Assembly (NCBI GenBank): GCA_035292785.1
Contig: DATDPK010000052.1
Location: 1-49,311, forward strand
Source of the DNA: Candidatus Nanoarchaeia archaeon
GTDB lineage: Archaea > Nanobdellota > Nanobdellia > Woesearchaeales > ARS49
Direction: 5' to 3'
Length of the DNA: 49,311 nucleotides
The position numbers were made by a program, and so were the translations under genes. The notes under the pieces were generated by a model. The model ran no database searches and had not been told where the DNA came from. It saw nothing but the letters and a program-made list of their open reading frames with translations. Positions 1 to 49,311 of the stretch are shown here, in pieces; position 1 is the first letter of the stretch, and each line of letters starts with the position of its first letter.

Positions 1-80
1 AGCAAGCTTAGGCTTATACTTATGAACCCACATACGATTTTTGACAAGGAGACGTGTTAATAATCTTTTCCATACAGCAA

Positions 81-90
81 TATTTATAAA
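81..90 (+). promoter_or_regulatory. TATA-like box (tatttataaa) upstream of the ORF at 115
   Basis: AT-rich octamer centred about 29 nt upstream of the ATG at 115-117. The same geometry recurs at other first genes in this window, suggesting leaderless transcripts. Confidence 0.35.
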
Positions 91-114
91 TCAGCACAAT
101 GAAGAAAATTTAAA

Positions 115-507
115 ATGAAAACAGTGGACGTGGCATTCAAAAAAATAGAAATTATGGACTATTATTCTCAATTAGACCAAGTCCAGGTAAGGATACTATT
201 TAATGACGGGACAGACAAAGGACTGATGAAACAGATAACAATAACAGAACCTGCAAAGCACGTTGAAGAATGGATGCAGGAAATAAGAACAAAACTAAAA
301 GAAGCACACAAGCAAAACACGCTGGAAGACCACCCATTAGCAGATGTTGTGCTATTGAGATACAAGCAAGAACAAGACGTACTGCAGGAAAAAATGACAA
401 AATTCCTCGCACAAGCAAGAGAAAGAATACGCTCAGGAAAAATGTCAAAACTAAGCTATTACGACATGGAAAAGAAAATCAAAGGATTTACAGCAAAATT
501 AGATTAA
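115..507 (+). CDS. hypothetical protein, 130 aa, charged/helical, no recognisable motif
   Basis: Only long ORF in this interval. ATG start with a TATA-like box upstream. Converges on valS with a 4-nt overlap. Confidence 0.5.
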   Translation: MKTVDVAFKKIEIMDYYSQLDQVQVRILFNDGTDKGLMKQITITEPAKHVEEWMQEIRTKLKEAHKQNTLEDHPLADVVLLRYKQEQDVLQEKMTKFLAQARERIRSGKMSKLSYYDMEKKIKGFTAKLD

Positions 508-2891
508 AGTTCTATCGTAACTTTCAGATTAGGAGCGAGCTCTTCTGCGCCCTTGCCAAACTCAACCTTTTCAGCACAAGCAGTAGACTGCAAGTCTGAC
601 AAGGCAGCATCCAAACTAACATCCGTCTCAATAACAAGACGCTTCACAGGAGCCTTAATTGAGACCTTTGCCTCTGATTTCTTCTTCCTGACAGCAGCAA
701 GAACAAGAGTTACAACATTACCAACCTTTTCAGCAGACTCATTCTGATGCAAAGCTGAAGGCCATTTGCTCACGTGAACACTCGGATGCTTTTCACGGTC
801 TTTCAAGAATAATTGGTAGACTTCTTCAGTAATGAAAGGGGTGAAAGGAGCCATCAAACGAACAATTGCAGAAAGGCAAGTGTACAAGGCAGATTGAGCA
901 CTAATCTTCTGCCCAGGAGACTTCGGCTCGTACAATCTTAACTTTACAAGCTCCAAATAATAATCACAAAAATCAGCCCAGAAGAACTGCTCAATTGATT
1001 TTTTAGCACGGCTGTACTCGTAAACATCAAAAGCAGAAGTTGCCTCATCAATAGTTTTCGCAAGACGGGACAAAATCCACTCGTCAATAATTTCAGTAGA
1101 TTTGCCCTTGAAATCATAATCCTTCAAGTGCATAGAAACAAACTTGGAAGCATTCCACAACTTTGTAACAAACTTATCGCCAGCAACAAGCTCCTTCTCC
1201 TGATAAGCAATATCCTCGCCAAGCTTGGCGCTACCAGCCCAATAACGCAAAGCATCAGCACTGTGCTTGGAAAGAACAGTCTGAGGCTCAACAACATTAC
1301 CCTTGCTCTTGGACATTTTCTCACCGTGAGGGTCCATAACATAACCGGAAATAACAACATCCTTCCACGGATTCTGCTTATAATGAAGCTGGCTCTTGAC
1401 AAGAGTGTTAAACAACCAGAAAGAAATAATCTCGTGAGCCTGAGGACGCAAACTCATAGGGAACAACTTCTTCCAATACTTCTCAGGCAACAATTGAACA
1501 GCCAACTGAGGAGTCATACTGGAAGTAGCCCAAGTATCAAGAACGTCCTTCTCAGGAACAAAATCAGAACTATTACAAGAAGGACACTTGGAAACAGGCG
1601 GAGGACTGATCAACGGGTCAACAGGCAATTGTTTTGACTCGGCAAAAATTGGAGCGTCACACTTCTTGCAATACCAAACAGGGAAAGGAACACCGAAAAA
1701 GCGCTGCCTTGAAATAAGCCAGTCCCACTGCAAGCCACGCACCCAATTATCATAACGATGACGCATAAAATCAGGATGCCATTTCAAAGAAGCACCCCAC
1801 TCAAGCATCTTCTCACGCAAATCAAGATACTGGATAAACCACTGCAAGCTTTGGATGATTTCAATCTCAGTGCCGCAACGCTCGTGCACCTTAACAGCGT
1901 GAGTAATCGGCTGCTCTTTCCTCAACAAGCCGGCAGACTTCAAATCAGCAATAATAGCCTTACGCGCATCGTGAACTTTCAAGCCCTCATACTTGCCAGC
2001 CAAAGCAGTCATCAAACCCTTTGAATTAATAGCGGTTTTCAATTCAAGCTTGAAAGCAAGATACCACTCAATATCAGTCTGGTCGCCAAAAGTACAACAC
2101 ATCACAATACCAGTGCCCTTGGCAGGGTCAACACGCTCATCAGCCAAAATTTGAACAGAAGCATTAAACAAAGGAGTAACTGCCTTCCTGCCAAACAATT
2201 TCTTATAACGCTCATCAGTAGGATGAGCAAACACTGCAACACAAGCAGGCAAAAGCTCAGGACGAGTAGTTGCGATGACAACGTCCTTTCCATCTACCTT
2301 AAAGACAATATCATTGAAAGTGCTGGCTTTTTCTACATCCTGACACTCAACCTGAGAAATAGCAGTACCGCACAACGGACACCACAATGAAGGAGCATTC
2401 TTACGATAAACACGGCCCTGCTTCTGCAAGTCCAAAAAAGACCATTGCGAGATTTTCCTGCACTTGTCATCGATAGTACTATAGCACAACTTGAAATCAC
2501 AACTCATACCAATACGCTTCCAATCACCAACAAAAGCCGGGCGGATTTCAGCAAGAGTTTCCTGACACAATTTGATGAAAGCGTGACGCTCCATCTTCGC
2601 GCCCTTGACCTTTTTTAATTTTTCAACAAGACGCTCAGTAGGAAGACCATTATCATCAGTGCCAAAAGGATAAAAGACGTTAAATCCCCTCAAACGCTTA
2701 TAGCGCGCAACAATGTCCTGCTGAGTATAGCTGAAAGCGTGGCCAATATGCATTTTGCCAGAAACAGTAGGCGGAGGAGTGTCTATACTATAGACTTCAC
2801 TCTTAGAATCCGGGTCAAAGGCAAAAATACCCTCTTTTTCCCAAAACTCAAGCAACTTCAGCTCTTCTGCTTTAGGGTCATAACGGTCCAT
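504..2891 (-). CDS. valS: valyl-tRNA synthetase (archaeal type)
   Basis: 795 aa. Class I motifs HIGH (GKMHIGHAFS) and KMSKS (EKMSKSKGN), ValRS-like editing and anticodon-binding regions. ATG verified at 2889-2891. Confidence 0.95.
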   Translation of the reverse strand: MDRYDPKAEELKLLEFWEKEGIFAFDPDSKSEVYSIDTPPPTVSGKMHIGHAFSYTQQDIVARYKRLRGFNVFYPFGTDDNGLPTERLVEKLKKVKGAKMERHAFIKLCQETLAEIRPAFVGDWKRIGMSCDFKLCYSTIDDKCRKISQWSFLDLQKQGRVYRKNAPSLWCPLCGTAISQVECQDVEKASTFNDIVFKVDGKDVVIATTRPELLPACVAVFAHPTDERYKKLFGRKAVTPLFNASVQILADERVDPAKGTGIVMCCTFGDQTDIEWYLAFKLELKTAINSKGLMTALAGKYEGLKVHDARKAIIADLKSAGLLRKEQPITHAVKVHERCGTEIEIIQSLQWFIQYLDLREKMLEWGASLKWHPDFMRHRYDNWVRGLQWDWLISRQRFFGVPFPVWYCKKCDAPIFAESKQLPVDPLISPPPVSKCPSCNSSDFVPEKDVLDTWATSSMTPQLAVQLLPEKYWKKLFPMSLRPQAHEIISFWLFNTLVKSQLHYKQNPWKDVVISGYVMDPHGEKMSKSKGNVVEPQTVLSKHSADALRYWAGSAKLGEDIAYQEKELVAGDKFVTKLWNASKFVSMHLKDYDFKGKSTEIIDEWILSRLAKTIDEATSAFDVYEYSRAKKSIEQFFWADFCDYYLELVKLRLYEPKSPGQKISAQSALYTCLSAIVRLMAPFTPFITEEVYQLFLKDREKHPSVHVSKWPSALHQNESAEKVGNVVTLVLAAVRKKKSEAKVSIKAPVKRLVIETDVSLDAALSDLQSTACAEKVEFGKGAEELAPNLKVTIEL

Positions 2892-2915
2892 ACGACGACG
2901 AACAAATAAACGAAT

Positions 2916-3371
2916 TTAAAAAGCTTTCACTTTCCTGCTTTTACGCTCGCGACGAAGAAGGTCTCCAATGTCAAACAAGCGCTTTACAATAATCTTATCA
3001 GAAGTAAATTTGCCATAGCCGAGCGCATCATCGTATTCATTCATAACAACAACAAAATCGTCAGGAACAGGACTGCCAACAGTTGAGACAACACTCTTGC
3101 TAAAGACATCACGGCCACAGATGAACAGCCAAGCACCATCCTTGTTCACGACAACTTTCTTTTTGCAATGCTTGCCGACATACTGCAAAAAGTCAATACT
3201 GGGAATAAGCACAGGACCGCGCACGTGAGCAATGCATTTGCCAATGTAAGACGGGCGCTTTGATGCAAATTTCTCCAGCTTCTTAGGAATTTCAAAATAA
3301 GAACGGCCAATTAACTTACAATCTGGCACATTGTGAATGCCGAATTGAGACAAAAATTCCTTTACATTCAT
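2916..3371 (-). CDS. NIP7-like pre-rRNA processing protein with C-terminal PUA domain
   Basis: 151 aa. PUA-like C-terminus (VVVMNEYDDALGYGKF...IVKRLFDIGDLLR). ATGA-coupled to the upstream NSUN methylase gene, a typical archaeal pairing. Confidence 0.7.
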   Translation of the reverse strand: MNVKEFLSQFGIHNVPDCKLIGRSYFEIPKKLEKFASKRPSYIGKCIAHVRGPVLIPSIDFLQYVGKHCKKKVVVNKDGAWLFICGRDVFSKSVVSTVGSPVPDDFVVVMNEYDDALGYGKFTSDKIIVKRLFDIGDLLRRERKSRKVKAF

Positions 3372-4258
3372 AATTTCACCAGCTTAGCAATGAAAAAACC
3401 CTCTGTATTAGTCTTATGAGGCCAAAAACGCTTACACTTTGCAATATCAGGCGAAAGCTTCTTGCCAAAGACATTTGTAAGGCCAGGGTCGCCTATCGGA
3501 AGACTGACATTTTCCAAACGCACAGGAAGATTATCAATAGCCCACTGCATATTAAGCTCGTTCTCCTCAGGCTCAAGACTACAAGTGCTGTAGACAAGAA
3601 CTCCGTTTGGAGCAAGAACTTCAACAGCAGACTTTAACAAACGCTTTTGAATAGCGCTGCTGCGCTCAATGCCAGTCATGTCACGCTTTTCAAACCAGAC
3701 AGGGTCAGTAACAAAATTGCCAGCGCAAGGAGCATCGAGAATAATTTTATCAAACTGAACGCCAAGATTTTTTGCATACGCAGCATCGCCCTTGAACACA
3801 ACAGCATTCTCAACACCCATACGCTCAATATTCATCAACAAAGAAGGAATACGATGCTCCTTCTGCTCAAAAGCAACAATAACACCCTGATTTTTCATCA
3901 ATTGGGCAAGCTGGGCAGTCTTTCCGCCAGGAGCAGCACAACAATCAAGAATAATGTCATCGGGCTTTGGGTTCAGAACAGAAACAGGCAATTGAGCAGC
4001 AGCTTCCTGCAAGTAATAATAACCAAGCAAGTATTCTGCAATTGCGCCCAAAGAAAAACTGCTTTGAGCAACAAAGCCGTGAGTGGTGAATGGGATTTTT
4101 TCAAGCTTAACCCCTATTTTTTCCAATCTTGCAATGATTTCCTTAGCGGAAGCACGCAAAGTATTCAAGCGAATTGTTTTCGGCAGAAAAATATCTACAA
4201 TTTTACCGCCCAACTGCTCATACCGCTTACTAAAGAATTCTTTTCCACCTAGTTCCAT
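3368..4258 (-). CDS. NOL1/NOP2/Sun-family RNA cytosine-C5 methyltransferase
   Basis: SAM motif DCCAAPGGKT, motif IV LDAPCAG and motif VI YSTCSLEPEENE. The ORF-track start at 4273 is TTG. The ATG at 4256-4258 (MELGGKEFF) has a GAGGA site upstream. Overlaps the cysS 3' end by 29 nt. Confidence 0.85.
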   Translation of the reverse strand: MELGGKEFFSKRYEQLGGKIVDIFLPKTIRLNTLRASAKEIIARLEKIGVKLEKIPFTTHGFVAQSSFSLGAIAEYLLGYYYLQEAAAQLPVSVLNPKPDDIILDCCAAPGGKTAQLAQLMKNQGVIVAFEQKEHRIPSLLMNIERMGVENAVVFKGDAAYAKNLGVQFDKIILDAPCAGNFVTDPVWFEKRDMTGIERSSAIQKRLLKSAVEVLAPNGVLVYSTCSLEPEENELNMQWAIDNLPVRLENVSLPIGDPGLTNVFGKKLSPDIAKCKRFWPHKTNTEGFFIAKLVKL

Positions 4259-5660
4259 GCGAAGTATCCTCAACAGAAATGCCTTTCTTCAACAACTCAT
4301 CGCGCAATTCATCAGAACGCGCCCAATTCTTTACCTCACGAGCGCGCTCACGCTCATCAAACAATTTTTTCAAGTCGGCAGGTAATTTTTCCTCTTTCTG
4401 AATAAGACCGAGCACAGAATCAACTTTTTCCATAAAGCCCAGCACTTTTTTAGCGTCAGATTTGGCCAGCGTATGAATTTCGAGCTTGTTGATGTCAGAA
4501 ATAAAATCAAAAACTGCTGCAAGAGCAGGGCTGATTTCCAAGTCATCATCCATTGCCTCTTCAAACTTTGCCTCGGCATTGTTAATAAGAACAGGAATAG
4601 AAGGATTGCTCTTCTCGCCGTGAGCTTCATTAAGACGCAAGATAAAATCGTTCAAGCGCTGAACAGCAGCTGCAGAAGCATCCAATGCCTGCAAGGTAAA
4701 ATTAACTTTTTGACGATAATGAGAAGAAAGCAAGGCATGACGAACAGCCGAAGGATGGTAGCCCTTTGCCAGCAAATCACGCAAAGTATAGAAATTGCCC
4801 AAGGATTTTGACATTTTCTTGTTATCCACTAATAGATGCTCGGAATGAAGCCAGTAATTGACAAAAGGCTTTCCAACGCAACCCTCTGTTTGAGCAATCT
4901 CGTCCTGATGATGGGGGAAAATATTGTCAACACCGCCAGTGTGAATGTCAAGAGTAACAAATTTTTCAGGATGGAAACTGCTGTTCTTGAAAGCCTCGCT
5001 CAAATGCTTTGCACTCATTGCACTGCACTCAATATGCCAGCCAGGCCTGCCCTTGCCAAGCTCAGTCTCCCAAAAGACATCGCCGTCCTTATCATCCCAT
5101 ATCTTCCATAATGCGAAGTCTGCCACGTTTTCTTTCTCATACTCATCAGCAAGAACGCGCCCAGAAGCTCCTGCTTTCAGCTTGGAAACCTTAATGTGGG
5201 CAAGCTTGCCGTAATTCTTGAATTTTGAAATAGGATAATAAATTCCATCATCTGTCTTGTATGCAAGCCCTTTTTCAAGAAGGCAATTAATCATAACAAC
5301 CATCTCAGGAATATGCTCTGTTGCCTTAGGATAAACCTCTGCGCGCTCTATGTTAAGAGTGTCAAGGTCCTCAAAAAAAGCCTTTGAATATTTTTCAGTA
5401 AATGCTTTCAAAGACATCTTGGCAAGCTGGCTGTTCTTAATGGTCTTATCATCGACATCCGTAAGGTTCATCACCTGAGTAACCTTGTAACCGCGATACT
5501 TCAGCCACCTGCGCAAAAGGTCCTCGAAAACATAAGTGCGGAAGTTGCCAATATGAGCGAAATCGTAAACGGTAGGACCGCAAGTGTACATACGGACTTT
5601 GCCGGCAATGACAGGAGAGAAATCCTCCTTCTTCCGCGTCAAAGTGTTAAAAAAGCGCAT
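4230..5660 (-). CDS. cysS: cysteinyl-tRNA synthetase
   Basis: 476 aa. HIGH-type motif (AHIGNFRT), KMSKS (KKMSKSLGN), zinc-site Cys/His pattern (WHIECS). Confidence 0.95.
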   Translation of the reverse strand: MRFFNTLTRKKEDFSPVIAGKVRMYTCGPTVYDFAHIGNFRTYVFEDLLRRWLKYRGYKVTQVMNLTDVDDKTIKNSQLAKMSLKAFTEKYSKAFFEDLDTLNIERAEVYPKATEHIPEMVVMINCLLEKGLAYKTDDGIYYPISKFKNYGKLAHIKVSKLKAGASGRVLADEYEKENVADFALWKIWDDKDGDVFWETELGKGRPGWHIECSAMSAKHLSEAFKNSSFHPEKFVTLDIHTGGVDNIFPHHQDEIAQTEGCVGKPFVNYWLHSEHLLVDNKKMSKSLGNFYTLRDLLAKGYHPSAVRHALLSSHYRQKVNFTLQALDASAAAVQRLNDFILRLNEAHGEKSNPSIPVLINNAEAKFEEAMDDDLEISPALAAVFDFISDINKLEIHTLAKSDAKKVLGFMEKVDSVLGLIQKEEKLPADLKKLFDERERAREVKNWARSDELRDELLKKGISVEDTSHGTRWKRIL

Positions 5661-5683
5661 AAGTCAGCCACGAATACAGTGCT

Positions 5684-7489
5684 TTAAATAGTTTTTGGAG
5701 GACGCCTGACGTATTTCAAAACAGGAGAAAAGCTCTTCGTCAGGCGGTCAAGAGCGTGCTTTTTGGTAGCCATAAACAAGCCAACAGCAATAAGCGCTAT
5801 TGCTGCTATATAGCCAGCAAGAACCAAAATTTCAGGCAGCAGGTTAATGAAAGAAGACTTGAAAAGAAGAGCACGCCTCAATGCAGAACTGCCAACCACA
5901 AAAGGATTGAATTCTGCAATACTCGCCAGCCAATCAGGCATGCTTTCAATTGGAATAATGACATCGCTCAAAAACAAAAAGATGGCACCGACACTGACGC
6001 CGGCAAGAGTTGCGGTCTCCTCTGTGTTAAAAAGATAACCAACACCCATTCCTACCAAGGTAAACAATGCGCTGACCAAAAGCAAAATCAAAACCGCGCC
6101 AGGAAGACTTGTAACAATCTGGGCAGAAAGAAACACACTGGCGATTGCCAAAATCAAGATAACCTGCACCAAAAGCAGCAACATTCCAGTCACAAAGTTG
6201 GCAAGAACATAACTCACATTGTTCACAGGAGTCAAATACATCCTAAACGAAGCAATGCTGTGCTTTTCGAGCAAGATTAAAGTTGGCACAATCAGCAAAG
6301 CAGTAAACATAACAATCAAGACAATCAAAACAGGAAGAAGATAATTCAAATAAGTGGACTCTGCAACAATCGGCTTAATTGTAGTCTGAATCGGCTGAGT
6401 GATAGCTTCTGGATCACGGATTTCAATGGCATTAATCTTGTTCTCAATCTCATTAAAGGCGTTCTGAACCTCAATAATGTTAATCAGAGACTTGTCAAGC
6501 AATGCCTGCACTGCCTCCAAAACACGCAAGCCAAGCTGCCTTGAAGCATCAGCCTGCTGCAAACGGGACTGGGTGTCGCCAAGCTGGCCGGACAACTGAG
6601 TCAAAACTGCATCAAACCTGGCAAAACTATCCTGAGTCAAATTCTTAGTTGTAACCATATCCGCCTGCAGCTTCTTAATGTCATCAACGCTCTTCTGGAA
6701 ATTAGTTAGCAAACTGTCTTTTAATTCAGAACCTGCGCTGCTGCCCTTAACCAAAGCATCAGCAGCATCAATAAAAGAAATTGACTTGCTAAGGCCTTTA
6801 TCGCCCAACGCCAAAACATTATCAAGCCACTGCTTGAACTGCTGCTTAGAATTTGACAAATTATCAACACCAAATTCATCCTTGTTAAAACTCAAGTCGA
6901 TGTCGCCAAACTCAGCAATCAAATCTGCTGCATTACGATTGATAATGTCGTTCTCAGTAGTCAAACGAACAACAACGCCGCGCTGCTCACCAATACGCTC
7001 TTTTGTAAACTCTATTGTCTCGAGCAAAATTCTTGTCAAATTCTGGCTCTCCTGAAGCAAACGCTCGCCAACCTTCTCAGTCATAGCGTTCATCACAGCC
7101 CAAACAAGATTAATACGGGAATAATCAACAAAAAAAGTGATTTCGTTATAAGGAGGCCTTCCAATCGTGAAATTTGAGGAAAAAGACATACAGGCATTCA
7201 CATCACTGCTCTTGATTGCAGAAATACAACGCTCCTCAGTATCATACTCAACTATCCTAAACTGGCCGTGCAATTGCTCCAAAAAAGAATCAGTGAGAGG
7301 GGAGACTTCAGGCCTGTATGCTCCAATCTTGACAGCATACGAATTTGTGTTGTTGAAAGCAAGACCTGCCAGAAAAATGACAATAATCGGACCGAGAATT
7401 ACTACAAGAGAAGAAGCTTTTGCGCGAATCAGGTTCTTGAAATTCTTCTTAACCAATTCAAAAACTTCTGCAGAAACATTCTGCCTCAT
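5684..7489 (-). CDS. ABC-2 type transporter permease with a large extracytoplasmic coiled-coil loop (YhgE/Pip-like architecture)
   Basis: 601 aa. One N-terminal TM, then a ~330-aa polar Q/L/D-rich loop, then a C-terminal bundle of about 5 TMs. ATGA-coupled to the ATPase gene. Confidence 0.75.
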   Translation of the reverse strand: MRQNVSAEVFELVKKNFKNLIRAKASSLVVILGPIIVIFLAGLAFNNTNSYAVKIGAYRPEVSPLTDSFLEQLHGQFRIVEYDTEERCISAIKSSDVNACMSFSSNFTIGRPPYNEITFFVDYSRINLVWAVMNAMTEKVGERLLQESQNLTRILLETIEFTKERIGEQRGVVVRLTTENDIINRNAADLIAEFGDIDLSFNKDEFGVDNLSNSKQQFKQWLDNVLALGDKGLSKSISFIDAADALVKGSSAGSELKDSLLTNFQKSVDDIKKLQADMVTTKNLTQDSFARFDAVLTQLSGQLGDTQSRLQQADASRQLGLRVLEAVQALLDKSLINIIEVQNAFNEIENKINAIEIRDPEAITQPIQTTIKPIVAESTYLNYLLPVLIVLIVMFTALLIVPTLILLEKHSIASFRMYLTPVNNVSYVLANFVTGMLLLLVQVILILAIASVFLSAQIVTSLPGAVLILLLVSALFTLVGMGVGYLFNTEETATLAGVSVGAIFLFLSDVIIPIESMPDWLASIAEFNPFVVGSSALRRALLFKSSFINLLPEILVLAGYIAAIALIAVGLFMATKKHALDRLTKSFSPVLKYVRRPPKTI

Positions 7490-8577
7490 CTCTTCACCAC
7501 AGCCTCGAAAACCTTGCCCAAAGACGGACGGGAAACGTGTAAGCTAATCATCTGGTCGCGCTGTTTTTCAAAATAATCTGAAATAGCAGGAAGAATGCGC
7601 TCAGGCCTCGGAGTTTCAACAATTAATTCGTTATCAGACTCGTAAACTTTTGCAAAGAAACGCTTCTTCTGCTCCAACTCCTTCACAAGACGGCCATACT
7701 TTCCTGCTGCTGTCTGCAGATAAATCTCATAGTTCTTGGAATAAATGTTGCGCAACTCATCAGCAGTGCCGATTTCAACAATGCGCTTGTTCTGCAATAT
7801 TGCAATACGGGAACACAACAACTCGATTTCAGCCAGGAAATGCGAAGCCAGAATAATTGTAGTGCCTTTATCATTAATCTTGCGAATAAGCTCCCAGAAC
7901 TGCTTGCGCAAAACAGGATCCAAATCAGCAGTGGGCTCATCAAGAATCAAAATAGCAGGGTCGTGAATAATCGCACAAGCTATGTCAAGGCGCTTTTGCA
8001 TACCGCCTGACAAATGAGAAGCTATAACCTCCCTGGCATCCTTAAGACCAACCAAGTCCATAAGAGCATTACATCGACGAGTCCTGTCAGGCTCATGAAG
8101 ACCATACAAAGAAGCAAAATGCTCCAAGTTTTCACGAACAGTCAAACGTGAGTAAAAGGAAGGAGTCTGGGTGGAAAAGCCGACAAGGCGCTTAACAGCA
8201 TCAACATTCTGAAAAACGCTTGAACTTGAGCCATCAGGAAGAACAAACAACACATCACCCCTGTCAGGCTTCAAAAAACCGACCAGCAGATTCAGCAAAG
8301 TGGTCTTGCCGGCGCCGCTCATACCAATAATCCCAAAAATCTCTCCAGAACGAACGTCAAACTCAACATTTTCAAGAATATGAGAACTGTCAAACGCCTT
8401 GCCAAGATTGTGAACACTTATTACTGCTCCCTTCTCAACACTCTTAAAATTTCTTTCAATATATTCCTTCACGGTCTGCTCAGGCCAGCCTGACCTTAAC
8501 AGCAAAGTACGAATTTCACTACGAGACAACCCTTTTTTGGAGGTCTCCCTAATATGCTCTGCCAACAAGTCGTCCAT
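7486..8577 (-). CDS. ABC transporter ATP-binding protein with a ~55-aa N-terminal extra domain
   Basis: Walker A GMSGAGKTT, signature LSGGMQKRL, Walker B ILILDEPT. The ORF-track start at 8589 is TTG. The ATG at 8575-8577 (MDDLLAEH) lies about 27 nt downstream of a TATA-like box. Confidence 0.9.
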   Translation of the reverse strand: MDDLLAEHIRETSKKGLSRSEIRTLLLRSGWPEQTVKEYIERNFKSVEKGAVISVHNLGKAFDSSHILENVEFDVRSGEIFGIIGMSGAGKTTLLNLLVGFLKPDRGDVLFVLPDGSSSSVFQNVDAVKRLVGFSTQTPSFYSRLTVRENLEHFASLYGLHEPDRTRRCNALMDLVGLKDAREVIASHLSGGMQKRLDIACAIIHDPAILILDEPTADLDPVLRKQFWELIRKINDKGTTIILASHFLAEIELLCSRIAILQNKRIVEIGTADELRNIYSKNYEIYLQTAAGKYGRLVKELEQKKRFFAKVYESDNELIVETPRPERILPAISDYFEKQRDQMISLHVSRPSLGKVFEAVVKR

Positions 8578-8600
8578 ACAGCGCACCAAACATTTAATCG

Positions 8601-8608
8601 TTTAAAAG
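8601..8608 (-). promoter_or_regulatory. TATA-like box for the ABC transporter operon
   Basis: The plus strand reads tttaaaag. Centre is about 27 nt upstream of the ATG at 8577 on the minus strand. Confidence 0.35.
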
Positions 8609-8667
8609 CTAACGCCACTATCCAGGAGTGGTTGTAAAAGAGCTTTAAGACGCAGGGAAGGAAAAGA

Positions 8668-8675
8668 TTTTTATA
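8668..8675 (+). promoter_or_regulatory. TATA-like box for the aMBF1 gene
   Basis: tttttata centred about 27 nt upstream of the ATG at 8699. Confidence 0.35.
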
Positions 8676-8698
8676 CCAAAGAATAAGAAAAACTCAGC

Positions 8699-9130
8699 AT
8701 GGTTTGCGAACTCTGCGGAAAAAACACACAGCTCGTAAGAGCGATTGTTGAAGGCACAGAAGTAAACGTATGCGAAAACTGCGGAAAATACGGCAAAGTC
8801 CTTAGAAAGCCCGTGGTGAAAAGCACGCCAAAGCCCGCAATACAGGAAGTTCTGGATGTTGTCACACAGGATTATGCAAAACTGATAAGAGAAGCACGCG
8901 AAAAGAGAGGACTGACACAAAAAGAATTCGCAAAAGAGCTAAACGAAAAAGAAAGCATACTGCAAAAAATTGAAAATGGGAATTTTGTGCCACCAATAAG
9001 CATGGCAAGAAAACTGGAAAAACTTCTCAAAATAAAGCTTGTGGAGCTGGAAGAGGAAGAAAAACAGCAGGCAGCAAAAGGCAAGTCAGAAATGCTGACA
9101 ATTGGCGATGTTATAAAAACTAAACTTTAA
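8699..9130 (+). CDS. mbf1: archaeal multiprotein bridging factor 1 (zinc ribbon plus HTH_XRE)
   Basis: 143 aa. N-terminal CxxC...CxxC ribbon (CELCGK...CENCGK) followed by a cro/C1-type HTH (RGLTQKEFAKELNEKESILQKIENG). Confidence 0.8.
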   Translation: MVCELCGKNTQLVRAIVEGTEVNVCENCGKYGKVLRKPVVKSTPKPAIQEVLDVVTQDYAKLIREAREKRGLTQKEFAKELNEKESILQKIENGNFVPPISMARKLEKLLKIKLVELEEEEKQQAAKGKSEMLTIGDVIKTKL

Positions 9131-10520
9131 CCCAAATTCTATACCAGCAATTGCCAGACTGCTTGTCGAAAGCACGCTTGAATTTTGAGTCCAGCAAAAC
9201 CTGCAATTGATCAGTATTACAGTTTTGACCTATAGCGCACATTATTCCCCCGCCACAATTGTCAAGGAAAACGTATGAAATTCTCTCTGAGTGCAGTGAG
9301 GCGTAATCGTAAAAGTCATGCAATAATCCCTCATCAAAAATAGGATAATAAATTTTTTCCAACTTTGCATCAGTATGGGCGGCGATGATGGGGTTGGAAG
9401 TCCAGACTTCACCAGAAGGCTTGTCTTCAAGGAATGCAAAATACTCCTCTTCAACAGGGTTAGGAACTTGACGTTCGTTTCCGAAATAAAACAACAGAGT
9501 TGTATGAAGCATCCAAGCGCCCAAAGCTATGAACACAATGATGATTATTGCCTTTTTAATCTCGGGTTTCTCCAAAAACTTCGGCATTTTGAATGGAATA
9601 TGCCCCAGCGCGGTCAGCATTGCCACAAAAGGCAAGAACAATGTCAAATAGCGATAATCACGACAGCTCAACTGCATATGGTAAAAAAGAGGAATGGCGA
9701 GGCATAGAACAAAGAGCAGCCATTTCCTTGACCAGTTCTTCAACAAAATAAAAAAGCCAATAATTGCAACAAAGTGCAGTTTTGTCTCACTAAAGACAAG
9801 CCACCAAAAATAATGCCACCATTCCCTGCCATGAATAACATTACAGCCGAGCACACGCTTAATGGCATCAGATGCAGCAATAAGAGTAGCAAAAGGACTG
9901 CCATAAACAAGCCAGCTCCACGCAAAATAAGGAATGGAAAAAATAGAAAAACCTGAAGCAACCAGCAAAGCGGGCTTAAACTTCTTCTCAGTCAATGCAA
10001 CAATTAAAAGCAGGGCGACAAAAATTCCTGCATTAAACTTTGCAAGAAAAGCAAGCCCTGCGGATAACCCAGATAAAAAGAAACGCCCGCGAACAAACAG
10101 ATAAACTGCCAACAGAGAAAAGAAAGTTGAAGGAATCTCAGTATACTGATGAAAGCCCAGATAGAAAACAACAGGGCTTAAAGCAACAATCAGGCTGGCC
10201 AGAAGAGCAGTCTGCTCATCAAACCAATGCCGAGCAATAAGATAGACGAGCAAAACAACACCACACGACAAAAGAATAGAAAAGAGCCTTCCAAACAAAA
10301 CAGGATCAAGACCAAGACTCCAGAAAAGACCAAGAACAAAAGGAACAAAAGGAGGACGAATGTGCTCCCACAAGCCGCTTTCACCCCCGCTAAAAATGTA
10401 TTTGCCCATTCCAATGTAAACACCGCTGTCCCACCACACTTCGTGCCAGCTGAAAGCAAAAAAAAGCCTTAACAGTAAGGCAAATGCGATAATGATTAAC
10501 AAGGGCACGTTTTTTTTCAT
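9120..10520 (-). CDS. GT-C fold membrane glycosyltransferase (GT39/ArnT/PMT_2-like)
   Basis: 466 aa. About 11 TMs plus a C-terminal soluble domain. First-loop acidic motif (HEVWWDSGVY). Last gene of a five-gene overlapping operon. Confidence 0.7.
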   Translation of the reverse strand: MKKNVPLLIIIAFALLLRLFFAFSWHEVWWDSGVYIGMGKYIFSGGESGLWEHIRPPFVPFVLGLFWSLGLDPVLFGRLFSILLSCGVVLLVYLIARHWFDEQTALLASLIVALSPVVFYLGFHQYTEIPSTFFSLLAVYLFVRGRFFLSGLSAGLAFLAKFNAGIFVALLLIVALTEKKFKPALLVASGFSIFSIPYFAWSWLVYGSPFATLIAASDAIKRVLGCNVIHGREWWHYFWWLVFSETKLHFVAIIGFFILLKNWSRKWLLFVLCLAIPLFYHMQLSCRDYRYLTLFLPFVAMLTALGHIPFKMPKFLEKPEIKKAIIIIVFIALGAWMLHTTLLFYFGNERQVPNPVEEEYFAFLEDKPSGEVWTSNPIIAAHTDAKLEKIYYPIFDEGLLHDFYDYASLHSERISYVFLDNCGGGIMCAIGQNCNTDQLQVLLDSKFKRAFDKQSGNCWYRIWVKV

Positions 10521-12628
10521 TTTAGATTAGGATCGTCGAAAGTTGCCTGAGGAAACTCGCGCAACAATTTCTGACCATACGGATAAGATGCAGAGTGGAA
10601 GACTATAACCTTGCGGGAAGGATCTTCCTCGAGCCACATTTTAACTTCTTCATAATCATTCTTATTGAAAATCCTGGTGGCAAGCACAGTAGCATTAATT
10701 TCACGAGCTTTATTGGTTGCTTTATTCATCTGACCAAAATCATCAAGAGAAACATAAGTGACATTAACGCCAGCACTTTGCAGAATTTCCATATACGATG
10801 CAGGTGTTTGATAATACCACAAGGCATAAGCACCATCAGTAGAATTCACAGCAACAAAACGCTCACTTAAATCAAATTCAAGAGGGCGACCGCCAATAAC
10901 AGCGGTTTCGTTCTCAATCATTATAGGAGGGCTGCCAACAAGAGAAAGATTATGCCCCAAAGCGAGATAAACATATTTGTCAGGGAAACAGGCAACAGGA
11001 ATTCCACTATCGCTCAAATACTTTGCAGCATAAACCTTGCCAGGATGGTCGCAATCGCTTATGACGGCTGAAACATTATTACGCAAAGACTGCTCAACAA
11101 GCATATTCACGCCGTGCGTATCGATAATGACTGCCAAATCTCTTCTAAGGAAACGCGTGGTAGGATATAACAGCTTGTCCAGAGGAACTTCAAACCTGAA
11201 CACACCCTTGTCATCAGAAGCAAACCACCTGCTGCCCTTTTTTGCAACAAGAGTGCCAACAGCAGACAAATGAGTGAGGTTAACTTTTTTCAAATCACGA
11301 ACCCTTGCGCCCTCGTGCCAGCCAATTTCAGGCAAAAGCTCAGACTCATTAGATTTCAAACGCTCTGAAAACGTGACAAGAATATCGCCTTTGAATGGAT
11401 TTTGCAACTGCCCGCCCAACCAATCCCTGTACACCCTGTCTGTCTGAGACAGAATAGTGCTTGAAGAGTTCAGAATGATTTTTGTGCTTCCAATAATGAA
11501 TGAAGAGGAAAGCTTATGCAGTTCCGGCACAATAGGAGAAGTATAACCAGAAATCACAGTAAAATTAGAACTTACAGCATTGTCATCAAAAACCAACTTC
11601 TGACTTTTGCCGCCTGCAAGATTAAACAAAAGCTTAGCCCTTGGCAAATTGCCAGCTTTCTTCCATTCCTCGGCAGCAGCACGCAGGAAAGCAGGCCTAT
11701 TTCGGCCGCAGCCCAAAGAAGCACTTGTTTCAAATATTAGGGCACGCTCTTCAGGGTTTGTGCTGTTAACCCTGTCAAAATATTCCAAAGAACTGCAAAT
11801 AATAGAATCATTCTTCAACAAACGACCCATAATCAAGAGAGCATCGCCGCGCGCAAAAGTGTCTGCAGACTCGTTGCTTACAATGACTTGCAGCTGATCG
11901 AGCAATAAAGAGGTGTTGATTCCAGCTGCATTCGGAGTAAACATAAAATCATACGGCGAAACATAAGGATCAGCTCTCCTCAAAAACCGGTTAATGGTAG
12001 CATTCAAAGGACCTGTGAAAATCAAGCCCTCGTGTTTTTCATCATTAATTATCAAAGTAGGTGCAGAAGAAATATTATAGTATTGAGCAAACACGCTGAC
12101 CAAAGGCTCATCCTTGTAATCCTTGTCCAAAGAAAGGACAATCAACTGCTTCTCATATTCCCTGCTCAAATCCTGAAGGATAAAACCCTGGCGCTCGCTC
12201 TGCTTGTCATCGATTTCATAAAAGAACACAATAGGAAGATAAGGATTATTGCATTCCTGATTCAATTTTTGGATTAATGAAAGGAAACGGAACTCAAGAA
12301 GAAAATATTTTCTCTTAAGATAATCGTAATCAGTCCTCCTGAAAAAACTAAAACGGCTATAAGTCCCCAAATCCTCCCCAACAATCCTGATTTCATCCTT
12401 AAGGGAGGAAATACGAGACTCCATAATCGCGCATTCCTCTCCGCCAAATTCCTCTGTGAAGAAACTCTCAACCTGATACGCCTCGCTGTCAATCTCGTGG
12501 TTGCGCATAACATCAACAATGGAGGATATACGGAAAACATCAAGCCAATGATTAAGAAGAATACCAATAGCAAAAATCAATATTGTCAGAAGCAAACTTG
12601 TCCACAATATTCGCCTTCTTTCATCCAT
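10517..12628 (-). CDS. membrane-anchored protein: N-terminal TM, CxxC-less thioredoxin-like domain, large uncharacterised C-terminal domain
   Basis: 703 aa. The N-terminal ~215 aa are paralogous to the next gene (IVFFYEIDDKQSERQG ... SAPTLIIN). Many N-x-S/T sequons. ATGA overlap at 10517-10520. Confidence 0.6.
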   Translation of the reverse strand: MDERRRILWTSLLLTILIFAIGILLNHWLDVFRISSIVDVMRNHEIDSEAYQVESFFTEEFGGEECAIMESRISSLKDEIRIVGEDLGTYSRFSFFRRTDYDYLKRKYFLLEFRFLSLIQKLNQECNNPYLPIVFFYEIDDKQSERQGFILQDLSREYEKQLIVLSLDKDYKDEPLVSVFAQYYNISSAPTLIINDEKHEGLIFTGPLNATINRFLRRADPYVSPYDFMFTPNAAGINTSLLLDQLQVIVSNESADTFARGDALLIMGRLLKNDSIICSSLEYFDRVNSTNPEERALIFETSASLGCGRNRPAFLRAAAEEWKKAGNLPRAKLLFNLAGGKSQKLVFDDNAVSSNFTVISGYTSPIVPELHKLSSSFIIGSTKIILNSSSTILSQTDRVYRDWLGGQLQNPFKGDILVTFSERLKSNESELLPEIGWHEGARVRDLKKVNLTHLSAVGTLVAKKGSRWFASDDKGVFRFEVPLDKLLYPTTRFLRRDLAVIIDTHGVNMLVEQSLRNNVSAVISDCDHPGKVYAAKYLSDSGIPVACFPDKYVYLALGHNLSLVGSPPIMIENETAVIGGRPLEFDLSERFVAVNSTDGAYALWYYQTPASYMEILQSAGVNVTYVSLDDFGQMNKATNKAREINATVLATRIFNKNDYEEVKMWLEEDPSRKVIVFHSASYPYGQKLLREFPQATFDDPNLK

Positions 12629-13250
12629 GGAGCAACGGAGCTATTTTTTCCTCGTCGGATACCCCAACCAACTTGCTTTTAAAATTAACAATAATCACAG
12701 GTGCCTCAGTCATTTCGTAATAATCCTCCAAAAATCCAAGCTCCTTTGAATATTGGAATTCAACTGCAAAAACCTTCAAATCGTACTTTTCAACCAAAGC
12801 ATCAAGAATATTGCCCTGCTCTTCGCTATTTGCATCGTTCTGCTTGAAGTAGAATAAAATGACGTTCACATTATTTTGGCAGTCCTTCTGCAGTTTTTGA
12901 TATAAAACATAAGTACGAATCTGCATCAAATGATATTTCATCTTAAGAAAAGCATAATCTTCCGGACCAAGCGCCTGCACAGGCTTAGGGCCTGACAGGG
13001 CTTTTCCAAGATTCCAAAGCTCTTCGCTCAAGGAAGACAAACGCTTTTCTGCAAGCCCGCAATTTGTTTCAAAACTTGAAAACAACTCCTGCTCAACCAA
13101 AAAACTTTCCGCGCTAAGCTCAGACTGCTTCAAAACCCTGGAAACATCATCTGCACCGCCGGAATTCCAGGCATTGCCAACAAGCACTCCAATTACAAAA
13201 ACAACACAAACAAGCAAAAAAGTGACCAGCCAAACCTGACGATGCCTCAT
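12621..13250 (-). CDS. membrane-anchored CxxC-less thioredoxin-like protein (paralog of the N-terminus of 10517..12628)
   Basis: 209 aa from the ATG at 13248-13250 (MRHRQVWLV), which forms an ATGA overlap with the upstream stop. The track start at 13262 is TTG. Trx-like beta-alpha-beta with ILFYFKQNDANSEEQG and a cis-Pro-like APVIIV. Confidence 0.6.
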   Translation of the reverse strand: MRHRQVWLVTFLLVCVVFVIGVLVGNAWNSGGADDVSRVLKQSELSAESFLVEQELFSSFETNCGLAEKRLSSLSEELWNLGKALSGPKPVQALGPEDYAFLKMKYHLMQIRTYVLYQKLQKDCQNNVNVILFYFKQNDANSEEQGNILDALVEKYDLKVFAVEFQYSKELGFLEDYYEMTEAPVIIVNFKSKLVGVSDEEKIAPLLHG

Positions 13251-14569
13251 CTTACCTTCCAAACCTCAAATTCAACACCTTCCTTGATTTTTTTAAACCT
13301 TTCGCTATTCGCCACAACAAAAGCCAAACCCTGCTCGTCACGCTCCCACACAAGGCCTCGCCTCATTTCCCTTGAAAGAAGCACGTAATCAACGTCGTAT
13401 TTTCTCAAAAGAAACATCGTATCCTCCAAAGAAGCGCTTGAAAACATGGCCGTAACATCCCAATAAAGCGCCTCGGCATCAGGAGCCCTCTTCCAAAATG
13501 GGTCAATAACCGCCTTGTGCCCTGAAAATTCAACCCAAAACCCGTATGACTCGTGGGTCAACACAACGCCTTCAGGAATATCGAGAACCTCAAAAAATTC
13601 AGGAACAGGAGGCAAATCAGCAAGCGCATTTGCGTGAGCGATGGAGCTGAACAGCAGACCGCAGAACAGGACAAGCAAAGAGGCATTGCGCAAGAATGAA
13701 AGCTTCCATTTTCTTTCTGCAAGACGGGCAAGCGCAACGCCGACAAGGCCTGAGACCATAATATTGGCATAAACAAGCAAAGACGGGAAAAAGAAACTAA
13801 TAATGAAAAAAACACAGGACACTGCAAATGCACTGTAATAATTCCTCTTATGCGACCAAACCAAGGCAATTCCGACAATAGAAAGCAAGATTGCAAACAA
13901 GCTCAAGCCATAAATCCCGCCCAAATCGCTGACAAACTGCAGGAGAGAGCGGGGTATGTCAACTGTTGGCGGACTTTCGCGAGCCAACAAAAGAGCAACA
14001 GAGCCAAGCGCAAACAAGACATTTTTACTAAAACCAAGCCAGACACCCAATACAAGCAAAAATGCAAGCGATGCAAGAATCGCCAATGCACCTGAAAGAG
14101 CGGCAATTACAAAAAATAAAACACCAACAAACCACAATTTTTCACGGCAAAGCAATATTGCGCCAAGAAGAATCGAGCACAAAGCAAAACCGTTGGGATT
14201 GCCGAGCAAACTAAGCGAAACAAGAATCGGGGACAAGGCGTAAGCCAAGAGAATCCAAACCTGAACTTTTACAGGCACTTTAACAGTCCGCAAAAACAGC
14301 CAGAATAAAATAAATGAGAGAAATGCAAAAAATGCAGGAACTAACCTGAAAGCCCAATAACCAAACAAGCCGTAAGCAAATGAAAGAACAGCATCATAAG
14401 GCTGTGAAACCGAACCTTCAACCGCCATACGAGCGTGATAATAAGGCTCGATTCCTGCAATCGTATAATTATCATCAGCAAAGCGAAGATGATGAGGCAA
14501 AAGCACCATAATAAGAGCAAGAGCCGCCAAAAGATACAGCTGCCTCATGCGACCACTCTCATATGACAT
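13247..14569 (-). CDS. GT-C fold membrane glycosyltransferase, short STT3/AglB-like candidate
   Basis: 440 aa. First-loop motif DDNYTIAGIEPYYHARM, polytopic core, C-terminal soluble domain with THESYGFWVEFSGHKAVID. An alternative ATGA-coupled start exists at 14548. Confidence 0.55.
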   Translation of the reverse strand: MSYESGRMRQLYLLAALALIMVLLPHHLRFADDNYTIAGIEPYYHARMAVEGSVSQPYDAVLSFAYGLFGYWAFRLVPAFFAFLSFILFWLFLRTVKVPVKVQVWILLAYALSPILVSLSLLGNPNGFALCSILLGAILLCREKLWFVGVLFFVIAALSGALAILASLAFLLVLGVWLGFSKNVLFALGSVALLLARESPPTVDIPRSLLQFVSDLGGIYGLSLFAILLSIVGIALVWSHKRNYYSAFAVSCVFFIISFFFPSLLVYANIMVSGLVGVALARLAERKWKLSFLRNASLLVLFCGLLFSSIAHANALADLPPVPEFFEVLDIPEGVVLTHESYGFWVEFSGHKAVIDPFWKRAPDAEALYWDVTAMFSSASLEDTMFLLRKYDVDYVLLSREMRRGLVWERDEQGLAFVVANSERFKKIKEGVEFEVWKVR

Positions 14570-16020
14570 TTAGGATTTTTCTCATAAATAATCACATTGG
14601 CAGAATACACGCGCTTGAAGCACCGGCTGCCTGAAAAACCAATATCTTTTGAGTCAGGAGGAACAAAAAGATAATCAGCATTGTACTTGTCAAACAAACT
14701 CACGGCCTCGGTTTCCAAAACAGTCCGGAATATACGGTTAACATCTGCCAGCCTTTCAGCGGGCTGCCTTCTCAGGAGAAAATAAGAATCAATCACGTTT
14801 TTGCGCCCTGCAATCGCAGCAATGTAATTTCCATAATCCACAGGAGCCATAACAGTTGAGTCAGCAGGCGTGTTCTGCTTCAGCCATTCCAAAGAGGCAA
14901 CTTCTTCTGCAGTGATTGTTTTCGAGGCAACAGCCTTGGCTTCTGTAAATGCAGGCAAAACTGAAGTCAGGAATACAAGAAGCATACAAAAAGAGCAGAT
15001 AAAATTACCATATCTGGATGCCTTTGTCTGACGAATGAAATCCATCAAAAGCAACAGCCAATCGCTGAACAGAAGGACAAGAAAAACGCCAAGCAGCATC
15101 AAACCAGTTTCCACATCAAGCAACTTAAGCCACAACAATCCAAAAACAGCAGCTGAAAAACTGAACAAAACATAAGCGTCTCTTTGATGCTCCCGGAAGA
15201 CGTATTTGTAAAGAACATAAGTTCCACCAATCAAAGGAAGAACGCCAACCTGCCACAACGCGCCAAGAACAGAAACCTGGGCAAAATGCTCAGACAACAA
15301 CTGGCTCGGGATGTTCTGCCAGATTACGGCAGGACCGTGGAACAAAATCAATTTCTTATACAATAAGAATTGAGCCCACAATGCAAAGAACAGAGAGAAT
15401 AATGCAAGCTCAAGCTCAGCCAAAGACTGCTTAAAACGCTCTGCCATTGCCAAGCCGACATAAACAGCCATGCCAAGAACGAAGACCAATGAAAGCGGGT
15501 GAAGGAAAACAAAGAAAAGAAGGCCGGCGAGGAAAGTGAGAACCCAGGAACGCCTTGGAACACGCAGCCAAGCATAAACCAAGAATATGAACAAAGGAAT
15601 TGCCAGCGAAAGAGGAGAAACCTGATTTATAGTATTTGCAAAGAACACAGGCACAAAACCGCCAAGCAATGCGCTGAACAAGGCAATCCAATGCTTCCTT
15701 GTCAAATGGAAAGCAATAAGGTAAACAGGAAATACTATCAGGGAAGCAAATAAATTGGGCACGATTTTCAATGCATTCGGGATGAATAGAGCAAAAAATG
15801 CAAGCAGGTAGTCAAACAAAGGACTCAATACTAATGTTCTGCCACCATAACCAAGCGAGTCATCCCACAAAGGAGCGCCTGTCTGCAAAATGTTCTCAAC
15901 ATATCTAACGTGCAAATAAGCACCGTCAGAAGTGAAAAAAGGAGTCTGGAATGCGAAAAACAGACGGGCAAGTAACACCAACAGAAAGATGCCTACAAGC
16001 CCCACCCACGATTTACCCAT
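14545..16020 (-). CDS. GT-C fold membrane glycosyltransferase, short STT3/AglB-like candidate
   Basis: 491 aa from the ATG at 16018-16020; the track start at 16035 is TTG. First loop TSDGAYLHVRY. C-terminal domain LEWLKQNTPADSTVMAPVDYGNYIAAIAGRKNVID resembles the region around the STT3 WWDYG motif. Confidence 0.6.
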   Translation of the reverse strand: MGKSWVGLVGIFLLVLLARLFFAFQTPFFTSDGAYLHVRYVENILQTGAPLWDDSLGYGGRTLVLSPLFDYLLAFFALFIPNALKIVPNLFASLIVFPVYLIAFHLTRKHWIALFSALLGGFVPVFFANTINQVSPLSLAIPLFIFLVYAWLRVPRRSWVLTFLAGLLFFVFLHPLSLVFVLGMAVYVGLAMAERFKQSLAELELALFSLFFALWAQFLLYKKLILFHGPAVIWQNIPSQLLSEHFAQVSVLGALWQVGVLPLIGGTYVLYKYVFREHQRDAYVLFSFSAAVFGLLWLKLLDVETGLMLLGVFLVLLFSDWLLLLMDFIRQTKASRYGNFICSFCMLLVFLTSVLPAFTEAKAVASKTITAEEVASLEWLKQNTPADSTVMAPVDYGNYIAAIAGRKNVIDSYFLLRRQPAERLADVNRIFRTVLETEAVSLFDKYNADYLFVPPDSKDIGFSGSRCFKRVYSANVIIYEKNPKCHMRVVA

Positions 16021-16042
16021 ACGATATAATTGCAATAGGAGC

Positions 16043-16050
16043 TTTATAAA
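16043..16050 (-). promoter_or_regulatory. TATA-like box (tttataaa) for the GT-C/Trx-like operon
   Basis: Centre is 26-27 nt upstream of the ATG at 16020 on the minus strand. Confidence 0.4.
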
Positions 16051-16079
16051 GGTTTATACGATAAAACTTATACACAAAG

Positions 16080-16087
16080 TATAAAAA
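16080..16087 (+). promoter_or_regulatory. TATA-like box (tataaaaa) for radB
   Basis: Centre is 26-27 nt upstream of the ATG at 16110. Confidence 0.4.
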
Positions 16088-16109
16088 GCAAGTTCACGTA
16101 AAAAAAGAC

Positions 16110-16793
16110 ATGCAGAACAAGAGGGTGTCAACAGGAACAAAAATTCTGGATGATTTGCTGGAAGGCGGATATGAGACAGACGCCATAACAACGATTTATG
16201 GGCCGGCCGGAGCAGGCAAGACAAATTTGGCGCTATTGGCCGCAATAGAGACAGCAAAACAAGGCAAAAAAGTCATCTTTATCGATACAGAAGGAGGATT
16301 CAGTGTTGCGCGCTTAAAACAGCTGATGCCGGATTACAAGAGATTGCTTGACAGAATAATGTTCCTAAGGCCAACAACATTTGAAGAACAAAAAAAGTCG
16401 ATTGAAAGATTAAAAGAAATGGCAACAGGCAAAATAGGGCTAATCATAGTAGATACAATATCAATGCTGTACAGACTGCAAAGAAGCTTCAAAAAAGACG
16501 ACAATTTCAACCACGATTTAAGCATGCAAATGCTGGCATTGAACGAAATAACCAGAAACCACAAAATTCCCGTACTTCTGATAAGCCAAGTCTACCAGTC
16601 ATTGGATACAAACAAGGTAAAAATAGTGGGAGGAGACATACTGGCATACACGAGCAAATGTTTGCTGGAATTACAGCCATTACATTCTGGAAAAAGAAGA
16701 ATCGTATTAAGAAAACACAGAAGCATAGCAGGAGAAAAAGAAGCAATGTTTGAAATAATAGAAAAAGGAATAAAAGAAATTACTCTTCAGTAA
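16110..16793 (+). CDS. radB: RadB-type recombinase paralog (RecA/RadA superfamily ATPase core only)
   Basis: 227 aa. Walker A GPAGAGKTN, Walker B LIIVDTIS, no N-terminal HhH domain. Confidence 0.85.
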   Translation: MQNKRVSTGTKILDDLLEGGYETDAITTIYGPAGAGKTNLALLAAIETAKQGKKVIFIDTEGGFSVARLKQLMPDYKRLLDRIMFLRPTTFEEQKKSIERLKEMATGKIGLIIVDTISMLYRLQRSFKKDDNFNHDLSMQMLALNEITRNHKIPVLLISQVYQSLDTNKVKIVGGDILAYTSKCLLELQPLHSGKRRIVLRKHRSIAGEKEAMFEIIEKGIKEITLQ

Positions 16794-17379
16794 AGTCGTC
16801 AACAGTAAATGACGGCTCCTGGTCTGCAGAAAGCTTATTGCGAATGCGCAAATACTCCCTTGCAAGAATGTAGAATATCAGGCCCAAAGACTTCTTGCCC
16901 TTGTTGTTGCACGGAACAACCAAGTCTATCTCATTCGACTGATTATTAGTATCGCACAAAGCAATAACAGGCATACCAATCTGCATTGCATCCTTGATAG
17001 CATTCTTGTCAGGCCAGCTGTCAGTAACAAGAACAACCTTAACTTCCATATAACTGTCAAGCTGAGGGTTAGTCAAAATGCCAGGAGGATACCTGCCTGC
17101 AAACACTCTGACACCGGTGTGCTTGCCAAAAGCCTTAACAGCCTTCCAGCCGTTTTCCCTTCTGCTGACAACAAGAATGTCCTGCGGTTCAAAGTTGGAC
17201 AAGAGATTGGCAGCAGCCCTGATGCGCTCATCAATCTTCTGCAAGTTCAAAACAGACAAGCCGTCTGGCCTGGTCTTGTAAATAAAAGAATCCATATACT
17301 TGGTTCTAAATTTAGTTCCAATGTGAATACCAGACTTAAGGTATTGATCCTGTGCTACCAAAAAACTTTCTTCCGCCAT
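16780..17379 (-). CDS. rps2: 30S ribosomal protein uS2
   Basis: 199 aa. Archaeal/eukaryotic uS2 signature (YLKSGIHIGTKFRTKYM..., PVIALCDTNN). Confidence 0.95.
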   Translation of the reverse strand: MAEESFLVAQDQYLKSGIHIGTKFRTKYMDSFIYKTRPDGLSVLNLQKIDERIRAAANLLSNFEPQDILVVSRRENGWKAVKAFGKHTGVRVFAGRYPPGILTNPQLDSYMEVKVVLVTDSWPDKNAIKDAMQIGMPVIALCDTNNQSNEIDLVVPCNNKGKKSLGLIFYILAREYLRIRNKLSADQEPSFTVDDFTEE

Positions 17380-17474
17380 TTTCTCTCCCGGTGATTTTTA
17401 TTGCCTCACACCGTACTCGTTCAGTCCAAGCCGGTCTGAACTGTTGGCAATAGATATTGACGACAATAGGTGAT

Positions 17475-18014
17475 TTATAAAGGTTGTGGTGGGAAAACGG
17501 CAATATCCCTGTAAACGTGACCTTCGCCTGTTAATTGGCTTTCAATCAATTTGATATGCTTAACTTCAAAAGAAATTGGCTTAACTTTCAAACTTTTAAT
17601 GTGCTCTGCAAACTGCTTTTTGTCCTTAACAGTTTTAACTCTGGCTAAAGTAATATGAGGCTGGAATTCCTTTTCTTTTGGAAACAAGCCGTGCAAAGCT
17701 TCGTCGATTTGCTTCTGCAAGTTGCAAATAATGTCTTTTGGCTCAAGACCTACCCAGACAACACGAACAGAACTCTCTGAAGGAAAAACTCCGGTGCCGT
17801 CGAGGCTCGCAGTAAAAGGTTCGAATTTGATACTTTCAAGCCTTTTCCTGACTTCCTCTGCTTTTGCTGGAGAAACTTCACCCAAGAATTTCAAAGTAAG
17901 ATGAAAAACTTTTGCCAAAGTAATTTTGGCATTGTCTGTAACCAACTGCTTTTGCAGCAAAGAAAGATGCTGGCCAGCTTCCTTTGACACTTCAAACGCG
18001 ATAAACAATCTCAT
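17475..18014 (-). CDS. ligT: RNA 2',3'-cyclic phosphodiesterase / 2'-5' RNA ligase (2H phosphoesterase)
   Basis: 179 aa. Two HxTL motifs (FHLTLKFLG and PHITLARV). Confidence 0.85.
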   Translation of the reverse strand: MRLFIAFEVSKEAGQHLSLLQKQLVTDNAKITLAKVFHLTLKFLGEVSPAKAEEVRKRLESIKFEPFTASLDGTGVFPSESSVRVVWVGLEPKDIICNLQKQIDEALHGLFPKEKEFQPHITLARVKTVKDKKQFAEHIKSLKVKPISFEVKHIKLIESQLTGEGHVYRDIAVFPPQPL

Positions 18015-18046
18015 AAGAAAAAAGGAAATTAAAGAAAGATAAAAAG

Positions 18047-18454
18047 CTATTGTTCGTCAGATGACTCTTCTTCAGTTGATTCCTCACCAAAAGTCTCGGA
18101 GTCAGAAGCAGATTCTTCGGCCGGAGCTTCTTCAGCAGGCGCTTCTTCAGCGGGAGCTTCTTCAGCAGATTCTTCAGAAGATTCCTCTGCAGGCGCTGCA
18201 CCAGCTTCGCCCTTACCGACAACTTCTGCAAAGCCAACCTTGCGCAAAACTTTCGTAACACGAATGCGCACTTGCTGACCTTCCTTGACGCCCGGAATAA
18301 ACAGCACGAAGCCGTTCTTCTTGGCAATACCGTCGCCCTTTTCGCCGACAGCCTCAATGGTCACGTCCAATTCTTCGCCAACTTTAACAGGGGCAGTTGA
18401 CATGCCTCCTTCGCCGCCACGAGAGCGGCCACCAGATCTATTTCCTCCGTACAT
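18047..18454 (-). CDS. TRAM-domain RNA-binding protein with an RGG-like N-terminus and an acidic repeat tail
   Basis: 135 aa. TRAM core (VGEELDVTIEAVGEKGDGIAKKNGFVLFIPGVKEGQQVRIRVTKV). N-terminal GGNRSGGRSRGGEGG. C-terminal (EEAPA)n. Confidence 0.8.
   Translation of the reverse strand: MYGGNRSGGRSRGGEGGMSTAPVKVGEELDVTIEAVGEKGDGIAKKNGFVLFIPGVKEGQQVRIRVTKVLRKVGFAEVVGKGEAGAAPAEESSEESAEEAPAEEAPAEEAPAEESASDSETFGEESTEEESSDEQ
18123..18167. repeat. three tandem 15-nt units (ggagcttcttcagca / ggcgcttcttcagcg / ggagcttcttcagca) inside the TRAM gene
   Basis: Direct reading of the sequence. Encodes the AEEAP repeat of the acidic tail, with degenerate copies flanking. Confidence 0.8.
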
Positions 18455-18545
18455 ACTCTAATTCACCTACCATATTTTATATTGCATGCAGAACTAACCA
18501 CATACAAGACATTTCTTGGACGGACAGTATATAAACTTTTTGCCA

Positions 18546-19613
18546 TTAAGCGTCTTTAACGCCTTCCTCGGTAACCTGGAAGATAGCCTCTGCTTCAGGC
18601 ATACTAGGCGAGTCAACCATCTTTGCAACACGCGTGCCCTTCTTGCCTCTGCGCAAATATAGTCTGTAAGTGCTGTTGTGAGCAACGATATGACCGCCGA
18701 TTGCTTCAGTCGGGTCTCCAAAGAACTGGTCGGGCTTTGCCATCACTTGATTTGTCACGTAAACAGCAATGTTATGCTTGTCAGCAACCTTCATCAAAGC
18801 ATGCATGTGCTTGTTAATTCTTTGCTGACGGTCAGCAAGAGTGCCACGGCCAATGAATTCAGCCCTGAAATGAGCAGTCAAACTGTCAACAACGAGTAAT
18901 TTCACATTAACACCCTTGTTGACAATAAGGTCGTCAATCTTTTCTGCAAGCAACATTTGATGGTCGGAGTTAAAAGCACGAGCCACTTTAACTCCTTTAA
19001 GAGCTTCCTGAGGGTCCATGCCAAGCCCTGCAGCGATTTGCTTTATTCTTTCAGGCCTGAAAGTTCCTTCTGTATCAATGTAGACTGCAACGCCACCAGC
19101 ACCACCTTTCTCTGGAGGCAATTGCACTCTAACAGAAAGAGTGTGAGCGATTTGCGATTTTCCAGAGCCATACTGGCCGTAAGCTTCTGTGATTGCGCCG
19201 GTTTCAAAACCACCGCCCATTAGCTTGTCTAGTTCTGTGCTTCCTGATGTTATCTTGACCATTTTTTCCCTTTTTTTCATCAATTCTTCTCCTGAAGTAA
19301 ATTCCATTTCAAGATTAGCGCGAGCAATAGCAATGATTTTCTTCGCAGTAGCTTCAGAAAGTTCTGTTGCGCCGACAATTTCGCCAGGAGTAGCAACAGC
19401 AATACTCATCAAATCGTGAAAGCCGGCCGAGGCAAGCTTTTCAATAGAAGCAGGACCAACGCCAGGCAAGTCTTCAACGCTCGTTACTTTCTTCTTGGGC
19501 TTTTCCTCATCTGTCTCGTCCATCTTTCTGCTTACCTCCATAACACCAGCAGATGTTTCTGCTCTTAATACTTGCTCTTCTTCATTGAATTCAATATTTT
19601 TTTTGTTTGCCAT
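18546..19613 (-). CDS. radA: DNA repair and recombination protein RadA
   Basis: 355 aa. HhH region (LPGVGPASIEKLASAGF), Walker A GQYGSGKSQ, Walker B LLVVDSLT. A ~45-aa charged N-terminal extension. GGTGA site upstream of the ATG. Confidence 0.95.
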   Translation of the reverse strand: MANKKNIEFNEEEQVLRAETSAGVMEVSRKMDETDEEKPKKKVTSVEDLPGVGPASIEKLASAGFHDLMSIAVATPGEIVGATELSEATAKKIIAIARANLEMEFTSGEELMKKREKMVKITSGSTELDKLMGGGFETGAITEAYGQYGSGKSQIAHTLSVRVQLPPEKGGAGGVAVYIDTEGTFRPERIKQIAAGLGMDPQEALKGVKVARAFNSDHQMLLAEKIDDLIVNKGVNVKLLVVDSLTAHFRAEFIGRGTLADRQQRINKHMHALMKVADKHNIAVYVTNQVMAKPDQFFGDPTEAIGGHIVAHNSTYRLYLRRGKKGTRVAKMVDSPSMPEAEAIFQVTEEGVKDA

Positions 19614-19658
19614 TTTTAATCACCTTTTTTTGTTTTTTTGAATATTATTTTGAGTTTG

Positions 19659-19689
19659 AAAAAAATAAAAATCAGCAGCAAGGCTGCTG
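19659..19689 (-). terminator. hairpin plus oligo-T terminator-like element downstream of the 88-aa gene
   Basis: Perfect 7-bp stem cagcagc/gctgctg (19673-19679 / 19683-19689) with a 3-nt loop. On the minus strand it is followed by ATTTTTATTTTTTT. Confidence 0.4.
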
Positions 19690-19739
19690 CTGGGGTTGTG
19701 GCGGTTCTGCCTTCTTTTTACTCACTCGGTCACCTCCTT

Positions 19740-20006
19740 TTATTCTGCTTTGATTGGTTCTTCGCCGTTAAGCACCAAATACTTGTACGCTTCTTCTATC
19801 ACGAGAGCTGCCTTAGGCAGGTCGTTCAAGCGCAAAGAATTCGTGCTCTGCCACTGACCTGTTTTATCTGTGTACCTGCGCTGCAAGTTGACAGTCCTGG
19901 CCTCAAAGACCTTACCATCTTTTCCTGCACGCACGTTCTTCCACACAGTTGCACTGATTGCCCCTGTGCTAAACTTTTTTTCCGGCTGGTTTTTTTCTTG
20001 TTCCAT
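19740..20006 (-). CDS. small basic protein, possible PC4/YdbC-like ssDNA-binding fold
   Basis: 88 aa. Beta-rich core followed by a C-terminal helix (NSLRLNDLPKAALVIEEAYKYL), reminiscent of PC4-family proteins. Functional call is by pattern only. Confidence 0.4.
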   Translation of the reverse strand: MEQEKNQPEKKFSTGAISATVWKNVRAGKDGKVFEARTVNLQRRYTDKTGQWQSTNSLRLNDLPKAALVIEEAYKYLVLNGEEPIKAE

Positions 20007-20133
20007 TTTCGATACCTCTTGCTTTCGCGTTTTATTTCAACCCATTTCTGGGTGAGGTGCTCGCACTATTACATTGATGCGGAAGGGGTTTAAATAGCTC
20101 AAGAAGGAGGTTGTCCAGTGTCCAGTGGGTTGA

Positions 20134-20745
20134 TTAAGAAGAATTTGCAGTCGAATATGCTGGCGCCGGCCTTGGAGTTAGGCTTTTAATCATCGCTTTC
20201 AGACGTGCTAATATTGGTTTCCTTGGAGGCGGAACCCCAATATCGGACTTGGTCATATACTCTGCAGTTAGCCATGCAAGCGTGCCTATTCCAAGAGTCA
20301 AACTATCTGTTGCGTTGAAATAATACTGACCATGCCCGCCTATCGCGCCAGCAGCCAAATTTGCAATTCCGTTTACCACGCTTGCCAAACCTACGTGAAA
20401 AATGGCTAAGCTAAAAAATTTCGGTGTTTTGCTTGGCAGACCTGACGCTTCTGCAGACATTTGTTCCTCCAAAGCACTGCTACGTCTTGAAGTATATAAA
20501 TGAGCAATCGACTTAAGTCCTGCCATGGCAGCTAAAACTACCGCTCCACTGTGCCCAGTTTGCACAGCATTTGTTCCAAAAAGAGCAAAGCTTCCAGAGT
20601 ACAGCATTTCTTCTAAAACGCGTTTATTGTAACCAGTGTTATCTTGCCACTTTTTAGCGAGTTTTTTACTTAGCTCAAATAAAGCATTGTCCATTCTATC
20701 GATAGCGCTTCCATCATTTGGGTTAAATCTGTCGTCTAATGACAT
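20134..20745 (-). CDS. hypothetical Gly/Ala-rich membrane protein
   Basis: 203 aa. About 3 glycine-rich hydrophobic segments and a proline-rich C-terminus. No recognisable family. Confidence 0.45.
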   Translation of the reverse strand: MSLDDRFNPNDGSAIDRMDNALFELSKKLAKKWQDNTGYNKRVLEEMLYSGSFALFGTNAVQTGHSGAVVLAAMAGLKSIAHLYTSRRSSALEEQMSAEASGLPSKTPKFFSLAIFHVGLASVVNGIANLAAGAIGGHGQYYFNATDSLTLGIGTLAWLTAEYMTKSDIGVPPPRKPILARLKAMIKSLTPRPAPAYSTANSS

Positions 20746-20785
20746 GCATCTGGAAAATTGGCCGTCATTAATAAATTTTTAGCTT

Positions 20786-21247
20786 TCAGAACACGTGCTT
20801 AAGCACAAGAAGAACATCCAATACAAGAATGCCGCCCAAAGTTATCAATTCCATGGCGCCATTAGTTTCTATAAAACCCTGAATCCTGAAATTACTGATT
20901 GGGTGAAGCAAGTTGCAGCCCATTTTTGTAATGCAATCAGAAGCCAGATGAGAAATGTAGCCAACAGCAAGAGGAATGCCTATTATGTCTAACCTGAAAT
21001 AGTGAAATGCGAAGTACAAGATAACTGCGGGGAAAATGCTGTGAAAAAAGCCACGGTGCCTGAAGAACTTTGGAACCCAGCGGGTAATTGGAAGCATACG
21101 GTTAATCTTTGAGTTCTCGTGGTCAACATCCGGCAACAAGCTTCCGAAAACAACAAGAGGAATGAAAATAAACCATTTAATGCCGAAAAAAGGCAATAGA
21201 ATAACAGCTGCAAGAAAGCCAAACGCCATATGAGTTCTGCCCATCAT
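20786..21247 (-). CDS. membrane-bound metal-dependent hydrolase (YdjM/DUF457-like)
   Basis: 153 aa from the ATG at 21245-21247 (MMGRTHMAFGF...LPDVDH...HRGFFHS...HLASD). The longer ORF-track N-terminus would overlap the RPA gene. Confidence 0.7.
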   Translation of the reverse strand: MMGRTHMAFGFLAAVILLPFFGIKWFIFIPLVVFGSLLPDVDHENSKINRMLPITRWVPKFFRHRGFFHSIFPAVILYFAFHYFRLDIIGIPLAVGYISHLASDCITKMGCNLLHPISNFRIQGFIETNGAMELITLGGILVLDVLLVLKHVF

Positions 21248-21248
21248 T

Positions 21249-22220
21249 TTACGACTGCAGCCTTGTAATTTCTTCTTCAGCCTGGGCCTTGTGAACCTGG
21301 TTTGCAATAAATTCCAAACGGTCAAAGAAAGTGTTCTTCTTTGCCCTGCCGATGAATCTAAATTGTTCACCAAGCAACTCTGTCTTCAAAGGCTCAAAAG
21401 TATCAGGAGCAGCACGATAAGCAAGCATTTGCTCTTTAGTCTTGTTCAACAAACGCTCTGCCTGATTGCGGAACAAAACAATACGGATGTTTTCAGTGCC
21501 GTCATCCAAGAAGACGTTCACCAAATAAGAATAATCAGGAACCATAACACCGTGCTGGTCACAACCCCACTGGCCCTCAAGCTCTTTTAATCTTGTACCG
21601 CACTGAGAGCAGACTTCAAAGAATTTCGGATCAAACACCTGAACAACAGTGCCCATAATTTCTATCTGCTCATCGCTCTCCTGCAATTCCTTCAAGGTTT
21701 TTCTTTGGGCCTTGGAACGCGCCTCAGGCACAACCTCATCAGGATTCACAACAACCTTGCTGGACTCATTCAAATGAACTTCCTTATAGCCGCGCTGGTT
21801 TTCCCTGACCATGCCGGCAATAATTTTGACAGGCGTGTTTTGCGCCAATTGCTTCAATATATCAGCGTGATTGCCCCAGCAGACGATTTTTACAATGCCA
21901 GTATCATCGCCAACCAAAAAAGAACCAACCTTGCCGGCAGAACCATCAGCGCGCTTGAATTCCCTAACTTCATAAATCTGCGTTACCCTGCCAAGAACAT
22001 CAGCATTACGCATACCAGGGAATAAATCCTTTATTTTGCCGGAAGGCACCAAAATCTTAACACCCAACTCATTGGCAACAATATGAGCAGCACCTTCCTT
22101 TGAGATTAAACCGGAAAGAGCAGAACGCTTAGCCTCAATCTTAGCCATCAAATCAGACTCTGAAAGCCCAGTCTTCTCTATAATGCGAGCAATCATTTCA
22201 GGAAAAGGAATCCTAATCAT
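21249..22220 (-). CDS. replication protein A (archaeal RPA; OB folds plus zinc finger)
   Basis: 323 aa. RPA N-terminal helical domain, two OB-fold regions, C-x2-C-x12-C-x2-H finger (CSQCGTRLKELEGQWGCDQHG). Confidence 0.85.
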   Translation of the reverse strand: MIRIPFPEMIARIIEKTGLSESDLMAKIEAKRSALSGLISKEGAAHIVANELGVKILVPSGKIKDLFPGMRNADVLGRVTQIYEVREFKRADGSAGKVGSFLVGDDTGIVKIVCWGNHADILKQLAQNTPVKIIAGMVRENQRGYKEVHLNESSKVVVNPDEVVPEARSKAQRKTLKELQESDEQIEIMGTVVQVFDPKFFEVCSQCGTRLKELEGQWGCDQHGVMVPDYSYLVNVFLDDGTENIRIVLFRNQAERLLNKTKEQMLAYRAAPDTFEPLKTELLGEQFRFIGRAKKNTFFDRLEFIANQVHKAQAEEEITRLQS

Positions 22221-22250
22221 TATTCACCCCAAAACAGCAGAACACTTCTA

Positions 22251-22260
22251 TTTTATAAAG
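22251..22260 (-). promoter_or_regulatory. TATA-like box upstream of the RPA gene
   Basis: The plus strand reads ttttataaag, about 35 nt upstream of the ATG at 22220. A GGGGTGA site lies between them. Confidence 0.3.
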
Positions 22261-22262
22261 AT

Positions 22263-23066
22263 TTAGGTAGTCGGCAATGATGATCTCGGAAGCACAAGCA
22301 AATAACAAGAAGAAACAGCACCGCGCGGAATTTGGAAACGCAACATATTGTCAGTCTTTTCAATAGTCCAGCCAGGCAATTTCCTGCCTTCAGCACAAAC
22401 CTTTGGGTCAGAAGAATAAACACAATCCTGAGCAATCTCAGCAATACGATCGAATGCTATTGGATAATCCTCAAACTTGTGATTATAATTGAGCTTGAAG
22501 CTTGAATGATACGAAATTGTGCCGACATCCTCCTTCTTGAAGTTTTTCAACGGCAAGATTGACGGCCTTAATGCAACACCAGAAACTTCGCCTTTTTCCA
22601 CGTATAATTCATAATTGGATTTTGGAAAGTTAAGCTTTGATGCAGTATTATAAGATTCAATGTACTTATCAAAATGAGAATTAAATGAAGTTGTGATACC
22701 TTTTGCCAAAGCAGGCCTCTTAATTTCTCTCGGACGCTCTTCAGAGTTTAATGTAGGACAGAAGCCGGCATTTGATGTGCCCTCGCCAGTAAATCCCTGA
22801 TAATACGGATACAAAGCGACATCATTGACTGTTTTGTCCATTGCCAAAGTTGCAGCACTCTTTACAAAAATATCAACAAGCTTAGTCCGGGAATTAACCA
22901 TTAATACAGGGGCTTGAGCACTTCCCAAACCAGCACACGCTGGAGCTTGAGATCCCTCAGCACATACTTGAGTAGTCTTGGACTGAGCAAGAAAGAGAGC
23001 TACGATAAGTATGCCGAATACGAAAAGCAAGATGATTGCATAGTCCAAGCCTTTCTTGCCTCGCAT
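22263..23066 (-). CDS. prepilin-like (class III signal peptide) secreted protein, 267 aa; last gene of operon A
   Basis: The ATG at 23064-23066 overlaps the upstream stop as TGATG. N-terminus MRGKKG|LDYAIILLFVFGILIVALFLA. Cys-containing extracellular domain. Confidence 0.55.
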   Translation of the reverse strand: MRGKKGLDYAIILLFVFGILIVALFLAQSKTTQVCAEGSQAPACAGLGSAQAPVLMVNSRTKLVDIFVKSAATLAMDKTVNDVALYPYYQGFTGEGTSNAGFCPTLNSEERPREIKRPALAKGITTSFNSHFDKYIESYNTASKLNFPKSNYELYVEKGEVSGVALRPSILPLKNFKKEDVGTISYHSSFKLNYNHKFEDYPIAFDRIAEIAQDCVYSSDPKVCAEGRKLPGWTIEKTDNMLRFQIPRGAVSSCYLLVLPRSSLPTT

Positions 23067-23530
23067 CAATCCACACCCTCCACTTCAAGATATTTGCCGA
23101 TGTATAATTCAACAGGCAATACTTTGTAATCAGGAGAAGCTACAAAAGCCTTCATTTGATGATCCACAACACTTGCACCAAAAGGCTCTTTTTCAGAAAT
23201 TTGAACCTTGCAGACAATACTGCCAGGATTCACTTCGCAAGGCTCGTAAGTAAACACAATATAATTTTTGTTAAGCGCCTGAACAAGCCAGTTGTCTATA
23301 TCATCTTTTGATGCGCCTGAAAGATAAGGCCTGCGCTCTTCAATAAAATCAGCAAAAAACCTTTCAAGCTCAACTGCCTGCAAGCTGCCTTCAATAACTT
23401 TTGTTTCAGAGCCAGACGTCTTAAAACTAAGCAACATATTTACACCAACAATTCCAACAACAAGAACAAAACTAACAAAAATCAAACTAATCGCGCGGGC
23501 ATCAACCCCCTTCTTATGAAAACTTCTCAT
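23066..23530 (-). CDS. prepilin-like membrane-anchored protein, 154 aa
   Basis: ATG at 23528-23530 preceded by GAGGAG. N-terminus MRSFHKKG|VDARAISLIFVSFVLVVGIVGV. Confidence 0.5.
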   Translation of the reverse strand: MRSFHKKGVDARAISLIFVSFVLVVGIVGVNMLLSFKTSGSETKVIEGSLQAVELERFFADFIEERRPYLSGASKDDIDNWLVQALNKNYIVFTYEPCEVNPGSIVCKVQISEKEPFGASVVDHQMKAFVASPDYKVLPVELYIGKYLEVEGVD

Positions 23531-23972
23531 ATCTCCTCGGATAAACCTGGTCAACAGCCACAACAACAGGACCGGATTGTGTTACAAACGTTCTATTTGA
23601 CATAAATCTAAGATATTTAACAGGAGCCAAAGGCCAGGCAATATCATAAAATTCCTGATTGCCATAAATGATTTTGCTTCTGACAGTAATCTTGTAAGCA
23701 AATCTTTTCTGAGACAAAGAAAACTGTAAAGAGCGCTCTAAATTATCAGTCAATTGCTCTGTAGAGCCTGTGACAGGAGAATATTTTGCCAAATGCTGGA
23801 AAACACGCTCTTCAAAAATAGCAGCATCCAATTCAACAGGATTAACAGAGGCCTCAACCTTGCTGGCAGGGTAGACAATAACGCCAAACACGACAACGAT
23901 AGTCAAAATACTCCAAGGAATCCAATACAAACCTTCAGCAGGAGCAGCGACGCCACGCTTAAACCACGCCAT
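23514..23972 (-). CDS. prepilin-like membrane-anchored protein, 152 aa
   Basis: ATG at 23970-23972 preceded by GAGGGGG. N-terminus MAWFKRG|VAAPAEGLYWIPWSILTIVVVFGVIV; the hydrophobic segment starts later than in canonical pilins. Confidence 0.45.
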   Translation of the reverse strand: MAWFKRGVAAPAEGLYWIPWSILTIVVVFGVIVYPASKVEASVNPVELDAAIFEERVFQHLAKYSPVTGSTEQLTDNLERSLQFSLSQKRFAYKITVRSKIIYGNQEFYDIAWPLAPVKYLRFMSNRTFVTQSGPVVVAVDQVYPRRYEKFS

Positions 23973-24783
23973 AAGCAGTAACCCCCTCGCGAATGCCGCG
24001 CCAAAGCTGGGCTTTTGCAGCAGTATTATCTGATATTCTTGCCTCGATGAATAAAGAAGGAACATTTGAATCAAGAATCAAAAGAACGTCATCAGGCGCG
24101 AGAAGCTTTGTGTTCACAGGAATAATTGAAACAGGAACATTAAACTTATCAGCCAAAGACTGGGAAATCAAACAAGCAAGCTGTTCGCTCTCCTTCATTG
24201 AGTTGATATATAATTTAACCATAGGAAGGCCGGCAGGAAAAACCATAGCAGTTACAGAAGCATCGCCTGTGACAACAGATACTGGATTTCTTTCAATTAC
24301 TATGTTATGAACTTCTGCTTTCAACTTTGGAAGAGATATCTGCTCACAATATTTCGCATTGAAATTAAGCTTTATGTTTTTTACCTTATCAAGGCCGATG
24401 ACATTGCCTGATTTATAATAAATTAAAGCATTATCAACAGAGGGGAGGAAAGCAATGTGGTTAAGATCGTATAATGGGTCTTCTTCAAAATAGAAACTCC
24501 TGCCTTCGTCATTCTGAGAGAATATCGTGACCTTATTTTTAGAAACATTAATGCCGAACTCAGGAGGCAAATAAGAATTAACCGCAACATTCACGTCCTT
24601 GCGAACAGCAAACAAAGACGGAATTAACAAACCGTTATTTGCAGAATAATATTTCTCCTTGTAAACAAGAGAAGAACCAATTTTGTTAATAGCAGCATAA
24701 CCGCTCAACAGCACCATAACTGCAACAACAACCATAAACAACGGATGAAGTACAAATTCCAAAACAGTTCCGCGCTTGTTCAT
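23959..24783 (-). CDS. prepilin-like secreted protein, 274 aa
   Basis: ATGA overlap at 24780-24783. N-terminus MNKRG|TVLEFVLHPLFMVVVAVMVLL. Confidence 0.55.
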   Translation of the reverse strand: MNKRGTVLEFVLHPLFMVVVAVMVLLSGYAAINKIGSSLVYKEKYYSANNGLLIPSLFAVRKDVNVAVNSYLPPEFGINVSKNKVTIFSQNDEGRSFYFEEDPLYDLNHIAFLPSVDNALIYYKSGNVIGLDKVKNIKLNFNAKYCEQISLPKLKAEVHNIVIERNPVSVVTGDASVTAMVFPAGLPMVKLYINSMKESEQLACLISQSLADKFNVPVSIIPVNTKLLAPDDVLLILDSNVPSLFIEARISDNTAAKAQLWRGIREGVTAYGVV

Positions 24784-25280
24784 CCCACACTAACCACGTT
24801 ACACTCTTTGCTGATAGGAATGCTGATAGGCTGACCTTCAAAAACATGAATTCGTTTTTCTTTAAAACAAAAACCTTTGCCACATTCAACATTTGGCTGA
24901 CAAGTCTTGATATCGGGATAAAGTTTGCACGTCTCAATTGGCTTATTCTCCTTGAATTCTATTACACAAATACAACTCTCACCTTTACATTTGGCAGGAA
25001 GTAAAGGACCATCCATTGGATAAACCGCAAAAGTATATGTGGCTTTTGCAGACATTGGAGAAGAAATCTCAAGCCTTTGAGCAGTAGGAGCATCTAATAC
25101 TGTCTGCACATCATCTGTCAACCGCACAAAATCTTTCTGAGGCTCGCTCAAAGGAGGAAATATATAAGGCTTAATTATGAAAATGAAAATAATAGCGGCT
25201 GCGCCAAGCAAAAGAGACAAATGAAGAACGATTTGTATGAAATTCTCAAGACCACTTGTCTCTACATCACCCTTTTTCAT
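24780..25280 (-). CDS. prepilin-like secreted Cys-containing protein, 166 aa
   Basis: N-terminus MKKG|DVETSGLENFIQIVLHLSLLLGAAAIIFIFII. Eight Cys in the ectodomain. Confidence 0.5.
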   Translation of the reverse strand: MKKGDVETSGLENFIQIVLHLSLLLGAAAIIFIFIIKPYIFPPLSEPQKDFVRLTDDVQTVLDAPTAQRLEISSPMSAKATYTFAVYPMDGPLLPAKCKGESCICVIEFKENKPIETCKLYPDIKTCQPNVECGKGFCFKEKRIHVFEGQPISIPISKECNVVSVG

Positions 25281-25315
25281 ATAACAAACTCACTAAAAGA
25301 AGTTTATAAAGGTTG

Positions 25316-25606
25316 CTAAGCCTTAACACAGCAGTGCTTGTCAATACAGTCATCCCACTTTCCAGTTGGACTGTATTCTTCAGTAAATCCCTTACTAGTA
25401 TCACACGCATCTTTAGAACAAGCACGGCCAAGAATAATGTTGGAACACTTTGTAGCATTAATCTCTGCTTCTTTACCGATAGCAGTGTATTTTTCAGCAC
25501 CTTTGGTAATCTGCTGGCGAAGAACCAAAACAACAATGGCAAGAACGATAAGACTGATAATAATCAATACCATAGTATTTGTTGCAAGCTCAACACCTTT
25601 TTTCAT
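25316..25606 (-). CDS. short type IV pilin-like protein (96 aa) with a C-terminal Cys cluster ending HCCVKA
   Basis: N-terminus MKKG|VELATNTMVLIIISLIVLAIVVLV. Has its own TATA-like box 26 nt upstream. Confidence 0.65.
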   Translation of the reverse strand: MKKGVELATNTMVLIIISLIVLAIVVLVLRQQITKGAEKYTAIGKEAEINATKCSNIILGRACSKDACDTSKGFTEEYSPTGKWDDCIDKHCCVKA

Positions 25607-25628
25607 AAAGCAAAGATGGCGAGGCCAG

Positions 25629-25636
25629 TATATAAA
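25629..25636 (-). promoter_or_regulatory. internal TATA-like box for the 96-aa pilin-like gene
   Basis: The plus strand reads tatataaa (minus tttatata). Centre is 26-27 nt upstream of the ATG at 25606. Confidence 0.4.
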
Positions 25637-25647
25637 TTTATTTACAG

Positions 25648-26241
25648 CTATCTTATTAACTCACCACAAATACCCGGATTGTAAGTCAAAGCTATTGTAT
25701 GAACAGCCCAGCTAAGACGCCCACATAAATAAAAAGGCCTGCCCCCTCCCTTGATAGCATCCCATTCCATGCCCGTGCTCCATTCAAAGTTTTTCGCGTA
25801 AGTTCCTCTTCCTCTTCCAGAAATATCCCGACTCAGAGGGTTTTTTGAAATAGATAAATGACTTTGAAGAACGTCTTCGTAGATAACACCTGGCGGTCCT
25901 TTTTCATAAGCAGGAGACATAACCGCCGGCAACCCTACTTTAAAACAAACCTGCTCAACCCAATTACTACTCTCGTATTTCTTCCAGCAATCAAGAATTC
26001 CTGCTTCCAACTGATTCAAAGCAGTAAACCAATTGCTTGACAAATTTATTACCTGGTATGTCGGAGCGCCTGCAACCGCTCCAGGAATTTTTGTTTCAAC
26101 AGGTTTAAAAAAACCTCCAAAATAGTTCTCATTAACATAAGCAAATATCTTTGGGCCAAAACCAACAACAACTATTCCTATGAAAAAAAGACCTAAAAGG
26201 ATTGCAATCATAATTCCAGGACTGAAGCCTTTCCTGTTCAT
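25648..26241 (-). CDS. prepilin-like secreted protein, 197 aa
   Basis: N-terminus MNRKG|FSPGIMIAILLGLFFIGIVVVGFG. Its ATG overlaps the stop of the upstream micro-ORF as ATGA. Confidence 0.55.
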   Translation of the reverse strand: MNRKGFSPGIMIAILLGLFFIGIVVVGFGPKIFAYVNENYFGGFFKPVETKIPGAVAGAPTYQVINLSSNWFTALNQLEAGILDCWKKYESSNWVEQVCFKVGLPAVMSPAYEKGPPGVIYEDVLQSHLSISKNPLSRDISGRGRGTYAKNFEWSTGMEWDAIKGGGRPFYLCGRLSWAVHTIALTYNPGICGELIR

Positions 26242-26408
26242 TTAAGCCTCATAATATTCTGAACACTGAGCTTGCCGCTCTTCACAGCAAGCCAAATCAA
26301 AAATCCAAGCACAAACAAGCCAAGAATAAGGCCTACGATGTAGGTCCAGCCAGGCAATTCCTGACCGAGCTTGGACTTAAACAAGCTCAACCTATTATTG
26401 CATCGCAT
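26238..26408 (-). CDS. unlisted micro-ORF, 56 aa, single-TM peptide
   Basis: Hand translation: MRCNNRLSLFKSKLGQELPGWTYIVGLILGLFVLGFLIWLAVKSGKLSVQNIMRLK. Fills the otherwise empty 26242-26386 gap. Its stop forms ATGA with the downstream start. Confidence 0.35.
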   Translation of the reverse strand: MRCNNRLSLFKSKLGQELPGWTYIVGLILGLFVLGFLIWLAVKSGKLSVQNIMRLK

Positions 26409-33571: not shown

Positions 33572-36500
33572 ATTCAGCAAGCTCACGCTCCAATTCTTCC
33601 TTATGCTCCTCATAATATTTAGCAGTAATGCGAAGATGGGCGAATAATTCCTCCATTTCCTCCTTTGACAATAATCCTGCGCGCAACATCTTAAACCTGC
33701 CAAGCAAATCACGCCTTCTCTCCTCTGAAAGAGAATCAAGCATAGCGCGCAATTGTTTTAACGGGTCTTTCAAAACAGGCCTTTCCTTATGAACAATCCT
33801 GCGCAAACGCTCAAGAGCAGCCTCAAACTTCTTATGAGTCAGAGGCTTCTTCTTAATTTTCTTCTCAAGGTCAATCCATTCCTTATCTTCCAAAGCTTCC
33901 TCCTTGGCAAAAGAACGCAAGCGGGCAAGCTCATCAGCAGCAATCTTGGCAGCCTCGGGCCTTTCAACCGGCTTTTCAACCTTCTCAGGCTTTTTTTCTT
34001 TCACTGCCTTAAACAACAGGAAGCCGCCATAACCAAGAGCAGACAAAATCAACAATACCAACAAGAACCACAAGAAATTACGGAGCACTGAAGGCGGATG
34101 GGATGCTGGATCAAGAGGATCGTAGCCACGCTCAAGCTCAACACCATCCTTCCACCAATCACCATCAGTATCCTTTTTAGTTGGATTAGTGCCTGCCTGG
34201 AACTCCTGCAAATTAGTCAAGTCATCATTATCAGGATCTGCGTCAACAGCTGCTTCAGGACAATCAATGCAGCCAAAGTAATCCATACGCCACTTGTCAT
34301 TAATTCCATCATCCAAACTAAACTTCTGAGACAATGAACAGCCGGTTTCATCAACCTCCTCACCAAAAGGAGTGCCAAGACACTTGTCCATATCATCAGA
34401 AATTCCGTCCTCATCAAGGTCGCCAATCGGCTCAGAAGTGCACGCTTTAACCCGAGGGTCGCAAGCCAATCCTTCAATACAGTCAAAACTATCCTCACAA
34501 TTCTTGCCCTCACCACAACGCTCGCAAGAGCTGCCGCAATCAATGTCTGTTTCTCCTTCTGACAATACCTTATCATAGCAAGGAGGCGCGTCTGTGCAAA
34601 CATTTGTGTTAAGATTGCAGTAGCCAGATGAGCAGTCGTTATGCGTAATGCAACGCAAGTCATTCGTGCATTTTTTACAATTCGGGCCACCGCAATCAAC
34701 ATCAGACTCAAGACCGTTCATAACGCCATCTTCACAACTGGCAACCTTGCACACATTGCCAACACAATAATTAGTGGCACAATCAGGATTAGACAAGCAA
34801 GACATACCTGCTTCACAGCCGTCACAAACCTCTCCGCCACAATCAATGTCTGTTTCATCACCATCCCTGTCACCATCCAAACATTGAGGAGGAGTCTGGG
34901 AAATATCAACAACAAAACCATCGCTATCCATAGACTCGCTCTCAAGGCCAACACGGTTAACTGCCTTAACTCTGAGGAAATATCTCTTGCCGTTGACTAA
35001 ACGGAAAGAAGAGCCGTTTGCAGCAGTGCTGATGTAGAAAGGCTTTCCGCTCGTGACATTTGAAACAAGATTGGAAAATACAACCTGACGGTCCTGCATC
35101 AGGGTTACAAGATAATAAGAAATATTGCTGTCAGCATCCTCTGCCAGGAAAGCAGCACGAACTTTAGTCTGAGACCAAGAAACCTCAGGGTCAGAAAGAA
35201 CACCAGTATCATCAACATACTTCATAACAGGAGGGGTGGTGTCAACAATCACAGAAATATCAATAACATCAGACTGCTCGCCACCACCAGTTGAGCATTT
35301 AACATAATACTCATACCTGCCAGGAGAGCTCACAGTAACCGGCTGGAACTGGGCATACAAACTCCTGCACGCACCCATACATATCGTAGTATCATCAGGA
35401 CTCTCGCCCATATAACAAAACACGTGCTTGTTTGCAATAACACCAATCGTAAAGTTCAAAGTCCCAAAGCCCTCAGGGGTATTGCTTGAAACACTCAAAG
35501 GCAAAGAAGTGTCAATGCTGAACTTAACCTCAGCAGGAGAAGTTGTAAGGCCATTCAAACCCTTGCACACAACCCAATACGAGTAAGATTTCTCCTCAGT
35601 AACATTAACATCAACACTCAAACTTTGCTTTGGATACAAATCAAAGCCAGGGAAAAAGCCATCCATAGCTTCAAAATTACTTGTTGAAGCAGAATACTTG
35701 CAAAAGCCAGGCTTGCTTATCTGGGCCTTGAGCGTTGTGACAAACAAATTCTGGCCAGGAATGTACTGCTCAGCAATCACAGAGGGTTCTGCAAAAGCCT
35801 TAATCAATCTTGGAGCTTCAGGATCAAGCGTAATGTTGAAAGAACGCTGAGAAACTCCGAACGGAGGCATATCACAATAAACGTGCAACGGATAACCGCG
35901 AGTCTCTCCAAACGGAATAGAAAGCTCCGGAGAATCGTGAATGGTATTTTTACCTGAAAATGCCTTGAAAAACACGAAGTCATCGGGATTTGGAGCAGAA
36001 GGAACATCGTAAACGTACCTGCATTCGCCAGGCATAGCAGTTTCAACAGAAGCACTAAAGACAGAATAAGCAGTAACGCCAAAAGAAGGCTTTATCAAAC
36101 GGAAACTGGGCTTAACAGTTGCAACAAAGAAACCACTCTGCTTGAACACATCAAGAAGATTAAAGCCCTGAGCATTAACTTCAATAACATATTTGCCGCC
36201 TGTGACATTGCCAACTTTTGCAGTGAAAGTATAATTATCAGCACTCTTGAACAAATCAGTAATATCCCTTGGAATACTTTCCTTGACATAAGGACTCACA
36301 AAACTCTCCTGCAGCAAAAGAATGCTTTTCAACATAACAGGACGAGAAAAGTTCAATAAAATATCGATAATCGTCTTGTTCAAAACAGAACCATCAGGAG
36401 GAGAGATTTCAACACCTGCCAAAGACGGGTCGACAACCAAACGCAAAGAAATGCCAGGAGGGTCCATCAAAATGGATTTTTGATTCTGAGCATTCGAACT

Positions 36501-38615
36501 GAAATTATAAGTTCCGTTTAACTGAGAGACAGGAGAAAAGCTGTGAGTTGTCAAAAAGCCAGAAGTAGACTGGGACAAAGCAATAACTTCACCGCCCCTT
36601 GAAATCTCTGCAAAAGAAATTTGGGCAGGCTCGTCAAAAGTCAAGGTAAATGTAGGCGAATTGGCAGAAGTGTAAATAGTACTGCCAATCAATCTACCGC
36701 CTGTAACAGTCAAGTTCAGCAAAGTCGGGCCTTGGCAGTTATCACAAGCGTTTACCGTGATGTTGTTAACAACCTCGCGATTGTTTGCGGCATCAATGCT
36801 GAAAAAGCGAATGTTGTTATTGCCAACAGCAAGGCTTGCCAGCACTCTCTGGCCATCCTTCAATACAAGATTTTTAACAAGCAATTTAGAACTGTTAACC
36901 ACAATAGGGAAAGCGCTGGCAACACTGCAGGAACTTGTCGAGTTCACAACACACAAATAAGTCCTGTAGCCAGGACGAGAGACCATATCAATAGGAGGGG
37001 CTTTCCTGCTCAGCTTATCGAATATTCTAATGTTCAAAAAATCAGTCCTGCCAGCAACACCGGTTGGAATCAAAGAAGTGATAGGAGGGAAATAATCAGC
37101 CTCACACTTATTATCGCTCGCCTTACAATCAGGAGCAACACTTCCTCCAGCATTCTTAACACAACCAGCAGTTTCAAAATACTGGCAGACCTTAATGCCA
37201 CAAACATCACTGCTTGAAGAAGAAAGAGAATTGTCTGAGTTAAGTTTTATGCCCTCGCCCGGGCTGCCGCACTGCAAGAAAGTATAATCAGCACAAGTTG
37301 CCTCATCACAACTCTTGCTGACCTTTGTGTCCTTGTCAAAAAAGCACGGATAATTCTGAGTGGACAAAGCAGTTGATTTTTCCTCACGACAGACATCCCA
37401 CACAGCATTAGTTGCGTTGGCATTCTCTATGCCGGCTGTTCCTTTAGAAGAACACAACGGGCAATTATTGTAACGCTTGTCAACACAAACACCAATACCC
37501 AAATCAGCAAAAACAGGATTCCACGAGCAATCGCCAGCACCGCAATTATCACGCTTACAGGCATCCTCTGACTTGTAATCATAACAACTCATACGAGGGT
37601 CGCAGGAATAACACTTGTTGACAACAGTTGTGCTCCTATCGAAAAAGCAATACTTGGAAACAAGACCTTTTTCACAAGTATCTGGAGTTGAATAAAGACC
37701 GAAAGGATCAAAGCTTACATCGCAAATTTCCTTTTTAACACAACGCGCACCATTTTCATCAGAAATGCAGAACTCCTTATTCTGAGAACTGCAAACCACT
37801 TTTGGAGAAGCCTGGAATAACTTGTTAACATCATTGCACTGCCAAGCCTGATTAAACTTTGTCCCAAACGCCAAAGCCACAGAGCCTGCAAATGAAGAGT
37901 TGAATTCTGAACCAGTATAACTGCCATAACCAAACCTGGCAAGATAATCATAAAACCTGTCGTATGCAAAAGAGGAAAGACAGAAAACAGCGCTGCTCTG
38001 CTGACTGCACTCAATATCACCAGCATTGCCAACAATTGTGGCAGCATCGCCGTCTCCTTGTGCTTTGTAATGGGCGATAACTTGGTAAGTGTAGTCAGTA
38101 TTCCACTCCAAAGCATCGTCTTCATCTGTAAATGAAGTCAAAGAAGGAGAATCAGCAATCTTCTTGAAAGCCTTGCAGTCCTTTCCCTCACAACGGGAAA
38201 CAGCTATATAATCAGCAGGACAAGGAACATTGAAAGACAAATGCAGTTTTCTCTCGCCCTTCACAGGCTTGACGATAATATTCTGAGGAGCAGGCTTGTA
38301 ATTCGGGCTGCCGCACAAACTTATCACACCACAATCAGCAGGACAAGACTGAGCATTTTCAGAAGCCTGGCAGACACCATCACCGCAAGTACCAGCACCA
38401 GGAGCAAAAACAGTCGCATTGCAGTGCTGACCGCACGTGATTAAAGCAGTTGGAGGAGGGCCAATGAAAATATAGCCAAGGGCATCACAAGCTGACTTTG
38501 TAGAAAATGAGCCGTTCTTGACAACAGGGTCACAACAGCAACCAACGCTCTGAGCAGAGCCCTGAATAGCAAAAATCGACAAGATTAGCAAAAATATAAT
38601 CAACTTTGAGGACAT
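33543..38615 (-). CDS. giant (~1690 aa) cysteine-rich type-I membrane surface protein (adhesin-like)
   Basis: ATG at 38613-38615 preceded by AGGTGGTG; the track start at 38651 is TTG. Sec-type signal MSSKLIIFLLILSIFAIQGSAQS. Cys-rich modules, fn3-like segments (YFLRVKAVNRVGLES), 3 x TDIDCGG repeats, TSP3-like Asp-rich repeats. A TM segment (FLWFLLVLLILSALGYGGFLLF) is followed by a 155-aa charged cytoplasmic tail. Confidence 0.85.
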   Translation of the reverse strand: MSSKLIIFLLILSIFAIQGSAQSVGCCCDPVVKNGSFSTKSACDALGYIFIGPPPTALITCGQHCNATVFAPGAGTCGDGVCQASENAQSCPADCGVISLCGSPNYKPAPQNIIVKPVKGERKLHLSFNVPCPADYIAVSRCEGKDCKAFKKIADSPSLTSFTDEDDALEWNTDYTYQVIAHYKAQGDGDAATIVGNAGDIECSQQSSAVFCLSSFAYDRFYDYLARFGYGSYTGSEFNSSFAGSVALAFGTKFNQAWQCNDVNKLFQASPKVVCSSQNKEFCISDENGARCVKKEICDVSFDPFGLYSTPDTCEKGLVSKYCFFDRSTTVVNKCYSCDPRMSCYDYKSEDACKRDNCGAGDCSWNPVFADLGIGVCVDKRYNNCPLCSSKGTAGIENANATNAVWDVCREEKSTALSTQNYPCFFDKDTKVSKSCDEATCADYTFLQCGSPGEGIKLNSDNSLSSSSSDVCGIKVCQYFETAGCVKNAGGSVAPDCKASDNKCEADYFPPITSLIPTGVAGRTDFLNIRIFDKLSRKAPPIDMVSRPGYRTYLCVVNSTSSCSVASAFPIVVNSSKLLVKNLVLKDGQRVLASLAVGNNNIRFFSIDAANNREVVNNITVNACDNCQGPTLLNLTVTGGRLIGSTIYTSANSPTFTLTFDEPAQISFAEISRGGEVIALSQSTSGFLTTHSFSPVSQLNGTYNFSSNAQNQKSILMDPPGISLRLVVDPSLAGVEISPPDGSVLNKTIIDILLNFSRPVMLKSILLLQESFVSPYVKESIPRDITDLFKSADNYTFTAKVGNVTGGKYVIEVNAQGFNLLDVFKQSGFFVATVKPSFRLIKPSFGVTAYSVFSASVETAMPGECRYVYDVPSAPNPDDFVFFKAFSGKNTIHDSPELSIPFGETRGYPLHVYCDMPPFGVSQRSFNITLDPEAPRLIKAFAEPSVIAEQYIPGQNLFVTTLKAQISKPGFCKYSASTSNFEAMDGFFPGFDLYPKQSLSVDVNVTEEKSYSYWVVCKGLNGLTTSPAEVKFSIDTSLPLSVSSNTPEGFGTLNFTIGVIANKHVFCYMGESPDDTTICMGACRSLYAQFQPVTVSSPGRYEYYVKCSTGGGEQSDVIDISVIVDTTPPVMKYVDDTGVLSDPEVSWSQTKVRAAFLAEDADSNISYYLVTLMQDRQVVFSNLVSNVTSGKPFYISTAANGSSFRLVNGKRYFLRVKAVNRVGLESESMDSDGFVVDISQTPPQCLDGDRDGDETDIDCGGEVCDGCEAGMSCLSNPDCATNYCVGNVCKVASCEDGVMNGLESDVDCGGPNCKKCTNDLRCITHNDCSSGYCNLNTNVCTDAPPCYDKVLSEGETDIDCGSSCERCGEGKNCEDSFDCIEGLACDPRVKACTSEPIGDLDEDGISDDMDKCLGTPFGEEVDETGCSLSQKFSLDDGINDKWRMDYFGCIDCPEAAVDADPDNDDLTNLQEFQAGTNPTKKDTDGDWWKDGVELERGYDPLDPASHPPSVLRNFLWFLLVLLILSALGYGGFLLFKAVKEKKPEKVEKPVERPEAAKIAADELARLRSFAKEEALEDKEWIDLEKKIKKKPLTHKKFEAALERLRRIVHKERPVLKDPLKQLRAMLDSLSEERRRDLLGRFKMLRAGLLSKEEMEELFAHLRITAKYYEEHKEELERELAEYGKKHRHKK
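34437..34883 (-). repeat. three tandem ~45-50 aa cysteine-rich modules within the giant protein
   Basis: Residues 1257-1405 of the track ORF. DETDIDCGGEVCDGCEAGMSCLSNPDCATNYCVGNVC / LESDVDCGGPNCKKCTNDLRCITHNDCSSGYCNLNTNVC / GETDIDCGSSCERCGEGKNCEDSFDCIEGLACDPRVKAC. Confidence 0.8.
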
Positions 38616-39931
38616 AACACCACCTGAAGAGGAACAGACTGACTGTCCCAATTATCTGAAATGCTCTTATCCTTTGCAAAAACAGCAATGGCAAACGCCT
38701 GACCTAATGCATCTGAAGGAATCTCATTATTCAAACTGCCAGGAACGTGAACATCAAAAGTTACCGGGTCTTCGTCAGGGTCAGAAGCGCGCAATTTTAT
38801 CACATAAGGATTCTGGCCGTCAGGACAAGGGTCGTTAATCTCAAGCTGAGAGTTTTCATCATCAAGCCTCACAACATTAATTCTTGCACCCCTTCCCTCG
38901 CCAGTAATGTGGAATTTAACATCGCTCAAAGGAGCAGTGTCGATATTCCACAAAGCAGGAATACGATTCCTGCGCGCAACCCAGAACTCAAAAGGCCTGC
39001 TCTTCACAACACTTTGAGCATCCTTGACAATAACAAGGCTGTTGTCTCCCAAAGGAACAGTTTCAACAGAAAAGGCATTGAAATTCTTTGCCTTAAATGA
39101 AACATCAGTCACGTCTCCATCAACAATTGATTTTACAAAATAATAAACAGTTGCAGGACGCACAGGCAGTTTGGCAGCAAACGAGTTAAGAACAACCTTG
39201 CCACCAGCAGTTGTAACCTCAACAGGCCAGGAAAGCTCAACATTAACATTCTGCTCGCCAGCAAACTGATAAGTCTCATTCGCAAAAATAAGGCTTGCAA
39301 CAGCATTGCCTGTTGAAAATGAAAAACGGTCCTTAAAAGAATTGAAATCAGCACACTCAGTTGTACGCTTGGCAATAAAGGATTCAAGAGTTTCCTGAAC
39401 AGAACCTAAAACAGGCTGGCCAGTATCAGGGTTAGTTCCCTTGTACAGCGGAGGAAGAGTGTTTTCGCCATAATAGCCGAAGAAAAGAGTCTGGCCATCA
39501 GCAAACGGAAAACCATTGAAAGGATAATCAGGAGACTCGGAGAAAAATGAGCAAGTCTCAAGCTTTGTAACATCCTGACAGACAGTCCCGCTGGGAGGAA
39601 TAACAGCAAACCTCACTTTCAGCTTTTCAGGATAATTCACATCTGCATACGAGAGATAATTAACTCCTTCAATGCCTTCATCGTTTACTCCGCCCTGCTC
39701 CTTGTACAAAACACCGCCCTGCTTGCCAAGCAAATCAAAAGCATCATTAGCAGCCAAAACCAGACAAGTCACAACATAATCATAAACAGGCTGAACGCCC
39801 AACTTTTCCAAAGCCAACTGCGAAGGAGTTGATTCCAATCTTTGCATTTTTCCGCCAACATACAAGGCAATACCAAAAGCCATAACTATCATAATGCCGA
39901 TAATTATGAACATTGTAATCTGAGCTTTCAT
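38600..39931 (-). CDS. large prepilin-like protein (443 aa) with a C-terminal cadherin/He_PIG-like Ig segment
   Basis: N-terminus MKA|QITMFIIIGIMIVMAFGIALYV. C-terminal motif KLRASDPDEDPVTFDV. ATGA overlap at 39928-39931. Confidence 0.6.
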   Translation of the reverse strand: MKAQITMFIIIGIMIVMAFGIALYVGGKMQRLESTPSQLALEKLGVQPVYDYVVTCLVLAANDAFDLLGKQGGVLYKEQGGVNDEGIEGVNYLSYADVNYPEKLKVRFAVIPPSGTVCQDVTKLETCSFFSESPDYPFNGFPFADGQTLFFGYYGENTLPPLYKGTNPDTGQPVLGSVQETLESFIAKRTTECADFNSFKDRFSFSTGNAVASLIFANETYQFAGEQNVNVELSWPVEVTTAGGKVVLNSFAAKLPVRPATVYYFVKSIVDGDVTDVSFKAKNFNAFSVETVPLGDNSLVIVKDAQSVVKSRPFEFWVARRNRIPALWNIDTAPLSDVKFHITGEGRGARINVVRLDDENSQLEINDPCPDGQNPYVIKLRASDPDEDPVTFDVHVPGSLNNEIPSDALGQAFAIAVFAKDKSISDNWDSQSVPLQVVLCPQS

Positions 39932-41049
39932 TTCTTAATCCTCAACTTGCCAGACATATCATTCCAGGCGTCGACAATGCTCCTCTGAACAACATTCTTT
40001 TTAGGAGGAGGCTTATTTGCAACAATGAAAAATTCTGTTGTAGAAGGCTGGGATTCGCAGTTTGCAGTATCGTCATAAATTTTCACAAGCCTGCCGCACG
40101 CATCACGAGGCAAAGTAATATTTTCAAAATACCAACCAGCATAATCCCTTTGAGCGGGAGTTACGTTAAACTCGTGGAAGCCATAAGCAGAATGAGAACT
40201 GCTTTTAGCCAAGTACAACTGCTTGAACGCAGGAGTGAAATTAAAGAAAGAATAATTGTACTCAGGAACATCAGTCTTATGAACAACAGTGAAAACATAA
40301 TTCTTCAATTTGTCAAAAGGCTGAATCAATAAATTATTCACTGAAGCAGACGGAGATGGGAAAGAGGCAACATTTGGCAAATAAAACACGCTTTGAATAT
40401 CGTGATTATACCACACGCCGCTACCGCAGCCATCAGCATCGTTGTCATTATTGATGGCGCTGTTGCACAATGATGCAGATTTGTTCAAAGCCTGCAAAGG
40501 AGAGGTGGAACTGTTAATATCAGTATTAATGCTCATACCGAATGCGACAGAACTTCCATATTTTACGACGCAGATGCTATTGGCACAATTGTCCAAACGC
40601 CTGCCACCTGGCTGCAAACAATGCAAGCGGATAAAGTTTGTCACAAGGCCATAATCAGTCAAATAATTGTACTTGTTCAAAACAGCATCATAACGGTCGC
40701 AATACAAAGCAAAATCATTTGGGTTATTGTTAAGAGCGAGATTCAACAATTGAAGAGCGACCAAGCGGGTGCGGGAACTCCACTTGCCATTATCACAATA
40801 ATTATCAGAAATATACTGCCCATTAGAGATGCACTTTGGCTTTAAAGAAGAATTAAGCTGGCTCCAATAACGGTCAGGGAAATTATCCCACTGCTCATTA
40901 TAAGAATTACTAATAAAACACTGGCCAGACTGCTTGCAAAAACCGGTTGACTTCCTATCCCAATTATAACTCACATTAACTTCAACCCAATCTGCAGCCT
41001 GAACGATTGAGGCAAGCAGCACAATAATCAAAAACCACTTCACTGACAT
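39928..41049 (-). CDS. secreted Cys-rich protein, 373 aa (Sec-type signal)
   Basis: N-terminus MSVKWFLIIVLLASIVQA|ADW. Many N-x-S/T sequons and Cys. 10-nt overlap with the upstream gene. Confidence 0.6.
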   Translation of the reverse strand: MSVKWFLIIVLLASIVQAADWVEVNVSYNWDRKSTGFCKQSGQCFISNSYNEQWDNFPDRYWSQLNSSLKPKCISNGQYISDNYCDNGKWSSRTRLVALQLLNLALNNNPNDFALYCDRYDAVLNKYNYLTDYGLVTNFIRLHCLQPGGRRLDNCANSICVVKYGSSVAFGMSINTDINSSTSPLQALNKSASLCNSAINNDNDADGCGSGVWYNHDIQSVFYLPNVASFPSPSASVNNLLIQPFDKLKNYVFTVVHKTDVPEYNYSFFNFTPAFKQLYLAKSSSHSAYGFHEFNVTPAQRDYAGWYFENITLPRDACGRLVKIYDDTANCESQPSTTEFFIVANKPPPKKNVVQRSIVDAWNDMSGKLRIKK

Positions 41050-42692
41050 CTGAAACCCCTATCACCAAGATTTTTGTAGTCGCCAACATTTTTGCATTGA
41101 ATGCCGTCCCAACACTGGCTATCAGTACAGCAACCCTTGCTTGCCTCATTCTGCAAAGGAGACCAAGAAATAGATTTTACAACCTGGGTAGTATTACTGC
41201 TAATCAACAGCCAATTGCCGCCAGGCATACAAACAGCATTTTGATTTACACCAGTCAACAATGCGCCCTTCAAAGGATCACCGCAAGGACCTTTTGCTGT
41301 CGGAGTAACGCCTGTATTCTGGAACAAGGACAAGCTTGCAGACTGTGTTGCGCCTGCCTGAAGACTTGGATTGCACACGTAAAACTTGCCCTTATAATTC
41401 ATAATCGTGGCATTGCCCAAAAGAAAACTGCCAGTAGGAATGAATTGGTTGTTGAAACAACCGCCAGCACCATTAGAGTCCTCATAAGTATCAGCCTGAG
41501 TGTTGTCATCAGCAGGGTCACCACAACACTTAGTGCCTGACCACGCAATACCAGGCCATTTCTTGCCAGCAGCAACGCAAGCATCTTTATTGGTATTCAA
41601 ATCAGAAACCCAAGTGCCATCAGGAGCACAGAACTGAATAACATCAGAATCATCAGCAACCCAATCGCCGCTTGCCTTAACCTGATTGCCCTCTGACAAA
41701 GAAGTGCCATCACCAACACACTCATAAATTGTGGTTATGCTCGACTTGCACAAAAACTCGTGGCCGCTAACAAGCTTTTTTGTAAATGAGTTGAATGTTG
41801 TGCCGGACAAAGCAGAAGGAACACTGCCACAAATTGAAAGAGTCTGGCCGTCTGCAAGGAAAGAAGCATTACCAGAACAAGAAAGCTCTATGGCCTGGCC
41901 TGCAAGCGCTGCAGAAGACCACTTCCACTTATTAGCAGGATTTTTACCGCAAATGGCCCGTATAGTAGAATAAAATTTACACGGCTCAGTCTTATAAGCA
42001 GTATCAACACCGCAACAAATACTTTGAGTAGTTCTTCTCGTACCGTCAAACCAAACACCACCCCAATCACCGCCAGCCTGATCGCAAGACTGAGACTGGG
42101 CTGCATCACAAAGATCGTTGCCGTCAGAGTCTATACAGGCAAAAATGTTTTTCGAAGAATCAACCCAGACGCGGACACCAACAGTCTTGCTTTTTACTTG
42201 AATTGCTGCACTGGTGAAATAAGTGGGCACGGCAAAATCAGCAGCAGAGCCCAAGAATTTACTGCCGTCGGAACGAGTGACATTGGCACGGTAAGCAGGA
42301 GCATCTATCCAAACGTGGGAATAACCAGGCTCACCTGTTTCTGAGTTTGCACAAACCTTAATCTCATCACCCATTCCTTGAATAGGCCCGACACCAATTG
42401 GCCCTCCCCTGGATTTACCTGTGCCGCTTCCACCTGAAACTCTCTGGCCGGCATTATAAATAAAAATTCCAATCTCAACATTCTTCTCGTTTCTGCCAAA
42501 ATGAGTAATATCAGCAGAAGCCTTAAGAGGCGCCTGATAAGGCAACGTGAACAAGGAATAAGGAGAAGAACAGCCTCCAAGCGAAATAACATCACTGCGG
42601 TACTGGGTAAGTTCCCACTCAAACTCCAAAGCAGAGACGTTTACTGCGAGAATGAGAACTATTACTACCCAAAACCCCTTTTTTGTCATCAT
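41040..42692 (-). CDS. large prepilin-like Cys-rich protein (~550 aa); first gene of operon B
   Basis: Start called at the ATG pair 42687-42692 (MMTKKG|FWVVIVLILAVNVSA), because the ATG at 42716 lies inside the TATA-like element. Three CCG/CCT doublets. Confidence 0.6.
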   Translation of the reverse strand: MMTKKGFWVVIVLILAVNVSALEFEWELTQYRSDVISLGGCSSPYSLFTLPYQAPLKASADITHFGRNEKNVEIGIFIYNAGQRVSGGSGTGKSRGGPIGVGPIQGMGDEIKVCANSETGEPGYSHVWIDAPAYRANVTRSDGSKFLGSAADFAVPTYFTSAAIQVKSKTVGVRVWVDSSKNIFACIDSDGNDLCDAAQSQSCDQAGGDWGGVWFDGTRRTTQSICCGVDTAYKTEPCKFYSTIRAICGKNPANKWKWSSAALAGQAIELSCSGNASFLADGQTLSICGSVPSALSGTTFNSFTKKLVSGHEFLCKSSITTIYECVGDGTSLSEGNQVKASGDWVADDSDVIQFCAPDGTWVSDLNTNKDACVAAGKKWPGIAWSGTKCCGDPADDNTQADTYEDSNGAGGCFNNQFIPTGSFLLGNATIMNYKGKFYVCNPSLQAGATQSASLSLFQNTGVTPTAKGPCGDPLKGALLTGVNQNAVCMPGGNWLLISSNTTQVVKSISWSPLQNEASKGCCTDSQCWDGIQCKNVGDYKNLGDRGFRCQ

Positions 42693-42715
42693 CACGTGAT
42701 TGACATATAAGAACA

Positions 42716-42727
42716 TTTAAATATTTT
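42716..42727. promoter_or_regulatory. shared symmetric TATA-like element (tttaaatatttt) between operon B and the divergent Cys-rich gene
   Basis: Sits in a 53-nt spacer. Centre is about 29 nt from the minus ATG (42692) and about 25 nt from the plus ATG (42746). Confidence 0.4.
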
Positions 42728-42745
42728 GGTCGAAGCACACATAAT

Positions 42746-43261
42746 ATGAAAAAGGCAGTGATAGTGCTCATCATAATACTAATTCTGGCAATAGGAGCAG
42801 TAGTTTGGTTAATAAGGCCGGTTGAAAGGCCACTAACACCAGAAAGTGCAGTTGAACTTGCTGCTATGAACTGTGATAAGGACACAAAAGAACTCGTTCT
42901 ATTAGTACAAGCACTGCAGTCAGGCAATTGTGGCAGAATAAATGACAATGTACTGAATGTATACTGCCAGGCAGCATTCGGCACAAACAAATGCGCAGAA
43001 CTATGGCAGGAAAGACAGAACTCGTGCAATGCAATACTGCAGCGCAACCCAGCAGGATGTGAAGATGAAACCTGCAATGGAATACTTGAAAATGAACAAG
43101 GATGCGAGTCATCAACGTGCACAGCTTTAGCAAGAAGAGATATAGCAGGAATAACAGACCCAACAGAATGCGCTGAAATAGTTCAAAGCGCAGAAAGAAA
43201 TGCAGAATGCTTCCAGAAAGCAACAAGCCCTGAGGAAATGGACGCTTGCATTAATGCATAG
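42746..43261 (+). CDS. membrane-anchored or secreted 12-Cys protein, 171 aa
   Basis: N-terminus MKKAVIVLIIILILAIGAVVWLI followed by a helical ectodomain with 12 Cys. No recognisable family. Confidence 0.55.
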   Translation: MKKAVIVLIIILILAIGAVVWLIRPVERPLTPESAVELAAMNCDKDTKELVLLVQALQSGNCGRINDNVLNVYCQAAFGTNKCAELWQERQNSCNAILQRNPAGCEDETCNGILENEQGCESSTCTALARRDIAGITDPTECAEIVQSAERNAECFQKATSPEEMDACINA

Positions 43262-43817
43262 CTGATTTTGCATCAATCAAGCCAAGCTGTTGAAAGAAAG
43301 CAGACAAATCGCCGGGAGAACGCATACCAAAAGGGTCCTTTGCAAAACTGCCAATGCGCACAGAAGTTTTAAACTTTTTACACAACAAAATGTTCTGCAT
43401 CATCCTGCCCATAAGCTTAACACGCTCAACATTAGAAGCAGAAAGAACTGCATTAAAAGAAAAACCAATTGCAACCTTATTCTCAGAAGCAATACGGCAA
43501 AGCACCTGATTAAGACCAGAGCGGCGATAATGAGTCTTGTCCCTGTCCTCAGAAGACTCCATTCCGAAAACAACATCAGCGCCACGCTCAATAGCAGTAC
43601 GAGCATCACCATCGCAGAATGCGAGAGCACCGGCACTATGAGCTTTTTCAATTTTATTGGGAGGCACAAGCAAAGCATTCACGATTTTTATTGGAGATTT
43701 ATCTGCAAAAAAGGCAGACTTGTCGTTGTATACAAAGATAAGACCTGAAAAGCCAAGACAGACGGCCATCTCAATAAAATCACGCTCATTGCCTCTAGGA
43801 AATACTATGTCAAACAT
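43251..43817 (-). CDS. rnp3: RNase P protein component 3 (Rpp30/Pop2 family)
   Basis: 188 aa from the ATG at 43815-43817 (MFDIVFPRGNE...). TIM-barrel Rpp30 pattern (GADVVFGME...GLNQVLCRIASENKVAIGFSFNAVL...RMMQNILLCKKF). Confidence 0.8.
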   Translation of the reverse strand: MFDIVFPRGNERDFIEMAVCLGFSGLIFVYNDKSAFFADKSPIKIVNALLVPPNKIEKAHSAGALAFCDGDARTAIERGADVVFGMESSEDRDKTHYRRSGLNQVLCRIASENKVAIGFSFNAVLSASNVERVKLMGRMMQNILLCKKFKTSVRIGSFAKDPFGMRSPGDLSAFFQQLGLIDAKSAMH

Positions 43818-43837
43818 AAAATAAAAGCCGCGATAAG

Positions 43838-43846
43838 TATTTAAAA
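43838..43846. promoter_or_regulatory. shared TATA-like element (tatttaaaa) between rnp3 and the pseudouridine synthase gene
   Basis: Sits in a 51-nt spacer. Centre is about 25 nt from the minus ATG (43817) and about 27 nt from the plus ATG (43869). Confidence 0.4.
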
Positions 43847-43868
43847 GGCTTTCGACGGTGATGGACAA

Positions 43869-44567
43869 ATGCAGGAAAGAATACAGAAAATACTTGCACA
43901 AGCAGGAATAGCAAGCAGAAGAAAATGCGAGCAATTAATCGCAGAGGGAAAAGTGCAGGTAAATGGAAAAGTTGCAACTCTTGGAGAGAAAGCAAGCCAT
44001 GAAGACAAGATAACAGTAGAAGGCAAGCCGATAATTTTGCAGAAAAAAACCTACATCGCACTAAACAAACCAAGAGGATACGTGACAACAGTAAGCGAAC
44101 AGCACGGAATGAAAACAGTGATGGACTTGGTGAAGATAAAACAAAGAGTTTACCCTGTAGGAAGACTGGACAAGCACACAGAAGGACTATTGCTGTTGAC
44201 AAACGACGGAGAATTTGCGAATAAATTGACACACCCAAGATATGAAATTGAAAAAGAATACTACGTTGAATTGGACAAGCCGCTAAGCCAGGAAGAAATC
44301 GACCATTTAAACAGAGGAGTGATGATAGACGACAGAAAAATAAGGATAAAAGATCTGGAAATACGCAACAAAGAAGTTCTTCTGCGAATACATGAAGGAA
44401 GAAAACACATAGTCAGAAGAATATTTGAAAAACTCGGCAAGGAAGTAAAAAGGCTGGTCAGGACAAGAATTGCAATGCTTGAACTCGGAGATTTACAACG
44501 AGGCAAATGGAGATATCTGACGCCAGCAGAAATCAAGCAGATAAGAACTCATTCAACTTCTCGTTAA
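43869..44567 (+). CDS. RsuA/RluB-family pseudouridine synthase with N-terminal S4 domain
   Basis: 232 aa. S4 motif (RIQKILAQAGIASRRKCEQLIAEGKVQVNG) and catalytic motif VYPVGRLDKHTEGLLLLTNDG. Confidence 0.9.
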   Translation: MQERIQKILAQAGIASRRKCEQLIAEGKVQVNGKVATLGEKASHEDKITVEGKPIILQKKTYIALNKPRGYVTTVSEQHGMKTVMDLVKIKQRVYPVGRLDKHTEGLLLLTNDGEFANKLTHPRYEIEKEYYVELDKPLSQEEIDHLNRGVMIDDRKIRIKDLEIRNKEVLLRIHEGRKHIVRRIFEKLGKEVKRLVRTRIAMLELGDLQRGKWRYLTPAEIKQIRTHSTSR

Positions 44568-45366
44568 CCTGCTTTTCAGACAGGCCAACCAAAGGACGCA
44601 AAATTACAAGAGAAGTCTTAACATCACTTACATTATCAATAAGCTGGCCAACGACAACTGCTTTTGCGTTCGCGTCCCTGGCGATAAAATCAATTTCGCC
44701 CTCCTTCATCAGCCTTGGTGCAAGCGCGCCATATTTTGCCAAGACTGGATGTTGAATTTCTGAAAAAGAAACAGGAATGACATTGCAGCCGCGCTGAAGC
44801 ATCAAAAGAGCAGCAAGCAAACTTGCGCTGTTATCAATCAAAGCAAGAACAGTGCCTTCTGAACCAACAGGCAGGCCGCCAAAACACTCAGTCCTTTCAA
44901 CAAAAACATAAGCCTTGTTGTTGATAAGCTCAACACCGACTTCAAAGTCAAACTCAGTCAGGTCAACTTCTGCATTAGTGCGCGAAACAAGCTCGGCGCC
45001 AAGCTGGTGCTCAACATCCCTTGAAGTCAAAGACATAGTCTTATCCAAACGCTGGCAGGAAACGCGGAAAGAAACGCGGTCATTCAGCTCGCACAAATGC
45101 AAAGCTGCATTAGCCATTGATTCAATATCAGGAACTGTTTCAAGAGCAGGACTGCAGGAAGAAATTCCGAAAATACGCTTAAGAGAGGAAATGCCTTTTT
45201 TTAAGCTGACAATAATCCTGCCATAACGCCTTTCAATAGGGCCGACAGACAAGCCGTCAGCGCGGAAGGCAAGACGAATATTGTTCACCAACAAATCCTC
45301 AAAGCGACCCCTATTAGCGCCCTTAAGCCCGATTTCATCATACCTGACCAAAATACAAGACTTCAT
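44533..45366 (-). CDS. truncated ThiI-like protein (NFLD plus THUMP domains, degenerate PP-loop)
   Basis: 277 aa from the ATG at 45364-45366, which forms ATGA with the desulfurase stop; the track start is GTG. N-terminus ILVRYDEIGLKGANRGRFE is ThiI-like. The PP-loop position reads ALIDNSAS (nt 44821-44844) instead of SGGxDS. Confidence 0.65.
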   Translation of the reverse strand: MKSCILVRYDEIGLKGANRGRFEDLLVNNIRLAFRADGLSVGPIERRYGRIIVSLKKGISSLKRIFGISSCSPALETVPDIESMANAALHLCELNDRVSFRVSCQRLDKTMSLTSRDVEHQLGAELVSRTNAEVDLTEFDFEVGVELINNKAYVFVERTECFGGLPVGSEGTVLALIDNSASLLAALLMLQRGCNVIPVSFSEIQHPVLAKYGALAPRLMKEGEIDFIARDANAKAVVVGQLIDNVSDVKTSLVILRPLVGLSEKQVNEKLNEFLSA

Positions 45367-46451
45367 AAGCACTCACGAATTGATTTAACAGCATAATCCA
45401 ATTCTTCTTTGGCCGTATATTTACTGAGCACGAAACGCAATGAACTGCGCATCAAATCAGAAGACAAGTTCATAGCTTTCAACACGTGGCTGGGCTCAAG
45501 CTGGCTTGAATTACAAGCACTGCCCATTGAACAAGCAACCCCTTTCTCGTCCAAAGAAAGCAAGAGGGCCTCGGATTCTTTGCCCTTGAAGCCAAGATGA
45601 GCATTGTTGCATAAACGATTAGGAGAGCCGTTCAAAACAGAAACATCAGAAAGCTGGCTGACAAAATAATCACGCAATTCTTTCATACGCTTAACGTCTT
45701 CTTCGGTAAAGAATTCAACAGCCTTTGCAAAACCAACAATATTGGGAACGTTCTGGGTTCCTGCACGCTTGCTGAATTCATGAGGGCCGCCGAATAATAA
45801 TGGAACAAAAGGAGTGCTTTCCCTAATTATCAAAGCGCCAACACCTTTGGGGCCGTGAATTTTATGAGCGCTGATAGAGATTAAATCAGCAACAGGCAAT
45901 TCAGCCTTGCAAAAACTCTGAACTGCATCAGTGTGGAACAAGATTCTGTTTTCTTTGCACAAAGAGCTTATTTCTTTCACGGGCTGAATAACGCCAGTCT
46001 CATTATTCGCGTGCATTATGCTGACTAAAATTGTATCCTTGCGAATAGCTGATTTCAAAGAATCCAGCTTGACAATGCCGTCACGAGAAACAGGAACATA
46101 AGTAACCTGAAAACCATCCTTTTCCAACTGCCTGCAAGATTCCAAGACAGAAGAGTGCTCAATCTGGGATGTAATGATGTGCTTCCCTTTTTTGTGCAAA
46201 GCTTTTGCAACACCAAAAATTGCAGAGTTATTAGCTTCAGAACCACCACTTGTGAAAATAACTTCTTCAGGACTGACTTTTGCCTTTTTTGCAATGATGT
46301 TACGTGCAGAGGAAATTGCATCCGAGGCTTCCCTGCCCCAAGAATGCAAACTCTGAGGGTTGCCGAATTTTACAGAAAAAAAAGGACGCATTGCAGAAAG
46401 AACTTCAGGAGCAACCTGCGTTGTAGAGCCATTATCCAAAAACACCCTCAT
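45363..46451 (-). CDS. iscS: class I cysteine desulfurase (IscS/NifS-like)
   Basis: 362 aa from the ATG at 46449-46451 (MRVFLDNGSTTQV), 27 nt downstream of a TATA-like box. PLP lysine motif SAHKIHGPKGVGAL and active-site loop SMGSACNS. Confidence 0.9.
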   Translation of the reverse strand: MRVFLDNGSTTQVAPEVLSAMRPFFSVKFGNPQSLHSWGREASDAISSARNIIAKKAKVSPEEVIFTSGGSEANNSAIFGVAKALHKKGKHIITSQIEHSSVLESCRQLEKDGFQVTYVPVSRDGIVKLDSLKSAIRKDTILVSIMHANNETGVIQPVKEISSLCKENRILFHTDAVQSFCKAELPVADLISISAHKIHGPKGVGALIIRESTPFVPLLFGGPHEFSKRAGTQNVPNIVGFAKAVEFFTEEDVKRMKELRDYFVSQLSDVSVLNGSPNRLCNNAHLGFKGKESEALLLSLDEKGVACSMGSACNSSQLEPSHVLKAMNLSSDLMRSSLRFVLSKYTAKEELDYAVKSIRECL

Positions 46452-46473
46452 AAGAGAAAAGCCGGCTAATGCG

Positions 46474-46482
46474 CTTTTAAAG
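46474..46482 (-). promoter_or_regulatory. TATA-like box for the desulfurase/ThiI-like operon
   Basis: The plus strand reads cttttaaag. Centre is about 27 nt upstream of the ATG at 46451. Confidence 0.35.
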
Positions 46483-46497
46483 CTTTCCGCCGAAACC

Positions 46498-46507
46498 TTT
46501 TTAAATA
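46498..46507 (+). promoter_or_regulatory. TATA-like box for the rpl34e-rpl14e operon
   Basis: tttttaaata centred about 26 nt upstream of the ATG at 46528. Confidence 0.35.
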
Positions 46508-46527
46508 GCCTGCCTCCCCACGAGAAT

Positions 46528-46800
46528 ATGGTAGTACCAAGATACAGGTCAAGAACGTTCAGGCGAATATACACAAGAACGCCAAGCGGAAACACAGTAA
46601 TACATTACAAAAGAAGAAGAAATGCAAGCCCAAGCTGTGCAAACTGCGGAAACAAATTACCCGGAGTAGCACGCGGAACAATCACAGAAGTACGCTCACT
46701 AGCAAAAAGCTCACGCAGACCAGAACGCCCCTACGGCGGAGTGCTCTGCAGTGCGTGCACAAGACGAACAATAATAGCAAAAGCAAGGGCAGAAACATGA
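46528..46800 (+). CDS. rpl34e: 50S ribosomal protein eL34
   Basis: 90 aa from the ATG at 46528 (MVVPRYRSRTFRRIYTRTPSGNTVIHYKRR...CANCGNKLPGV). Confidence 0.9.
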   Translation: MVVPRYRSRTFRRIYTRTPSGNTVIHYKRRRNASPSCANCGNKLPGVARGTITEVRSLAKSSRRPERPYGGVLCSACTRRTIIAKARAET

Positions 46801-47045
46801 TAACAACAGGAAGACTTTGCGTAAAAATCACAGGAAGAGACGCAGGAAAGAAATGCGTTGTGGTCGACACTGACAAAAAATTTGCAGTAATAGACGGCGA
46901 AACAAGACGCAGAAAATGCAACATATTACACCTTGAGCCATTGGACAAAACACTTGACATAAAAAAAGGCGCAAGCCACGAAGAAGTCGCAAAAGCATTC
47001 AAATCACTCGGAATTGTTCTTACAGAGAAAAAGGCAAAGAAGTAA
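46797..47045 (+). CDS. rpl14e: 50S ribosomal protein eL14 (KOW motif)
   Basis: 82 aa from the ATG at 46797, which forms ATGA with the eL34 stop (MITTGRLCVKITGRDAGKKCVVVD). Confidence 0.9.
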   Translation: MITTGRLCVKITGRDAGKKCVVVDTDKKFAVIDGETRRRKCNILHLEPLDKTLDIKKGASHEEVAKAFKSLGIVLTEKKAKK

Positions 47046-48689
47046 CTATTTCTTGCATTCGAAAAGCACAGACAAGTTCAGCTCACAGCCTGAAACTGGA
47101 AGCTCCAAACCAAAATGTTCAAGAACTGCAGGATGTAATTCACCAAAGAAGCCGACATTCTTATTGTCAACCATTATTGAAGCAGCACGGCCAGGAACAA
47201 AACAAGACATCTCAAGCTCTTCAAGCGAGTACTTAATGTTGGACATACGCAAGAGATAATCAACAGCCTGCTTCATCTCAGTAAAACCAGCTGAAGAATG
47301 ACAGCTCACAGCAGAAAGATGCTGCTGGTCGTGCACGTTTTCTTTATCGCGCACTGAAATTATGCCCTGCTCGAAAATACGCTGAGGAAAATCAACGTGC
47401 TTGTTCCTTGACAAAACGTCCATCATAATGGGCATAAGCCAGGAACGAACACCAGCATAAGTATTAGACATAGGATTCTCAATTTCAACAGTGCCGAGGT
47501 CAGAAATGTTCATCTTATCGTACAACAAGTCCTTGCTGGAAAGTACAGGGCTGAGAACTTCCTGATAGCTTAAGCCAACCCAAAGCTCGCGAATTGTGTC
47601 AATAAATCTCTGAATTTCAAAAGTACCGCCAATGGTATAGGAAGACAGAGGAAGAGGCTTGAAATTATCATAACCATACATAATGCCAACATCCTCAACA
47701 ACATCAAAAGCGTGCATAATGTCGTGGCGATAAGGAGGAATCAAAACTTTGCCGGAAGAATAATCATAACGCATCTTCTCCAAAGCAACCTTAAGCTCAG
47801 CCTGCTTCAACTTAATACCCAACAAGCGCTCAACATCATCCTCATTAAACTTAATGCTCCTAACCTCAAAGGAAGGTGTTGTAACCTTTTTTGATGCATA
47901 CTCAATTGTCAAAGGATAAATCTTGAAACCACGGTCAGCAAGAGCATACGCGAAAATATTGGCAACCAAATCAACAGACTCCATATCCATTCCAGTTGTA
48001 TCAAATAACAAAGAATCATCACCAACCTGAACACGACCGGTTTCCTCGCTGTTGATAATCGGAGCCAAACTCAAAATGTCCTTTTTCGCATCCAAAAACA
48101 CAGGATAAAACGGCTTGCCCTTCAAAATATGGCCGTATTCCTTGCCCTTGGGATGACGCTCCAAAACCTGCTGCAAAGACATAGGAGAATGAGAATCCAA
48201 AGGCACAAACTTCTCACTTGGAGACGCAGCCTTGAAGTAAACAGGGAAAGTAATTTTCCTAAGAGGATAAACACCAATCGAAATCTTCTGACGCTTCCTG
48301 CCAAAATTTTCAGCAAGCTTTTCCTGAAGCTGAATCAACTGCTTCAGCAAATAATCATCAATTTTTCTCCCCTTTGCAACAAAACAAGCAACAAAAGGAC
48401 GAATGCTCGAAAGGCGCTTGTCGACAATAACCTTTCCAATCGGAGCCTCTGTCTTAACTTTCGGAATTCCCTTTTCCTTTCCAAGAATGCCACGGAACAA
48501 ACGGGCAAGACCTTCAACACTCCACAAATAAGGCTGATTAGTATCGTTAAACTTCACAGAAACTTCCCTGCTAAGCTGAGACTCAAGCTCAGCCTTGGCA
48601 CAGCTTAACAAGTATGTAAGCTTCTTTTCATCAAGCTTTTGGCCAGTCAGTTTGCACAAGTCCTCAAACGAAAAAGTAATTGTTGGCAT
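47046..48689 (-). CDS. pheT: phenylalanyl-tRNA synthetase beta subunit (archaeal type)
   Basis: 547 aa from the ATG at 48687-48689, which overlaps the pheS stop as TGATG. B3/4 and B5 domains plus a catalytic-like C-terminal domain typical of archaeal PheT. Confidence 0.92.
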   Translation of the reverse strand: MPTITFSFEDLCKLTGQKLDEKKLTYLLSCAKAELESQLSREVSVKFNDTNQPYLWSVEGLARLFRGILGKEKGIPKVKTEAPIGKVIVDKRLSSIRPFVACFVAKGRKIDDYLLKQLIQLQEKLAENFGRKRQKISIGVYPLRKITFPVYFKAASPSEKFVPLDSHSPMSLQQVLERHPKGKEYGHILKGKPFYPVFLDAKKDILSLAPIINSEETGRVQVGDDSLLFDTTGMDMESVDLVANIFAYALADRGFKIYPLTIEYASKKVTTPSFEVRSIKFNEDDVERLLGIKLKQAELKVALEKMRYDYSSGKVLIPPYRHDIMHAFDVVEDVGIMYGYDNFKPLPLSSYTIGGTFEIQRFIDTIRELWVGLSYQEVLSPVLSSKDLLYDKMNISDLGTVEIENPMSNTYAGVRSWLMPIMMDVLSRNKHVDFPQRIFEQGIISVRDKENVHDQQHLSAVSCHSSAGFTEMKQAVDYLLRMSNIKYSLEELEMSCFVPGRAASIMVDNKNVGFFGELHPAVLEHFGLELPVSGCELNLSVLFECKK

Positions 48690-49311
48690 CAAATCACCGG
48701 AGTTTCCCTCAAAAAGGAAATATCGTGGCTAAACAAATTGCGAATATCCTTGAAACCGAGCTTGAACATGCCAATACGGTCAATGCCGAGGCCCCAAGCC
48801 AGCACGCTCACGTGCCTGCCGAGCAAAGGCTTAACAACCTCAGGACGGAAAATTCCAGCGCCACCAAGCTCAATCCAGCCAAGCTGAGGGTGCTTTGCAA
48901 ACAATTCAGCGCTGGGCTCTGTGAAAGGAAAGTAACCTGGAACAATGCGAATTTCTTTCGCATCTGCAAACTCGCGCGCAAACATCTCAAGCAAGCCAAC
49001 AAGATGACGGAAATTAAGGCCCTCCTCAACAATAATGCCCTCTGTCTGGTTGAAATCAGGCAAATGAGTTGCGTCAATAACATCGTGCCTGAACACACGC
49101 GTAATACCAAAATACTTTCCAGGAATCTTCAAATCAGGAGAGCTCAGCATTCGGGCGCTGCAGGCAGTGCCCTGAGTGCGCAGCAAATGACGATGAGTGC
49201 GCTGAACATCAAAATCATAACGCCAGCCAGCGCTTCCATCTCCGCCAGTCTCGTGCATAGCTTTCACGCGCTTGACAAGCTTCTCATCAAGCTTTCCAAA
49301 CTTAGGCTCCT
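48689..49311 (-). CDS. pheS: phenylalanyl-tRNA synthetase alpha subunit, C-terminal part (5' end beyond the window)
   Basis: The frame is open to the window edge; the track M at 49267 is an internal GTG. Class II motifs (LLRTQGTACSARML, FRHDVIDATHLPDFNQTEG, GWIELGGAGIFRPEV). Confidence 0.9.
   Translation of the reverse strand, partial: EPKFGKLDEKLVKRVKAMHETGGDGSAGWRYDFDVQRTHRHLLRTQGTACSARMLSSPDLKIPGKYFGITRVFRHDVIDATHLPDFNQTEGIIVEEGLNFRHLVGLLEMFAREFADAKEIRIVPGYFPFTEPSAELFAKHPQLGWIELGGAGIFRPEVVKPLLGRHVSVLAWGLGIDRIGMFKLGFKDIRNLFSHDISFLRETPVI

What the first reader, a model, noticed from the sequence alone, without database searches (positions are those of the whole stretch)
22263..42692. 20-kb surface-filament super-locus: 17 prepilin-like ORFs in two coupled operons, with no assembly machinery in view
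Seen in sequence: every ORF from 22263 to 27916 (operon A, 12 ORFs) and from 31062 to 42692 (operon B, 8 ORFs) is on the minus strand and begins with a hydrophobic N-terminus. Seventeen of the 20 start with a short basic stretch ending [KR]-[GA], followed by a hydrophobic helix. Examples: MKRA|QGLPITTIII (twice), MKKG|VELATNTMVLIII, MNRKG|FSPGIMIAILLG, MKKG|MTPALLVSLVILG, MNKRG|TVLEFVLHPLFMVVV, MRGKKG|LDYAIILLFVFG, MRA|QIKMFETVGILVV, SSRA|QMEIFGLVIIVILL, MKA|QITMFIIIGIMIV, NKG|QIIGQIFIFIL, SKKG|FELQFHWIFIMIAG, MMTKKG|FWVVIVLIL. The genes are chained by ATGA (24780, 26238, 27217, 27605, 39928), TGATG (23066), TAATG (32022) or 10-29 nt overlaps. Established knowledge: this N-terminal layout matches archaeal class III signal peptides, found on type IV pilins and archaellins and processed by PibD/FlaK/EppA-type peptidases. 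Inference: the two operons encode a multi-subunit type-IV-filament-like surface structure with several short major-pilin candidates, many minor or large pilins, and a giant adhesin. None of the 20 products shows an enzymatic motif. The window holds no PilB/FlaI-type ATPase, PilC/FlaJ-type platform or prepilin peptidase. About 40 percent of the window goes to this locus in an otherwise streamlined genome, which would fit a cell-cell or host-attachment apparatus.
Basis: partly seen in the sequence, partly recalled or inferred. Interest (0 to 1): 0.88.

Follow-up and report, generated by a model that had tools for sequence, protein, structure and literature searches.

The report
Woesearchaeal pilin-like surface gene cluster
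A 20-kb block of about 20 genes in a tiny DPANN (Woesearchaeota) archaeon encodes previously unclassified proteins with the signal-peptide hallmarks of type IV pilins, plus a giant membrane-anchored surface protein; the block is conserved in well over a hundred related species and is a strong candidate for the apparatus these cells use to attach to surfaces or partner cells.

Summary
There are 20 tightly chained minus-strand ORFs. Seventeen carry a short basic leader ending [KR][GA] followed by a hydrophobic helix, against 1 of 30 other ORFs in the window (p=2e-9).

None of the 20 matches Pfam or NCBIfam. Several belong to large conserved families of Woesearchaeota: the B6 family has 2,112 clusters at 50% identity and occurs in 171 GTDB species. 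Across species the putative cleavage site is conserved (-2 K/R, -1 G/A/S, +1 Q nearly invariant in five families).

AlphaFold models show a long N-terminal helix plus a globular head: A1 has pLDDT 85 and B6 has pLDDT 94. Neither matches a solved structure.

The whole layout recurs in many genomes: operon B, an AbrB/PhoU regulator, a kinase-like protein, an Lrp regulator, operon A, then RPA.

No ATPase, platform or peptidase lies in the window or in 147 of 148 related loci. One metagenome contig places A1-type pilins next to a T2SSE ATPase. Published surveys report flaI/flaJ/flaK in most Woesearchaeota.

The giant protein B4 and B2 (probably B1 too) are Sec-type proteins, not pilins.

Verdict: a real, undescribed, lineage-wide type-IV-pilin-like cluster. 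Filament formation and attachment remain inferred.

The parts
27605..27916 (-). A1: 103-aa short pilin candidate (MKRA|QGLPITTIII...), 6 Cys, probable major subunit
   Evidence: Family of 108 clusters with a near-invariant N-terminus and conserved Cys. AF2 pLDDT 85: helix 9-40 plus a small beta head. Strong SD-like AGAGGTG upstream.
27366..27608 (-). A2: 80-aa paralogue of A1 (MKRA|QGLPITTIIII...)
   Evidence: 63% identical to A1 over residues 1-38. ATGA overlap with A1.
27217..27330 (-). A3: 37-aa membrane peptide (MKKG|QEDSN...), atypical polar spacer
   Evidence: Conserved at 40-48% identity in six related loci.
26387..27220 (-). A4: 277-aa pilin-like protein (MKKG|MTPALLVSLVILG)
   Evidence: Weakly conserved.
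26238..26408 (-). A5: 56-aa membrane peptide with invariant P-G-W
   Evidence: Orthologues carry KRG|DLPGW or KKA|MEIPGW.
25648..26241 (-). A6: 197-aa pilin-like protein (MNRKG|FSPGIMIAILLG)
25316..25606 (-). A7: 96-aa short pilin candidate (MKKG|VELATNTMVLIII), 6 Cys, C-terminal CC like A1 and A2; TATA-like box upstream
   Evidence: The A7 HMM hits the pilins next to the ATPase in L134.
24780..25280 (-). A8: 166-aa protein, 8 Cys, MKKG then a 13-residue spacer then a TM helix
23959..24783 (-). A9: 274-aa pilin-like protein with a degenerate Amidase_3-like C-terminal domain
   Evidence: The L001 orthologue hits Pfam Amidase_3 at 40.9 bits. The window copy aligns to it, but where the orthologue reads SLHAGAY the window copy reads AMVFPAG, with no His; that this His is a zinc ligand is my reading of the Amidase_3 family, not a tool result.
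23514..23972 (-). A10: 152-aa protein (MAWFKRG|VAAPAEG..., spacer then TM helix)
23066..23530 (-). A11: 154-aa pilin-like protein (MRSFHKKG|VDARAISLIFVSF)
22263..23066 (-). A12: 267-aa pilin-like protein (MRGKKG|LDYAIILLFVFG)
27946..28416 (-). Lrp/AsnC-family regulator, 29 nt upstream of A1
   Evidence: Orthologues hit HTH_AsnC and AsnC_trans_reg. 46-51% identity and the same position in 32 of 82 loci.
28462..30135 (-). 557-aa membrane protein with a weak protein-kinase-like (RIO1/APH) domain
   Evidence: Conserved in position in 22 of 82 loci.
30184..31071 (+). AbrB/MazE-type DNA-binding domain plus a PhoU-like domain; divergent from the kinase-like gene, convergent with B8
   Evidence: MazE_antitoxin 32.9 bits. 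51-62% identity in 35 of 82 loci.
41040..42692 (-). B1: 550-aa Cys-rich (26 Cys) secreted protein; leader ambiguous, probably Sec-type
   Evidence: Fused to B2 behind a Sec signal in L001. The L003 orthologue carries the Laminin_G_3 lectin domain.
39928..41049 (-). B2: 373-aa secreted protein with a Sec signal peptide (…IVQA|ADW), 12 Cys, 8 N-glycosylation sequons
   Evidence: Conserved in 37 of 82 loci.
38600..39931 (-). B3: 443-aa pilin-like protein (MKA|QITMFIIIG)
   Evidence: +1 Q in 40 of 40 orthologues.
33543..38615 (-). B4: 1,690-aa giant surface protein. Sec signal, CCCDP at the mature N-terminus, 82 Cys, Cys-rich repeats, Asp-rich repeats that look like thrombospondin type 3 calcium-binding repeats by eye (no tool match beyond two weak NCBIfam hits), TM helix at about 1515-1535, K/E-rich cytoplasmic tail
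   Evidence: Conserved over its whole length in 40 full-length orthologues. Present in 67 of 82 loci.
33056..33571 (-). B5: 171-aa pilin-like protein (…KNKG|QIIGQIFIFIL)
   Evidence: +1 Q in 59 of 64, +5 Q in 59 of 64.
32022..33065 (-). B6: 347-aa pilin-like protein (…SKKG|FELQFHWIF)
   Evidence: 120 clusters. 2,112 representatives at 50% identity. 171 GTDB species. AF2 pLDDT 94: helix 5-60, then a beta domain and a helical bundle. No PDB fold match.
31546..32022 (-). B7: 158-aa pilin-like protein (MRA|QIKMFETVG)
   Evidence: +1 Q and +6 E in 78 of 78 orthologues.
31062..31556 (-). B8: 164-aa pilin-like protein (MSSRA|QMEIFGLV)
   Evidence: +1 Q, +3 E and +6 G in 73 of 73 orthologues.
42746..43261 (+). 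Possible extra member: divergent 171-aa Cys-rich ORF (MKKA|VIVLIIILIL)
   Evidence: The only ORF outside the locus that meets the class III rule. One orthologue found (L006).

Best explanation
The locus is a chromosomal gene cluster conserved across Woesearchaeota. It encodes the structural subunits of a type-IV-filament-like surface appendage.

Shown:
- 13 to 18 of the 20 products carry a conserved class III-type signal peptide.
- The families are conserved across species.
- The gene order is conserved as a unit.

Inferred mechanism:
- A FlaK/PibD/EppA-type A24 peptidase encoded elsewhere cuts after the [KR][G/A/S]. In seven proteins this exposes an N-terminal Gln.
- A FlaI/PilB-type ATPase and a FlaJ/TadC-type platform, also encoded elsewhere, polymerise the short disulfide-stabilised pilins A1, A2 and A7 through their hydrophobic helices.
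- The five pilin-like proteins of operon B (B3, B5, B6, B7, B8) form a minor-pilin initiation or tip complex.
- This complex works with the Sec-exported Cys-rich proteins B1 and B2 and the giant membrane-anchored B4. The pairing is analogous to bacterial minor pilins with PilY1.
- The larger operon-A proteins are modular pilins that display extra domains. Examples are an amidase-like domain in A9, and a lectin domain in a B1 orthologue.
- The embedded Lrp, AbrB-PhoU and kinase-like proteins regulate expression.
- The likely role is adhesion to surfaces or partner cells.
For: - Motif enrichment: 17 of 20 locus ORFs against 1 of 30 others.
- The cleavage-site positions are conserved across species in six families: -2 K/R and -1 G/A/S in most members. 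+1 Q is invariant in B3, B7 and B8 and near-invariant in B5 (59 of 64) and A1 (36 of 37); B6 has F/I/L/V at +1, with E at +2 in 69 of 81 and an invariant W at +7. Nearby invariant acidic or Gly residues include B7 E+6 and B8 E+3 and G+6.
- AF2 models: A1 has helix 9-40 plus a small beta head (pLDDT 85). B6 has a 53-residue mature helix plus a globular domain (pLDDT 94).
- Nearly all products have an even Cys count, which fits extracytoplasmic disulfides.
- The super-locus order is conserved in L001, L003 and dozens of GTDB and JGI loci.
- In L134, three A1/A7-type pilins (HMM E=2e-12) lie 6 kb downstream of a T2SSE ATPase (Pfam 53.6 bits; PDB 2OAP E=4e-26) and an 8-TM platform-like protein.
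- Adhesion-type domains occur in orthologues: Laminin_G_3 and Amidase_3.
- Literature: flaI, flaJ and flaK are present in most Woesearchaeota genomes (PMC5994134, PMC11606122). Archaeal major pilin genes usually lie away from the machinery (PMC4858521).
Against: - No Pfam or NCBIfam pilin model matches any of the 20 proteins, or the 58 A1-family members scanned.
- Foldseek finds no solved pilin for either model. The best profile hit to a pilin, 6xxe, has E=0.71.
- No ATPase, platform or peptidase lies within about 10 kb in the window or in 147 of 148 related loci.
- I could not check the rest of any genome that carries the locus.
- B4 has a TM anchor and a cytoplasmic tail, which fits poorly with a tip adhesin on a long filament.
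- A3, A5, A8 and A10 have polar spacers that are atypical of pilins.
Confidence: 0.6

Rival explanations
1. The proteins form a non-filamentous envelope complex. The class III-like N-termini, cleaved or not, serve as single-helix membrane anchors or build only a very short pseudopilus or stalk. The anchored proteins form a fixed complex around the giant transmembrane protein B4. This could be an S-layer or cell-envelope scaffold, a bindosome-like array, or the base of a cell-cell contact structure. It would not be an extended pilus.
For: - B4 is a type I membrane protein whose TM helix and cytoplasmic tail are conserved in 40 orthologues.
- The B4-B8 module is the most widely conserved part of the locus, present in 65-82 of 82 loci, and often has no A1 within 10 kb.
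- Many members are large (270-440 aa) or have polar spacers.
- There is no adjacent motor in 147 of 148 loci.
- The Sulfolobus bindosome is a precedent for class III signals on non-pilus surface proteins (PMC3047682).
Against: - The short A1, A2 and A7 proteins, with an ultra-conserved hydrophobic helix and a tiny variable head, look like polymerising major pilins.
- A1-type pilins sit beside a T2SSE ATPase in L134.
- Even a pseudopilus or bindosome needs the same ATPase, platform and peptidase, so this differs from the main explanation in the product and not in the kind of machine.
Confidence: 0.25
2. The structure is a type IV filament, but its role is uptake rather than attachment. It would be a competence-like or scavenging pilus that brings DNA or other macromolecules to a cell that cannot make its own nucleotides. 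This would resemble the ComG pilus of monoderm bacteria, which has one major and four minor pilins.
For: - The gene content resembles a ComG-type set, with short major pilins plus five minor pilin-like proteins.
- DPANN and CPR cells are auxotrophic, and CPR pili are linked to DNA uptake in the literature (PMC9938205).
Against: - No ComEC, ComEA or DprA-like gene lies in the window or in related loci by the Pfam scans made.
- The lectin and amidase-like modules and the giant Cys-rich protein point to binding of surfaces.
Confidence: 0.08
3. The resemblance to prepilins is incidental. These would be ordinary Sec-dependent N-in/C-out signal-anchor proteins. The basic residues would follow the positive-inside rule, and there would be no dedicated peptidase or assembly system.
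For: No profile or fold match to any pilin family. No machinery in view.
Against: - The positive-inside rule does not explain a small residue (G/A/S) fixed at -1 and a near-invariant Gln at +1 in five families over 36-78 orthologues each.
- It does not explain 17 of 20 neighbours sharing the motif against 1 of 30 elsewhere.
- It does not explain A1-type genes sitting next to a T2SSE ATPase in L134.
Confidence: 0.05

Closest known systems
Methanococcus maripaludis Epd pili (archaeal TFF 'system 1'; EppA-processed pilins)
   Same: - Class III signal peptides with Gln at +1.
- One very short major pilin plus several essential minor pilins.
- The major pilin is encoded away from the assembly genes.
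- System 1 is reported in some DPANN (bioRxiv 10.64898/2026.04.22.720090; PMC4858521; PMC3875500).
   Different: - No match to the Class_III_signal/DUF361 or other archaeal pilin profiles.
- No EppA, ATPase or platform in the locus.
- Far more pilin-like genes (13-18).
- The locus includes a 1,690-aa TM-anchored protein and three embedded regulators.
Bacterial type IVa minor-pilin/PilY1 operon (fimU-pilVWXY1E) and T2SS minor pseudopilins GspH-K
   Same: Four or five pilin-like genes are translationally coupled with a large non-pilin surface protein. The presumed role is priming assembly and presenting an adhesin.
   Different: - No sequence or fold similarity was detected.
- B4 has no PilY1 beta-propeller hit.
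- Unlike PilY1, B4 has a C-terminal TM helix and a cytoplasmic tail.
Modular type IV pilins of Streptococcus sanguinis (PilB vWA module, PilC lectin module)
   Same: A pilin-type N-terminus is joined to a functional domain. Orthologues here carry Amidase_3 (the A9 family) and Laminin_G_3 lectin (the B1 family) (PMC8179133, PMC9934059).
   Different: - These are archaeal, unrelated sequences.
- The window's own A9 appears to have lost a catalytic residue (my reading of the alignment).
- B1 may be Sec-type and not a pilin.
Haloferax volcanii PilA1-6 and other stand-alone archaeal major pilins
   Same: The pilin genes lie far from pilB/pilC. A hydrophobic domain is highly conserved among paralogues (PMC4858521).
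   Different: Those occur as singletons or tandem pairs. Here a 20-gene, 20-kb block is conserved as a unit, together with its regulators.
Sulfolobus bindosome (Bas system)
   Same: [quoted passage not shown] There is a weak N-terminal match of B7 to BasB (E=0.007, far below the cut-off).
   Different: There are no solute-binding domains or ABC transporter association. The BasB hit is far below threshold.

Membership tests
Type IV pilin / class III signal-peptide proteins (type IV filament superfamily) | Short positively charged leader ending in a small residue (G/A/S) preceded by K/R, followed at once by about 20 hydrophobic residues | tested here: met
   13 canonical cases plus 4-5 atypical ones among the 20 ORFs. 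Conserved across 36-81 orthologues per family.
Type IV pilin / class III signal-peptide proteins (type IV filament superfamily) | Extended N-terminal alpha-helix packed against a globular head ('lollipop') | tested here: met
   AF2 predictions only. A1: helix 9-40 plus a beta head. B6: helix 5-60 plus a globular domain. The other 18 proteins were not modelled.
Type IV pilin / class III signal-peptide proteins (type IV filament superfamily) | Match to a curated pilin profile (Pfam Pilin_N, Class_III_signal, Arch_flagellin, N_methyl; NCBIfam pilin models) | tested here: not met
   No hit for any of the 20 ORFs. Of 58 A1-family members, 1 hits Pilin_N, at E=0.22.
Type IV pilin / class III signal-peptide proteins (type IV filament superfamily) | Structural similarity to a solved pilin | tested here: not met
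   Foldseek against PDB: best E=0.012 for B6 and 6.1 for A1, none of them pilins. Profile against PDB: 6xxe at E=0.71. From memory, 6xxe is a Thermus pilin.
Type IV pilin / class III signal-peptide proteins (type IV filament superfamily) | Genomic association with a T2SSE-family ATPase and a polytopic platform protein | tested here: inconclusive
   Absent from the window and from 147 of 148 related loci within about 10 kb. Present beside A1/A7-type pilins in L134. The rest of these genomes could not be read. The literature reports flaI and flaJ in the lineage.
Type IV pilin / class III signal-peptide proteins (type IV filament superfamily) | Leader removed by an A24 aspartic prepilin peptidase | not testable with these tools
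   A crude motif scan (G.GD.[KR] in ORFs with at least 4 TM helices) found none in the window or the loci. flaK is reported in Woesearchaeota (PMC5994134, PMC11606122).
Methanococcus Epd/EppA-type pilins (TFF system 1) | Gln at +1 of the mature protein | tested here: met
   A1, A2, A3, B3, B5, B7 and B8 in the window. Invariant or nearly so in orthologues.
Methanococcus Epd/EppA-type pilins (TFF system 1) | DUF361/Class_III_signal domain (QxSxExxxL) and a dedicated EppA, ATPase and split platform in the locus | tested here: not met
   No Pfam hit. No machinery in the locus.
Bacterial minor-pilin + PilY1 priming module | Several pilin-like genes co-transcribed with a large non-pilin protein that carries the PilY1/PilC beta-propeller | tested here: not met
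   The gene arrangement is analogous (B3, B5-B8 plus B4). B4 has no PilY1 domain hit and no PDB sequence match, and it is TM-anchored.
Archaellum | FlaB/ArlB archaellin domain plus FlaF/G/H/I/J | tested here: not met
   No Arch_flagellin or Fla family hit. No FlaI homologue.
Sulfolobus bindosome substrates | Class III signal peptide on a solute-binding protein linked to an ABC transporter and the BasEF machinery | tested here: not met
   No SBP domains. The only ABC transporter in the window (5684-8577) is an ABC-2 exporter 14 kb away. The BasB hit has E=0.007 and 16 bits against a cut-off of 230.

The most novel reading that the evidence does not exclude
The operon-B module would not be an accessory of an ordinary adhesive pilus. 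It would be a previously unrecognised surface machine found across the lineage.

The module consists of five pilin-like proteins plus the 1,690-aa Cys-rich transmembrane protein with a cytoplasmic coiled-coil tail, and B1 and B2. In this reading, a short pilin-built stalk or piston positions or gates the giant protein at the contact site with a partner cell. That would make it a candidate for the structural basis of DPANN-host attachment or intercellular bridges.

Its protein families are all absent from current domain databases.
Probability: 0.15. Interest if true: 0.85.

Novelty: new variant of a known kind. Interest (0 to 1): 0.62.

Why it matters
Woesearchaeota are among the most abundant and diverse DPANN archaea. 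None has been cultured, and how they contact partners is unknown.

- A 2016 census of archaeal type IV pili could not identify cognate pilins in 'nanoarchaeal' genomes (PMC4858521).
- A groundwater study stated that type IV pilus components are missing from DPANN genomes (bioRxiv 10.1101/2020.05.14.094862).
- This locus supplies concrete candidates. They include a conserved short pilin family, a five-member minor-pilin-like module and a giant anchored surface protein. All are invisible to Pfam and NCBIfam, yet they are conserved in at least 171 species and about 2,100 sequence clusters.
- The candidates give targets for metatranscriptomics, proteomics, antibody or cryo-ET labelling and heterologous cleavage assays.
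- They also suggest new profile models that would change how DPANN surface biology is annotated.

Tried and rejected
1. Pfam and NCBIfam scans of all 20 ORFs gave nothing above threshold. Scanning 58 A1-family members one by one gave only spurious TM-helix hits.
2. Foldseek against PDB for both AF2 models gave no meaningful match. Profile and sequence searches against PDB gave only TM-helix noise and a non-significant hit to 6xxe.
3. An exact look-up of the window's own B6 in public assemblies found no record, so the contig could not be extended.
4. I tried to find the assembly ATPase in the same genomes. I verified a recalled S. acidocaldarius FlaI sequence against PDB 4II7. I then searched the window and all loci locally and found one hit, in L134. 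I spent the last large protein search on FlaI, but only the top 120 hits were listed and all were Crenarchaeota, so nothing could be matched to the long Woesearchaeal contigs. This was a dead end.
5. Walker-A and A24-motif regex scans of 148 loci found nothing apart from two ABC-like ATPases.
6. A mobile element or provirus was rejected. Base composition is even. The flanks are housekeeping genes, and synteny with RPA is conserved across species.
7. An archaellum was rejected: there is no archaellin or Fla protein.
8. No tRNA or Rfam RNA occurs in the window.

Full report
**Organism and setting.** The window is a chromosomal segment of a DPANN archaeon of the Woesearchaeota (GTDB Woesearchaeales/Nanoarchaeia). 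Its flanks encode ValRS, CysRS, RadA, RadB, ribosomal protein S2, RPA and PheRS. The closest relatives of the locus proteins all come from Woesearchaeota or Nanoarchaeia MAGs. Base composition is even at 39-45% GC. There are no tRNA or Rfam RNA genes. Nothing suggests a mobile element.

**Observation check: ORFs and junctions.** The 20 ORFs exist as described. I name them A1-A12 (27916 down to 22263) and B1-B8 (42692 down to 31062). The ATGA, TGATG and TAATG junctions and the 10-29 nt overlaps are real. Three junctions (A2/A3, A6/A7, A7/A8) are instead 35-41 nt gaps, two of them with TATA-like boxes.

**Observation check: the N-terminal motif.** I used an explicit rule: [KR][GA] within the first 14 residues, followed within 13 residues by a strongly hydrophobic 16-mer. 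The rule is met by 17 of 20 locus ORFs and by 1 of 30 other ORFs in the window (Fisher p=1.9e-9). The single outside hit is a divergent Cys-rich ORF directly upstream of B1 (42746-43261, + strand).
- 13 ORFs are canonical.
- A3, A8 and A10 have a polar spacer before the helix.
- B1 looks more like a Sec signal peptide.
- B2 and B4 are clearly Sec-type.
- A5 fails the rule in the window, but its orthologues read KRG|DLPGW and KKA|MEIPGW.
- The shared minus strand is not informative, because 24 of 30 other ORFs are on it too.

**No match to known families.** None of the 20 proteins matches any Pfam or NCBIfam model at a meaningful score. Scanning 58 members of the A1 family individually gave only TM-helix noise, plus one Pilin_N hit at E=0.22. 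By database standards these are unknowns.

**The families are large and conserved.**
- B6 (347 aa) has at least 120 clusters at 90% identity and 2,112 representatives at 50% identity. It was found in 171 GTDB species representatives using one peptide pattern.
- A1 (103 aa) has 108 clusters.

**Conservation of the putative cleavage site.** I aligned orthologues from 82 GTDB loci.
- Position -2 is K/R and position -1 is G/A/S in nearly all members.
- +1 is Gln in 40/40 (B3), 78/78 (B7), 73/73 (B8), 59/64 (B5) and 36/37 (A1).
- Other invariant residues lie close by: B7 E+6; B8 E+3 and G+6; B6 E+2 and W+7.
- The B6 N-terminus [KR][GA]|FELQFHWIF is visible in about 105 of 120 clusters.

A positive-inside signal anchor does not predict a fixed small residue at -1 and a fixed Gln at +1. 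A prepilin-peptidase site does. From my own knowledge, Gln at +1 is the hallmark of the EppA-processed pilins of Methanococcus.

**Structure predictions.**
- A1, with a 58-sequence alignment, gives pLDDT 85: a helix at 9-40 followed by a small beta-rich head held by conserved cysteines.
- B6, with 64 sequences, gives pLDDT 94: a helix at 5-60, which is 53 residues after the predicted cut, followed by a beta domain and a C-terminal helical bundle.

These are pilin-like architectures. However, Foldseek finds no solved structure resembling either model. The best profile hit to a pilin chain, 6xxe, is not significant at E=0.71. The heads therefore have no relative among solved PDB structures; no library of predicted cellular structures (AlphaFold DB) was on hand. 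Nearly all products have an even number of cysteines, as expected for disulfide-bonded extracellular proteins: B4 has 82, B1 has 26, and A1 and A7 have 6 each.

**Synteny.**
- In an 875-kb JGI contig (L001) and a 697-kb NCBI contig (L003/L004) the whole arrangement recurs: B1/B2, B3, giant B4, B5-B8, AbrB-PhoU regulator, kinase-like membrane protein, Lrp/AsnC regulator, A1-type pilins, then a series of small and large pilin-like genes.
- Across 82 GTDB loci, B6, B7, B8, B4 and B5 are present in 65-82, and B3 in 45.
- A1 lies within 10 kb in 38 loci. The regulators are present in 22-35.
- JGI metagenome loci centred on A1 show the same order, ending in RPA as in the window.
- The three 'intervening' genes are therefore conserved parts of the locus.
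- Operon B is an ancient core, while operon A evolves fast.

**B4.** B4 is conserved over its whole length in 40 full-length orthologues. This includes the CCCDP motif right after the signal peptide, the Cys-rich repeats, the Asp-rich repeats, the TM helix and the K/E-rich cytoplasmic tail.

**Hints of function.** The L001 orthologue of A9 has an Amidase_3 domain above Pfam's threshold. The L003 orthologue of B1 has a Laminin_G_3 lectin domain. In the alignment, the window's A9 has no His where the orthologue reads SLHAGAY, which I take to be a catalytic zinc ligand. Pilin-type N-termini joined to binding modules recall the modular pilins of Streptococcus sanguinis (PMC8179133, PMC9934059).

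**Assembly machinery.**
- The window has no T2SSE, T2SSF or A24 hit in the ORFs scanned.
- A verified FlaI sequence finds nothing in the window or in 84 loci even at E<=10.
- Motif scans agree.
- Among 64 metagenome loci found with the A1 profile, one (L134) carries a T2SSE ATPase (Pfam 53.6 bits; archaeal GspE 2OAP E=4e-26). It also carries a 687-aa, 8-TM platform-like protein with no Pfam hit. Three short pilins there match the A1 and A7 HMMs (E=2e-12 and 1e-8), followed by two large pilin-like proteins.
- L134 ties the A1-type pilin family physically to a type IV filament motor.
- I could not read the rest of any genome that carries the super-locus. My last large protein search, with FlaI, listed only crenarchaeal hits.
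- At lineage level, two genomic surveys report flaI, flaJ and flaK in most Woesearchaeota genomes (PMC5994134, PMC11606122).
- Makarova et al. note that archaeal major pilins are usually encoded away from the machinery, but as singletons or tandems. They also could not identify cognate pilins in 'nanoarchaea' (PMC4858521).

**Interpretation.** The best-supported reading (confidence about 0.6) is a type-IV-filament-like surface appendage.
- A1, A2 and A7 are major subunits.
- B3, B5, B6, B7 and B8 form a minor-pilin initiation or tip complex. It cooperates with the Sec-exported B1 and B2 and the anchored giant B4.
- The larger operon-A products are modular or accessory pilins.
- Processing and assembly are done by a peptidase, ATPase and platform encoded elsewhere.
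- Control comes from the embedded Lrp, AbrB-PhoU and kinase-like proteins.

The main rival (about 0.25) is that the pilin-like proteins build only a short stalk or a fixed envelope complex around B4 rather than an extended pilus. B4's TM anchor and cytoplasmic tail, and the wider conservation of the B module, favour this. A competence-type role (about 0.08) and incidental signal anchors (about 0.05) are less likely.

**Novelty and verdict.** The kind of system is known: class III signal-peptide proteins of the type IV filament superfamily. The protein families, the size and fixed architecture of the cluster, the embedded regulators and the giant anchored protein appear in none of the literature I could search. 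I classify it as a new variant of a known kind. It is of solid interest for DPANN cell biology, but filament formation and host attachment are still inferred.

Noticed in passing
window 42746-43261 (+): A divergent 171-aa Cys-rich ORF (MKKA|VIVLIIILIL...) lies 53 nt upstream of B1. It is the only ORF outside the locus with a class III-like N-terminus, and it may be a 21st member. Only one orthologue was found (L006, 38% identity).
   Followed up: partly
window 9120-16020 (-): An envelope-biogenesis cluster lies about 6 kb downstream of the locus. It holds a PMT_2 glycosyltransferase (9120-10520) and two membrane-anchored proteins with weak thioredoxin/TraF-like hits (10517-12625, 12621-13250). 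It also holds two large polytopic membrane proteins with no Pfam hit (13247-14569, 14545-16020). These are plausible helpers for glycosylation and disulfide formation in the Cys-rich surface proteins.
   Followed up: partly
window 23959-24783 (-); L001 18940-19890: The A9 family joins a pilin-like N-terminus to an N-acetylmuramoyl-L-alanine amidase (Amidase_3) fold. That domain targets bacterial peptidoglycan, which archaea lack. The window copy seems catalytically dead. This could hint at binding to bacterial cell walls.
   Followed up: partly
window 38540-38560 (-), B4 residues 24-29; same position in L001 and L003: Three consecutive cysteines (G-CCC-DP) follow the predicted Sec cleavage site of the giant protein directly. 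They are conserved in distant orthologues. Their function is unknown; metal binding, a thioester or another modification are possible.
   Followed up: no
window 27917-27945 (-): The 29-nt spacer between the Lrp stop codon and the A1 start codon contains a 7-bp stem-loop (CCTCTCT-ttgtatc-AGAGAGG) that overlaps the A1 Shine-Dalgarno-like AGAGGTG. It may be an attenuator, a processing site or a translational control element for the major pilin.
   Followed up: no
L134 3669-4795: A nucleotidyltransferase/HEPN toxin-antitoxin pair is inserted between the T2SSE ATPase and the platform-like gene of the pilus locus on metagenome contig Ga0209210_1000875.
   Followed up: no
L005, L007, L008, L010, L011, L014 and many other GTDB loci: Many genome records titled 'uncultured Methanosarcinales archaeon' (binchicken/TPA assemblies) carry this Woesearchaeota-specific locus at 50-55% identity. 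The record titles look like placeholder or wrong taxonomy.
   Followed up: no
L003 17856-21038 and L001 322-3171: Locus composition is plastic. In L003, operon A contains a pilin-like protein of more than 1,060 aa (MKKRG|VSGAFMWVSIV...). In L001, B1 and B2 are fused into one 949-aa Sec-type protein.
   Followed up: partly
window 30136-30183: The kinase-like gene and the AbrB-PhoU regulator are divergently transcribed from a 48-nt AT-rich spacer (TTTTATATATTAAAG). The regulator's 3' end overlaps the 3' end of B8 by 10 nt in convergent orientation.
   Followed up: no
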